Source: Euryarchaeota archaeon UBA229
GTDB taxonomy: Archaea > Thermoplasmatota > Poseidoniia > Poseidoniales > Poseidoniaceae
DNA length: 45,829 bases
Reading direction: 5' to 3'
Assembly: GCA_002505355.1 (NCBI GenBank)
Contig: DAUW01000076.1
Span: 50,551-96,379 of the forward strand
Part shown: piece after piece, positions 1 through 45,829 of the stretch
How positions within the stretch are numbered: the stretch's first letter is position 1
How the letters are laid out: each line of letters opens with the position of its first letter
Program-made: the position numbers and the translations under genes
Notes under the pieces: generated by a model
Databases searched by the model: none
What the model was told of the DNA's origin: nothing
Seen by the model: only the letters and a program-made list of their open reading frames with translations

Positions 1-65
1 GGCTTGTTTGCACTGAATCTACCTAACCATCTGCAAAGATTTAGAGAAAAGCGAGCAGAATGACC

Positions 66-1322
66 CTAAGCATTCGATTTTTCGGCAACAACCATGGACA
101 AACGCTTCATCAATTGTTTGATGTTTTCCGTGTTGGCGACATATTGAACGGATAACTTAGTTGAGTTAAGGTACTCCAAGTTCGTATATTCCGTGTTGGT
201 TTTGTTCAATTTCTCTTCTACGACTGCAATATCATTTGTGCCAATGAATGAAATTAGGCATGAGTATAACTCAACATTTGAGATCTCTAACCTGCTAGAT
301 ACGACATTTTCTGTAATGGTCAGTTGTTGCTGGGAGACGACTATTTCAATCTTTGATTGGCTAGATTCTACAGACCAGCAGGTGATATTTTCCTTATCTA
401 AATCGATTAGGATTTGGCCGAGTAATTTGCTTTGGTTATCGATACCTGCGGTATCTACCGTGACCTTGGCGATACTTCTCATACAACCAATGGCTTTCAA
501 TTGGTTAGAATCGATAATACCTGGGCCAATAACGGTTGGCGCATTAACGCCTATCGGAGAGTGAAGATTTCTTACCTCGATGGGTATTCCATAATCTCTG
601 ATTGGTATTACGGTAGTATGATGTATGACTGGTGCATCTAATCTCGATAATTCTCTCGCTTCATCATATCCCAAGTAAGGGATAGGTTTGGTCTCAACCC
701 CCCACCTCGGGTTAATTGACAGTACGCCATCAACGTCTTTCCACAATATTAATTTTTTAGCATCTAGTATTTTTGCGATTGCTGCTGCGCTGTGATCGCT
801 GCCACCCCGGCTGAGAAGTGCCAGGTTACCGTCTCGGCCTTCACCAAACCAACCGGTGATAACCGGAATACCAAAAAAAGCTGCATGATCGAGCTTCTTT
901 ACTGATGTTTCAATATCGACATTTGACGCAGTGTCACTTCCGTTGAGACATATACCAACATCTTCTGACCCTACAGGGTGTGAATCCATGCCTCTTTTTC
1001 TTAATTCATTAGCAACAACTAGTGCTGACAAGCGCTCGCCAGCTGCGAGTAGTGTGTTTACATCGACATAACTTTCTGGGCTTTTTGATAAATTAAACAA
1101 CGATTTGTCAATGCCCGCTAAAACTTTGTTGAATTTGTCGGCAAAACTTGATTCATCAATCAACGGAGAGAAACGCAAATGTTGTTTTCTCAAGTCCGAC
1201 ACAAGTCTAGTTGCGTATCTTGGTTCATTTGCTGCACGCAGTAAACGGTCGGTCACACCCCACAGGGCAGATACGACAATTACCGTCTTGCCTTCTTGTT
1301 TTTCGATCATCTGAGCAATCAA
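66..1322 (-). CDS. ask: Aspartate kinase (aspartokinase); true N-terminus probably lies upstream, near 1376-1385
   Basis: Amino-acid-kinase core motifs (TVIVVSALWGVTDRLL; SRGGSDHSAAAIAKILDAKKLILWKDVDGVLSINPRW) and a C-terminal ACT-like regulatory half. The conserved N-terminal VVVHKFGGSCL motif is encoded in frame upstream of the TTG at 1322, but no in-frame ATG/GTG/TTG precedes it (see finding). Confidence 0.85.
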   Translation of the reverse strand: MIAQMIEKQEGKTVIVVSALWGVTDRLLRAANEPRYATRLVSDLRKQHLRFSPLIDESSFADKFNKVLAGIDKSLFNLSKSPESYVDVNTLLAAGERLSALVVANELRKRGMDSHPVGSEDVGICLNGSDTASNVDIETSVKKLDHAAFFGIPVITGWFGEGRDGNLALLSRGGSDHSAAAIAKILDAKKLILWKDVDGVLSINPRWGVETKPIPYLGYDEARELSRLDAPVIHHTTVIPIRDYGIPIEVRNLHSPIGVNAPTVIGPGIIDSNQLKAIGCMRSIAKVTVDTAGIDNQSKLLGQILIDLDKENITCWSVESSQSKIEIVVSQQQLTITENVVSSRLEISNVELYSCLISFIGTNDIAVVEEKLNKTNTEYTNLEYLNSTKLSVQYVANTENIKQLMKRLSMVVAEKSNA

Positions 1323-1377
1323 TTCGATATCCGAAGAATCTCGCAGGCAAGAGCCACCAAATTTGTGAACTACTACA

Positions 1378-2460
1378 TTATTCAGGGTAAAAACCTCCCC
1401 TTATTGCGAGGTCAGCGATCGAGAACTTGGCCATTGCTTCAACAACTGCGACCGCTCTTGGGGCAAGCACGGGGTCATGCCTACCCTTGACGATGAGCGG
1501 TTCTTGTCGGTTGGTCGCCATATTCAAGGTCACTTGTTCACGTGGAATACTTGATGGAGGTTTGAAGGCGATTTTACACAATAAATCAGAGCCAGTGGAC
1601 AAACCTGCTAGTGCTCCATCTGGTTTTTCACCTGTCAACACTGGGTTGTCTGTGTCTCCACCCCAGGGATTATTATGTTGACTACCCGTCATATTTATGG
1701 CTGTAAATCCCTCACCAAATTGTATGCCTCTTGCGGCAGGTATCGACATCATTGCTCTTGCAAGATATGGTTCAATGCCATCGAACCAAGGCTCGCCAAT
1801 ACCCATTGGCATTCCAGAAACCTGCAGTTCAACCTCACTGCCGATCGAATCTCGGTTCATTCGGTGAGCTTCAACAGACGCTATCATGTCGCTGGCAGAT
1901 TTAGGGTCTTGACATCTAATCTGTTGACATTCGTCATTAGCCCATTTAGGTGGACAATCAGTAATTGGGGTTGATTTTATCGCCCCTATTGCAGAAACGT
2001 GTGCGTTAACCTTGATATTCAATGCGTCTATAATTGGTGAAATAACCGCAGCTGCTGCAACAATTGGTGCAGTCAATCTTGCACTGGAGGTGCCACCACC
2101 GCGCAGGTCAGCCGCACCGTCGGTTTTTTTCATCATCACCATGTCTTGGTGACCTGGTCTCGGTTGGTTAGGTAAAAATGAGTAGTCTTTTGATCTAACA
2201 TCAGAATTTTTTATTGAGATTTCAATTCGTTCACCTGTTGTTATTGAATTTTTACACCCGGATAGGAATTCTACATTGTCCGGCTCGTTACGCTTACTGG
2301 CATACTTACCTCCTGGTTTGCGCTGGTCCATAGCAATTTGAATTGCTGCATCATCGATTTTTATGCCAGCAGGAACACCATCCAGGTAAGCACCTACTCT
2401 TGGTCCATGGCTGGTGCCAAACAAGGTAAGTCGCAACACCTCGCCAAGACTCATCTGCAT
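1378..2460 (-). CDS. aroC: Chorismate synthase
   Basis: LRLTLFGTSHGPRVGAYLDGVPAG (cf. FGESHG motif), LRGGGTSSARLTA and KGRHDPVLAPRAVAVVEAM (cf. GRHDPC motif). The ORF opens at TTG 2505; the ATGs at 2460/2454 give the canonical N-terminus (MQMSLGEVLRLTLFG). Confidence 0.9.
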   Translation of the reverse strand: MQMSLGEVLRLTLFGTSHGPRVGAYLDGVPAGIKIDDAAIQIAMDQRKPGGKYASKRNEPDNVEFLSGCKNSITTGERIEISIKNSDVRSKDYSFLPNQPRPGHQDMVMMKKTDGAADLRGGGTSSARLTAPIVAAAAVISPIIDALNIKVNAHVSAIGAIKSTPITDCPPKWANDECQQIRCQDPKSASDMIASVEAHRMNRDSIGSEVELQVSGMPMGIGEPWFDGIEPYLARAMMSIPAARGIQFGEGFTAINMTGSQHNNPWGGDTDNPVLTGEKPDGALAGLSTGSDLLCKIAFKPPSSIPREQVTLNMATNRQEPLIVKGRHDPVLAPRAVAVVEAMAKFSIADLAIRGGFYPE

Positions 2461-2506
2461 CGGTATCGCTATTGGCTGGAGGTATTGGTTCAAGAACCTG
2501 CGCAAA

Positions 2507-3406
2507 TTATTCCATTTCTAGTTCATCTGAATCGAGCGATAGGAATTTAGTTTCGATTATTTGCTCATCCGGCATTATTCTTTGCAGTGTTGACTTTATT
2601 CGCTCAACAGACGATGATACCAGACTTGGAATAATAATGACCACCGCAGGACCAGAACCAGTAACACCTGATGCTCTAGCACCATTTATAAACGCATCAT
2701 TGGCAATTTTCCTGCCCTGAATATCGTTGGTAACAGAACATACTGCCCTGCCATTGATGGTCAAACAGTTCAGCAACTCTCCTTGTTGTAAAGCGACTAA
2801 TGCTTTTTCAAACTCTTGAAACATTGGTCCAAAGTCTTCTAATTCTGGTCGAGCTTTCCTCGGCTCTCGTGTCGCAATAATGACAATCCAATCGTCTGGG
2901 TTTAGCCCTGCGCCCGACATTATCACACCATCAGCAACAGATTCCGCATTAGCATCAATTAACTTCCACCCCTTGGTTAAACAGGCCCATGAATCATCGA
3001 TTGAGCCAGTTATTGACACACCAGCATTAATTTGTGCTTGCGATGACAAATCGACTATTTGATTATCGTTTAATGCAGTTTGTGTAGCCTCGCAGAGAGC
3101 TTTTAATGCCGCTACAGAGATTGCTGCACTCGACTTCAAGCCGCGTTGTTTTGGTATTTTTGAGGCAACCGCCCAGTGTATGTCACCAGATTCTAGACCG
3201 TCTGGTAGGGGTAAATCATTGCTAACCCATGTTTCAACAACTGCAGTAAACAAATTATCAGGATCGTCTAGTCGTCGTTTGCTCGGTCTGTCAAGCGCTT
3301 TGACTATCACAGGTAAATCCAGAGCGATTGAAGCACCGTACCCTGTGCCTGCAGCATGTAGTAGGCTGCACGCGCCATGTGCCTGACCAGTACCTATCAC
3401 CGCCAT
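2507..3406 (-). CDS. aroK: Shikimate kinase, archaeal GHMP-kinase type
   Basis: GHMP motif GLKSSAAISVAALKALCEA. N-terminus AHGACSLLHAAGTGYGASIALDL resembles the archaeal (MJ1440-type) shikimate kinases. AAGGAGGT Shine-Dalgarno lies 6 nt upstream of ATG 3406, inside the 3' end of the preceding gene. The ORF track start at 3445 would overlap that gene by 38 nt. Confidence 0.8.
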   Translation of the reverse strand: MAVIGTGQAHGACSLLHAAGTGYGASIALDLPVIVKALDRPSKRRLDDPDNLFTAVVETWVSNDLPLPDGLESGDIHWAVASKIPKQRGLKSSAAISVAALKALCEATQTALNDNQIVDLSSQAQINAGVSITGSIDDSWACLTKGWKLIDANAESVADGVIMSGAGLNPDDWIVIIATREPRKARPELEDFGPMFQEFEKALVALQQGELLNCLTINGRAVCSVTNDIQGRKIANDAFINGARASGVTGSGPAVVIIIPSLVSSSVERIKSTLQRIMPDEQIIETKFLSLDSDELEME

Positions 3407-3407
3407 T

Positions 3408-4421
3408 CTATACCTCCTTTGACGTGGTTGAGACTCTGTTACCAATGTGTCTTGTATGACTAGAGTTGTGGCAAAGCAACGAATCTCCAGGTTTCAGTTC
3501 GGTCACAGATTTCACCTCCCCCAAGCCCGCCACAACGCGTACCGTCTCCGCCTGCTGGAGATATATAGAATTAGATATTTGATAGACATTTTCCCAGATT
3601 ATCTTCAGAAAAGGACGTCGTTCAATTTTAAGCCGGCCAATAGTAGCAGATCTGGTACCACCATTTTCAGATACCACCAAGACTTCATCCCCTGACGATA
3701 ATTCAGAGAGATATTTTGTTTTATAATCAGCCATCATTACATATGAATGAGGTGGCCCAGCGTTTACCCGAAACGGTCTTGAAGGCACGAAATCAGACTC
3801 AAAAACCTCACCGTGAATTAAAGCCAAAGATGAGGCACTAGATCCAATGAGCATACCTTCACCAGGTGATATTAAAGATGTCAAATCTATACAGTAACGC
3901 TCACCGGAACCACCCGACTCTATACTGATTATTTTTCCATTGGTTAAGCTAACAGATTCTAAGGAAACCATGTCATTATTTTCGTAACTACCGTTGCGTT
4001 CTAGTCGTTGTGATTTGGCAATTTCGCAAGCCGTTATTAGCGGCTTATTTGGTTCAATAATGATCGCATCAACGCCTTTTTCTAAGGCAAAAGCAACTCC
4101 GTTAATCTCATCAGCAGCATCTACGATGATTGCCAACTTTGTTCCGCTATTCTCACATTCTGCGATTAGGTTCTCAATCGGAATCATCTGCCAGTCCGAG
4201 AAATCCAGTAATAGCCATTCAACTAACCCAATTTTGGCGCGTGCTTGCTCATAAGTTGAACGGTCATGAACGGGAAAAAATGCGCCAATGATTTCCCCAT
4301 CCAGGGTTAACTTATCTGCATCGAGTATTATGCCATCGCCCTCATACTGTAATTTGTTATCGAATACTGTGTGGAGTGCAGATGGTAACGGATTTTTCCT
4401 CAAGTCACACCAAACCTGCAC
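3408..4421 (-). CDS. aroB': 3-dehydroquinate synthase II (archaeal type)
   Basis: 337 aa. Family-like segments WLLLDFSDWQMIPIENLIAE, KLAIIVDAADEINGVAFALEKGVDAIIIEP and FRVNAGPPHSYV. It sits between ADH synthase and shikimate kinase, as in archaeal shikimate clusters. Confidence 0.8.
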   Translation of the reverse strand: MQVWCDLRKNPLPSALHTVFDNKLQYEGDGIILDADKLTLDGEIIGAFFPVHDRSTYEQARAKIGLVEWLLLDFSDWQMIPIENLIAECENSGTKLAIIVDAADEINGVAFALEKGVDAIIIEPNKPLITACEIAKSQRLERNGSYENNDMVSLESVSLTNGKIISIESGGSGERYCIDLTSLISPGEGMLIGSSASSLALIHGEVFESDFVPSRPFRVNAGPPHSYVMMADYKTKYLSELSSGDEVLVVSENGGTRSATIGRLKIERRPFLKIIWENVYQISNSIYLQQAETVRVVAGLGEVKSVTELKPGDSLLCHNSSHTRHIGNRVSTTSKEV

Positions 4422-4430
4422 ACTATCACC

Positions 4431-5228
4431 TTACAAAGAACACTTTTCCATTGCCTCGTCTACAGTATGGTTACCATGAACTATCATTACCAATGCTTGG
4501 GTTATTGCCGTGGCATTTGGATGGGCGAAAATCTGTCTACCCATGCAAACACCAGCACCACCAGCTTCGATTGATTGTTTTACCATTGTCAGTATCTGCC
4601 GACTGTCGCCAGTTGCAGGACCGCCGGCTACTAACAGCGGAACTGGGGCTGCCCGGCAGACTTTTTCGAAACTGGCAATGTCTCCAGTCCAGACGGTTTT
4701 AATGGCATCACAACCCAGTTCGAAGCCGATTCTTGCAGCATGAGCGTATCCCTTGGTTGGGTCATCTTTCATGAGGTTTACATTTTCACCTCTAACATAA
4801 AGCATTCCAAGAACCGGGACTTGATTTAGAAATGCTTCTGAGGTGATATGGCCCATTCTTTGTAACATGTCTGCTTCTTTTTTGCTACCGATATTGACTT
4901 GGCAAGAGACTCCAACAGCGCCTCGCATAATTGCTTCGTCGACATCCCCTACCAGTACCTTGTTACTGTGATTTTTTCCGCCATGTCTGGTCGATGCTGA
5001 TAGGTGGGCAAGCATACTAGTCTTGGTACCTTCACAAAGGTGACTAAATTTATCGACAACTCCTTTGTGAGCAATAATGACGTCAGCTTCTCCGGCAATT
5101 AGCGCAAGAATTGTTGTCTCAATGTCTTCAAGCCCTTGGCATGGAAAGTCTGTTACACCATGGTCAATTGGTACCCAGACGCCTTTGCCAGCGGGGAGAA
5201 TCTTCGCCATAATATCCTGCTTTGCCAT
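4431..5228 (-). CDS. aroA': 2-amino-3,7-dideoxy-D-threo-hept-6-ulosonate (ADH) synthase, class I aldolase family
   Basis: 265 aa DhnA/FbaB-like aldolase (GVWVPIDHGV; DVIIAHKGV; GCDAIKTVWTGD with the putative Schiff-base Lys; PLLVAGGP; GGAGVCMGRQIF). Adjacent to dehydroquinate synthase II. Confidence 0.8.
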   Translation of the reverse strand: MAKQDIMAKILPAGKGVWVPIDHGVTDFPCQGLEDIETTILALIAGEADVIIAHKGVVDKFSHLCEGTKTSMLAHLSASTRHGGKNHSNKVLVGDVDEAIMRGAVGVSCQVNIGSKKEADMLQRMGHITSEAFLNQVPVLGMLYVRGENVNLMKDDPTKGYAHAARIGFELGCDAIKTVWTGDIASFEKVCRAAPVPLLVAGGPATGDSRQILTMVKQSIEAGGAGVCMGRQIFAHPNATAITQALVMIVHGNHTVDEAMEKCSL

Positions 5229-5345
5229 TGTTGTTGCTAAAATCTCTTATTGTTCAATACTTTGCATTTTCTTAGGAGTAAAAATTAGCAGTTTTAGTTG
5301 ATGTCTGACATGTTACTAACCGATGCTTCAAAAGACTAGTTCGCT

Positions 5346-7109
5346 ATGGGTATGTCAATGGAACCAGTTACCATGGTGGCAATGGGCGCTCTTAGTGGCG
5401 GCTTTTTATTTGGAATATGGTACACACTGGTGCGTAGTGATGCGAAATTAAACATGCGACCGGGGATGACTGCTGAGGGTCTGCGACAAGATACAGGAGC
5501 CCCCAGTTTTGGCAGAACTAAACAGGAAATCGACCGTAAACTAGCGATTGTTGAAGCCCGTAGAAGGCGAGCAGAATTAGTGGAATCACGTCTTGCCGCC
5601 CAAGAAGCAGAATTGAGAGCGGCAGAAAATGCTCGTCGGTTAGCGGAAGAGGCAGAGCGAGAGAGAATTCGCCGACAGGAAGCAACCATCCGTGCTGAAG
5701 AAGAAGCTCGATTACGTAGAGAAGCCGAAGAACAGCAAAGAAATGCTGAGGCTGAATCTGAAAGACTCCGACTCGAGGAAGAATCCCAGCTGGCACGACA
5801 ACGTGCAGAGGAAGAGGAACGTTTAGCAAAGGAGCGAGAAGAACTACGACAAGCTGAAATGGCTGCTGCGGAGGAACAACGATTGGCAGAGTTAGAAGCG
5901 GCTAGATTACAGGAAGAGATGGATTCTAGAGCCGCTGCAGAGGCTGCAATGTCCGAGTTACAAGCAAGGCTGCAAAGAGAGGGAGCAATGACCGGGGATG
6001 TCCAAATTTCACTTATGTGGGAGAACTTCAACGATCTAGACCTGCACGTAGTATGTCCCTCAGGGGAGAGAATACACGGTGGCAACAAAAAATCAGAATG
6101 CGGCGGAGAATTAGACGTCGACGCAAATGTCAGACCAGAAACAAAAAAACCGGTGGAAAATGTCGTGTGGCCGGGAGTTACCGCGCCTCCAGGGAATTAT
6201 CAAGTATACGTTCATCACTACAAGAAGCATAGAAAGCGTCGGACAAAAGACCCCACAACCTTCCAAATAATAGTCAATAATGTGGGGGATTATAGAGAAT
6301 ACCACGGGGATTTGACCCATGGAGACCCAATTAAGTTAGTTTGCCAGTTTGAAGTGCCAGATAGAGCAGAACAATCTGAGAATGCTAAGCATAGTTTGGA
6401 AGAGCAAATGCGTTTAGAGGCTGCAGAATCTGCCCGTCTTGAGGAAGAGCGAGAGGCGGAAGAGCGTCAGAGGCAAGCAGACCTTGCAGAAGCAGAACAG
6501 CAAAGAGTCGCAGAACTTGAGGCAGCAAAAAAGCAAGAAGAATTGGAGGCAAGACAGGCCGCAGAGACCGCAATGAAAGAACTTCAGGAAAGATTGGACC
6601 GTGAAGGTGCGAGGTCAGGTGATGTTCAAATATCGCTAATGTGGGATAATTACAATGACCTTGACTTGCACGTTGTTTGTCCATCTGGCGAGAGGATTCA
6701 CGGTGGTAACAAGACCTCTGAATGTGGCGGTGAGTTAGATGTCGATGCCAATGTACGACCAGAAACCAAAAAGCCGGTGGAGAATGTGGTTTGGGATGAC
6801 AATACCGCTCAGCCAGGAGAGTATCAAGTGTATGTCCATCATTACAAGAAACACAAGAAGCGCAGGACAAAAGATCCGACAAAATTCAAAGTGATTGTCA
6901 ATAATGTTGGAGAATTGCTTGAGTTTGATGGTCAGTTGTCCCACGGCGACCCGATCAAATTGGTTGCACAATTTGATGTCCCAACTTCTGAGGAGAGGCA
7001 ATCTAGAATCGATGCTATTAAGGCCGAAATGGACATATTGTCGTCGAGTAATGATGACGACGATGAGGCAGAGGTTGAAGTTCAGATTGAGGACGATAAT
7101 GGTGATTGA
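5346..7109 (+). CDS. Membrane-anchored coiled-coil protein with two tandem YfaP/DUF2135-like modules; function unknown
   Basis: One N-terminal hydrophobic helix ([22 protein letters not shown]). Two long E/R/A/Q-rich predicted coiled coils, each followed by a ~120-aa module: [56 protein letters not shown]...[18 protein letters not shown]...GDPIKLV-QF-VP. Acidic tail [19 protein letters not shown]. Confidence 0.7.
   Translation: [587 protein letters not shown]
5868..6359 (+). repeat. Intragenic duplication, copy 1 (coiled-coil end plus DUF2135-like module)
   Basis: Aligns codon for codon with 6492..6983 at an offset of exactly 624 nt (208 codons): [12 protein letters not shown]...[30 protein letters not shown]...LVCQFEVP. 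Confidence 0.9.
6492..6983 (+). repeat. Intragenic duplication, copy 2
   Basis: [12 protein letters not shown]...[30 protein letters not shown]...LVAQFDVP. The protein copies are very similar, while the DNA differs at many synonymous positions. Confidence 0.9.
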
Positions 7110-8222
7110 TCAGGATAAAATATCCGTTAATCTATCATCATTTTTGGCTTTCTTTATCGCCCTGGCGATTCGTCTTCCAGTAGACATTCTTTCTTCATTT
7201 ATATCACTGTAAGGCGAACCGCCGATAAATGGGTTTGAGCCTGCAACAATTCGCGCACTTATTTCGAATACCTTGAACTCTAGTTTGTCGGTAACGATAG
7301 TCTCCAAACAAAACGGTCCAATCATACCTCTGCTCTCTTCTTCTAGGACAAACGATTCCGCAACGGTTCCTTCGGCCATTTCAAATGCTCTTGGTAGTAA
7401 TGATTCGCGAATTACAACAGGCTGGTTTCCAGTCACAACAAAAGAGGGTTCAAGACTCATTTCCCGCAGGTCTCTAAGCGATCCTAGCTTGTAGAACTCG
7501 TCAACATTAGATTCGTCTCTGCGATCCATCGACAATAACTCAAGACGCCCTAAATTCTTACCAGCATACTTACCTTTGCCTTGGACTTGGTAACCATCCT
7601 CAGCAATAGGGTCAAAGAAGAAATGAAGATAATACCTGCATCCTAGCACATATTCTTGAATTGTGAATTCCTCTTCTATGTCGACATTTCTTCGAAAATC
7701 TCGATAATCTCGAGCTATAAAGTAACCTCTTCCCCCCTTCGCTCCAGCGTATTTGACAATTACAGGTCCATCGATGTCATGTGGGTCTTCCAGCACCTTG
7801 GGCATTTCACATCCGCCTGCCTCCAACCAGTCTCTTTGCCTTTGACGACTGCTTTCCCAGTGTAAGATGCCGCGATTGCCAAATGTTGGAACTTGTAAAT
7901 TCTTAAAATTAGTAGAACCAAGATACTCAACCAATGAACCATGAGGGATAATTATTACATTGCGCTCCCTAAACCACTCAGCGTAGTCAAGCATTTCTCG
8001 ATAATCTTCCAAGATTAACCATTCATCTGGATCAGCACCAGGGAATGCTTGGTAGATTTTCCGACGATTTTCTCCTACTGCGATGCCTAAGGTTCTGAAG
8101 CCTTCTTGCTTTGCACCGTGAAGGATTTGTAGTGATGAGTGCGATGCAACAACTCCTACTGTGAGTTTATCCTTGTCATAGTCGGCGAGCCAGGATGTCA
8201 GTGTATCTCTGTCCACGCCCAT
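7110..8222 (-). CDS. purP: 5-formaminoimidazole-4-carboxamide ribonucleotide (FAICAR) synthetase, ATP-grasp, archaeal PurP
   Basis: LTVGVVASHSSLQILHGAKQEGFRTLGI, IIIPHGSLVEYLG and later ATP-grasp segments are typical of PurP. Its stop codon directly abuts the stop of the convergent upstream gene (7109/7110). Confidence 0.85.
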   Translation of the reverse strand: MGVDRDTLTSWLADYDKDKLTVGVVASHSSLQILHGAKQEGFRTLGIAVGENRRKIYQAFPGADPDEWLILEDYREMLDYAEWFRERNVIIIPHGSLVEYLGSTNFKNLQVPTFGNRGILHWESSRQRQRDWLEAGGCEMPKVLEDPHDIDGPVIVKYAGAKGGRGYFIARDYRDFRRNVDIEEEFTIQEYVLGCRYYLHFFFDPIAEDGYQVQGKGKYAGKNLGRLELLSMDRRDESNVDEFYKLGSLRDLREMSLEPSFVVTGNQPVVIRESLLPRAFEMAEGTVAESFVLEEESRGMIGPFCLETIVTDKLEFKVFEISARIVAGSNPFIGGSPYSDINEERMSTGRRIARAIKKAKNDDRLTDILS

Positions 8223-8367
8223 ATTGAGTGGTTTAGTGTTCCCTCTATGAGCATTATGGACATATAACTCAATATGAAACTGAAATTAGGGTTAATTCTC
8301 CCTCTTGGTCGACATTTCAACAGTAAACCCAGTGAAAGTTCAAGTCTTGAGTTAACATCCCCACTAC

Positions 8368-9462
8368 ATGGAAGCCAACGAACACCGGAACAGGATGACT
8401 TATGGCAACTATCTGAGACTCGAGGAAATACTTGGGCTGCAGGAAGGGCCCGCAGACTATTCGCCAGCCCCGTGTAACAACGAGAAGCATTTCATCATAG
8501 TTCACCAAGCATTTGAATTATGGTTTAAATTAGTCCTCACTGAGCTAAAGCAGGTACATAAACTGATGAGCAGTGAAGAAATTGACGAGAACTCAATGCC
8601 GATAATAGTGCATCACTTGAAGCGAGTTTCTGCGGTTTTTGACCTCATGTCGCAACAGTGGAAAGTCATGGAAACTTTGACTCCACAAGACTTCTTATCA
8701 TTTAGGGACCGACTTGGGACATCATCAGGATTTGAATCTTGGCAGTTGAGGCAAATCGAGATAATACTAGGTCTTGAACAGCAACAGAGAGACGCAGGCA
8801 TGGATCCTCTAAACCACATGAAAAAACTAGAGTCTGAGGGTAAAATCTCTGCTAAAGTATTGGCCGAATTCAACTCAGTCTTGCAGGCTCCATCACTAAA
8901 CCAACTGCTGACAAACTGGCTATCTCGCACCCCGATTAATGGTTCAATCACTGGGAACCCTGGTGATCAAGATGTGGTATCAACCTACATAGACGGACAT
9001 CTTTCTGCTATGAGAGCGCATTCAGACATCATTATTTCACACTTCGAGTCAATTGGCCACGGCGATGAATCCACGATGAGGGAGCGCCTCAACAAATCAT
9101 TGTCTAATGCGGAGCAGTTCTTACGGCCAAATGGTGAAATAAATAGGTCAAGAGCAGGCTTGTTATTCATTGAATCATATCGCGAACTGCCACTACTTTC
9201 ATGGCCGCGAGAATTGATAGATTCTTTTGTTGATCTTGAAGAGTCCATTCTCCTGTTCAGAAATTCACACGCTAGAATGGTTGAAAGAATGATTGGTAGA
9301 AGAATGGGCACGGGCGGGTCGAGTGGTGTTGATTATCTCGATGCAACTTTGAAATATCGGATTTTCGTTGATTTATGGACTGTTAGGACCATTTTGGTCA
9401 GGCGAGACCTAATTCCCAGCGTAGTTGGGTTGGAATACTACGGTTTTAATTCTCAGCACTGA
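8368..9462 (+). CDS. kynA: Tryptophan 2,3-dioxygenase
   Basis: MTYGNYLRLEEILGLQ, EKHFIIVHQAFELWFKLVL, SSGFESWQLRQIE and FRNSHARMVERMIGRRMGTGGSSGVDYL match the TDO signature blocks. Confidence 0.85.
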   Translation: MEANEHRNRMTYGNYLRLEEILGLQEGPADYSPAPCNNEKHFIIVHQAFELWFKLVLTELKQVHKLMSSEEIDENSMPIIVHHLKRVSAVFDLMSQQWKVMETLTPQDFLSFRDRLGTSSGFESWQLRQIEIILGLEQQQRDAGMDPLNHMKKLESEGKISAKVLAEFNSVLQAPSLNQLLTNWLSRTPINGSITGNPGDQDVVSTYIDGHLSAMRAHSDIIISHFESIGHGDESTMRERLNKSLSNAEQFLRPNGEINRSRAGLLFIESYRELPLLSWPRELIDSFVDLEESILLFRNSHARMVERMIGRRMGTGGSSGVDYLDATLKYRIFVDLWTVRTILVRRDLIPSVVGLEYYGFNSQH

Positions 9463-9463
9463 A

Positions 9464-9727
9464 TCATTCTTCATGCGGGTCGATATCGATTGGAATTAAT
9501 TCGTGCTCATATTCGTACAGCGCTATTTTTAGTGGATCAAGCACATAGCGAACTGAGGCTTCCTCAAACCCATAAAGTGATATTAGTTCATCCTTGAATG
9601 CTTCTCTAAGAACTTCCTCGCCAGCATAAAGAGGTGCACCCATCCCTATTTGCAATGCTCTTGCACCGATAATTCTAGCTCTTTCAAATCGGGTATGTAG
9701 GCGAATTGGTTTAACCATAGCAATCAC
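9464..9727 (-). CDS. rpoK: DNA-directed RNA polymerase subunit K (Rpo6/omega family)
   Basis: [23 protein letters not shown] is the conserved RpoK/Rpb6 core. 87 aa. Confidence 0.85.
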
Positions 9728-9783
9728 TTCGACTGTCAGTCGTATCCAATGCTGATAGCAGGTGTTTTTGAAACTAACCCAAA

Positions 9784-10668
9784 TTACTCAGATTCATTGT
9801 CGACTTGTTTTTGCAATTTTCTAAACGATATCAAAGCCGGTAATAAGCATACAAGCAGAATTAGAAAAGTGATTATGGCGAGGTCATAACCACCATCGTA
9901 TTCGAGTAATTCACTTATTATTTGCTGCCTTTCATTTAGATTTTTGTCACCAGTCGGGTTGGATGACAGTGATTGTAATTGCTGATAATCATCACCCTGC
10001 AGGACAAACACAAGCCGAGATGTGGCATTTGTTACCCACGAACTCAAGTTTTCCGTCCGTTGAGTATTGTTCAACGTTTTCATATCTACCGCTAAGTGAT
10101 TCAGGCTACGATTGTCAAATTCATGCTCTACCGATTCTAGTTTCCAAATAGTCAGATTGTATGGGGTCGACGTATTCCAAAATACAGTTCCGTTGGAGAA
10201 AGATAAATCATCGATGCCAGAATAGTTAATCGTTGAGGAAGCAAGGACCTGGTTTAATTCTTGACCTTGACCTGAGCCTGTTAACAATCCTGCACTGTTA
10301 ATCACTATTGATGGGATAAAAATTAGTCTGAATTGATCTTCGAACCTAAATTTGGAATAATTTAGATATGTTTGGTCAAAAATCGACGGGTGGTGTTGTA
10401 TTACGGCAATAGTTTCGTTGTCCATATTGTCAAGCATTAATTCCAATGGTTCACACGGTTCACACCAATCAGCGCCATAATATTCAACCAGGTGATTCGG
10501 CCTAAACACCTCGCATTTATCAAATTCTGAGCACGGTAAATCCACGACAAGTACATCAATTGTTGCGTCGTTGAAGACAGACTCCATCTGGTTTTGCTCA
10601 CTAACTTCGGCTGAGAAGGATGGCGCAAAAGTTATGCTCAGCATCAATAATACACCGACAAACTTCAA
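9784..10668 (-). CDS. Secreted, C-terminally membrane-anchored thioredoxin-fold protein (WCEPC active site)
   Basis: [17 protein letters not shown] thioredoxin-like CxxC. TTG at 10668 yields a good signal peptide, (M)[21 protein letters not shown]. Several N-x-S/T sequons. C-terminal TM helix [20 protein letters not shown] followed by basic residues. The ORF track start at 10812 would overlap ctaA. Confidence 0.6.
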
Positions 10669-10741
10669 GATTTTTGGACAACTAATGTGCTGGGAATTGC
10701 CAAGGCATGTGTTCAAAAGGGGCACACTTCTCCTAATACCC

Positions 10742-11803
10742 ATGGAGGAGGCTTGGTGGCGACGCCCTTCAACATTACCTCTTTTCATATTATTATTTGC
10801 TATCCTAATCATCTCATTTGGCGGAGCAATTAGAATCCATGATGCTGGTGAATCTTGTCCTGATTGGCCAAAGTGCTTTGGGACCTACGGATTTGATATT
10901 TCAGAAGCAGAGCAAACTGCTTATTGGGAAGAAAATCCCGATGAGATTGATTCACGAGGCGCCGATCATCGATACACGGTTTTCGAGATATTTCTGGAGT
11001 GGTTTCATCGAGCTTTAGTTGGAGTCATTGCTTTACCAGTTTTACTCAACGTTGCAGTTGCCAAACGAAAAATAGATTTCTACGGCAAACAGAATTTTTA
11101 CTCCGCTATTTTCATTGCAGTACTACTAGTCATTCAAGCGATTGCTGGTGCAGTTACGGTGTTTTATGACAACGCTGATTGGTCGGTTGCTCTCCATCTG
11201 TCACTTGCGTCAATATTCACAGCCTCAATACTCTGGCAATACAAACTCACAAGAGTCAAAGAGGGTGCTCAGTGGCGTTTTCTCAAGGTGGCACCGGAGT
11301 TTAAGCGCCTTTATCGGAAAAAATTCGACTTAGTGGCAATTTCAGTTCTCGTGCTTCTTGTTTTGGGAGCATGGGTCTCATCGACAGCCGGCGGACAGTA
11401 CAACCAATCCTGCTCTGTAGGTTTTCCCGATGCATGGCCACAATGTAACGGACAATTCTTTCCAACTCTTGATAATTCTGGGATTCTTGTCCAAATGATT
11501 CACCGATTAGGAGCACTGCTAGTTGGTCTCGTGCTGATTTTGTCATTGCTCAGACTTAATGATGAGAAAGTAAACTATGAGAATTCCCAACCGTTCTACA
11601 ATGCATTGTTGCTGACGACAATACTTTGGTTTGCTAACCTGCTGATTGGCGCAGCATACCTAGTTCAAGCGAAAGTCGGGGAATTTCCCGAATGGATATC
11701 TCTATTACATCTGTTAGGTGGGGTATCAACATTCATAGTTGCGGCTAGTGGCCCGATGATGTTCAGACTCAGCACAAACAACGTAGAGGACAGCGAAGAG
11801 TGA
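10742..11803 (+). CDS. ctaA: Heme A synthase (CtaA/Cox15 family)
   Basis: Two extracytoplasmic Cys pairs (ESCPDWPKCFG; CSVGFPDAWPQCNG). Four conserved His in TM helices (WFHRAL, ALHLSL, MIHRLG, LLHLLG). ATG 10742 removes an implausible N-terminal extension. Confidence 0.8.
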   Translation: MEEAWWRRPSTLPLFILLFAILIISFGGAIRIHDAGESCPDWPKCFGTYGFDISEAEQTAYWEENPDEIDSRGADHRYTVFEIFLEWFHRALVGVIALPVLLNVAVAKRKIDFYGKQNFYSAIFIAVLLVIQAIAGAVTVFYDNADWSVALHLSLASIFTASILWQYKLTRVKEGAQWRFLKVAPEFKRLYRKKFDLVAISVLVLLVLGAWVSSTAGGQYNQSCSVGFPDAWPQCNGQFFPTLDNSGILVQMIHRLGALLVGLVLILSLLRLNDEKVNYENSQPFYNALLLTTILWFANLLIGAAYLVQAKVGEFPEWISLLHLLGGVSTFIVAASGPMMFRLSTNNVEDSEE

Positions 11804-11807
11804 TTCT

Positions 11808-12818
11808 ATGGCAAACACAACAACGGACATCCATCACCCGGGATGGCCAAAAGTGTTTGTTAGACTTATGAAGTTAAGAGTAATTATGTTACTCCAAATA
11901 ACGGCAATATGTGCAATTCTGGTCCATGATTTGCTGGCAAGGCATGGTTTGATCGATGTTGATAGAAGCTGGACTGACACTTTCTATGCAGTGCTGATAA
12001 CCGTAGTTGGTGGAACACTCTCTGCAGGTGGTTCTAACGCTATCAACATGTGGTTTGATGCCGATATAGACCAGCACATGCGCCGTACACAAAATCGTCC
12101 AGTTCCACTGGGCCACATATCTGCGAACGGGGCGTTGGCTTTTGGACTAGTAATCGCACTTTTGGGCTCATCATTATTCCTTTTAGTTAGCTGGAAAGCA
12201 GCATTTTGGTCGTTTTTCTCGGTATTTTTTTACGTCATAATTTACACAATGTGGCTCAAGCGACGCACCCCGCAAAACATCGTTATCGGAGGTATTGCCG
12301 GTTCCACGCCACCCCTCATAGGATGGGCAGTTGCTGCTACCGATTACACCGGGGGAGTGAATCCATTAGACTTGGGCTCAGCCATACCATGGATGCTTTT
12401 TGCCCTAATCTTCCTGTGGACTCCACCGCATTTTTGGGCGCTGGCACTCTACAGGTCTGGTGAATATGCCAAGGCTGAAGTCCCTATGATGAATGAAGTC
12501 AAAGGCGCTGAGCATACAATTTTCCAATCCAAGATTTATTGTGTTCTGCTGTTAATGCTAGGATCTGTTCCTTGCTTCTGGCCAGAATCCGGCTTACCGC
12601 TGCTTTGGGCGTTTATTGCTGGCGGTCTCACACTATGGTATGCCGCTTCTGTTTGGGCCATCGACCCGGATGAACCGTTTGATGAAAATGGTCGAATGCC
12701 AAAAGCGGCCAAATCATTTTTTAGGTCACTGTACTACCTCGGCTGGATGTTTTTACTGTTAGTCTTTGTCAGTTTTGTCCCGCCGGAATCACTCGGTTAT
12801 TTCGGGCCTTTATCCTAA
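11808..12818 (+). CDS. ctaB: Protoheme IX farnesyltransferase (heme O synthase), UbiA family
   Basis: GGSNAINMWFDADIDQHMRRTQNRPVP (UbiA Asp-rich motif), WTPPHFWALAL, multiple TM helices. Lies 4 nt after ctaA. Confidence 0.9.
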   Translation: MANTTTDIHHPGWPKVFVRLMKLRVIMLLQITAICAILVHDLLARHGLIDVDRSWTDTFYAVLITVVGGTLSAGGSNAINMWFDADIDQHMRRTQNRPVPLGHISANGALAFGLVIALLGSSLFLLVSWKAAFWSFFSVFFYVIIYTMWLKRRTPQNIVIGGIAGSTPPLIGWAVAATDYTGGVNPLDLGSAIPWMLFALIFLWTPPHFWALALYRSGEYAKAEVPMMNEVKGAEHTIFQSKIYCVLLLMLGSVPCFWPESGLPLLWAFIAGGLTLWYAASVWAIDPDEPFDENGRMPKAAKSFFRSLYYLGWMFLLLVFVSFVPPESLGYFGPLS

Positions 12819-12879
12819 AACTGACACATTATATTTGACCGTCATATTCATGACTGCGACTAATTTCGCTCGATTTACT

Positions 12880-12966
12880 GCGGCAGTCGCATAGCCTGGC
12901 CATTGCGCCGGATTGCTAATCCGGTGGTGTCTCACCTCGGGAGTTCGAATCTCCCCTGCCGCGCCA
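12880..12966 (+). tRNA. tRNA-Ser (anticodon GCU), class II with long variable arm, 3' CCA encoded
   Basis: Acceptor GCGGCAG/CTGCCGC. Anticodon stem CCGGA/TCCGG with loop TTGCTAA (GCT at 12915-12917). Variable arm GGTG-TCT-CACC. T arm GGGAG-TTCGAAT-CTCCC. Discriminator G, then CCA (12964-12966). No intron. Confidence 0.9.
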
Positions 12967-15933
12967 TCATTCAAAGAAGTCGTCAAACTCATCAGCCATC
13001 GATTCAGCAGCTAACCGACGATTTCTCGCAGCAACAACTCTTCGCAGCCTCTTGAGGCGTTTTGCGATGAATGCCAGCATGATTATGCCGATGCACAAGG
13101 TTGAGAGTGTAACTATCCCAGCTGTCATGAATTCTTGCTGCTCAAGACTGTCACTGAAGTTTCCTAGCCATTCGCTCCCTAATGGTGGCTCAGGTTCAGG
13201 TTCAGGTTCGGGGATGACGTGCTGATTGTATGACCACCAGTCATATTCAATGTACACTTTTTCTACATTTGCTGATGGATAGATTACCACCGTGCGCTCA
13301 TTGCCATACTCATCTGTTGGCGTTAGAATGTAGTAAAATACCTTCATTGGCCTGATTCGATTATCTTCCATCCCAGTAACTGTATACTGGAAACTATCTC
13401 CTGCAGTGTAGGTCATGTCGCTTAAGATCGGCTGAATCAGGGATAAATCCATACCGTTGGGATTTTGTTCGACTCGATAAAGATCCCAGGTTTCGTTTGC
13501 TTCGCCTTGGGGCCAGGTCCAAGAGATTGTGACCTGATAACACATATTCCAATCTTTTAGGATGGCATAACAATCCGTATCATTGGTAAACAGTGAATTG
13601 CTTTGCATGTCTACAATAGATGTTGAGGGAGGGGTAGAATCACCACATATATATGCAGACGTACCGTTTTCCATAGAGACATTTGCCAAGTGGTTGAATG
13701 TATTACCCGTTCTATCTACTGGTATTATGGCGTATGATGAACAGTAACCGTCGGGAACTGTTAGCATATCCTGCCAGCTGGTCTCGTTCAAGGGAACAAA
13801 CTGTCTAAAGGAATCAGCAACTAAGTCATTCCACATCAATTGATTATAGTTTTCCTGAGGTGATTGGAATATGGTGCCACCAAAGTCGGGTACTACTCTT
13901 TGGTGAATGTTCCATCCTAGAATGTAATCACTCTCAACGTCGCCATAAGGGTCCCAATTAAGTTCAAAGTTTCCAGCCGAGATTAAATCCACCGTAAAAT
14001 TTCGAGCCTCTATGTCGGGCTCGCCAATTTCTCCGATTACTAGAATGGTAGTCGGTTCATACAAACGAGCAAACATAACTGTTTGATTTTTGTATCCATA
14101 GTGTTCACTGTTGAAATACTCCCAACTTTGGTCATCAAAGGAGTTCAATTTTCTAAACTCTACCGATGTGTAGGGGACTCCCTCAGGCAATGCGTGATAC
14201 AGGTTTAATTCGACATCAAGCCAATTCTGCCCGTCAAATATAGAATCATTATTTGTTGTATCAATAAGATCAAACTGATATAGCATCAACGGTATATTGC
14301 CTCCACCTATGTTGTAGTCCTGTCTGACCATTGGTAGCATTGATTCATGAGTAATCTCTACTGTGTTTGATGGTGAGGTTGCTGATGCCGTGTAGAAAGG
14401 GGCGTTGTTAATGCTAATCTCAGAATAAACCAAGATACTGAAATAAATAATTTCACTATTGCCAATAATATCAGTGGTAATTAGTTTGAAAGTGTGGCTA
14501 CCTAGGCCATAATCCGCCGTGTTAATATCAATCTGATGACCATAGTCTACGTTGATTATACCAGAGTACCACCATGAATAGTTTACCGGGCTCGCCGAGA
14601 AAGGGTTTACATTGGCCGTAACAGTAATTGTCTCTTCATCAGTGTACCATTCCTTCTCGTTCGATATGGTAATTGAGGATGCTAATTGTGCGACAATCAC
14701 GTTAGCATCTTCCTCGATTGTGTTGTCAAGGGTGTAAGAATCATAGTTGTTATCGATCAAGTTGGGCAGCACGGCTTGCATGGCGATGTCATTACCATGA
14801 ACAGGCATGTCGAACACGCAGGTACGCTGTTGGTTAGGTGCTAGCTCCGTAATCTCACAGGTTTGTAGTATTGGTTGTCCATTACTTTTTGAGATTGTCA
14901 GTTCTAAGTCAAAATCAACAGCAGTGGCATTCCCATTATTGCTGATGATTACTGAGACCATATCAAAACCGAATAGGTAACTCTGTTCAGACGGGTTGTG
15001 GCTTGGGAACATATTATTTATTGATAAGTCAAGTTCAGTGTCAATATATATGGTTATTTCATTCAGGTTATTGTCATCTTTTAAGTCATGATACGGTGCG
15101 CCAGTGGAATCAAATAGACCGTAAACTAATGTGTATACTCCATCTTGATTGTACTCAAACGTTGGTAACCCCATCTGGAACGATTTATAGAATGAAAATT
15201 TTGGGAAATTTTCGGTGAATTCGTAATTTTCGCTCAACATAGCAGATTTATTTTCGTTCCATAGTTGCCACCCAATAGAAGCGTTCAGTTGACAAGTTGC
15301 ACACAAGTTTGCAAAAGCTGAAAAAGTCATGTTATACTGTGTGTCTCTGGATAGTAAATCATTGCCAGCGTAGTTGGCTAGGTTAGGTAGACCTGACACA
15401 ATATCGTCATTGGTCTCAATCTTGAAATCGGTATACTCTAGGGTAGAATTTATTTTGAAATTTAAGATATCGTCAGTTGGATTCATATCCATCTCGTCAA
15501 ACTGATAAATTACGGTAATAGTCTCATTTATCCCATTTGGATAAAATCCGTTAGTTGAAGTGAAATTGTTGCTTGCGCCGGGATTAATTGGTGGAATGAG
15601 AAATGTACCATCATCGATTCTTTGCGAGATGCATACATTGGTAACTTGTTCTCCAAGACAAACATACCAAGACATTGTTCTTGGGTCTGATGCAGTAGAG
15701 TCTGAGTTGGTCAGTTCAACAGTAAAGTAGGTTGGCTCATAAGCAGGAATGTAGTCATATTCAGTTGGTGTCGAGCCTATTATTGACAGATTGCCTTGAG
15801 TAGATGCTTCTGCATTATCAACTACACTGATGCTTGCGAGTGTAGAAAAGAGCATCAGAAAAACAACGAAAACGCAGGAAAACCTTTGATTCCCCAATTG
15901 CTTTGACGCCACACTCATATGGTTCGCTAACAA
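12967..15933 (-). CDS. Large cell-surface protein (signal peptide, sequon-rich ectodomain, PE-repeat stalk, C-terminal TM anchor); possible S-layer or surface glycoprotein
   Basis: N-terminal hydrophobic signal (FSCVFVVFLMLFSTLASISVV). More than 15 N-x-S/T sequons. PEPEPEPEPP linker. TM helix AGIVTLSTLCIGIIMLAFIA followed by KRLKRLRR and an acidic cytoplasmic tail. I recognise no enzymatic motif. Confidence 0.6.
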   Translation of the reverse strand: MLANHMSVASKQLGNQRFSCVFVVFLMLFSTLASISVVDNAEASTQGNLSIIGSTPTEYDYIPAYEPTYFTVELTNSDSTASDPRTMSWYVCLGEQVTNVCISQRIDDGTFLIPPINPGASNNFTSTNGFYPNGINETITVIYQFDEMDMNPTDDILNFKINSTLEYTDFKIETNDDIVSGLPNLANYAGNDLLSRDTQYNMTFSAFANLCATCQLNASIGWQLWNENKSAMLSENYEFTENFPKFSFYKSFQMGLPTFEYNQDGVYTLVYGLFDSTGAPYHDLKDDNNLNEITIYIDTELDLSINNMFPSHNPSEQSYLFGFDMVSVIISNNGNATAVDFDLELTISKSNGQPILQTCEITELAPNQQRTCVFDMPVHGNDIAMQAVLPNLIDNNYDSYTLDNTIEEDANVIVAQLASSITISNEKEWYTDEETITVTANVNPFSASPVNYSWWYSGIINVDYGHQIDINTADYGLGSHTFKLITTDIIGNSEIIYFSILVYSEISINNAPFYTASATSPSNTVEITHESMLPMVRQDYNIGGGNIPLMLYQFDLIDTTNNDSIFDGQNWLDVELNLYHALPEGVPYTSVEFRKLNSFDDQSWEYFNSEHYGYKNQTVMFARLYEPTTILVIGEIGEPDIEARNFTVDLISAGNFELNWDPYGDVESDYILGWNIHQRVVPDFGGTIFQSPQENYNQLMWNDLVADSFRQFVPLNETSWQDMLTVPDGYCSSYAIIPVDRTGNTFNHLANVSMENGTSAYICGDSTPPSTSIVDMQSNSLFTNDTDCYAILKDWNMCYQVTISWTWPQGEANETWDLYRVEQNPNGMDLSLIQPILSDMTYTAGDSFQYTVTGMEDNRIRPMKVFYYILTPTDEYGNERTVVIYPSANVEKVYIEYDWWSYNQHVIPEPEPEPEPPLGSEWLGNFSDSLEQQEFMTAGIVTLSTLCIGIIMLAFIAKRLKRLRRVVAARNRRLAAESMADEFDDFFE
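13186..13213 (-). repeat. Short tandem hexanucleotide repeat (CAGGTT x3 on the + strand) encoding the PEPEPEPE stalk
   Basis: Read directly: ggctCAGGTTCAGGTTCAGGTTcgggg. The minus-strand translation is IPEPEPEPEPPLG. Confidence 0.8.
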
Positions 15934-16019
15934 TTGACATTCAAAGACTCATCGGCGAGAATTCACCATATCTGCTGAATTTTGCGATAATTACGTTGTT
16001 CCATCGGTAGACTCTTGAG

Positions 16020-17126
16020 TTGGCTGGTACTGGGATAATCATGGACCCAGTTCATGTTTCTTTGAACAGAGATGAGAACGCCATGACCGCGGTAATCGAG
16101 TTTCTCTCCGCATTTACCCTTTTTCTCATGATCCTAACGGCCTTCTTATCACTAGCCCAGTTAGAGATGGGTTCGAACGATACCTCCGTTGATAGGCTTG
16201 ACCGAGCTGCGGCACAAGGACTGGACCGTATGACCTCTGACGGCGGTTGGTATGTGCCCGCATTTTCTGATGGCTCCCTTGATTATGCGAATTCAACTTC
16301 TGAATGGCATCTTCAACCGATTACAGAGGTAAATCAGGGAATTGTATTGGCTGGATTAATGGGCGCTAATAATCTAGATTTCGACCGTATTTCTGCGCTT
16401 GGTAACATCACTGAGGATAATTTGGCAAGAGGCCTTGGATTGGGCGAAAAATACAGCCTAAATCTTGAAATTAAAATAACAGAATCAAATATCCCCGAAC
16501 GCCATGGTTTGGTGTTGTTTACCGGTGGTACTGAGCGCGGTACAGCGCAGGCCTCCTCCTCATCGTTCAAAGAAATTCAAGTTGGTGCGGAAAAGTTCCT
16601 GATAATACTCGAAGTTCACAACGGCGGTAGGAAAGCAGATAATTTGCACATCACAGAGATTAGCCCACGCTCAGTATCCGGTGCACCAGAATGGATTGAG
16701 TTGTACAATCCAAACAACTTTGCCATCGACCTCAACGGTTGGAGTTTGTCGCATATTTCTCCGAACCACAACACTAACATTTTGTTGAGAGGAGGGGTAA
16801 TTTCGGGAAATTCTGTTAGTATAATTACTGGAGACCCAAGCAGTCAAGATACTGGTGATGCTGACCACATCATTGACTTAGGTAGCGAAGGTTTCCTTGG
16901 TGTTGGTGAGCTCAATTTACTGGATGATGGGGGTGGTGTAGTCATTCTTTCGTATACCCAATTAAGTGAATATCAACCATTTGAGGTAATGCGTGTGGCA
17001 TGGGGAGGGGATACCGGTTATTTCCTAACGCCCAGCCAGTCATTGGTAAATCTAGGCAACAATTTTCCTCCTACAGAGGATGATTGGGAAGTATCTAGTA
17101 ACCCAAGTCCCGGGATAATCAACTAG
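16020..17126 (+). CDS. Membrane-anchored protein with C-terminal lamin-tail domain (LTD)
   Basis: N-terminal hydrophobic helix AVIEFLSAFTLFLMILTAFLSLA. C-terminal LHITEISPRSVSGAPEWIELYNPNNFAIDLNGWSLSH, which matches the LTD signature (EWIELYNP...DLSGW). TTG start at 16020, alternative ATG at 16041. Confidence 0.65.
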   Translation: MAGTGIIMDPVHVSLNRDENAMTAVIEFLSAFTLFLMILTAFLSLAQLEMGSNDTSVDRLDRAAAQGLDRMTSDGGWYVPAFSDGSLDYANSTSEWHLQPITEVNQGIVLAGLMGANNLDFDRISALGNITEDNLARGLGLGEKYSLNLEIKITESNIPERHGLVLFTGGTERGTAQASSSSFKEIQVGAEKFLIILEVHNGGRKADNLHITEISPRSVSGAPEWIELYNPNNFAIDLNGWSLSHISPNHNTNILLRGGVISGNSVSIITGDPSSQDTGDADHIIDLGSEGFLGVGELNLLDDGGGVVILSYTQLSEYQPFEVMRVAWGGDTGYFLTPSQSLVNLGNNFPPTEDDWEVSSNPSPGIIN

Positions 17127-17133
17127 GCTTAAG

Positions 17134-17982
17134 TTGGTATTTATTTTTCTAGATAATCGGATGCTTCATGAACCTGTGAGTATTAGCACTCATGTTCCCA
17201 TGCAGCCTGCAGGTATGTATTCCCGTGATAGATGTGTGACAGGAGTTCACGGTCTAGACGAAATTTTGCGAGGTGGAATACCATATGGATCAACCGTACT
17301 TGCCGCCGGTACTTGCGGTTCAGGTAAAACAACACTGGGAATGGAATTTCTTGTCAGAGGTGCGAATGCGGGTGAGGCTTGTGCGCACTTTACAGCTACA
17401 GAACCATCAGTAAAATTGTTGGAGAACATCCGACAATTTGCTTTTTTTGATATGAAAATGGTCGACACTGGCTTGATAAATGTATTTGATATGGATGTCT
17501 TATACTCTTGGTTGGGGCTTGAAAAATCAACGTTTGACCTAGATGACGTCCACTCGCTGATAAAGTCGATTGTTGATATTGTCAACACAATCGGTGTGAC
17601 AAGATTAGTGATCGATTCGGTCACAACCTTGTGTTACAAGATTAAGTCAGAACAGTTGATTAGAGATTTTCTTTTCACCTTGGGTAAAAAACTAGCAACA
17701 TTAGGGTGTACAACAATTCTAATTGCGGAAATCACCTCAGCTACTGAAAATGCTCACTGGTCCTCATTTGGAGTAGAAGAGGCAATCTGTGATGGCATCA
17801 TTGTACTTGGCGACATTGAAAGAATGGGTCATTTGTTGCGATTTCTCCAAGTGGTAAAAATGCGCGGGACCTCTCATAGCAGAGCCAAACATGCAATTGA
17901 ATTGACGCCCCTAGGAGTCATGCTAACTCCCATGCTCAAATGGGGCGCAATAAGTGATAATGTCAATCGTTGGGGGTCTTGA
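17134..17982 (+). CDS. KaiC/RadA-like single-domain ATPase (intact Walker A and B)
   Basis: VTGVHGLDEILRGGIPYGSTVLAAGTCGSGKTTLGMEFL (Walker A GSGKT), TRLVIDSVT (Walker B) and LQVVKMRGTSH are typical of KaiC-like proteins. The start is uncertain (TTG 17134; ATG at 17161, 17200 or 17215). Confidence 0.8.
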   Translation: MVFIFLDNRMLHEPVSISTHVPMQPAGMYSRDRCVTGVHGLDEILRGGIPYGSTVLAAGTCGSGKTTLGMEFLVRGANAGEACAHFTATEPSVKLLENIRQFAFFDMKMVDTGLINVFDMDVLYSWLGLEKSTFDLDDVHSLIKSIVDIVNTIGVTRLVIDSVTTLCYKIKSEQLIRDFLFTLGKKLATLGCTTILIAEITSATENAHWSSFGVEEAICDGIIVLGDIERMGHLLRFLQVVKMRGTSHSRAKHAIELTPLGVMLTPMLKWGAISDNVNRWGS

Positions 17983-18568
17983 AGTGTTTGAATTAGACCA
18001 GGGAATTGCCGATCAATTAACCGAAGTATCCCTCAACAGCTCAGTGCAAGTAAGATGCGGCAACTCAAATTCGTTCATGGTAACGGCAAGCACCCTAATT
18101 CCGTTACTGCAGATGTTCGAGATGAAAGGTGTTTACATTTCCGCTAGCCGTGGCGCTGCAGAAGTAATTCAGGCATTTGAGTCGGTCGGCATTGACGTTT
18201 CTCAAATCCAGTTTATTGACTTAGTCTCTTCAGGTATTCTTGGTGGCACCAATATACCATACAACAATGTTCATTTTGTTGATAGTCCGATAATGCTAGA
18301 ATCGATACTACTTCGGACATTGTACATATTGCAAACTAATCAATCAGAAAGAAATTTCGTGTTTGTTGATAGCGTTAACGCACTGGCGATTTACAATGAC
18401 GACAGAATGCTTGCGGAGTACCTCCACACTTTCATCAATACATTCAGGCAACAAGATGTGCTATCGGTAATTCTCAATGTGCCTGACCAGACGCCGCCGT
18501 TAGTTCTGTCAAACCTAGATCTCTACTGTACTGATTTAGTCGACAGAGGTCAAGTTGTCATCCATTAA
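17954..18568 (+). CDS. Degenerate KaiC/RecA-fold-like protein lacking a P-loop
   Basis: Collinear with the KaiC-like layout, but the Walker A position reads VQVRCGNSNSFMV. It retains a Walker-B-like NFVFVDSVNAL. It overlaps the 3' end of the preceding gene (GTG 17954 or ATG 17960 against the stop at 17982). Confidence 0.5.
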   Translation: MIMSIVGGLEVFELDQGIADQLTEVSLNSSVQVRCGNSNSFMVTASTLIPLLQMFEMKGVYISASRGAAEVIQAFESVGIDVSQIQFIDLVSSGILGGTNIPYNNVHFVDSPIMLESILLRTLYILQTNQSERNFVFVDSVNALAIYNDDRMLAEYLHTFINTFRQQDVLSVILNVPDQTPPLVLSNLDLYCTDLVDRGQVVIH

Positions 18569-18581
18569 AGGAGGTAGTCAG

Positions 18582-19385
18582 ATGGCGAAGGAGATTCAGT
18601 TTGAAGCAGAGGATGAGGAGTTCTTTGGTAAAGTTGGCTCATTCGGTGTACCCAAATTCGATAATGAAATGCGCGGTGGTGTGCCAAGAGGATTTACTAT
18701 GATTGCCTTTACCGATACCGGTTCAGGTAGCGAACTGTTCGCCAAGCAGTTTGTTTCACCAGCAGAAGAGGCTGAAAACACCATCTACATCTCAACCAAC
18801 GAGGGTCAAGCAGAGATTGTGCGAATTTTCCAGAAATACGATTGGCCGCTGGACATCAATGTTAGAACAATTGGTGAGGAGTATAACTCGAACGTATTGG
18901 AAAAAGAGTTGCTTGCTAGCAGATATAGGCTAGAAGGCTTCCGTCTTGAGGATATCCAAAGGCTTGCACAAACGCGATTCGTCGATGAAAATAATCAAGA
19001 TTACCTCACTGAAGTAACCAATGAAGTTATGGCTTTAGGGCCGTATTTTAGGGCCGTTGTTGACAGTTTGGATTTCTTCCTGCAAAGAGACGACCCAGCG
19101 CGGGTTGTGGCTATGGTTAGGATGCTGCAAGCTCACGCTCAAATGTACCGTGGTTTACTGTTTCTCACGGTATCCACAGACGGCCTCTCACCTAGCATCA
19201 AGCAAGAATTAGCGTCCATTGCTGACATGGTGTTGTCGTTTCAAGTGCGAACTATCGGAACAGATTTCGAAACCTCGATGATGGTATCAAAATTTAGAAA
19301 TGCGCCAGAAAATTTGAAGATATTAGTGTTTAGAGTGACCCCCGAAGAAGGTATTACCCCGGAAACCGTCGAACGTATTGCTTGA
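18582..19385 (+). CDS. KaiC-like protein with inactivated Walker A
   Basis: FGVPKFDNEMRGGVPRGFTMIAFTDTGSGSELFAKQFV has the KaiC-like N-terminal layout, but GxGKT is replaced by GSGSE. Walker-B-like AVVDSLDFF. AGGAGGT Shine-Dalgarno lies just upstream of ATG 18582. Confidence 0.65.
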   Translation: MAKEIQFEAEDEEFFGKVGSFGVPKFDNEMRGGVPRGFTMIAFTDTGSGSELFAKQFVSPAEEAENTIYISTNEGQAEIVRIFQKYDWPLDINVRTIGEEYNSNVLEKELLASRYRLEGFRLEDIQRLAQTRFVDENNQDYLTEVTNEVMALGPYFRAVVDSLDFFLQRDDPARVVAMVRMLQAHAQMYRGLLFLTVSTDGLSPSIKQELASIADMVLSFQVRTIGTDFETSMMVSKFRNAPENLKILVFRVTPEEGITPETVERIA

Positions 19386-19429
19386 AACTGAAACGATATG
19401 TCCAAAGAGGGCGGGCTTGACAGATAACC

Positions 19430-20176
19430 ATGGCAGGTCGAAGCGCAACTGGTGGTTATGACCCGTCAGGTATCGACATCGATGAGTGGGAATTATTAGA
19501 ATCTCAGCTGGAAGAATCGATACCAAATTACGATCGAGTTAATCGTTTGATGACATTTGGTCAAGATGCGGTATGGCGAAAAAATGTTCGGAGTCATGCG
19601 CAACCTGGAATGAAAGTATTGGAAGTAGGATGCGGCCCCGGCTCATTTGCCGAAGATATCGAAAGTGTTGACTTGACTTGCTTAGACCCATCAGAAGAGA
19701 TGTTGAAAGTCGCTAAAGTTAGGGTAAATGATGCTCGTCAATTGCGTGGTGAGCCGCCGGCAGATTATGTCCTTGCTATCGCCGAATCAATACCATTGCC
19801 AGACAACACTTTTGACCGCGTATTCTGCTTATTCTCCTTCCGTGATTTCCAAGATAAGAAGAAAGGATTAGAAGAAATACTTAGAGTTCTCAAACCGGGT
19901 GGCCAGTTAGTGATTTGTGATGCTGGCAAGGCTAACTGGGTTCACGGCTTGGCCGGAAGGATATGGATGTCTACAGTCGTACAATGGATTGCAAGATACG
20001 TCACTAAGAAAAAAGACCACCCCTGGAAAGGGCTTGCCAAAACATATTCCCATTATGGCACCAACGGTTATTATCGAAGGTTGATGAGAGAAGTTGGTTT
20101 TGAAAATGTTCAGGGAAGACTGCTGATGCCATTCGGAATGGCTAGCAGATTCAGGGGACACAAACCTGATAATTGA
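19430..20176 (+). CDS. ubiE: Class I SAM-dependent methyltransferase, UbiE/MenG (quinone C-methyltransferase) family
   Basis: YDRVNRLMTFGQDAVWRKN (UbiE-family N-terminal block), VLEVGCGPGSF (SAM motif I), LKPGGQLVICD. Confidence 0.65.
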   Translation: MAGRSATGGYDPSGIDIDEWELLESQLEESIPNYDRVNRLMTFGQDAVWRKNVRSHAQPGMKVLEVGCGPGSFAEDIESVDLTCLDPSEEMLKVAKVRVNDARQLRGEPPADYVLAIAESIPLPDNTFDRVFCLFSFRDFQDKKKGLEEILRVLKPGGQLVICDAGKANWVHGLAGRIWMSTVVQWIARYVTKKKDHPWKGLAKTYSHYGTNGYYRRLMREVGFENVQGRLLMPFGMASRFRGHKPDN

Positions 20177-20260
20177 TTTTTCAATAGGATATCTCACGAA
20201 TTTACGTCATGAGAAAAATCATTACACTCATAAACCCCCTATATCTGGCAAATTTATCAG

Positions 20261-20587
20261 GTGATGACTTTGACAATGGCTGATGTCCTGCGAAAAATCA
20301 AACAAACCGAAAGAGAGGCTGCACGACAGTTGTCTGCAGCAAAAGACGAAGCGTCAAAGATTGTCTCAGACGCCCGTAAAAAATCAGCAGAGATAATTTC
20401 ACAAGCATCAGACGATTCTGTGTCCAACACTCAGTCAATCCTCGATTCGGCCCGTGAAGAGGCTGCCAAATCGGCAGAAAAAGTTCACAAGGAAGGGGCT
20501 AAATCAGTTACTTCGATTAATACAACTGCTAACAAGAATGTCTCTAAAGCAGTTGATCATATCTTGAAGACTATGTCATCATTGTAG
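20261..20587 (+). CDS. atpH: A-type ATP synthase subunit H
   Basis: 108-aa charged helical protein (ADVLRKIKQTEREAARQLSAAKDEASKIVSDARKK) in first position of the atpHIKECFABD order. GTG at 20261; ATGs at 20264 and 20276 are alternatives. Confidence 0.75.
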   Translation: MMTLTMADVLRKIKQTEREAARQLSAAKDEASKIVSDARKKSAEIISQASDDSVSNTQSILDSAREEAAKSAEKVHKEGAKSVTSINTTANKNVSKAVDHILKTMSSL

Positions 20588-22951
20588 GTGTTTTCGATGT
20601 TTGAAACTGCTGAAATGTCCCGTCTAACTGTGGCATCTCCAGTTGACAAAATGGAAGCAGTATTGAGAATCTGTGCAGATTTAGGCTGTGTGCATATCGA
20701 GGAGTACGGCAATTTTGAAGACGGCATTGGAGTCGGTAAATCTATTTCATCTGATGAATCTGCTCTCATTAGTCAATTACTGACTAAAGGAAGGGCACTG
20801 CAAGCAGAACTGAATGCAGTTAATACTGCTGGGCCTAAATCGACGGCAGAAGTTAAACAACTAGTCGACACCATGGGAGATAAAATCGATCAAGCATTAG
20901 TATTACTGGATGAATCAAGAGATGCAAATTCCGAAATTACCTCCCTCGCCGAGCGAATAAAAGCGCTGCAAAGAGTCGCTCCTCTTGGCATTCCATTAGA
21001 ATTGATGGCGGGTTTCGACGGTGTCGAACTTTTCATTGCGGAAACCTCGAAGGCGTCCAAAGCGCGTGCAGAGTTTTCTGACCTCCTCGCAGATATTGAA
21101 TTACAAGCTGCAAACGGCATTATTGCCATTGCTTGTCGACCATCGGATAGTGCTGCTGTACAAATTGGACTAAGCGCGCTCGGGGCTAAACCAATCCAGA
21201 TTCCATCAGGTGAGGGTTCTGCCGACGAAATGATTGCCGACGCACAAGCCAAGATTGAGTCACTCGAGTCGAAAATAAGCAGTGCTGAGAAGTCCTTGAA
21301 ACAGTGGTCAAACGCCAACGGGCGAGATTTGGTTATTATTCTTGAACACCTAGAGCGTGAGGAATCCATATACACGGCTCCAACCTTGCTAGCTGTCAGC
21401 AACCAGGCATTTGTCCTCGACGGTTGGATTCCAACTGAGGAACAAGACAAAGTTGAGTCAGCATTATCCAGCGCAGCCTCACACATTTCTATAGAACAAT
21501 ACGTAGACAATCACCACGGTCACGGCGACGAACACCATGATGATCATACGGACAAACAAGAAGTTCCAAAAGAATTAGAGATGTTATCCGATTATTTATC
21601 CAGTAAAAATCAATCAGTATTCGAGTTCTTTAGAAGTATGGATTTAGACGATTCCGGGGCGCTTGAGTTTGCTGAGATTGAGTCAGCAATGCAAGCAGCA
21701 GATATACCAGACATGCCACCCCTAAATATGGCTAGATTCCTTGCGGCCATAGACCTCAATCGTGACGGGAAAATTAACCTCCCTGAGCTAGATTTAGCGA
21801 TTGGGGCCATAAGAAATGGTACCTATCACACAAAAGAGTACCATGATGATGCTCAACCGCCGATTAAATTCGATAACGGAGAATTCTCAGAGCCATTCGA
21901 GCTGTTGGTAGATTTAGTTGGCAGGCCGAAATATGGAACATTTGACCCGACGCTACTTATGACCTTTACCTTCCCTATTTTCTATGGTATGATACTCGGT
22001 GATTGGGGCTACGGTCTTGTATTGTGCGCTATTGCAGCATACTTCGGCACGAAACCATTTGCTGCTGATCCGCTTGCCCAAAATGGCTTGACAATTCTAC
22101 GCTGGATGGGGATATGGTGTATTATTTGGGGCTTAATTTTCGCTGAAGGTTTCGGTTTCGTTTGGGATGATACAGGACAAATGGGCAATTCCTCTCCGTT
22201 TGATTTCATTTATGACTGGACTTACGCTAACGTCCACGTTCCAGGAACCCTCGCTGACCTGCTAGCAATGGGTGGCTTGCATGTACCATTCCATCGTGCC
22301 AGTCCAGGCGGTGGCCTACAAGAGTACGTTGTTCTGTCTGTCTATGTTGGTGTTCTCCACATATTTGTCGGTCTATTTATTGGACTATACACAGTATGGA
22401 ATGCTCACGGTGCAGCCGCAGCATTCTTCGAAAAAGGTTCCTGGATACTGATTATGACTGGCGGCACCATGCAGGCAAGAAACATGGTCATGGGATTCAA
22501 TGAGTTATTCGAATTCCAGATCTGGACAGTGTTCATAGCTGTGGGTCTAGTATGCTTAGTCATCGGATTAGCCGTCTACGAGAAGTTTGGTTGGGTTGGC
22601 GGTTTGGTCATGGGCCCGATAGAAATCTTTGGATTGCTGGCTAATACTCTTTCCTATCTTAGAATAATGGGAGTTGGCGTTGCGGGCGTAAAAATCGCAG
22701 AAATTTCCATCAGCATGGGCTGGGAAAAAATCGGACCTGCAATGGACGCAGGAGACATCATTGGCCTAGTCCTCGGTATCGTTCTATTTGTCTTAGTGCA
22801 ATTGTTTGCGATTGCTCTTGGAATTTTATCACCTTCAATTCACGCTATCCGTCTACACTTTGTAGAATGGATGGGTAAGTTTTACGACGGCAGTGGCAAA
22901 GCATTCGCGCCACTTGGCGGTAGAACCCTTCATGTGGAGGGTAAATCATAG
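20588..22951 (+). CDS. atpI: A-type ATP synthase subunit I (a-subunit homolog) carrying an inserted His-rich/EF-hand module
   Basis: N-terminal soluble coiled domain. Conserved PPIKFDNGEFSEPFELLVDLVGRPKYGTFDPT junction. C-terminal multi-TM domain with LSYLRIMGVGVAG (essential Arg region) and LHFVEW. About 100 aa longer than I would expect for archaeal AtpI. Confidence 0.9.
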   Translation: MFSMFETAEMSRLTVASPVDKMEAVLRICADLGCVHIEEYGNFEDGIGVGKSISSDESALISQLLTKGRALQAELNAVNTAGPKSTAEVKQLVDTMGDKIDQALVLLDESRDANSEITSLAERIKALQRVAPLGIPLELMAGFDGVELFIAETSKASKARAEFSDLLADIELQAANGIIAIACRPSDSAAVQIGLSALGAKPIQIPSGEGSADEMIADAQAKIESLESKISSAEKSLKQWSNANGRDLVIILEHLEREESIYTAPTLLAVSNQAFVLDGWIPTEEQDKVESALSSAASHISIEQYVDNHHGHGDEHHDDHTDKQEVPKELEMLSDYLSSKNQSVFEFFRSMDLDDSGALEFAEIESAMQAADIPDMPPLNMARFLAAIDLNRDGKINLPELDLAIGAIRNGTYHTKEYHDDAQPPIKFDNGEFSEPFELLVDLVGRPKYGTFDPTLLMTFTFPIFYGMILGDWGYGLVLCAIAAYFGTKPFAADPLAQNGLTILRWMGIWCIIWGLIFAEGFGFVWDDTGQMGNSSPFDFIYDWTYANVHVPGTLADLLAMGGLHVPFHRASPGGGLQEYVVLSVYVGVLHIFVGLFIGLYTVWNAHGAAAAFFEKGSWILIMTGGTMQARNMVMGFNELFEFQIWTVFIAVGLVCLVIGLAVYEKFGWVGGLVMGPIEIFGLLANTLSYLRIMGVGVAGVKIAEISISMGWEKIGPAMDAGDIIGLVLGIVLFVLVQLFAIALGILSPSIHAIRLHFVEWMGKFYDGSGKAFAPLGGRTLHVEGKS
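21494..21856 (+). other. Insertion within atpI: His/Asp-rich stretch (21512..21547) plus two canonical EF-hand loops (21641..21676 and 21752..21787)
   Basis: HHGHGDEHHDDH. Loop 1 is DLDDSGALEFAE, flanked by helices VFEFFRSM and IESAMQAA. Loop 2 is DLNRDGKINLPE, flanked by MARFLAAI and LDLAIGAI. Both satisfy D-x-[DNS]-x-[DNS]-G-x-[ILV]-x-x-x-E. Confidence 0.8.
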
Positions 22952-22981
22952 TCCATTGGACAAATAAAGGAGGTAGCAAAA

Positions 22982-23296
22982 ATGAACAAGAATACCCTGA
23001 AAATGAGCCTGAGAACCCTGATCGTCTTGCTGGCATTGACCCTTGTAGCACAAGGTGTTGCAGCAGAAGGAGAAGAAACGGGAGAAGATACGAACGTAGG
23101 AAACATCGGTAACCTCGGTGTTGGTATTGCGCTAGGATTAGCCGGACTAGGTGCTGGTTACTCACAAGCCGCAATAGGTAGCGCTGCAGTCGGCATGCTT
23201 GCCGAAGACGGCAGCAAGTTCGGTTACGCACTAATCTTCACAGCTCTGCCAGAGTCTATCGTTATCTTGGGCGCTCTGCCATTGTTCCTACAGTGA
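22982..23296 (+). CDS. atpK: A-type ATP synthase subunit K (proteolipid c) with N-terminal signal-like extension
   Basis: GVGIALGLAGLGAGYSQAAIGSAAVG (helix 1) and ALIFTALPESIVILGALPLF (helix 2, carboxylate E). AAAGGAGGT Shine-Dalgarno upstream of the ATG. Confidence 0.9.
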   Translation: MNKNTLKMSLRTLIVLLALTLVAQGVAAEGEETGEDTNVGNIGNLGVGIALGLAGLGAGYSQAAIGSAAVGMLAEDGSKFGYALIFTALPESIVILGALPLFLQ

Positions 23297-23348
23297 ACAT
23301 TTACCTTTGACGGTCTAGAAGACTGTTGGAGTATATGGAGGAATAAAA

Positions 23349-23912
23349 ATGACGCTCGAAACATTGGCTAAAGATATCGCTGCATCTGCAGAAGCAGATG
23401 TCAAAGCGCTGATCGACGAAGCCAAGTCTGAAGCCAAGGAAATATTGGAAGAAGCCAAAAACAAAGCATCCGGTATAACTGATGAAGCTAACTCAAGGGC
23501 TGAGCGTGAAGCCGCTCAAATATCCCGTGAAGTAGTTGCTAGTGCTAGACAAGCGAATCAAAAATCGATATTGATTGCGAAACGGGAAGCCATGGATAAT
23601 ACCCATGCTGCTGTTAAAGAGCAACTTGCTGACCCTGGCTTCAAGGGTCGTGCCAGTATGTTAAAATCATTGATGGCAAAAGCCGACAAAGTTGCATCAG
23701 CAGATTTCGTTATCAGGCCAGTAGAAGTGGATAAGAAAGCACTTAGTGATTTGAAAGGTAAGCGAAAACTAGGCACAACTGTCGATGGTCTTGGAGGATT
23801 TATCCTAGAGGCCGCTGATGGGTCTGTATCTTATGATATGAGATTTGACACTCTGCTAGATACAGCGTGGGGACAGTCCCTATCGGAAGTTAACAGAATA
23901 TTGTTTGGTTGA
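23349..23912 (+). CDS. atpE: A-type ATP synthase subunit E
   Basis: 187 aa. N-terminal long charged helix (AEADVKALIDEAKSEAKEILEEAKNKA) and a globular C-terminus. Position in the operon. Confidence 0.85.
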   Translation: MTLETLAKDIAASAEADVKALIDEAKSEAKEILEEAKNKASGITDEANSRAEREAAQISREVVASARQANQKSILIAKREAMDNTHAAVKEQLADPGFKGRASMLKSLMAKADKVASADFVIRPVEVDKKALSDLKGKRKLGTTVDGLGGFILEAADGSVSYDMRFDTLLDTAWGQSLSEVNRILFG

Positions 23913-23922
23913 GGTGAAATGA

Positions 23923-24957
23923 TTGGCTGGTAATACTGCTTACGTTGCTTCGAGAGCCAAATCTCGAAGGAAGAAACTTGCAGACTTAGCAAGGATGCGG
24001 CAGCTTATCAATCAATCAACCGATCAATTAACAGCATCTGTAAGTAACATGGGTTATGCTGACGAAATTAACTTGTACGCCGGGAAATTGACTGGCGCAG
24101 ATTTGGTTGAGGCAGCATTAACACACAACCTTGAAGCAGAATTATCAGAGATACTCAAAATGTGCAATGGTAAAATTAGAGACGTAGTCGATATCTACAC
24201 CTCACGGTTTGAATATCAAAATGCCAAAGTCGTGCTCCGATCTGTTGTGAATGAAGTTGCTTTAGATAAAGTTTCAAATTCGATACTACCAGATTTGAAC
24301 GATATCAATACGCCATGGTTGAAAATTATCGAAACTGCAGATGACTTGCGATCCGCAGTCTTGCAGATGCGGCGTAAATCCTTCGGAGCAGACCTCAAGG
24401 CGCTGCCCGAGGATGCGAGATTATCTGAATACGAGGATGCCCTAGACAGGCATTACTTCAAGTCGGCTACCAAATCACTCAACGCAAAAAATCCAGCGAC
24501 GAAGTACTTGAAAGACTACTTAGCAATGGAAATTGACCACCGAAACATAATGAATATACTTGAATCGGATTCGATTGGTATATCATCCGATGAAATGGCT
24601 AAACTGTTAATTGCGGGTGGTAAAATACTACCATCTAGAGCATTTTCAACGATTGCTGCTGGTGGTAGGTCAGCATTAATGGATGTGCTTAGAACGTCGT
24701 CTAAATTTGACATGGGGCACTTTGAGGGGCTGTTAGAAGAGGTCACAAAATCTAGAAGCTTAGATTCCATAGTAACATGGTTCAAGGAAAGGGAACATAA
24801 GTTCATGAAAAAAATGAGTTATCTCCATCCCATTTCCGCACTGCCAATAGTTTACTATGTTGCAATGAAGGTACAAGAAGTTGCAGACCTGAGAATAATT
24901 GTCAGAGGAAGATTTGCTGGCTTGCCGGCAGAAGTGCTAGAGGCGCACATACTATGA
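23923..24957 (+). CDS. atpC: A-type ATP synthase subunit C (V-type d homolog)
   Basis: 344 aa. N-terminal YVASRAKSRRKKL, typical of AtpC. Position in the operon. TTG start. Confidence 0.85.
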   Translation: MAGNTAYVASRAKSRRKKLADLARMRQLINQSTDQLTASVSNMGYADEINLYAGKLTGADLVEAALTHNLEAELSEILKMCNGKIRDVVDIYTSRFEYQNAKVVLRSVVNEVALDKVSNSILPDLNDINTPWLKIIETADDLRSAVLQMRRKSFGADLKALPEDARLSEYEDALDRHYFKSATKSLNAKNPATKYLKDYLAMEIDHRNIMNILESDSIGISSDEMAKLLIAGGKILPSRAFSTIAAGGRSALMDVLRTSSKFDMGHFEGLLEEVTKSRSLDSIVTWFKEREHKFMKKMSYLHPISALPIVYYVAMKVQEVADLRIIVRGRFAGLPAEVLEAHIL

Positions 24958-24966
24958 GGTGTAAAT

Positions 24967-25266
24967 ATGGAATTAGCAGTAGTAGGCTCACATGAATTCA
25001 CTCTAGGGTTCCAGCTGGCTGGTATTTCAAGCACCTTCAATCCTACAAGTGATGAGGAAATGGCCTCACAACTAAAATCACTACTTAATTCAAGAGAGGT
25101 TGGAATTATTGTCATCGACTCTGCAATAATGTCAACCTTGCCAGAGAGATTGCGAGACCAACTCTCGGCATCAGTTACTCCCACGGTACTTGGAATCGGT
25201 ACCGAGGAGGACACTACTTTGCGGGACACAATCCGCAAAGCAATAGGAGTCGACTTATGGAAATGA
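24967..25266 (+). CDS. atpF: A-type ATP synthase subunit F
   Basis: 99 aa. [20 protein letters not shown] is typical of AtpF. Position in the operon. Confidence 0.85.
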
Positions 25267-25288
25267 ATTCCAAAAAGGAGGAAAAAAT

Positions 25289-27028
25289 ATGAGCAATGAA
25301 GGAGTAATATATCGAATATCCGGTCCTGTAGTAACCGCAACTGGAATGAACGCAGCTATGTATGACGTTGTCAGAGTAGGACATGAAGGACTGATGGGTG
25401 AAGTTATCGAACTTCACGGTGACAAGGCAATTATACAAGTTTACGAAGACACCTCGGGCATAAGACCGGGCGAACCCGTTTTGAACACGGAAGAAACCCT
25501 ATCTGTGTCTCTAGGTCCAGGTTTGTTGACCCAGATTTATGACGGTATCCAAAGACCGTTAGCAACACTCGAGGAAGTAATGGGCGTATTTATCACTAGA
25601 GGGGTTGATGCGGATGCTTTCGACCTTGAGAAGAAGTGGACATTCGAACCAATCGTCGCCAAGGGCGATGATCTTGCCAGCGGTCAAGTTATTGGTCACG
25701 TGCAGGAAACCGAAACTATTGTTCACAAGATTATGGTTCCTCCGGGAAAAAGTGGCAAAGTTAAATCTATCAAGTCTGGTGATTTCAACGTCACACAAAC
25801 CGTTTGTACCCTAGACGACGGAACTGAACTGCAAATGATGCAGAAATGGCCAGTTAGGTCACCTAGACCGTTCCGCCAGAAATATGCTCCAGATACGCCG
25901 TTAGTGACTGGAATGCGAATCCTTGATTTCCTCTTCCCGCTCGCCAAGGGTGGTGCAGCAGGAATTCCTGGACCATTCGGTTCAGGTAAAACAGTAACTC
26001 AGCAGTCACTTGCCAAGTATTCTGACGCGCAATTAGTGGTATACATAGGATGTGGCGAGCGTGGCAATGAGATGACAGAGGTACTAGACGAATTCCCGCA
26101 CCTAATCGATCCAAACACCGGTAAGCCGCTGATGAACCGTACTGTAATGATTGCCAATACCTCCAACATGCCGGTCGCAGCTCGTGAGGCGTCGGTTTAT
26201 ACTGGAATCACCATTGCCGAGTACTTCAGAGATATGGGGTACGATGTTGCCCTGATGGCTGATTCAACCTCGAGATGGGCCGAGGCAATGCGTGAAATTT
26301 CATCAAGATTAGAAGAGATGCCTGGAGAAGAAGGCTATCCTGCTTATCTATCATCGAGAATTGCTGAGTTCTATGAGCGTGCAGGTCGTGTTGAGACCTT
26401 GAGTGGTGAAGACGGGTCTGTAACTGTGATTGGTGCGGTGTCACCCCCGGGTGGAGATATTTCCGAGCCGGTTTCTCAGGGAACTCTTCGAATTGTCAAG
26501 GTATTTTGGGGACTCGACGCCGGTCTTGCAAGGCAGAGACATTTCCCAGCAATCAACTGGCTTAATTCCTATTCATTGTATCCGCAAAGCTTAGATCAGT
26601 GGTTTAGAGACAATATTGCGCAAGACTTCCCTGAAATTAGAACCCAAGTGAGCGGGCTTTTACAAATAGAAGCAGAACTGCAGGAGATTGTTCAATTGGT
26701 AGGATCAGATGCACTCCCTGTTGACCAACAATTAACTTTAGAAGTTGCGAGAATGATTAGAGAATTTTTCCTCCAGCAGAACGGCTTCCACGAAGTCGAT
26801 GCTTACTGTGACATTAATCTACAGTACAAGATGGCAAAAGCAATACTATCTTTCCAAGACTCTGCTAAGGCTGCAATGGCTTCAGGTGCGCAACTAAATG
26901 ATGTTGTCAACGTTCAATCTAGAACAGATTTGATGAGAGGTAGATTTGAGAAAGGCTACATTGACGAAATCGAGGAGATGGTGAAAAACATGACCGCAGA
27001 AATTGCGGGTACCGTGGAGGGTAACTAG
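25289..27028 (+). CDS. atpA: A-type ATP synthase catalytic subunit A
   Basis: Walker [17 protein letters not shown] and the non-homologous-region insert typical of A/V-type A subunits. 579 aa. Confidence 0.97.
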
Positions 27029-27039
27029 GAGGAATAATC

Positions 27040-28407
27040 ATGAGTGGAAAAGAATACAGAACAATTACCGATGTAAAAGGCCCACTGGTCTTTTTGAATA
27101 AAACAGAACCCGTTGCTTTTGGCGAAATTGTAACTTTGAGGCTGGCTGATGGCTCGATTAAAAACGGCCAGGTACTGGACACCTCGGATGAATTAGTTAT
27201 CGTCCAAGTATTCGAAGGAACTGCTAACATCAATCGGGAGTCTGGTGTGACATTCATGGGGGACGTGTTCAAGCTTCCAGTGAGTACCGAACTGGTTGGT
27301 AGAATCCTTGACGGTGCAGGTCGACCAAGAGACGGCGGTCCTGCGATTGTTGCAGAAGAGAATGCGGATATTATTGGTGCGGCAATTAACCCTTACAGCA
27401 GGCAAAGCCCACACGATTTCATCCAGACCGGTATTTCAGCCATCGATTGCTGTACAACCCTAGTGCGTGGCCAGAAATTGCCAATTTTCTCAGCATCCGG
27501 TTTGCCGCACAATGACATTGCACTGCAAATAGCCCGTCAAGCCAAATTAAAAGACTCAGATGAAGAGTTTATTGTGGTATTTTGTGCTATGGGAATTACC
27601 GCAGAGGAATATAATTTCTTTAGGAGTGACTTAGAACGAACTGGTGCGCTTGAGAATGCGGTTTTGTTCGTTAATCTAGCAGATGACCCAGCAGTTGAGA
27701 GAATTATTACCCCGCGTTTAGCACTAACGGCTGCAGAATACCTAGCATTTGAGAAAGATTACCACGTGCTGGTTATTTACACAGATATGACAAATTATTG
27801 TGATGCATTAAGACAAATCGGTGCGGCTCGTGAAGAAGTTCCCGGGCGCCGTGGATACCCAGGTTACATGTACACAGACTTGGCTATGCTATACGAGCGT
27901 GCAGGTATTGTAAAAGGCAAAAAGGGTTCAATCACTCAATTCCCGATTCTAACAATGCCGGGTGACGATATAACCCACCCAATTCCAGACTTGTCTGGTT
28001 ATATTACCGAAGGCCAGATTGTTATTTCTAGAGAATTACATCAACAAGGAATATATCCTCCAATCAACGTATTGCCATCCCTGTCTAGACTGATGGGATC
28101 GTGTATTGGCGAAAAAACCACGAGAGAAGATCACAAGTCTGTCTCAGACCAAATGTATGCAGCATATGCTCAGGGAAGAGAATTACGAGGGTTAGTTGCG
28201 ATTGTTGGAGAGGATGCACTTAATGAGCGAGACAAGCAACTGCTCGACTTTTCTGGGGTCTTTGAAGATAAATTCCTAAGACAAACTAGAGATGAGGACA
28301 GATCGATCGAAGAAACTCTAGATCTATGTTGGAATCTGATGTCTTCGATTGACACCAAATATCTCGTTAGACTCGACCAAAAGTGGATTGAGAAGTACGG
28401 GAAGTAA
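27040..28407 (+). CDS. atpB: A-type ATP synthase subunit B
   Basis: Conserved blocks [31 protein letters not shown] and [30 protein letters not shown]. Confidence 0.97.
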
Positions 28408-28430
28408 GTAATTAACTAGGAGCGATATTC

Positions 28431-29048
28431 ATGGCATTGGACATTAAACCAACCCGCAGTGAATTGATTAAACTTAAAGCGCGGATAAAGCAGACAAAAA
28501 ATGGGTATAAGCTACTCAAAATGAAGAGAGACGGACTGTTCCATGAATTCAGACAACTACTATCCAAGATGATAGAAGCCAAACGTGAGCTTACTGATGC
28601 ATACCGGCTTGCTAAGCAAAGAATCGATCTAGCAAATGCGATTGATGGGGGTTTAGCTGTTAGAGCCGCAGCAATTGCCAATAGTGCCCACCCAGAAGTT
28701 GAAGTAGAAAAAAGGAATATTATGGGAGTCGTTGTTCCAAGCGTTAGCGGAACCAACCTCAAATCTACTTTTGAGGAACGCGGAGTTGGATACATTGGAT
28801 CATCACCATATATCGATGAAGCAAGTGACTCATTTAGTGAATTGATTGAGAAAATAGTGACCGCTTCAGAGATGGAAGCAACATTAAAACGTCTGTTAGA
28901 GGAAATTGAAGCAACTAAGCGCAGAGTCAATGCTCTAGAATTCAAAGTGATACCTGAATTAGAAGAAGCCAAAGTGTTTATTCAATTGAGATTAGAAGAG
29001 ATGGAGCGTGAAGAAACATTTAGATTGAAGAGATTCAAGAATAAATGA
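28431..29048 (+). CDS. atpD: A-type ATP synthase subunit D (central stalk)
   Basis: IKPTRSELIKLKARIKQTKNGYKLLKMKRDGL and the C-terminal ATKRRVNALE are typical of AtpD/V-type D. Confidence 0.9.
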   Translation: MALDIKPTRSELIKLKARIKQTKNGYKLLKMKRDGLFHEFRQLLSKMIEAKRELTDAYRLAKQRIDLANAIDGGLAVRAAAIANSAHPEVEVEKRNIMGVVVPSVSGTNLKSTFEERGVGYIGSSPYIDEASDSFSELIEKIVTASEMEATLKRLLEEIEATKRRVNALEFKVIPELEEAKVFIQLRLEEMEREETFRLKRFKNK

Positions 29049-29114
29049 GTTACAAACGCGCCAACGATGATTAAAGTAGGAAAGAACTACACCCGCCTAA
29101 TGTGAGGTGGTCAG

Positions 29115-31697
29115 TTGAGTGATAGCGATGGTGAATCAGTTGTAACTCCGAGTGAGCCGCTGAATCAATTGAAAGCCCAACGTGATGTATGGGGACAAAA
29201 GGAACTGCTCCAAAATATAGTCAGCCGTTACTTCATCGTAAACAGCGAACTAGGCGGAACCAAGTGGCCTGTTTGGCGAGTTGATGTACAAGAATCTAGT
29301 GATGTTCACAAATCCCTTGAAGACTTGAATAATCATCTCGAGAATCTCGGCTGGATGGGCAAACTCCAACCTGGCGAACCATGGCTAATACAAGTCTTAC
29401 CATGCCCGGAGCGACAGTTTCCCTCGATTAAAACGTCAGTCGGATTTTGGACATTTTCGTTGTTCACCGCAACTATTGCAGGGATGCTGTGGATTGAAGA
29501 TGCCAGACCAACCGCAGGATGGTTCACTGAGTCCTTATTTTTCGACGCAATGCTAGGCTATACTCTACCAATTTTTGCTACAATACTAATCGCCTCATAC
29601 CTGCAGAAAGCACATGCAGAAAAGCACGGGTTGCGAGTTGGTCAGTTAACTCCAATACCTGATCCATCAATTGCCTTATTCTCGATTGGATTGTTACCAA
29701 AGTCATTATTGATATGGCCATTTGGTATCCTGATTATTCCATCTCTCCCTAGAATGGATGCGAGGCCATGGAAGAACCGCGAAGTCCTAGGGTGGAGTGC
29801 CTTAATCGTCCCATCAGTTATGGTAATAGTTGGAATTAAATTGTGGATAATTGGCTTATTGTTAACTCCTGATTTAATTTCAATCACCTCTATGCAGTAT
29901 GTTGCAGATATGCCTTTAATCGTCAATCTACTAAGTCCGTTACTAACTGACGGAATAAGCAGCAAACTGGTTTGGGCCCACCCGTTATCAAAAGCAGGAT
30001 CTATGCTGTGTTTATTTGGTTGGGTCTCATTGCTGCCGATACCGACATTTCCCGGCGGCAGGTTGTTAATAGCAAGAACTAGTATGTCTGAAGCTAGAAA
30101 TTCCACCAACCAATTATTCCTGTTTGCCATCATTCTTGCATTTGCTTGGATGTTTGATGCCTTTGGTAATTTCAACATCTGGTTGCCGATTTTGGGGATC
30201 ATGTTTCCATTGTTATTACTACTTGGTGCAGATCGCAGAGTGCCGATAATCTTAGACGAGCCCAAGGCAGTCAATCCAGATAGTGTTAATCGAATGGGAA
30301 TAATACTGTTCGTGATATTCCTACTAGGTCTGCCTGGACAAACACCATACGCTATGGATGAAGATTGGAATGAAGACATAAACTACCGATTCGATGAGGT
30401 CGTTACGATAATTAGTGACAATCAGACTTGGAACGGCAGTCTTTACATTGAAATAATCAACACAGCATCGATTGTCCAAAGTTGGCAAATTCAACTTGCT
30501 AAAACCAATGATGTAGTGTCACCAAATTGGGATTTTACCTGGTTGTGTAGTGATGATGAGAGACAATCGGAAACCGAACTGGGCTGTGGCGATGAGATTC
30601 TACCACAGAAAGCATCCCGTGTCAGTCTCAACATAAGTTGGACATCTTTGCAATTTAGTCCTGTTGCCGAGCAAATTTACCTGATAACCTACATTGATGA
30701 AGAACCAATTGTCACCGCCATCTCCCTGCAGCCAGACTTACCACATTATGTCAACAACTCTTGGTACATGAATTATGACTCTGACGAAGTAATGCGTTGT
30801 GTTGAGGTATTTTCGGCCGCTAGCGAGTCTACATACAATCTATCCTTCCCCAACTCGGATTCAGATTTTGATTATCAAACACGAATGTACTGGGTAGACG
30901 GCTTCCAAGGTCTAGACGCAGAATTAACATCGGAAACCAATGAGATTTGTATCAAAGGTCAGGACCCGGTGATTCTATTGAGGTCATATGTGCTTAACGT
31001 GATACAGCTAGGAGAATACTTGTTTCAACCTAGTTTACCTAAATTGCCTCTGACATTGATATCACCGGAAAATGGTACTCTTGTTGATTCAACTGAGGTT
31101 AGGGGATGGGGTTCAGAATTATCCTTCAGCACAAGCAGTATACTATCTGTTTCACAGCAGGAGTGTCAACTCAATCCGGTAGTAAGCACGCCTACTAAGC
31201 CCAATAATGACTCTGAGCAGTGGGTCTGGAATACCAATTATCGAAGTAGTTCCCTGATCCCAACGATTCAAGATAACGACTCAATACTACTCATCCTTAG
31301 TGATTCAGATCAAGGTTCGGTTTGCACGCAGGATATGTATCCAATTCCGGAAACTGTTTTCTCTATAGAATATGGTCCTGAATTGATATTTGAGCGCAGT
31401 GGGATTTATCACCGTATGTGGACATCGCTCTGGGCATCGGCGGCTAACGGTGAACTTTCAGGGGATAATTTATCTCAATTTGTTATACACAATCCTAACA
31501 ATCACACCACGAGAGTAAACATTGTACAGACAACATACGGAGACAATGCTGATGAATGGACGGTTATCGAATCTACAAATCAGTTAGTCCTTGGAGCAAA
31601 TAATTTCCACTTCTCGCCACCGAGTAACCTTCTTGCGACGTTATATTTTGAGTTCGAAGACGGTGAAATATACATCTATTTAGGCAGTTATTCATGA
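29115..31697 (+). CDS. Site-2-protease (M50)-like polytopic membrane protein with degenerate catalytic motifs, fused to a ~450-aa sequon-rich extracytoplasmic domain
   Basis: SLLPIPTFPGGRLL aligns with the M50 NxxPxxxLDGG motif, but the N and D positions are substituted. The position expected for HExxH reads IASYLQKAHAEKHGLRV. Eight or more hydrophobic helices. The C-terminal half has many N-x-S/T sites. TTG start. Its stop overlaps the panE ATG (ATGA). Confidence 0.55.
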   Translation: MSDSDGESVVTPSEPLNQLKAQRDVWGQKELLQNIVSRYFIVNSELGGTKWPVWRVDVQESSDVHKSLEDLNNHLENLGWMGKLQPGEPWLIQVLPCPERQFPSIKTSVGFWTFSLFTATIAGMLWIEDARPTAGWFTESLFFDAMLGYTLPIFATILIASYLQKAHAEKHGLRVGQLTPIPDPSIALFSIGLLPKSLLIWPFGILIIPSLPRMDARPWKNREVLGWSALIVPSVMVIVGIKLWIIGLLLTPDLISITSMQYVADMPLIVNLLSPLLTDGISSKLVWAHPLSKAGSMLCLFGWVSLLPIPTFPGGRLLIARTSMSEARNSTNQLFLFAIILAFAWMFDAFGNFNIWLPILGIMFPLLLLLGADRRVPIILDEPKAVNPDSVNRMGIILFVIFLLGLPGQTPYAMDEDWNEDINYRFDEVVTIISDNQTWNGSLYIEIINTASIVQSWQIQLAKTNDVVSPNWDFTWLCSDDERQSETELGCGDEILPQKASRVSLNISWTSLQFSPVAEQIYLITYIDEEPIVTAISLQPDLPHYVNNSWYMNYDSDEVMRCVEVFSAASESTYNLSFPNSDSDFDYQTRMYWVDGFQGLDAELTSETNEICIKGQDPVILLRSYVLNVIQLGEYLFQPSLPKLPLTLISPENGTLVDSTEVRGWGSELSFSTSSILSVSQQECQLNPVVSTPTKPNNDSEQWVWNTNYRSSSLIPTIQDNDSILLILSDSDQGSVCTQDMYPIPETVFSIEYGPELIFERSGIYHRMWTSLWASAANGELSGDNLSQFVIHNPNNHTTRVNIVQTTYGDNADEWTVIESTNQLVLGANNFHFSPPSNLLATLYFEFEDGEIYIYLGSYS

Positions 31698-32641
31698 GTG
31701 ATAAAATGAAAATCGCAATACTTGGTGCTGGAAATATTGGAACACTCATTGGCGCTAAACTGAGTGTCACTGAGGGTGCTGAGGTGTTTCTCCACGGCAG
31801 GGGCGAACATGCAGCTGTAATGGCTGTTAATGGCATAACTATCGAAGGATTGGAGAACATATGGGTAAGTGAGGATAAGTTCCAACTTTCGATTGATGAT
31901 GTAGCAGTAAATTCAAGCTTTGACGGTCAAGCTGATGTGATATTTATTTGTTCTAAAGCATATGATGTGAAAGGATTGTTTGGACTCGCAAGACGTCTAT
32001 CTCATAAAGGTACTAAGATTTTAGTTTTGAGTAATGGTCTTGGTCACTTAGAATCAGCGGCTCATGAGTTTGGCTCACATCGAGTAATTCCAGCCACTAC
32101 AACCCATGGCGCATGGCGTAACGGCCCTGGCAAGGTCACATGGGCTGGTGCTGGAGCAGTAAATATTGGTCAAACCAAAAATAGCCCAGCTAGAGAACAA
32201 CTTACTGAACTGTTTGATACCTTGGAGCAGTCAGGTCTCAACCCAACATGGATTGATGATGGTGACAAATTGATCTGGTCAAAGGTTTTGCTCAACATAG
32301 CAATTAATCCAATTGCGTCAATAACTGGTAGGGTTAATGGTGATCTTTTGGAGGCTGAGATGTTTGAAACCTGTGGAGAGGTCATGCTAGAGGGTGCAAG
32401 AATTGCTCGATTAGAGGGAGTAAGTTTACCCGTCGACGATGAATTAATTACTGGTCTGAGACAAGTTCTGCAACAGACTAGCGCCAACAAATGTAGCATG
32501 CTTCAAGATGTGAGGAACGGGAAGACAACAGAAATAGCATTTCTAAATAGAATGATTGTCAACAAGGCAGAAAAATACGGTATATCGACCCCACTAAACC
32601 AATTACTCAGCAAGTTAGTTGAGGATCTTACCTCATACTAA
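31694..32641 (+). CDS. panE: 2-dehydropantoate 2-reductase (ketopantoate reductase, PanE/ApbA family)
   Basis: MKIAILGAGNIGTLIGAKL Rossmann motif, KVLLNIAINPIASITG, CSMLQDVRNGKTTEIAFLN. The ATG at 31706 (MKIAILGAG) is an alternative start. Confidence 0.8.
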   Translation: MSDKMKIAILGAGNIGTLIGAKLSVTEGAEVFLHGRGEHAAVMAVNGITIEGLENIWVSEDKFQLSIDDVAVNSSFDGQADVIFICSKAYDVKGLFGLARRLSHKGTKILVLSNGLGHLESAAHEFGSHRVIPATTTHGAWRNGPGKVTWAGAGAVNIGQTKNSPAREQLTELFDTLEQSGLNPTWIDDGDKLIWSKVLLNIAINPIASITGRVNGDLLEAEMFETCGEVMLEGARIARLEGVSLPVDDELITGLRQVLQQTSANKCSMLQDVRNGKTTEIAFLNRMIVNKAEKYGISTPLNQLLSKLVEDLTSY

Positions 32642-34252
32642 GTCTGTGTTATAGTGAAGGCCTCGATTCTCTGTCCTGTTTATGGCATCCTCGATGACTA
32701 GGTTAGCGACTAAAATGAGGTTTCTTAACTCGACAATATCTCTTGATGGTGTCGATGATTTCCAGATTATGTCAATTTCTTTATCCAAGAGTTTTATTCT
32801 TCGCAAGGCTCTGTTTAGTCTTAGGTTATTCCTTACAATGCCAACTTCACTAGACATGGTATCTTTTAGCATGGTAAGGTCATTGACGATTGGTGCGTGT
32901 TCATTCAATGCTGCCAATCCGTCTGCTCGCCACTGTGGCAACTGATGTGAAATACTATTCGGCGGGTTACTAACTATGTGATTTGCGGCCTTATCAGCAA
33001 ACACTACTGCCTCGAGTAAACTGTTTGAGGCTAAGCGATTTGCACCATGCATACCAGTGCATGCTACTTCTCCAATAGCATACAAATGGGGGATAATGCC
33101 ATCTTTCATGGCTGTTCTTGGTCTGCCATATTTATCCACATCCAAACCACCGACGATGTAATGTGCGGCAGGTGAGATAGGTAGGTCGTCGAGCCCAAGT
33201 GATAATCCATACTTGTCTAAATGGGCTTGAATGTTAGGGAATGAGGTCTGCAGCATTGCCTTATCTAAGTGTGAGGTTATGAGGTATGCTTGCTTGTTAC
33301 CCGTCTGTTTTAAGTTTTCATCAATCGCTCTAGCGACAATGTCTCGAGTTGCCATCGAGCCGAGGTCTGAAAATTTACGAGTAAAGGAATACTTTTCTGG
33401 GTTTGGTGGGGGTAGGTTGCTTGTAAGTCTCTGCTTACACTCTGCTCGCCAAGAGTTAATTCCTATTTCGTCCAGTATCACACCGCCTTCGCCTCTAAGT
33501 GCTTCAGTGATCAAAAATGGGCGCCCATCCTCAATTGACAATGCAGTAGGATGAAACTGAATAAAGGCCATGTCTTTGACTGCCGCACCACAACGAAAGG
33601 CCATCGCAATGCCGTCGCCAGTAGCCACACTTGGGTTGGTGGTCTTGGCCCAAAGTTGCCCCACTCCGCCAGTGGCAATTATCACTGCATCAGCGGCAAG
33701 AGTCACTACCTGTTTGGTGCTTTGATCATAACACCAAACACCACATACACCCTTACTAGGGTCACCATGCTCTCGTTGAATCAAATCTACCGCCAGAGTA
33801 TTTTTCATTAAAGTGATATTTTGGTGTTGCTTTGCTGAATCGCTGAGTGCTCGTTCAATCTCCCGCCCAGTCGCATCTTTGGCATGCAATATGCGACGCT
33901 CTGAATGGCCACCTTCCTTGGCAAGTTTGAAACCTCCTTCGTGGTCCCTTTCGAACTGAACACCTATGTTGACTAATTCATTGATACAATCAGCAGCATG
34001 CTCAATTACTTCGCGTACGACTGTCTCATCACACAAACCATCGCCGGATTGTAAGGTGTCGGCAATATGTGCTGACTTACCGTTAGAGTTGGTCTTGTCG
34101 AGTATTCCAGCAATACCACCCTGAGCCCAATTTGTTGATGAATCTTTGATTCTTTGCTTGGTGATAATGACTACCTCATGATTGCTGTTGGCCAACTTGA
34201 TAGCAGAGAATAAACCAGCGATGCCGCTGCCAATTATTGCAATTTTGGACAT
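32633..34252 (-). CDS. nadB: L-aspartate oxidase
   Basis: IAIIGSGIAGL FAD motif, TNWAQGGIAGIL, IQFHPTAL, ITEALRGEGG, GLYAIGE-like LYAIGEVACTGMHGANRLASNSLLE. Its 3' end overlaps panE by 9 nt (convergent). Confidence 0.92.
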   Translation of the reverse strand: MSKIAIIGSGIAGLFSAIKLANSNHEVVIITKQRIKDSSTNWAQGGIAGILDKTNSNGKSAHIADTLQSGDGLCDETVVREVIEHAADCINELVNIGVQFERDHEGGFKLAKEGGHSERRILHAKDATGREIERALSDSAKQHQNITLMKNTLAVDLIQREHGDPSKGVCGVWCYDQSTKQVVTLAADAVIIATGGVGQLWAKTTNPSVATGDGIAMAFRCGAAVKDMAFIQFHPTALSIEDGRPFLITEALRGEGGVILDEIGINSWRAECKQRLTSNLPPPNPEKYSFTRKFSDLGSMATRDIVARAIDENLKQTGNKQAYLITSHLDKAMLQTSFPNIQAHLDKYGLSLGLDDLPISPAAHYIVGGLDVDKYGRPRTAMKDGIIPHLYAIGEVACTGMHGANRLASNSLLEAVVFADKAANHIVSNPPNSISHQLPQWRADGLAALNEHAPIVNDLTMLKDTMSSEVGIVRNNLRLNRALRRIKLLDKEIDIIWKSSTPSRDIVELRNLILVANLVIEDAINRTENRGLHYNTDLV

Positions 34253-34257
34253 AGTGG

Positions 34258-35109
34258 ATGTATAATCCGAAATATGCTTCTCTTTTGAACTATTTGAGCG
34301 ACAGCACTATCAAACTTATTCCATGTGGTCAAGGCATGGCAGGCATACGTCGTAACCTTGCAACCATTATCGGTGGGTTAATGGCAATTTTCGTCATAGT
34401 CAATGTCCAGTTCGGAATGGTAGCACCGCAGTTAATCGATGGTGCAGGCAACTCTAAGATCGATTTACTGAAAATGCTTGAGCCACACTGTGCCATAGCT
34501 GAAATAGAAAACGAATTAGCCAAAGGCAATGACAGCTTTTGTCTTGGTGATTCAGGCAATTGGAATGGTGCTGACTTATTGCTTTTAGCCGAGGCAATGT
34601 TCTTGATATTTGTCGGGAGATTCAAATTTCCACAGCAAGGCAGGTGGGCTAAGAGATTCCGCAGAATGGCCTTTATTGGCGGAGTTACGCTGTTTGGTTT
34701 GGCGATAATGGATCGTTTGGAATTGTTGCCAACCTCAGTAAGTTCCGAGGGTATTGCAAGTTTAATGCCACTTGAGGTATCGCCACTCGCAGTTCAGTTG
34801 GGGATGGCCATTATTGGTGCTTACATGATGCGGGGTCCAAAATATTGGGACTCGGAAGCCGTTGATTTGACCAATAAAAGACTAGAGAAGCGGCGAGTTG
34901 TAGCTGATAAATTCCGGTCTAAATACGGAACGGTTGCGAAACCACTACCTCAACTGCATGGGAAACAGCAACGCGTCGCCCGCTCGGCATTGATGCATAG
35001 GGATTCCAAACTAACGATGCAAGGTAACTCGTCGGTAAAGGTTCACGCAACTTGCCCATATTGCGACGGAGCAGGCTGTGAAAAGTGTAATTTTACCGGT
35101 TCCATTTAG
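34258..35109 (+). CDS. Polytopic membrane protein with C-terminal DnaJ-type zinc-finger motif; function unknown
   Basis: About four hydrophobic helices. The extreme C-terminus is CPYCDGAGCEKCNFTG (two CxxCxGxG-like units). The ATG at 34336 (MAGIRRNLATIIGG...) is a more plausible start than 34258, which lies 5 nt from the divergent nadB start. Confidence 0.5.
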   Translation: MYNPKYASLLNYLSDSTIKLIPCGQGMAGIRRNLATIIGGLMAIFVIVNVQFGMVAPQLIDGAGNSKIDLLKMLEPHCAIAEIENELAKGNDSFCLGDSGNWNGADLLLLAEAMFLIFVGRFKFPQQGRWAKRFRRMAFIGGVTLFGLAIMDRLELLPTSVSSEGIASLMPLEVSPLAVQLGMAIIGAYMMRGPKYWDSEAVDLTNKRLEKRRVVADKFRSKYGTVAKPLPQLHGKQQRVARSALMHRDSKLTMQGNSSVKVHATCPYCDGAGCEKCNFTGSI

Positions 35110-35238
35110 AGTATTTCGGTGAAACTTCTGGCCCTACAAAAACGCAGTATTGAGTGCTCAAGACTAGTATACTTTATTACCTCTAGAGACCCGCTATAGA
35201 GATTAAGGTTGGATTTATTTTCCGCTTGAGGGATTGGG

Positions 35239-38200
35239 ATGTATCTAAAAGCACTTGAAGTTTCTAATTTTAAATCGTTTAGAGGTGATGTAACCATCCC
35301 TCTAGAGCGAGGCTTTACCGCAATAACAGGCCCGAACGGGTCTGGGAAGTCGAACTGTGGCGATGCAATTCAATTTGTTCTGGGGCCAAGATCAAACAAG
35401 ACAATCAGGGCGCAGAATTCGAAAGACTTGATCTTTAATGGTGGCAATAACCACAATGCTGCTCGCTCTTGTAACGTCACTCTTGTATTCGCCAATCCAA
35501 CATTAGACAATGGAAGAAGAAGGCTACCAATAAATATGGATGAAGTACGGATGTCCCGCTCAATTCGCTTAACAAAGAGTGGAAATGTGGTGACTAATTA
35601 TGAATTAAATGGAGAGGAATCTACCCAAAAATCATTTCACAGGATTCTAGGTGCTGCGAATGCTCGTCCTGACGGCTATAACATTGTTTTGCAGGGGGAT
35701 GTAACAAGTTTAGCTAAGATGACTGCTAAAGAGCGAAGAAAAGTTCTAGATAGCGTCGCTGGGGTTACTTTGTATGATGATGAGATAAGAAAAGCAGACC
35801 GACAAAAGGATAGTGTTGACGACTATATTGAAAGAATCAAATTATTAGAGGACAACCAAAAATCCCGTCTGAAGGAATTAAAGAAACAGAAAGACTTAGC
35901 GGTAAAAGTAAAGCACTTAGTTGAAGAATTAAGTGCGGCAAGGGTAATATCCTTCCAAGCAAGCTACGCCAGTCAACTAGCGGAAAAACAGTATCAAGTA
36001 AATGAACAAGCAAGATACCTTGAGGAAGCCAATAATCTTGATACACAAGTGCGCGAGGGTTCGAAAATTCTACTTTCACTCGATGATAAAATTGGCGAAC
36101 TTCAAAAGCAGATTGAGATGTTGACTGGCGGCAATAGTGAAGGCCTAAACAAGACTATATTCGATCTTCATCTTAAAATTGACACCAATAAGGACAAGAT
36201 AGCCGATGCAGAATCAAAGGACTTAGAGGATAAAGCAGAGCTAGAGGAGTTGACCAAGCATTTGGCTAGTGCGCAGATTGCACTGCAAGAATTCGTCGAC
36301 AATTTAGCATCTGCTAAGGCAGATTTAGCAGGTTCGAAAATATCTCTGCAAGAAGCCCAGTCAGAGGAATCTGCTGTACAAGAAATAATGGAGTCATCAG
36401 GCGATGAAACCTCAAAACTTTCGCAGCAATTAACCAAATTATTGGGCGAACTGGAATTGGCGACAGAAGCGCTAGCGGGGGCTCAAAACGAGGTCAATAA
36501 GACTGCAGTACAGGCAGAGGTAATTTCCGAACAATTAGCAAAGGCACAAGAGGTAGCAGAAGATAATCGCTTATCACTCGGGGAACTAGAATTACAGGGT
36601 GAAGAACTCACTGGAGAAGGTTCTGGAGTAGATCGAAGTAAGTTATCAAAGGACCTAATAAATGCCCAAAGAAGTGAGGAGAAACTTGTTGAGGAATCAC
36701 AACTGATTGAAGGCAAACTAAGAGAGGCTGAACGGTCAAGAGAACGCCTTCGGTCAGAAATGGAAAATTCGTCTGGTTCCAGAGGCATGGCTGGGGGGGC
36801 AGCAGCAGTAATTTCCGCCCGTGATAGTGGCGAGTTAACGGGAATAATAGGGACAATTGCTGAATTGTGTGCGCCTATTGATGCAAGTCATGAAAGTGCC
36901 TTAGCAACCGCAATAGGTGGAGGGATGACTTCTATAGTTGTGGAAAGTGATGAAATTGCCGCCAAAGCAATCAAGTGGCTCGCTGAGCGAAGGGCAGGGC
37001 GAGCTACTTTTCTTCCATTAAACAAGTTGACCAATAACCGAGCTGCTGGTAAGGCGTTGATGGTTTCCAAGAAGCCTGGGGTTGTTGGTTTTGCTCATGA
37101 GTTACTTGACTACGACCCAAAAATAGATATTGCGATAAAATTTGTTCTGCGGAACACGTTGATTGTAGATTCACTATCGACTGCGAGAAATTACATGGGC
37201 GGTGTTAGGCTAGTTACTTTGCGTGGTGATGTTACCGAAGCCGGTGGTGCCATGATTGGGGGCTCAAAGCGTAAGATGTCAGTATCTTTTGGTGGCGGAA
37301 TCAAAGGTGCTAGCGAAATCGAACGTCTATCTAACGAGATTGAAAAATTACAGTTAATGAGCGAGACAGTTAATGGGGCACTTCACCAAGCCAGACGTGA
37401 GCAACAACAATTGCGCACCCAAATTAATCAATTAACTGACAGTGACCAAGCAGTCAAGTTACAAGAATGGCGCTCTGAAATGAAGCAAGCAAAATCAACT
37501 TACCATAAATCACTGGGTGAGATTGCAGAATTGGAATCAAAATTAAACTTATTAGAGGACCTCGCAGCCCAACAAATAGATACACTGGATGAAAAACAAT
37601 CTCAAGTTGCTGACCTAAAAGTAAGTGTTGCATCTACGCGTGAAACTATGGAAGCAGCTAGTCCTGCACACCTAAAGGATAGGCTGCATGCTGCACAGAT
37701 GAAGCGTTTGGACGCAGAGGGAGTCATGGCCCAAGCCTTAGCATCTCTCGACAGTGGTAGTGAACATGAGAACCTTCTCCAAGAGAGAGTCAATGATCTA
37801 TCTTCTCGGATTACCGGACTAGACAATGGAATAATCGCTCGTAGCGAAATGATTGATAATCTGCAAGCAGCGATTGCAACCGACTCGATAGAATTGAAGG
37901 ACAGAGAAGAAGAAAGAACACAACTGCTTGAAGAAAATAAGGGCCTAGAGGACGAGAGAATAGCGCTAGTAGATGAACGAGCAAGTCTTAGAACAGAACT
38001 GACTCAGAAGTCAACTGACGCTCAATCAAGGCGTCGTCTAAGCGACGAATTGAGTCGTTCGATTATCAGCAAGGAGTTGGCTATCAATGATTTGTTATCA
38101 GACATGCAAAATAACAATATTGAGCCAGCAGAAACGGATGTCAATTTACCCTCAGTCGGTGATGCGGAGAAGCGCGTAAGGTCTCTAGAAAGAGCCATGG

Positions 38201-39141
38201 AAAAGCATGGTCCAGTAAACATGCTTGCTATAGAACAGTATGCTGAATGCGAAGAAAGGTTAGATTCAATGAAGGTTGAATTCAAACAATTGCAGACACG
38301 AAGAACGAATTTAGTCGAAATAACCGAAAAATTAGAGTCACAGCGCAAAGAGAAATTATTGAATGTTCTAACCAAGGTCAACGAAAATTTCAAGAAATCA
38401 TATGAAATTTTGAGTGATGGAGGAAAGGGAGAGCTGTATCTTGAAAACCCAGATGAACCATTCAAAGGTGGGCTTGAATTGTGGGCCAAACCAAAGGGCA
38501 AATCATCGAAGGTAAACCGACTACAACTATCCGGTGGAGAGCAGTCAATGGCGGCTTTAGCGCTCATTTTTGCCATTCAAGATTACGATCCAAGCCCATT
38601 TTACTACTTTGATGAGGTAGATCAAAACCTTGATGCAATAAATGCCGAAAGGATTGCAGAAATGTGCCGTAAGCGCAGCAAGCAAGCACAGTTCCTCATG
38701 GTTACTCTGCGCAAAGTTTCACTGCGTTTAGCAGATCACCACATAGGAATCACGCACGGTGGAGATGGATGTAGTCGAAGAATCGTTGATTTCGACCGTG
38801 AACGAGCAATTGAATTAAGCGAGACAGAGTCGGCAAAGAACAATCCACTTGATGAGAGAATTAGCGCCATTGCGCTTGAGAAGCAACAGGAGGCAGACAT
38901 CGATATGCCGACTGTACCAGAACCACTGCCACCCCCTAAGAGTTTAGGCGGTCTGCTTAATTTTTCTGAAGAGCAGAGCGATGATGAAACAACAATTTCA
39001 GGACTTATTGAACGGGCCAATGAAATGACTGAGGATATTCAAGAAAGAAAGGATATTGTTGCAGCGATAGACTCTATAGAGAAAGATTCTGCTGCCTTAG
39101 AAGATTTATCACAAACCGAGCAAATTGAGGAAGAAATCTAA
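35239..39141 (+). CDS. smc: Chromosome segregation protein SMC
   Basis: MYLKALEVSNFKSF...ITGPNGSGKSN Walker A, long coiled coils, a central hinge, LSGGEQSMAALALIFAIQ signature and FYYFDEVDQNLD Walker B. It also has an acidic C-terminal extension of about 120 aa. Confidence 0.95.
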   Translation: MYLKALEVSNFKSFRGDVTIPLERGFTAITGPNGSGKSNCGDAIQFVLGPRSNKTIRAQNSKDLIFNGGNNHNAARSCNVTLVFANPTLDNGRRRLPINMDEVRMSRSIRLTKSGNVVTNYELNGEESTQKSFHRILGAANARPDGYNIVLQGDVTSLAKMTAKERRKVLDSVAGVTLYDDEIRKADRQKDSVDDYIERIKLLEDNQKSRLKELKKQKDLAVKVKHLVEELSAARVISFQASYASQLAEKQYQVNEQARYLEEANNLDTQVREGSKILLSLDDKIGELQKQIEMLTGGNSEGLNKTIFDLHLKIDTNKDKIADAESKDLEDKAELEELTKHLASAQIALQEFVDNLASAKADLAGSKISLQEAQSEESAVQEIMESSGDETSKLSQQLTKLLGELELATEALAGAQNEVNKTAVQAEVISEQLAKAQEVAEDNRLSLGELELQGEELTGEGSGVDRSKLSKDLINAQRSEEKLVEESQLIEGKLREAERSRERLRSEMENSSGSRGMAGGAAAVISARDSGELTGIIGTIAELCAPIDASHESALATAIGGGMTSIVVESDEIAAKAIKWLAERRAGRATFLPLNKLTNNRAAGKALMVSKKPGVVGFAHELLDYDPKIDIAIKFVLRNTLIVDSLSTARNYMGGVRLVTLRGDVTEAGGAMIGGSKRKMSVSFGGGIKGASEIERLSNEIEKLQLMSETVNGALHQARREQQQLRTQINQLTDSDQAVKLQEWRSEMKQAKSTYHKSLGEIAELESKLNLLEDLAAQQIDTLDEKQSQVADLKVSVASTRETMEAASPAHLKDRLHAAQMKRLDAEGVMAQALASLDSGSEHENLLQERVNDLSSRITGLDNGIIARSEMIDNLQAAIATDSIELKDREEERTQLLEENKGLEDERIALVDERASLRTELTQKSTDAQSRRRLSDELSRSIISKELAINDLLSDMQNNNIEPAETDVNLPSVGDAEKRVRSLERAMEKHGPVNMLAIEQYAECEERLDSMKVEFKQLQTRRTNLVEITEKLESQRKEKLLNVLTKVNENFKKSYEILSDGGKGELYLENPDEPFKGGLELWAKPKGKSSKVNRLQLSGGEQSMAALALIFAIQDYDPSPFYYFDEVDQNLDAINAERIAEMCRKRSKQAQFLMVTLRKVSLRLADHHIGITHGGDGCSRRIVDFDRERAIELSETESAKNNPLDERISAIALEKQQEADIDMPTVPEPLPPPKSLGGLLNFSEEQSDDETTISGLIERANEMTEDIQERKDIVAAIDSIEKDSAALEDLSQTEQIEEEI

Positions 39142-39151
39142 AGGTGGTAGT

Positions 39152-40321
39152 TTGACGACTAAACAATCAGTGTTAGACAAATGGTTTCTTAGGCAAGATA
39201 TCATTAATCAACTTCTAGAATCTGGTGAGGAATCTGAGTCTGCGTTACAGTTCGCTGAGCGGATAATGCCCGTGGTTGAGGCTGAGGAATCAGAATATCA
39301 GTCATTAGAGGATCCATTTGATCGCTCTGTGGCACTGGTATTGTCGCTCGTCAAAGATCAGGAACTAAATCCATGGGATGTTGACTTGTCGACTTTCTTG
39401 AAAGTGTTTACTAAACGGGTAAGGCTGGAATCTGATAAGCTCAACCTACCTGCTTGCGGACGGTTGATTAGGATGTCTTGGGAGGTTCTAAATCAACAAG
39501 CTATGGTGCTTTTTGACAGAGTTCAAAATATGGATAATGAGGATGATTGGGAAGATGAAATCGATTTTGGTTGGGAGTCTGACTATGACGACCAAGATTA
39601 TTTGTTCACTACCTCAATTCTCGATGGCGAAGTAGATGATATTCTCCCCTCATTATTTGATGAGAGAATTAGGCGTGAAGAGGGCCGGCCAGTAACTTTA
39701 GGTGAACTGTTATCTGCATTCAAAGACGCAGCGGAAGATGCCGAGGAGTTGAGGATAAGGGAAGAAAATCGTCTTGCTCATCAAGCCGAATTGGGTAAAT
39801 ATTTGAGTAATGTTGGAGGCAGAATGCATAATGAAGACCTAGAAGGTGACATATTTCGCTGTTGGACTGCGTTGCGTAAAACCTGCAAAAACCATGGCTC
39901 ATCAAAGGTCAAAGTAATCGATGTTGTAAACCAGTTAGGAAGCATTCTCCAAGCGGAGGGGGGAGAACTTTCAGAGGATTACGGCGAGGAGGCAAAAGTT
40001 GCATCATTCATTGCTAGTTTATTCTTGACGCACAGAGGTTTTGCGCTGATTAGTCAAGACGAAGTACCCTACGGCGACATCATGTTAGAAGACCTATGGC
40101 CTGATATTTCTGACTTTGAGCAGGTCAATCAAAGAATCGAGGAAAAAAAGCGTTTACAATCGAATTCCGCTAGTTTAGAGGATACTGGATCTGTTCAATT
40201 TGCGAAAAAAAGAGCGGAAAAATTACGTTTGAAGGAAGAGAAAGAGCGAGCACAAAAAGCGCGAGAAATTACTGAACAAGATAATGAGACTCTTGAGTCA
40301 CACGAGTGGTTAGTAGAGTGA
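39152..40321 (+). CDS. scpA: Segregation and condensation protein A (kleisin ScpA)
   Basis: LVKDQELNPWDVDLSTFLKVF is the conserved ScpA N-terminal block. It lies directly downstream of smc and upstream of scpB. The ORF opens at TTG 39125, overlapping smc. TTG 39152 follows an AGGTGG Shine-Dalgarno by 4 nt. Confidence 0.8.
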   Translation: MTTKQSVLDKWFLRQDIINQLLESGEESESALQFAERIMPVVEAEESEYQSLEDPFDRSVALVLSLVKDQELNPWDVDLSTFLKVFTKRVRLESDKLNLPACGRLIRMSWEVLNQQAMVLFDRVQNMDNEDDWEDEIDFGWESDYDDQDYLFTTSILDGEVDDILPSLFDERIRREEGRPVTLGELLSAFKDAAEDAEELRIREENRLAHQAELGKYLSNVGGRMHNEDLEGDIFRCWTALRKTCKNHGSSKVKVIDVVNQLGSILQAEGGELSEDYGEEAKVASFIASLFLTHRGFALISQDEVPYGDIMLEDLWPDISDFEQVNQRIEEKKRLQSNSASLEDTGSVQFAKKRAEKLRLKEEKERAQKAREITEQDNETLESHEWLVE

Positions 40322-40333
40322 GGATTTGATCAC

Positions 40334-40939
40334 ATGTCGGAATTACAACTTGATACTTTATTAGAAGCAACACTGTTTGGTGCTGGAAGGTCGATGTCGG
40401 TTACAGAACTATGTCAGTCACTTGGTTATGATGAAGATGAGATGCTCGACTGTTTGTATTCACTACGGTCAACTTTGAAGCGAAGACGAGGTGGAGCACT
40501 GCAAATTGCAGAGGTTGGAGATCGTTGGGCAATTGAGGTAAAACCAGACATTGCAGAACATCTACCTAAGGAGGCTAAGACAGAGTTGCCCAAAAAGTTG
40601 CTAAAGGCTGCTTCATTGATAGCCTATCACCAACCTATGTCACAATCAAGGTTAGTCGAGTTACTAGGTCAAAAAGCGTATGATTATGTGCGAGAACTCG
40701 CCCAATACGGTATGATTGATAGAAGGAAAAATGGCAATACTCGAAGGTTGACTACAACAAGGAGATTTTCTGAGGCATTTGGATGCCCATATACCGACCG
40801 CAAAAGAGTAAAAGCGTGGTTTAGAGAACAAGTTCAAAAAACTGGTATGCTAGATGATTTGGAAACGAGTGATGTATTGAGGGATGAGACAGAGTACCAA
40901 GGGACCGTCCAAGAAACTCTCAAGTTTGAAGAAGAGTAA
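40334..40939 (+). CDS. scpB: Segregation and condensation protein B (ScpB)
   Basis: LLEATLFGAGRSMSVTEL, the second winged helix AASLIAYHQPMSQSRLVELLG and the TTRRFSEAFG tail (cf. TT.rFL..fG). Confidence 0.85.
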   Translation: MSELQLDTLLEATLFGAGRSMSVTELCQSLGYDEDEMLDCLYSLRSTLKRRRGGALQIAEVGDRWAIEVKPDIAEHLPKEAKTELPKKLLKAASLIAYHQPMSQSRLVELLGQKAYDYVRELAQYGMIDRRKNGNTRRLTTTRRFSEAFGCPYTDRKRVKAWFREQVQKTGMLDDLETSDVLRDETEYQGTVQETLKFEEE

Positions 40940-42289
40940 TCACTCAGATCTTAACTGTTCTAGGATAACTTTCACAGTCGTTTGGGTTTTGGGTCCGCTA
41001 TGAGCTTGCAGTCTCGAAGCAACAATCTCTACTTCATCGCCAATCGCTCCAGCGCTTACGGCCATATTACGTGCGTGCAGTTTCATGTGGCCAGCCTGGA
41101 TACCATTGGTTGCTAATGCTCTCAGGGCTCCAAGGTTTTGTGCTAGGCCAGCAGCACACATTATGCTGGCTAGCTCATTTGCTGAATTTACTCCTAAAAT
41201 TGCCAGGTTAGCTTTGGCGGTCGGGTGGACCTTAGAAGCGCCTCCTACTATTCCAACTGCCATTGGGGTTTCGATTGAGCCAACTAGATTCCCCTGTTCG
41301 TTGACTTGCCAATCAGTCATTGATGTATAGCGGTTGTTGGCATGAGCACACCATGCGTGGCATCCAGCCTCGATTGCGCGCCAATCTTGGCCACAAGCGA
41401 CTCCTACACTGCTAATTGCATTCATGACTCCCTTGTTGTGCGTAGTGGCTCTAAATGGGTCCGCTACAGCAAAATGATGGGCTTCAATAATGCCGGTGAT
41501 AACTTCTTGTCCATTTTCAAAACTGCCATCATTTGATAGTTCTTCAGGGGTAAAAGTTGCCTCTATTCTAGCTAATCTGTGGGCTGCTAAATTGGATAGA
41601 ATCTTCAAATGCACTCTTCCTTTGGTTAATCTCTCAACTTCAGGCGCAATCAACTCAGCCATGGTGTTAACCGCATTTGCTCCCATCGCATCTCTGCAAT
41701 CGACAATTATGTGTAGAATTAACATCGGTCCAGATAATGATTCAATTACCCTAGTTTCGATGCGTTTGCAGCCGCCACCAAGCTTAATCATAGTCGAAGG
41801 TAGACTATTGCACAAGGCAATTATTTGGTCCCTTGATTGATTAAGTTGTGACAATGCTTCCTCAACGTCAGGAACATCAAGAATTTGTAGTTGACCAATC
41901 ATCAGTGGTCCGTCATTTTGACTGTGAAATCCGCCATGCTGTAAACATCTTTTCGCCATATTAGACGCAGCAGCAACTACACTTGATTCCTCTAAACAGA
42001 ACGGGATCAAGTAATGCTTGCCGTCAACAACAAAATTGGTGGCAATGCCTACTGGCAACGACATTGTTCCAATAACATTCTCAATCATTCGGTCAGCCGC
42101 TTCATCAGACAATTCACCATTATCAGCTAACGCATCAACATGCTCTTGAGTGATTCCTGATAGTTTCTGAACCAATTTTCTTCGTTCAGTCACTGATAGT
42201 TTGAAGAAACCACTCAGTCGGCTATTCTCTACCGGCACGCTCTCACCAAGGCTATGCATGAGTAGTTGGCAAATAAGTAATAGGTTCAT
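40940..42289 (-). CDS. hmgA: Hydroxymethylglutaryl-CoA reductase, class II
   Basis: ENVIGTMSLPVGIATNFVVDGKHYLIPFCLEESSVVAAASNMAKR, DAMGANAVNTMAE, GQDWRAIEAG and HMKLHARN are class II HMGR blocks. The ATG at 42259 (MHSLGES...) may be the true start. Confidence 0.9.
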   Translation of the reverse strand: MNLLLICQLLMHSLGESVPVENSRLSGFFKLSVTERRKLVQKLSGITQEHVDALADNGELSDEAADRMIENVIGTMSLPVGIATNFVVDGKHYLIPFCLEESSVVAAASNMAKRCLQHGGFHSQNDGPLMIGQLQILDVPDVEEALSQLNQSRDQIIALCNSLPSTMIKLGGGCKRIETRVIESLSGPMLILHIIVDCRDAMGANAVNTMAELIAPEVERLTKGRVHLKILSNLAAHRLARIEATFTPEELSNDGSFENGQEVITGIIEAHHFAVADPFRATTHNKGVMNAISSVGVACGQDWRAIEAGCHAWCAHANNRYTSMTDWQVNEQGNLVGSIETPMAVGIVGGASKVHPTAKANLAILGVNSANELASIMCAAGLAQNLGALRALATNGIQAGHMKLHARNMAVSAGAIGDEVEIVASRLQAHSGPKTQTTVKVILEQLRSE

Positions 42290-42295
42290 TTGCCG

Positions 42296-42432
42296 CTTTA
42301 TTAACGGGTTTAACGCAATTATTAACGCGTTAATTTAGCGTTAATCAAGCGTTAATTTCTAACTAAACCATGCTTGAATCTAGCGATTAACACAAAATAA
42401 CGGCTTATTTCGATGGTCAAGCAGGTTAAACA
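42296..42432. promoter_or_regulatory. Divergent control region with an array of ATTAACG/CGTTAAT heptamers, including a perfect 14-bp palindrome
   Basis: ATTAACG at 42299. TTTAACG at 42308. ATTAACGCGTTAAT palindrome at 42320..42333. AGCGTTAAT at 42336 and 42347. Degenerate AGCGATTAAC at 42381 and GGTTAAAC at 42423. Copies are spaced roughly 9-12 bp apart. An A/T-rich TATA-like element (TTAATAAAG on the minus strand, around 42296-42304) faces hmgA. Confidence 0.6.
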
Positions 42433-42444
42433 TCAAATACCTCA

Positions 42445-44223
42445 TTGAGTGATGTCGCTCTCATGCGTGCAGATGGTCTAGGATTTGAGTTGCCAGAGTT
42501 GAGTTCAAATCCATTTTCGGCGATTCCTCTCGAAGGTGATAAGTCAGACTTATATGTCGGTAGATTAGATATCAGGAGACGCCTTGCACAACACATCAAA
42601 TTTAGATCTACCAGGAGGATATTGATGGTCGGGGACTTAGGAAGCGGGCGTACATCACTGCTTCGATGTGCAGCATTGGAAGCGCCAGTATCGGTGCACA
42701 TCGACCATATCTCTGCCTCAAACCCCCATGAGAGTTTGCTCCAAAGAATGTATTCCGAGTTAGTGGATTATCAATTCCCAGTGAATACAGTCGAACTGGT
42801 TAATCGCATGGTTGATTTTTCCCAAACCTTTACTGGAAGTCTACCATTGATCGTAATCGATACACCAAACGTAGAAGATAGCGTATTGTTTGTTGCACTG
42901 AGGGATGTTTTACCATCGCTTGAGCGACTTCAAGCAGTCATTGTTGTCGTGGTAGAATCAAAGCATCGTGTTAACATTAAGCAAAATGTATTGCATAGTT
43001 TTGACAGCGTCGAAACATTATCGCCACTATCGGTGGATGAAGTACAGGCTCTTGTTGAGAAACGCATATCATCAGTTAGTAAAGAAAGCTTCAATCTTGA
43101 TTTTCAGCATGCTGAGACAATTCATAACCAGTCCGACGGTCTACCTTTAGCGGTGGTAAAGTTCATGCGTGATGCCATAGACAACTACCACTCATCTGGT
43201 GTTGATTACCTCACATCGGTGCCTAAACCACCACCGGTAGAATCTACTGACGTTGAGCCGATGAATATCGGAGTTGCGCCACAAGATAACAAGCCAGATA
43301 GTCAATCATCTGAGATTATTGATGCATCAATACCGTGGGATGAAAGAGATTCCGAGATAGATGATTTGACCATCGATTCATCGCCCAATCTTTTTGACTT
43401 TGATTTGGATTTACACGGTCTATCCGAATCACAACAGTTAGATGCGCCGGTCGAGGAATTTGCCTATTCAGCAAGCCCCGATACAGAGGAAGTGATTATT
43501 GCTGACGCTAGACCGAAACCTCACATCGATGCTGGTGCATTTGGGGGTTTGCTTGGAAGAACCCGTGACTTCGACGAGATGGAGAAAACCGAGCAAGAAG
43601 AGATGGTAAATCAGTCAAATAATCACGGAACCGAGCTTTGGGTCTCAAAAGAGATGATAGACGTACAGGAAACCATTGACTTCACCGAGCAGAACTCAGC
43701 GGAGCTAATCTACGATGAAGTCGGTCTACAAGAAACAGAACATAATGATGATCAATTTGAACCACTGCCCGATCACGAGGTTGAAGAATCAGCTAAATTG
43801 CCAGGTTTAACTAGCGATAATCTAGCCTTGAATCAGATAATGCTGCTCCTGTCAAATTATCTTAATTCGATGCAAAAGCACGGCAACATCGATGACAATT
43901 TCCTCGCCAACATGCTAAGTTTCAGCAAAACGCCATATGCAGAAAAAATTGATTTTCCGTTAAATCCTACGGTGTTATCTTGTTTAACAGCAAGTGAGTC
44001 TTACATAATTTCTGTTGCTAAAATAAGAAAGTACTCACCTAGCGATAAGCAAATACTTGCACACCTAGGAATAAAGCGTCCTAGACTATCTCAAATAAGT
44101 AACAAACTACTGAAGGCAGGTATATTAAACGCTAGAATGAGGGGCCGTAGCCGCTATTATGAACTAACCCAGTCAGCCAAAGCCCAACTAATAGCATGGG
44201 GTATAATGGAGGGTGATGAGTAA
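42445..44223 (+). CDS. P-loop NTPase-like protein (Walker A Lys replaced by Arg) with acidic linker and C-terminal winged-helix DNA-binding domain
   Basis: NPF...LYVGRLDIRRRLAQHI...RILMVGDLGSGRTSLLRC resembles the archaeal-ATPase/AAA layout, but reads GSGRT. Walker-B-like LPLIVIDTPN. A D/E/S-rich linker of more than 200 aa. The C-terminus KQILAHLGIKRPRLSQISNKLLKAGILNARMRGRSRYYELT is wHTH-like. TTG at 42445, first ATG at 42463. Confidence 0.55.
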   Translation: MSDVALMRADGLGFELPELSSNPFSAIPLEGDKSDLYVGRLDIRRRLAQHIKFRSTRRILMVGDLGSGRTSLLRCAALEAPVSVHIDHISASNPHESLLQRMYSELVDYQFPVNTVELVNRMVDFSQTFTGSLPLIVIDTPNVEDSVLFVALRDVLPSLERLQAVIVVVVESKHRVNIKQNVLHSFDSVETLSPLSVDEVQALVEKRISSVSKESFNLDFQHAETIHNQSDGLPLAVVKFMRDAIDNYHSSGVDYLTSVPKPPPVESTDVEPMNIGVAPQDNKPDSQSSEIIDASIPWDERDSEIDDLTIDSSPNLFDFDLDLHGLSESQQLDAPVEEFAYSASPDTEEVIIADARPKPHIDAGAFGGLLGRTRDFDEMEKTEQEEMVNQSNNHGTELWVSKEMIDVQETIDFTEQNSAELIYDEVGLQETEHNDDQFEPLPDHEVEESAKLPGLTSDNLALNQIMLLLSNYLNSMQKHGNIDDNFLANMLSFSKTPYAEKIDFPLNPTVLSCLTASESYIISVAKIRKYSPSDKQILAHLGIKRPRLSQISNKLLKAGILNARMRGRSRYYELTQSAKAQLIAWGIMEGDE

Positions 44224-45269
44224 TGTCTTGGAGTATTTCATGGTCATGGCAGGCAGAGCAGCGAATCTCTTCGATTGCCGCAGTAGAGGGCGGAGTGGTA
44301 ATCAGTAATGGTTTGCGATTAGTTCTAATCGAATCTAATGGAGAGATTAGGTGGAGTGTCAAAACTCCGTTTAAGGTGCACTCGATAAGTTATCAAAATG
44401 GCGTCCTCGCTGTGTTAGCAGCACACGGATTCTATGTCATGTCAACAACCGATGGTAGTATGTTGCATGAAGGTAGGTCAACTTATGGAGGATTCAATGA
44501 CGTTGTTCCAAGGCCCGGAGGTGGCTGGATATTATCCGGGAAAGAAGGTCAATTGCACTTATTTTCGCACGAGGGAATTGGAATTAAGCGCTTTACCACT
44601 GGTAAGGTTAGAAGATTGGTTGGATGGCTCGATAGGGAACATATTCTCTGGCAATCCGATGATGGTAAATTATGGTGTGGTAGGCTAGGCAATAATTATT
44701 CGAAGCGCTGCTTAGAAGATAGAATTTGGAGTTGGGTCTCAAGAATCGATTATGGACGCATATTGTTACAGACTAGTTCAGGAGAAGTTTGGGAGGGGGT
44801 GCCTCACCCATATGGTTGGGACTATATCGAAAAGTTGCAATCCGACTCGCTAGAGCCAATGGAGGGCATTAGATGCGGAGATGGTTGGTGGATTCTTGGA
44901 ATCGAAGGATTACTGTATCATCTCTCGGGATCAAATGATGATGGCGCTAATGTTCTGGGGCAAAATATGAATCTTGGAGATCTGCTGCAGAAGGTTACAG
45001 CGGATAGCATGGTTACTGCGACTAGGGATGGTTTAGTTCGAATGTGGAAAGCACCACACTTGGCTGATTCAGAGCGGGAAAGTCGTTTCAAGGCTGCTGC
45101 TGATGCGGCCTTAGCGAGAAACTGGGACGAAAGAAAGTCGATATTTGACAGAGCTAGGCAGGCTGAGGATGAAGGCAGGCTATCACTCGCAGTGGAATTG
45201 TATCAAACCCTTGGTCGTTTAGAGGATGTTAAACGATTGCTGCATCGTCAAAAGGAGGGTGGCGAGTGA
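44223..45269 (+). CDS. Beta-propeller (PQQ/BamB-like repeat) protein with C-terminal TPR-like helical tail; function unknown
   Basis: Repeated ...DG/NG-x-hydrophobic-x-W... strand motifs (NGEIRWSV, DGSMLHEG, DGKLWCGR, SGEVWEGV, GDGWWILG, DGLVRMWK). The tail is ARQAEDEGRLSLAVELYQTLGRLEDVKRLL. Its ATG overlaps the upstream stop (TAATG at 44221-44225). Confidence 0.45.
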   Translation: MSWSISWSWQAEQRISSIAAVEGGVVISNGLRLVLIESNGEIRWSVKTPFKVHSISYQNGVLAVLAAHGFYVMSTTDGSMLHEGRSTYGGFNDVVPRPGGGWILSGKEGQLHLFSHEGIGIKRFTTGKVRRLVGWLDREHILWQSDDGKLWCGRLGNNYSKRCLEDRIWSWVSRIDYGRILLQTSSGEVWEGVPHPYGWDYIEKLQSDSLEPMEGIRCGDGWWILGIEGLLYHLSGSNDDGANVLGQNMNLGDLLQKVTADSMVTATRDGLVRMWKAPHLADSERESRFKAAADAALARNWDERKSIFDRARQAEDEGRLSLAVELYQTLGRLEDVKRLLHRQKEGGE

Positions 45270-45565
45270 AGCAAATCAACGATCGAATTTCTCGAGAAAA
45301 GCTCGAGCATTATCTAGCCCTAACAAATGCAGCGAGGGAAAAAGCCACGCCAATATATCAACCAGAATCAAAGGAAGGCAACATGTTGTCGATACTGCTA
45401 AGAATGGCCGATGATTATGCGAACGATGCACAGTATTTCATGAAAAATGGTGACTACATTAGAGCATTTGGGGCAATCAACTATGCTCATGCATGGATTG
45501 ATGCTGGCGTAAAATTGCAGCTATTAGATGGCCACGGTGATGATGAATTGTTCACTCTACCGTAA
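45266..45565 (+). CDS. DUF357-family small archaeal protein
   Basis: LRMADDYANDAQYFMKNGDYIRAFGAINYAHAWIDAGVKLQLLDG matches my recollection of the DUF357 core (DA.yF...gD...A.....YA.GwlDag). The GTG start overlaps the upstream stop (GTGA). Confidence 0.55.
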   Translation: MKQINDRISREKLEHYLALTNAAREKATPIYQPESKEGNMLSILLRMADDYANDAQYFMKNGDYIRAFGAINYAHAWIDAGVKLQLLDGHGDDELFTLP

Positions 45566-45570
45566 CCTTT

Positions 45571-45777
45571 CTATAGACCTTCTACCAATCTGAGGTGTTG
45601 GTTTTTTGACACCTCAATAACGTCTATTCCTCGCTGGTAGAGGCGTTTCTTCAAAACTTTGTCAATAGTTAAAACGGCATAATTTCCGGTCTCAGCTAAA
45701 GCAAATATTTGATCATCAGTATGAAAATTAGATTCCGGTTCTAGCGAAACAGATTTTTGTTTGAGCAAATCCAGCAA
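45571..45777 (-). CDS. Short ORF resembling the C-terminal half of an Fcf1/COG1412-type PIN domain (possible remnant)
   Basis: HTDDQIFALAETGNYAVLTIDKVLKKRLYQRGIDVIEV resembles the ...DD.il......vvaTnD..L..rl...gi.vi block. The ORF is bounded upstream by an in-frame TGA at 45796-45798, so the N-terminal catalytic half is absent. TTG start. Confidence 0.3.
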   Translation of the reverse strand: MLDLLKQKSVSLEPESNFHTDDQIFALAETGNYAVLTIDKVLKKRLYQRGIDVIEVSKNQHLRLVEGL

Positions 45778-45829
45778 CAGGGAATTCTTCCAAGATCAAG
45801 TGTAGTTTAGATTAAACAATTCTTGTTCT

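Follow-up and report, generated by a model that had tools for sequence, protein, structure and literature searches.

Four tandem genes in the window, by which we mean the whole 45,829-nt stretch of DNA that was analysed, belong to a marine Group II (MGII) archaeon and probably encode a regulatory complex of mixed subunits that is linked to a pilus-like surface system. The first gene product (P1) is a lamin-tail-domain (LTD) protein with a pilin-like N-terminus, the second (P2) is a KaiC-like ATPase, and the third and fourth (P3 and P4) are inactivated paralogs. Our full reading, in which we place about even confidence, is that P2, P3 and P4 (the trio) belong to an ancient operon and would form a hetero-oligomer linked functionally to surface proteins that resemble type IV pilins. 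It draws on observed gene order and conservation, on folds and motif states, and on the pilin neighbourhood and phyletic patterns of the genes.

Table 1. Coordinates of the four-gene block and of its divergent neighbour in the window.
Feature	Coordinates	Strand	Remark
up988, large secreted surface protein	12967..15933	-	ORF and sequence; divergent from P1
P1, pilin-like lamin-tail-domain protein	16020..17126	+	probable start ATG 16041
P2, KaiC-like ATPase, single domain	17134..17982	+	probable start ATG 17200
P3, short inactivated KaiC-like protein, iKaiC type (DUF7090/DUF7504-like)	17954..18568	+	
P4, inactivated KaiC/ArlH-like protein	18555..19385	+	start ATG 18582 after AGGAGGT

The four co-directional open reading frames that the earlier note had placed at 16020-19385 are indeed found there (Table 1), whereas the spacings between them vary with the start codon chosen. 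The reported 7-nt gap between P1 and P2 holds for TTG 17134 but becomes a 73-nt spacer with the ATG at 17200 that is conserved in orthologs. Likewise, the 23-29-nt overlap of P2 and P3 applies to GTG 17954 or ATG 17960 but not to the ortholog-consistent GTG 17984, which leaves a 1-nt gap past the P2 stop, while the 13-nt gap between P3 and P4, with AGGAGGT before ATG 18582, was exact. All four genes are covered by metatranscriptome contigs, and the P1/P2 and P2/P3 junctions are spanned.

Synteny is strict, and neither of the two findings that the earlier note would have taken as refutation, the lack of a RecA-like fold in P3 and P4 or of synteny in any relative, came up. The order and strand of P1-P2-P3-P4 are kept in 20/20 Poseidoniales loci (one locus ends inside P2), and the order P2-P3-(P4) is kept across the phylum Thermoplasmatota in the best 80 loci. 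Because the arrangement recurs in every Poseidoniales locus examined, and the trio in these best 80 loci, it is far beyond chance. The pairing of the trio with the LTD protein was seen in Poseidoniales and one Thermoplasmatales metagenome-assembled genome, and the trio is much older and wider than this pairing; P3 was missing from all 18 of the P1-negative genomes tested. Across the order, identities amount to 75-92% for P2, 59-83% for P3, 52-86% for P4 and 34-56% for P1, compared with 21-35% for the homologs of the divergent up988. The two dead paralogs are more conserved than P1 or up988, which indicates that they are under constraint.

P2 is, as judged from its motifs, a catalytically intact single-domain KaiC-like ATPase. 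It matches Pfam KaiC (PF06745) at E 9.3e-53 (179.4 bits vs a cut-off of 26.6), and its Walker A (GTCGSGKTT) and Walker B (RLVIDS), already described as intact in the earlier note, are invariant in 20 orthologs. One catalytic Glu (TATEPS) and an arginine-finger motif (KMRGTSH) are also present, the latter aligned by phmmer to KLRGTSH of the KaiC CI domain, which is the best-aligned stretch in the search against KaiC in the PDB. Public naming points elsewhere: NCBI and JGI use 'RAD55 family ATPase', and P4 is labelled either so or 'KaiC/GvpD/RAD55 family'. A Rad55/RadB-like recombination mediator, in which a heteromer of RecA paralogs with degenerate ATP sites assists RadA, would agree with these names and with the match of P2 to the Sulfolobus RadA paralog SSO2452 (E 1.7e-18). 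Eukaryotic Rad51-paralog complexes also combine live and dead ATPases. However, P2 is far closer to KaiC (E 3e-40) and carries the KaiC-specific K-x-R-G-T-S-H motif, and no DNA-repair genes adjoin the block or trio in about 100 loci, where pilins are found instead; we consider such a mediator very improbable. RadB was also rejected as an identity at the family level (NCBIfam TIGR02237, 22.6 bits vs a cut-off of 172).

Even less credible is a circadian or hourglass KaiC timer, as might be imagined for a light-exposed, rhodopsin-bearing planktonic archaeon. The closest solved relatives of P2 are cyanobacterial KaiC proteins, and transcription of Haloferax cirA tracks light/dark cycles (PMC10983859), but P2, P3 and P4 are all single-domain proteins (about 200-270 aa) as opposed to the two tandem domains of KaiC, and neither the block nor the genes conserved around it include KaiA or KaiB. 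Family models for circadian KaiC were likewise rejected (TIGR02655, 97.7 vs a cut-off of 546; NF006799, 128 vs 408).

The earlier note had also proposed that the second and third KaiC-like proteins keep the RecA/KaiC fold with ruined Walker A motifs, and this holds for both. At about 195-202 aa, P3 stops before the K-x-R-G segment; it has no P-loop, its Walker A position reading CGNSNSF with a degenerate G(T/N)SN(S/A)F kept in orthologs, and it has lost the catalytic Glu (YISASR) while retaining the Walker B Asp (FVFVDS). Profile matches hover around threshold (Pfam DUF7090, 27.5 bits vs a cut-off of 27; Pfam KaiC, 24.4 bits, just under 26.6). The fold is nevertheless supported by an AlphaFold model (pLDDT 85.7, pTM 0.85) whose best Foldseek matches are FlaH/ArlH (4yds, the top match), PH0284 (2dr3) and KaiC CI, at E 2e-7 to 1e-6 and TM about 0.6, and by an hhalign comparison with the P2 family (probability 83.8%, E 8e-6). 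P4 aligns to the P2 family still better (probability 98.3%, E 1.8e-14) and matches Pfam KaiC at E 3.6e-15 (56.4 bits vs 26.6). Its Walker A reads GSGSE (GAGMD in orthologs), part of a deviant P-loop, GxxGxG(x)(D/E), that takes the form GxxGxGxE-L-F-A-K-Q-F-A in the family, other orders included. Other catalytic features survive in P4: the Walker B Asp lies in VVDSLDFF and the catalytic Glu in ISTNEG, and the arginine-finger position is occupied by K-F-R-N, whose K-F-R was mapped by hhalign to K-M-R-G of P2. Both proteins thus combine a KaiC fold with disrupted Walker A or catalytic residues, and these dead states persist in 20 Poseidoniales orthologs as well as outside the order, as is characteristic of inactivated KaiC (iKaiC) domains.

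P1 carries the lamin-tail domain claimed for it (Pfam LTD, PF00932, E 6.2e-10, 39.9 bits vs a cut-off of 34.3), and the fold agrees: in an AlphaFold model with pLDDT 86, the C-terminal domain resembles the Ig folds of lamins A/C and B1 (Foldseek E 1.6e-4 to 8e-4). A short acidic leader ending in G/A is followed by the hydrophobic segment (M/L)TAV(I/V)EFLSAF.., an alpha/beta domain of about 150 aa in the predicted ectodomain, and the LTD beta-sandwich. P1 has one N-terminal hydrophobic helix, but it is more than a membrane-anchored sensor: the start of the protein resembles a class III (prepilin-type) signal. All 22 sequences fit [DE]x[GA] followed directly by (M/L/V/I)(T/V/I/S)(A/S/R)(V/I)(I/V)E(F/A)(L/V)..; the residue at -1 is G or A in 22/22, and the Glu is invariant. 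The hallmarks of such signals are thus all present at the very N-terminus: a short polar leader, G/A at -1 and a hydrophobic domain of some 20 aa. A loose N-terminal motif scan of the genome's 3311 ORFs, devised after seeing P1, returned, apart from P1 itself, just three PilA-type pilins and a single further ORF. Alignment to a small pilin-like protein of the genome's C10 locus, a non-archaellar type IV pilus-like locus, is in register (hhalign probability 42%, E 2.6e-4) but spans 29 columns, mostly of the hydrophobic segment. The 198 N-terminal residues gave no Pfam match at E <= 1 (Pilin_N, Class_IIIsignal, TadE), whereas the genome's PilA-type pilin matches Pilin_N at 6e-10, and hhalign of P1 against the PilA-type pilins was insignificant (probability 2-5%).

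These features bear on the model of the earlier note, in which P1 is an uncleaved signal-anchored sensor that binds a ligand through its LTD or alpha/beta ectodomain and signals via its single transmembrane (TM) helix to a KaiC-like hetero-oligomer. The unusually conserved TM segment with its invariant Glu, the alpha/beta module ahead of the LTD and the dCache-HAMP sensor fusions elsewhere in the P3 family are consistent with it. However, the cytoplasmic part comprises only about 10-15 non-conserved residues and therefore offers little signalling surface, the succession of acidic leader, G/A and hydrophobic domain is the prepilin-type pattern, and the trio occurs without P1 across the phylum; we regard such a sensor as distinctly unlikely. 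The neighbour of P1, up988, is by its sequence a large secreted surface protein with an N-terminal signal, numerous N-x-S/T sequons, a PEPEPEPEP linker and a C-terminal TM anchor; a CARDB match is weak and below cut-off (Pfam E 1.3e-3). Its homolog lies divergently beside P1 in 18/20 Poseidoniales loci, including MGIIb loci with different outer flanks, which indicates that the block moves as a unit.

The earlier note had seen no archaellum or pilus genes nearby and had thought an ArlH-type context unlikely. No ArlI/ArlJ-type genes are nearby, as it stated, and the genome's T2SSE-type ATPases lie on contigs C8, C10 and C141 and not on the contig of the window. As a claim that a pilus context is lacking, this is nonetheless misleading, because the trio is pilin-associated across the phylum. 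In 29 of the best 80 Thermoplasmatota trio loci, the trio is immediately followed by one to three co-directional PilA-type pilin genes. Outside MGII and MGIII, this applies to 22 of the 38 informative loci, i.e. the non-MGIII loci among these 80 whose sequence extends 3 kb or more downstream. The genome itself possesses a pilus assembly ATPase and a TadC platform: C10 carries an ATPase with two T2SSF proteins, unlinked to the block, and C8 an ATPase with a split TadC. P1 and the class-C pilus ATPase of the C10-type locus occur in the same 15/22 genera, a co-occurrence for which even a single loss in streamlined MGIIb genera could be enough. By comparison, the module is present without archaellin in three genera (g3, g4 and g15), and archaellin without the module in two (g13 and g20). 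The prepilin peptidase model PF01478 matched nothing in 11 Poseidoniales genomes, archaellated ones included; as the latter require this enzyme, the lack of matches carries no information.

A generic KaiC-type signalling hub, in which an active KaiC and iKaiC adaptors make up a general switch driven by ATP and the adjacency of pilins or P1 reflects envelope co-regulation or neutral synteny, would account for part of this evidence. The P3 family, with 597 representative relatives, includes many unrelated sensor fusions (dCache-HAMP, TPR, DUF835), and in one locus (L061) a protein with a MetOD1 output domain is encoded between P3 and P4. Adjacent pilin genes are absent from the MGIII loci and from 16/38 of the other informative loci, and in the Thermoplasmatota loci examined the operon never contains a polytopic membrane or pilus-machinery gene. 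On the other hand, pilins are by far the commonest non-KaiC neighbour, found in several orders and in every case directly behind the trio and co-directional with it, and in MGII the pilin-like P1 accompanies the trio despite differing flanks. A hub with no specific pilus link is a possibility that we take seriously but consider rather unlikely.

Our preferred reading, a trio tied to pilin-like surface proteins, would have as its core an ancient three-gene operon across Thermoplasmatota that combines the live P2 with two distinct, permanently inactivated paralogs. A P2-P3-P4 hetero-oligomer fits the way in which retained and missing catalytic residues complement each other, and also the gene order conserved across the phylum; its most likely form would be a ring or stack of the RecA type, with ATP binding and hydrolysis confined to P2. 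P4, with the P-loop Lys/Thr lost, keeps the trans-acting K-x-R segment and so could complete the P2 active site from a neighbouring position. P3, the most stripped-down copy, may be an input or adaptor subunit, as the domain fusions among its relatives suggest. Functionally, the complex would be linked to type IV pilin-like proteins of the cell surface, with P1 as the probable partner in Poseidoniales; P1 would show its alpha/beta and lamin-tail (Ig-like) domains outside the cell beside the large surface glycoprotein-like protein. By analogy with known systems, what the complex acts on and which way its signals run may follow one of two schemes. In an ArlH-like arrangement, the triad would dock on the ATPase/TadC platform of the C10 pilus-like system and gate the assembly of P1-type subunits. 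In an arrangement like that of Haloferax CirA, it would sense the membrane pool of pilin hydrophobic domains and adjust the expression of surface structures.

Several known systems share parts of this design. ArlH (FlaH) is likewise a single-domain KaiC/RecA fold serving a type IV pilus-related machine, the archaellum motor; the present module has three paralogs, two of them dead, in place of one ATP-binding protein, and the trio is encoded apart from ATPase and platform genes. P4 itself was rejected as an ArlH: this is its best NCBIfam match at only 57.9 bits (cut-off 215), and P4 lies outside the arl operon with a distribution decoupled from archaellin, while the genome's true ArlH, with an intact GAGKS, is found in the arl operon between ArlI and ArlF/G (C141:2682-3413). 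In eukaryotes, Rad51-paralog and Elp456-type assemblies are built from RecA-fold paralogs and have live ATP sites in some of their subunits only. The trio would share this design, but it belongs to a different clade of the RecA superfamily and gives no sign of DNA or tRNA substrates.

Among archaea, KaiC-like ATPases were reportedly proposed as signal-transduction hubs by Makarova, Galperin and Koonin in 2017. The combination encoded here had seemed new in the earlier note; its general kind, however, is published, both for active KaiC with iKaiC signalling (PMC5847659) and for KaiC with pili (PMC4858521). iKaiC domains (DUF835, MEDS and related arCOGs) are KaiC folds with destroyed ATP sites; in archaeal signalling they are combined with active KaiC-like ATPases and with domains for sensing or output (PMC5847659; Galperin et al. 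2018). The fusions of P3 relatives to DUF835, dCache-HAMP and TPR strengthen the likeness, whereas the trio differs in being a fixed, ordered, phylum-wide and pilin-linked triad of stand-alone proteins with two dead types, P4 retaining the arginine finger and catalytic Glu, and the truncated P3 only Walker B. KaiC-family ATPase genes also lie near archaeal type IV pilus loci, where a regulatory role was proposed (Makarova, Koonin and Albers 2016, PMC4858521); the main text of that paper mentions neither Thermoplasmata nor inactivated copies. Those ATPases neighbour pilus or pilin genes as the trio does, but the trio adjoins orphan pilin genes or the pilin-like LTD protein rather than an ATPase/TadC operon. 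A functional KaiC-pilin link has one experimental precedent only: CirA of Haloferax volcanii, a KaiC-like protein that takes part in the control of motility by pilins (PMC10983859) and is genetically tied to signalling by the membrane-resident pilin hydrophobic domain. CirA is a single active protein, encoded beside arl genes and acting on archaellum expression, whereas the MGII module consists of three paralogs and is archaellum-independent.

The window comes from a marine Group IIa (Poseidoniales) genome that is 75% complete, and lies on its contig C47 (GC ~44%). The four co-directional genes described in the earlier note are present as open reading frames (see table); we refer to the lamin-tail-domain (LTD) protein as P1, the intact KaiC-like ATPase as P2, and the two inactivated KaiC-like proteins as P3 and P4, with P2-P3-P4 as the trio. 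The spacing claimed for them depends in part on the choice of start codon. The 7-nt gap between P1 and P2 holds from the start at 17134, but the P2 start conserved among orthologs is ATG 17200, which leaves a 73-nt spacer, and the P2/P3 overlap is likewise start-dependent, as P3 may begin at GTG 17984, 1 nt past the P2 stop. The 13-nt gap between P3 and P4 stands, with the P4 start at ATG 18582 and AGGAGGT ahead of it. No curated NCBIfam equivalog takes in any of P1-P4; for P4 the best model, ArlH, scores 57.9 bits where 215 are required. Seawater metatranscriptome contigs (at least 99% identity) span P1 to P4 at low depth. Some pieces run across P1/P2 (17003-17268) and others across P2/P3 (17763-17990, 17847-18021), consistent with one transcript; no fragment lies over the P3/P4 junction, and coverage is too thin for co-expression to be quantified.

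Features of the four-gene block, its divergent neighbour and the pilus-like locus of the same genome
Feature	Position	Strand	Matches or content	Identity to window protein across the order
P1	16020-17126	+	Pfam LTD, E 6.2e-10, above cut-off	34-56%
P2	17134-17982	+	Pfam KaiC, E 9.3e-53	75-92%
P3	17954-18568	+	DUF7090, 27.5 bits (cut-off 27); KaiC, 24.4 bits (cut-off 26.6)	59-83%
P4	18555-19385	+	Pfam KaiC, E 3.6e-15; weak DUF7125 match	52-86%
up988	12967-15933	-	988-aa surface protein, divergent to P1	21-35%
tRNA-Ser(GCU)	12880-12966		end exactly abuts stop codon of oppositely stranded up988 gene; high metatranscriptome coverage	
C10 type IV pilus-like locus	2106-7221 of contig C10, outside the window		521-aa ATPase, two T2SSF/TadC-like proteins (345 and 541 aa), two small class-III-signal proteins	

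The three KaiC-like proteins differ in what they retain of the active site. P2 carries invariant GTCGSGKTT, one catalytic Glu (TATEPS), Walker B RLVIDS and KMRGTSH, and matches cyanobacterial KaiC at E 3e-40; the best-aligned stretch is the CI domain, and KMRGTSH falls on KLRGTSH, the segment through which a KaiC subunit contributes, in trans, Lys224 and Arg226 to the ATP site next to it. A timer is one rival reading of the triad. Family alignments for hhalign were widened with ~60 sequences from other orders, and the comparison of P3 with P2, which failed with 20-sequence alignments, succeeded only after this addition. The P4 family then matches the P2 family with a probability of 98.3% (E 1.8e-14): GSGSE aligns on GSGKT, with Lys replaced by Ser/Met/Ala and Thr by Glu/Asp, while the catalytic Glu, the Walker B Asp and a K-F-R-N aligned on the K-M-R-G of P2 are kept. 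The P3 family matches at 83.8% (E 8e-6), and P3 keeps the Walker B Asp, lacks the catalytic Glu and stops short of the K-x-R-G segment. An invariant D-R-G near the C-terminus of P3 was considered as an arginine-finger equivalent and rejected, because the P3/P4/P2 alignments put it on the strand before that segment, leaving P3 without an arginine finger. A PDB sequence search with the P3 profile gave no match; the best PDB fold matches of its AlphaFold model (pLDDT 85.7) are FlaH/ArlH 4yds, PH0284 and KaiC CI. The RecA-like fold previously proposed for both inactivated proteins is thus upheld, for P3 by the model and for P4 by the family comparison. The deviant P-loop of P4 (GxxGxGxE-L-F-A-K-Q-F-A) also occurs in Methanomassiliicoccales, Marine Group III (MGIII) and other Thermoplasmata; it is an alternative motif, old and fixed, and not a product of decay.

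The block is widely kept within the order. A P1 homolog was found in 97 of 151 sampled Poseidoniales genomes (one of the 97 being a spurious LTD-only match), covering every Poseidoniaceae genus, a second family and six MGIIb genera, and was missing from the small-genome MGIIb genera. Across 20 diversity-chosen Poseidoniales loci the order and strand of P1-P2-P3-P4 are constant in all 20, one locus ending inside P2, so the four genes are syntenic in related genomes, and an up988 homolog lies divergent to P1 in 18. MGIIb loci do not keep the outer flanks (CtaA, UbiE, ATP synthase), so the five-gene block of up988 and P1-P4 moves as a unit. A UbiE-type methyltransferase was rejected as a fifth operon member, since among Poseidoniaceae it varies in strand and position, and MGIIb loci lack it. 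P3 was not found in any of the 18 P1-negative genomes tested, so the module is lost as a whole. The identities of P3 and P4 across the order place both 'dead' ATPases under strong constraint, P2 is at least 75% identical over three families, and the block is among the best-conserved non-housekeeping gene sets of Marine Group II (MGII).

The earlier note proposed the membrane-anchored P1 as a possible sensor or output partner, and a transmembrane-sensor model is a rival reading. In all 22 aligned sequences the leader is short, polar and often acidic with G/A at its end, and is followed by (M/L/V)(T/V)(A/S)V(I/V)EFL(S/T)AFxLFLxI, in which the Glu is invariant and its flanks nearly so, far above the conservation of the remainder of P1. 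A post hoc scan with a loose version of this motif over the 3311 long ORFs of the genome picked out, besides P1, just three PilA-type pilins and one further ORF. The P1 N-terminus is also in register with a small pilin-like protein of the C10 locus (De.G|mTAVIEFLsAF versus de.A|QVHiLEMlTLF; hhalign probability 42%, E 2.6e-4, 29 columns). Membership of Pilin_N was not supported: no curated pilin model matches P1, and profile comparison with PilA-type pilins was insignificant. Weighing the motif scan and the C10 alignment against these negative results, we call P1 'pilin-like' with moderate confidence. In the AlphaFold model (pLDDT 86) the N-terminal helix is 34 residues long and is followed by a second helix, an alpha/beta domain (69-194) and a beta-sandwich that matches lamin Ig domains; the whole-model fold search was dominated by LTD, residues 48-194 (candidates being a pilin head or a PDC/Cache-like domain) gave no assignment, and a PDB search with the P1 profile returned noise only. 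Peptidase_A24 (PF01478) found no prepilin/pre-archaellin peptidase in 11 Poseidoniales genomes, archaellated ones included, so this result says nothing for or against P1 as a prepilin; the Poseidoniales peptidase must be too divergent for PF01478 or of another type.

One of the small C10 class-III-signal proteins has a conserved Glu at +6 (A|QIHILEMLTLFWLFF), and no KaiC/ArlH-like gene belongs to the locus. Its class-C pilus ATPase occurs in 97 of 151 genomes and in the same 15 genera as P1, with a handful of genome-level mismatches, all in genera whose other members carry both, a co-occurrence that may rest on very few independent events because the absences may form one streamlined MGIIb clade. 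A second pilus ATPase class (contig C8) follows the same pattern in a 14-genome sample. The block is lost along with the pilus-like locus in streamlined open-ocean genera. A role as archaellum accessory was rejected: archaellin (PF01917) is found in the module-less genera g13 and g20 and is missing from the module-bearing genera g3, g4 and g15, including genomes 97-99% complete, so the two are decoupled both ways at genus level, and the genuine ArlH lies in the arl operon on contig C141.

A search for relatives of P3 gave 597 representatives at E <= 1e-3, among them stand-alone proteins (~190 aa, 25-37% identity) and C-terminal fusions to dCache-HAMP, TPR/SNAP with CARDB, and DUF835; they are the iKaiC class of Galperin et al. 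2018 (PMC5847659). A generic hub is another rival reading; the neighbours of the trio speak for an association with pilins. Scanning one genome per species yielded 283 loci; the best 80 of these are all from Thermoplasmatota (Thermoplasmata, Methanomassiliicoccales, MGIII), and most retain the P2-P3-P4 order, ~15 being without detectable P4. Clustering of flanking ORFs in these best 80 made a PilA-type pilin ((A/G)VSPVIATILMVAITVVLAAVLY) the commonest neighbour after KaiC genes. In 29/80, between one and three such genes follow the trio directly on its strand, and among the 38 non-MGIII loci for which at least 3 kb of sequence downstream was available, 22 have them. A P1 homolog beyond Poseidoniales appeared once, in a Thermoplasmatales MAG (L061), likewise upstream of the trio. 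Directly upstream of the trio in MGIII, at L082:5710-6135 and 24 other loci, is a co-directional gene for a conserved 141-aa cytoplasmic protein (MAKEEYETPLIDVYNRTHMDALHEDG...) that has no Pfam family.

Several further arrangements were observed around these loci. The MGIII 141-aa gene sits where P1 sits in MGII, and it recurs with the KaiC trio on PCCQ01000039.1, labelled 'Candidatus Neomarinimicrobiota bacterium', a contig that is probably archaeal and was mis-binned into a bacterial MAG. L061 also encodes, between its P3 and P4 orthologs, a 371-aa protein (L061:7491-8606) that looks internally duplicated and whose residues 41-168 match MetOD1, an archaeal response-regulator output domain. 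Methanomassiliicoccales-type loci run from the trio through pilin genes to a 1250-1490-aa protein (L065:9124-13605, L068:6259-10716, L094:9724-13491), the N-terminus of which looks, by eye, like AglB/STT3 oligosaccharyltransferase. Among 14 control genomes, P3-like DUF7090 was found in Haloferax volcanii alone and P4-like DUF7125 exceeded the cut-off in only one; from these matches, haloarchaea may hold a comparable pair of dead KaiC-like proteins.

A pilin-associated KaiC-like triad is the best-supported reading. P2 would be its sole ATPase, P4 would complete its neighbour's site in trans with no canonical ATP binding of its own, and P3 would be a truncated adaptor, its relatives sitting downstream of membrane sensors; we infer hetero-oligomer formation, the C10 system as target and the direction of signalling. 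A Rad55-like mediator is a further rival reading. A RecA-ring design that combines one catalytic subunit with pseudo-subunits is known from eukaryotic Rad51 paralogs; in prokaryotes, a mixed ring in which a single live subunit type is joined by two dead ones, and which controls a pilin-like surface protein, would exemplify that design. Lamin-tail domains occur elsewhere on extracellular nucleases and ComEC-type proteins. We consider a more far-reaching reading improbable: an asymmetric KaiC-type ring, built obligately of P2, P3 and P4 (one catalytic type, P4 as arginine-finger donor, P3 as input adaptor), would exert ArlH-equivalent control over the non-archaellar, type IV pilus-like C10 apparatus (ATPase and two TadC). 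In this reading the apparatus would present an LTD pilin-like subunit beside a giant glycoprotein in the surface ocean's most abundant planktonic archaea, and the whole would amount to a hitherto undescribed organelle for adhesion, contact sensing or DNA/polymer capture.

Few microbes of the surface ocean are more abundant than MGII archaea; to our knowledge none of these archaea has been cultured, and next to nothing is known about their sensing of particles and phytoplankton or their attachment to them. Should the triad prove to be a mixed ring controlling a pilin-like surface protein, it would offer a concrete, testable case of the proposed archaeal KaiC-based signalling; even as no more than a generic switch, it would remain useful as a marker of particle-associated versus streamlined MGII lineages. 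KaiC-family genes close to archaeal pilus loci (PMC4858521) and inactivated KaiC domains in signalling (PMC5847659, citing Makarova 2017) have already been published; the searchable literature yielded no triad of fixed gene order whose dead members are of two different types, no pilin linkage of the triad over Thermoplasmatota and no sign that in MGII specifically it is paired with a giant surface protein and a pilin-like LTD protein.

For the possible mode of action of such a complex, two known systems serve as models. ArlH docks on the archaellum ATPase. CirA of Haloferax, a KaiC-like protein, came up in suppressors of the motility defect that follows pilin deletion (PMC10983859).

Follow-up and report, generated by a model that had tools for sequence, protein, structure and literature searches.

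The ATP synthase operon and its stator subunit

The 45.8-kb stretch of DNA analysed here (the window) contains a complete A-type ATP synthase operon, atpH-I-K-E-C-F-A-B-D (20261..29048, plus strand), in which subunits G/H, c, E, C/AC39, F, A, B and D, as well as the V_ATPase_I family, each score above the Pfam gathering threshold. The second gene, atpI (20597..22951, plus strand), encodes the stator subunit I/a: its product matches the V_ATPase_I profile (PF01496) with an E-value of 1.9e-31 and 109.3 bits (cutoff 30.7), and in the PDB its sequence matches the I/a subunits known from E. hirae, T. thermophilus, yeast and mammals. The open reading frame 20588-22951 (plus strand, 787 aa) is thus subunit I of the A-type ATP synthase. 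Residue numbers are given here from its GTG codon at 20588, although the true start is probably the ATG at 20597, giving 784 aa, because a database protein that is 100% identical (P0001) has this length. At least 70 related loci have the same genes next to atpI.

The overall layout is that of an ordinary subunit I, as known from M. ruminantium (3rrk), T. thermophilus (5gar/6qum) and E. hirae (8wci), with which it shares domain order, the PP...DPT junction, the SYLR helix and the operon context. The soluble N-terminal domain, which forms the stator arm, covers residues 1-305 (20588..21502, plus strand), as delimited by the AF2 model and by the alignment of residues 9-310 to the N-terminal domain of M. 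ruminantium subunit I (3rrk 13-323), and it closes with the beta-strand HISIEQY (AF2 strand 299-304). Further downstream, residues 416-776 align to residues 309-645 of T. thermophilus subunit I. The first membrane helix is preceded by a PPIKFxN...FELLVDLVGRPKYGTFDPT junction (residues 424-455; 21857..21952, plus strand), whose residues P424, P425, G445, R446, Y449, D453 and P454 are invariant throughout our alignment of Poseidoniales-like subunit I sequences (alignment A2), and which aligns from residue 309 of the T. thermophilus subunit and from residue 335 of the E. hirae one. Residues S689, Y690 and R692 of the arginine helix (SYxR) are invariant in both alignments A1 and A2, and this segment aligns with SYTRLM in E. 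hirae and SYLRLW in plant a-subunits; we take the Arg at position 692, facing the c-ring, to be the essential one. Where ordinary subunits I have a short linker without EF-hands, acidic in most lineages and His-rich in the Poseidoniales-like ones, the protein studied here carries an additional domain. As the initial annotation had proposed, this insertion separates the soluble N-terminal domain from the PPxxF..DPT junction, and the alignments to 3rrk and to T. thermophilus subunit I flank it on either side.

A paired EF-hand domain in the stator linker

The inserted segment keeps the reading frame of subunit I and forms a paired EF-hand domain of the canonical type. EF-hand 1 spans residues 340-371 (21605..21700, plus strand) and EF-hand 2 residues 378-409 (21719..21814, plus strand), both supported by PROSITE pattern PS00018, by conservation and by AF2 helices. 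Their predicted Ca2+ loops, DLDDSGALEFAE (residues 352-363; 21641-21676, plus strand) and DLNRDGKINLPE (residues 389-400; 21752-21787, plus strand), are the only two PS00018 matches in a six-frame translation of the whole window, the expectation being 0.0026 matches per shuffled AtpI. This pattern describes a loop of 12 residues with oxygen ligands at positions 1, 3, 5, 9 and 12, a glycine at position 6 and a hydrophobic residue at position 8; the Glu at position 12 of both sites is presumably a bidentate Ca2+ ligand. The two loops start 37 residues apart, a distance expected in a paired EF-hand lobe, so that both the presence of the pair and the spacing that had been read from the DNA hold. 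An amphipathic helix, KELEMLSDYLSS (residues 328-339; 21569..21604, plus strand), recognised from conservation and AF2 and called helix 0 hereafter, lies on the N-terminal side of the pair.

Profile searches with the segment alone give the same assignment, with four Pfam families above their gathering scores: EF-hand_7 (32.7 bits, cutoff 30), EF-hand_1 (31.5 bits, cutoff 25.4), EF-hand_5 (32.5 bits, cutoff 25.9) and EF-hand_6 (28.1 bits, cutoff 25). The profile-based detection proposed as a check therefore succeeded, and it extends to all 22 of the 22 diverse homologous segments searched, which match EF-hand_1, _5, _6 and _7 at E <= 0.001. A type I dockerin, which we considered as another reading, was rejected (Dockerin_1, 13.9 bits for a cutoff of 22.9, E=0.065).

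Structure prediction agrees with this assignment for the module itself. In an AF2 model of the core (residues 328-411), which is one static and ligand-free prediction, pLDDT is 70-85 and the chain folds into two helix-loop-helix units, with helices 344-349 and 361-371 flanking the first loop, helices 381-388 and 398-409 flanking the second, and a beta-bridge joining the two loops at positions 7-8 of each; helix 0 (328-339) is helical in both AF2 models. The best 50 Foldseek matches of this core in the PDB are all EF-hand proteins, the first being ACF7 EF1-EF2 (TM 0.67, rmsd 2.4 A, 76 columns), with E-values that are all weak (>=0.015), in part owing to disorder in 40% of the segment modelled. 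The full-length model, built on an 18-sequence alignment, reaches pLDDT 70-94 over residues 10-304, whereas the insert and the larger part of the membrane domain stay below 50. The structure prediction that had been suggested thus gives the core an EF-hand fold, but with the insert at pLDDT <50 in its full-length context no orientation of the module within the subunit can be claimed.

Comparison with relatives led us to redraw the boundaries of the insertion. The insert proper comprises residues 321-418 (21548..21841, plus strand), defined as a gap in alignment A2 with respect to the closest relatives lacking it, i.e. P0121 (52% identity, 684 aa), P0122 and P0123; in the search against representatives, the second aligned stretch pairs residues 419-787 with residues 315-684 of P0121. 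Measured against these relatives the insertion is about 98 aa long, shorter than the ~120 aa first estimated. The His-rich tract that had been counted as part of it does not belong to it either: insert-less proteins P0121-P0133 also have an HGH..H.D tract just upstream of the PP junction, which indicates that the His-rich linker is older and that the EF-hand module landed inside it. The upstream half of this linker, HHGHGDEHHDDH (residues 309-320; 21512..21547, plus strand), is recognised from conservation and has an AF2 pLDDT below 50; across 53 EF-bearing sequences H309 never varies and H310 and H312 hardly do, and alignment A2 shows an invariant H317 together with near-invariant H310, G311 and H312. 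The downstream His/acidic half, NGTYHTKEYHDDAQ (residues 410-423; 21815..21856, plus strand, pLDDT likewise below 50), is variable yet rich in H, D and E across all EF-bearing sequences, and its counterpart by alignment is the linker tail of HHEPE type found in relatives that lack the insert. Mean identity is 46% and 37% for the two halves, respectively. The module is held between two tethers predicted to be disordered, of ~23 and 14 residues.

An 11-nt direct repeat, ACCATGATGAT, found at 21534 and 21840, flanks the insert. We do not retain it as a target-site duplication or mobile-element signature and treat it as chance: it consists of low-complexity His/Asp codons, it is matched at the protein level in 10 of 52 species only, and the insert has ordinary GC and GC3. 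Indeed, GC3 is 0.398 in the insert and 0.393 in the N-terminal domain, near-equal values that indicate a composition that is not foreign.

Distribution, origin and selection

We searched GTDB species genomes and recovered 52 complete insert-bearing genes, each from a different species genome, all of which (52/52) have both PS00018 loops. Carriers of the insert include AG-333-I22, which is a single-cell genome, and CM001443, an MG-II chromosome (a chromosome-scale MAG), and near-identical insert-bearing proteins have been assembled independently on up to 44 contigs. Such identical architecture in 52 of 52 species genes, a single-cell genome and CM001443 rules out a misassembly or a gene fusion, in line with what had been argued from the continuous reading frame.

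Mapping the insert on its relatives, as had been suggested, places residues 321-418 in one subclade of the Poseidoniaceae. EF-bearing sequences are monophyletic in 100 of 100 bootstraps and nested among insert-less lineages, and this Poseidoniaceae (MGIIa) subclade owes its module to a single gain in its ancestor. No EF-hand was found in the other 149 of the best 150 subunit I representatives out of 6266, the set to which our statements on insert-less proteins apply; subunit I of Poseidonia also lacks the insert. The host organism of the window is uncultured. Sister lineages including Poseidonia share the same seawater and do without the module, which is thus not needed for function there.

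The module is under strong purifying selection that extends to each predicted Ca2+-ligand position. Among the 53 EF-bearing sequences, loop 1 has invariant D352, D354, S356, G357 and E363, with either D or E at position 9; loop 2 keeps D389, D393, G394, N397 and E400 throughout, with either N or D at position 3. The predicted side-chain ligands are all invariant or conservatively substituted, whereas identity in the N-terminal domain averages only 62%. Helix 0 is conserved too, with E329, L330, M332, L333 and L337 invariant, Y336 kept in 52 of 53 sequences and a mean pairwise identity of 70%. The dN/dS ratio of the insert (0.039) lies between those of the membrane domain (0.033) and the N-terminal domain (0.062). 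Overall, the segment is very probably a genuine EF-hand pair that is kept by selection and binds metal.

We looked for a co-evolving partner among the other subunits and rejected it, given that EF-bearing and insert-less loci differ neither in gene order nor in how long the AtpH, K, E, C and F proteins are. Similarly, no difference was found between these two sets of loci in the ion-site motif of the c-subunit.

Possible roles at the pivot of the stator arm

The conservation of an EF-hand pair at the hinge between arm and membrane domain suggests that Ca2+ may act directly on the rotary enzyme through this pair. The module, made of one amphipathic helix and two helix-loop-helix units with predicted Ca2+ sites, sits in the flexible linker by which the cytoplasmic stator arm, at its proximal lobe, is joined to the ion-channel domain embedded in the membrane. 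The pair would bind cytoplasmic Ca2+ and, as EF-hand pairs do, change conformation; the loaded module might then dock on, or let go of, an adjacent surface, for which its own helix 0, the proximal lobe or the foot of the E-H stalk, rotor subunit C (d) and the membrane are candidates. Either event would bias where the arm stands at its pivot, or how stiff it is there, and thereby modulate coupling or activity. Seawater contains ~10 mM Ca2+, and in one physiological version the loss of membrane energisation would let cytoplasmic Ca2+ rise, upon which the module would help to block wasteful ATP hydrolysis.

Judging from sequence, selection and position, the likeliest function is a Ca2+-dependent control of the stator arm. 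The complete explanation, i.e. a selected EF-hand pair in the stator linker that binds Ca2+ and modulates the enzyme, appears to us evenly poised, and that the module is specifically a Ca2+-responsive regulator has a probability at or a little under that level. A stronger version would make this enzyme a second-messenger-gated rotary ATP synthase, in which a Ca2+ sensor built into the stator serves as a clutch or brake on the A1AO machine by changing how the arm is placed relative to rotor subunit C or to the proximal stalk; we put it forward only tentatively, as a rather unlikely possibility.

EF-hand pairs can also be purely structural or act as buffers. A pair constitutively loaded with Ca2+ or Mg2+ could serve the arm-membrane hinge as a rigid brace, or offer a further docking surface there, stabilising the stator, for example at the foot of the proximal E-H stalk, without conveying any signal. 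Conserved ligands, a conserved hydrophobic core and low dN/dS fit such a role equally well. In parvalbumin, which is not a sensor, an extra N-terminal helical element caps the EF pair, and the invariant amphipathic helix 0 could cap the pair studied here in a parvalbumin-like manner, an arrangement that would speak against a sensor. Several of the Foldseek matches are in fact parvalbumins, aligned over ~95 columns but with rmsd of 4-6 A and E-values of 0.03-0.2; beyond the EF pair, our model has a single extra helix (328-339), as opposed to the AB helix-loop-helix cap at the N-terminus of parvalbumins. However, a brace suspended on two low-complexity tethers predicted to be disordered would be an odd design, and the otherwise similar enzyme of sister lineages has no such module. 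Moreover, canonical EF loops with Glu at position 12 usually bind Ca2+ with micromolar affinity. Since bacteria hold their cytoplasmic Ca2+ at nanomolar levels (PMC5615198), constitutive occupancy would not be expected. We regard a structural role as rather unlikely.

EF-hand pairs often bind target helices or dimerise. The module may accordingly be an adaptor that recruits another protein, in a Ca2+-dependent manner or not, or that oligomerises; conceivable partners are an inhibitor, a protein of the cytoskeleton or membrane and a second ATP synthase, and the outcome would concern localisation or supramolecular organisation and not catalysis. [quoted passage not shown]

Still less probable is a sensor of transition metals or pH, in which the His/Asp-rich linker would be the functional element, binding Zn2+, Ni2+ or Cu2+ or titrating near neutral pH, and the EF pair would merely add acidic ligands. 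The linker is indeed older and more widespread than the EF-hands and has been kept on both sides of the insert, but its details are poorly conserved (46% and 37% mean identity), and the exact oxygen-ligand Ca2+ geometry of both loops, with no His or Cys at ligand positions, would be left unexplained. Finally, a non-functional passenger or an assembly artefact, to which the flanking repeat ACCATGATGAT might have pointed, is effectively refuted by the in-frame insert, which is found in each of the 52 complete genes of the clade as well as in a single-cell genome and a chromosome-scale MAG, by a dN/dS of 0.039 with invariant ligand residues, and by the restriction of the low-complexity His/Asp repeat to 10 of 52 species at the protein level.

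The regulatory reading, namely Ca2+ modulating the enzyme through the stator linker, has partial precedents. In T. thermophilus, the arm pivots on its proximal subdomain and contacts between arm and subunit d mechanically block rotation; in Vo auto-inhibition, described in T. thermophilus and yeast, repositioning of the soluble arm on this subdomain can lock the rotor (PMC7367684). The MGIIa module stands where the proximal subdomain ends, close to this pivot; unlike what would happen there, Vo auto-inhibition is driven by the dissociation and binding of V1 and not by a ligand, and involves no Ca2+ site. The eukaryotic a-subunit's N-terminal domain is a regulatory hub, and in Drosophila the V-ATPase a1 subunit V100 binds Ca2+-calmodulin there, i.e. 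a four-helix EF-hand sensor on the N-terminal arm of the homologous stator subunit (PMC10313074, PMC3987144). In that case, however, calmodulin acts in trans as a protein of its own, and what has been documented as output is control of SNAREs and vesicle fusion instead of rotary catalysis, whereas MGIIa have a single EF-hand pair in cis within a prokaryotic ATP synthase subunit. The ATP-Mg/Pi carrier of mitochondria (APC/SCaMC) likewise has a fused calmodulin-like EF-hand module that makes its activity Ca2+-dependent (PMC6283063), and Foldseek matches the AF2 core to its regulatory domain (4zcu, 4zcv) among others; it has four EF-hands in an N-terminal domain of a carrier, as opposed to two in an internal loop of a rotary stator, and this likeness is one that EF-hands share in general and does not testify to a common origin. 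Among prokaryotes, EfhP of Pseudomonas aeruginosa also has two canonical EF-hand loops and is tied to Ca2+ responses (PMC9132961), but EfhP-type proteins are small and stand-alone, whereas in MGIIa the pair forms a domain inside one of the core enzymes of bioenergetics.

To our knowledge, little is established on the regulation of archaeal A-type ATP synthases, and Ca2+ signalling in archaea is largely uncharted. That EF-hands in this subunit had not been described stands as far as publications go, in that our full-text literature searches revealed no account of EF-hands in A/V-ATPase subunit I, the nearest statement being that subgroups of Poseidoniales have lineage-specific families with calcium-binding domains (PMC9258230); it does not stand for databases, where the automated Pfam tags of public protein collections already mark these EF-hands.

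MGIIa (Poseidoniales) have been described as abundant members of marine microbial communities (PMC9723583). A canonical EF-hand module under strong purifying selection at the mechanical pivot of their stator provides a concrete and tractable hypothesis, for which the insert-less sister enzymes (Poseidonia and the L055-L060 group) offer a natural control. Were the module only structural, it would still mark the linker as a site of subunit I that tolerates domain insertion. Were it regulatory, it would be a cis-encoded counterpart of the interaction between calmodulin and the a-subunit in animals, and a new form of control of rotary ATPases. If the clutch or brake version were true, it would represent the first known ligand-sensing domain inside an A/V-type stator, and direct evidence, in an archaeon, of core bioenergetics under the control of Ca2+ signalling.

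A paired EF-hand segment in subunit I of the ATP synthase

A complete A-type ATP synthase operon lies on the forward strand of the window, with every subunit above its Pfam gathering score: atpH (20261-20587), atpI (20588-22951), atpK (22982-23296), atpE (23349-23912), atpC (23923-24957), atpF (24967-25266), atpA (25289-27028), atpB (27040-28407), and atpD (28431-29048). As listed, atpI starts at GTG 20588 and codes for 787 aa, from which residues are numbered here. Because the 100% identical database protein has 784 aa and all homologues begin with MFETAEM, its true start is likely ATG 20597. AtpI is a genuine subunit I/a family protein; by sequence, its residues 9-310 align to 13-323 of 3rrk (crystal structure of the N-terminal domain from M. 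ruminantium subunit I), and 416-776 to T. thermophilus subunit I 309-645.

The initial annotation had described an insertion of ~120 aa in AtpI with a His-rich tract and two EF-hands, and the three motifs are indeed found where it placed them (HHGHGDEHHDDH at 309-320, DLDDSGALEFAE at 352-363, and DLNRDGKINLPE at 389-400). Both loops match the PROSITE EF-hand pattern PS00018 and are its only matches in a six-frame translation of all 45.8 kb, while composition-shuffled AtpI yields a mean of 0.0026 matches. Their starts are separated by 37 residues, as is usual for EF-hands paired in one lobe. Profile-based detection gave the same answer: by itself, the 121-aa segment scores above the Pfam gathering cutoffs of EF-hand_1, _5, _6, and _7, and the same four families are matched at E <= 0.001 by 22 of 22 diverse homologous segments. 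A dockerin reading was rejected, the Dockerin Pfam match being below threshold.

Residues 300-440 were modelled with AlphaFold2, and the model is confident over a core spanning 328-411 (pLDDT 70-85). This core has helices at 328-339, 344-349, 361-371, 381-388, and 398-409 and short beta-bridges at positions 7-8 of each loop; the His-rich flanks are predicted to be disordered. The predicted layout is one extra helix, followed by two successive E-loop-F units with the classical inter-loop sheet. The best 50 Foldseek matches in the PDB are all EF-hand proteins, among them ACF7 EF1-EF2, parvalbumins, calcyphosine, CIB1, calmodulin, centrin, ALG-2, and the regulatory domain of the ATP-Mg/Pi carrier; the best match has a TM of 0.67 and an rmsd of 2.4 Å over 76 columns. 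E-values across the matches are weak (0.015 and above), for a query that is 40% disordered. By sequence pattern, profile, and predicted fold, the two EF-hands are confirmed, and the insert is a bona fide canonical pair with putative Ca2+ binding.

When 1.84 billion representative proteins were searched exhaustively with HMMER, a single full-length 50%-identity cluster had the EF-hands (P0019); among the other 149 of the best 150 of 6266 representatives, no PS00018 loop was found except in one fragment of the same clade. The representatives that come next in similarity, P0121 (52% identity, 684 aa), P0122 (47%, 679 aa), and P0123 (39%, 685 aa), all lack ~100 residues exactly at the insert site, and residues 315-684 of P0121 align to 419-787 of the query; cluster names confirm P0121 as Poseidoniaceae and P0123 as Poseidoniales. 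In alignment with such relatives, the extra segment falls at about residues 321-418 (nt 21548-21841), that is ~98 aa rather than ~120, between the last strand of the stator arm’s proximal lobe and the membrane-entering PP...DPT segment.

Nor does the His-rich tract belong to the insertion, as had been proposed: insert-less relatives still have a His/Asp-rich linker at this site (HHGHDGHDDHHEPEPP, HGHGHDDDHH, HHHGHHQGHEEELPP), and the tract therefore predates the EF-hands. In more distant subunit I proteins the linker is mostly acidic and devoid of His. The EF-hand module was thus inserted into an older His-rich tract, of which an H/D-rich tether remains on either side (309-327 and 410-423). 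The linker between soluble arm and membrane domain (HGH..H.D...PP; window 21512-21547 and 21815-21856) is common to Poseidoniales-like lineages, with EF-hands or not (P0121-P0133), and might itself respond to metal or pH. The insert is bracketed by a perfect 11-nt direct repeat, ACCATGATGAT (21534-21544 and 21840-21850, 306 nt apart); as the matching peptide repeat (HHDD) occurs in only 10 of 52 species, it is probably due to chance in low-complexity His/Asp codons.

Distribution, origin and selection

Scanning one genome for each GTDB species gave 80 loci. The window itself belongs to Poseidoniaceae (MGIIa), and the locus nearest to it is from a MAG labelled MGIIa-L1. Fifty-two of the loci code for a complete subunit I (774-802 aa) in which both PS00018 loops are present, including the single-cell genome AG-333-I22 and the MG-II chromosome CM001443, which upholds the view that the architecture is neither a fusion nor an assembly artefact. 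Another 26 code for proteins of 660-692 aa with no PS00018 loops, labelled Poseidonia sp., Ca. Poseidonia alphae, or other Poseidoniaceae. One typical EF-hand-bearing Poseidoniaceae atpI (L042, CALKHD010000188.1, 800 aa) comes from a MAG labelled ‘uncultured Flavobacteriales bacterium’, and its contig is probably a binning contaminant.

When a neighbour-joining tree was built from 661 columns outside the insert, all EF-bearing sequences fell into a single clade (100/100 bootstraps), itself nested within insert-less lineages, and this clade is also monophyletic with its insert-less sister group L055-L060 (100/100). On this topology, a single gain of the module is by far the more parsimonious account, compared with repeated loss. 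The insert is unremarkable in its GC and GC3. Subunit I tolerates insertions at several sites: the distant P0133 (842 aa) has a different hydrophobic insertion of >100 aa in the C-terminal membrane domain (columns ~810-925 of our alignment A2), and representatives of 720-766 aa (P0124, P0127, P0131, P0154, P0177, and others) carry lineage-specific extra segments.

Mean pairwise identity among 53 EF-bearing sequences is 62% in the N-terminal domain and 63% in the insert. Invariant positions are D352, D354, S356, G357, and E363 in loop 1, D389, D393, G394, N397, and E400 in loop 2, and E329, L330, M332, L333, and L337 in the helix preceding the pair (helix 0), where Y336 is present in 52/53; position 9 of loop 1 is either D or E, and position 3 of loop 2 either N or D. 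By the Nei-Gojobori method, applied to 46 pairs with dS 0.1-1.2, the insert core has a dN/dS of 0.039, the N-terminal domain 0.062, and the membrane domain 0.033, so that the module is as constrained as the proton-path domain. A neutral passenger or artefact is excluded by these data on spread and selection (52 complete genes, dN/dS, invariant ligands).

Genomic neighbourhood

The atpK product (c subunit, 104 aa) is extended at its N-terminus by a conserved segment resembling a signal peptide (MNKNTLKxSLRTLIVLLALTLVAQGVAA), after which comes an acidic stretch, and it contains an SQ...PES motif that resembles, in sequence, the Na+-binding signature Q...E-S/T of Na+-coupled rotor rings; neither feature differs between EF-bearing and insert-less Poseidoniaceae. 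Immediately upstream of the operon lie a KaiC-family ATPase-like protein (18555-19385, +) and a UbiE/COQ5-type methyltransferase (19430-20176, +). Four long ORFs have no Pfam match at E<=1e-5: 12967-15933 (-, 988 aa), 29115-31697 (+, 860 aa, directly downstream of atpD), 39125-40321 (+, 398 aa), and 42445-44223 (+, 592 aa). A lamin-tail domain protein (PF00932, E=6e-10) is encoded at 16020-17126 (+). The sole Rfam match in the window is a tRNA at 12880-12963 (+); its 84 nt exceed the 71-position model, perhaps because of a long variable arm or an intron. An SMC chromosome-segregation ATPase (35239-39141, +), HMG-CoA reductase (40940-42289, -), and a succinate dehydrogenase/fumarate reductase-type flavoprotein (32633-34252, -) are ordinary housekeeping context for an archaeal genome.

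A possible Ca2+ input to the stator arm

The module is a canonical, selected EF-hand pair with a conserved amphipathic helix, carried on two flexible tethers. Glu at EF-loop position 12 is the classical bidentate Ca2+ ligand, and its presence in both loops suggests binding of cytoplasmic Ca2+; external Ca2+ around these marine cells is ~10 mM. On this reading, Ca2+ binding would change the conformation of the module, which would then dock on, or be released from, a neighbouring surface (candidates being helix 0, the proximal lobe or E-H foot, subunit C, and the membrane). This would alter the position or stiffness of the stator arm, and with it coupling or activity. Physiologically, de-energisation might raise Ca2+ and thereby put a brake on ATP hydrolysis. 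One peripheral stalk is held at each end of the arm (PMC10313074). In T. thermophilus the proximal subdomain is the pivot of the arm, and contacts between arm and subunit d block both rotation and proton conductance mechanically (PMC7367684). The N-terminal domain of Drosophila a1, which is homologous to the stator arm, is a binding target of Ca2+-calmodulin (PMC10313074).

Rather less probable, though still a serious alternative, is a structural brace with a constitutively loaded EF-hand pair, which the parvalbumin-like Foldseek matches and a possible capping helix would favour. That the pair acts as a recruitment or oligomerisation adaptor seems improbable, and a role of the His-rich linker itself as a sensor of transition metals or pH more improbable still.

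Full-text searches of the literature turned up no account of EF-hands in A/V-ATPase subunit I, the closest published remark being on lineage-specific families with calcium-binding domains in Poseidoniales subgroups (PMC9258230). The claim that the architecture had not been described stands as regards the papers searched, but not as regards databases, where it is already visible through automatic EF-hand Pfam tags on these proteins in public collections. What appears to be new is the architecture, in which known domains are combined at a mechanically meaningful site of the enzyme.
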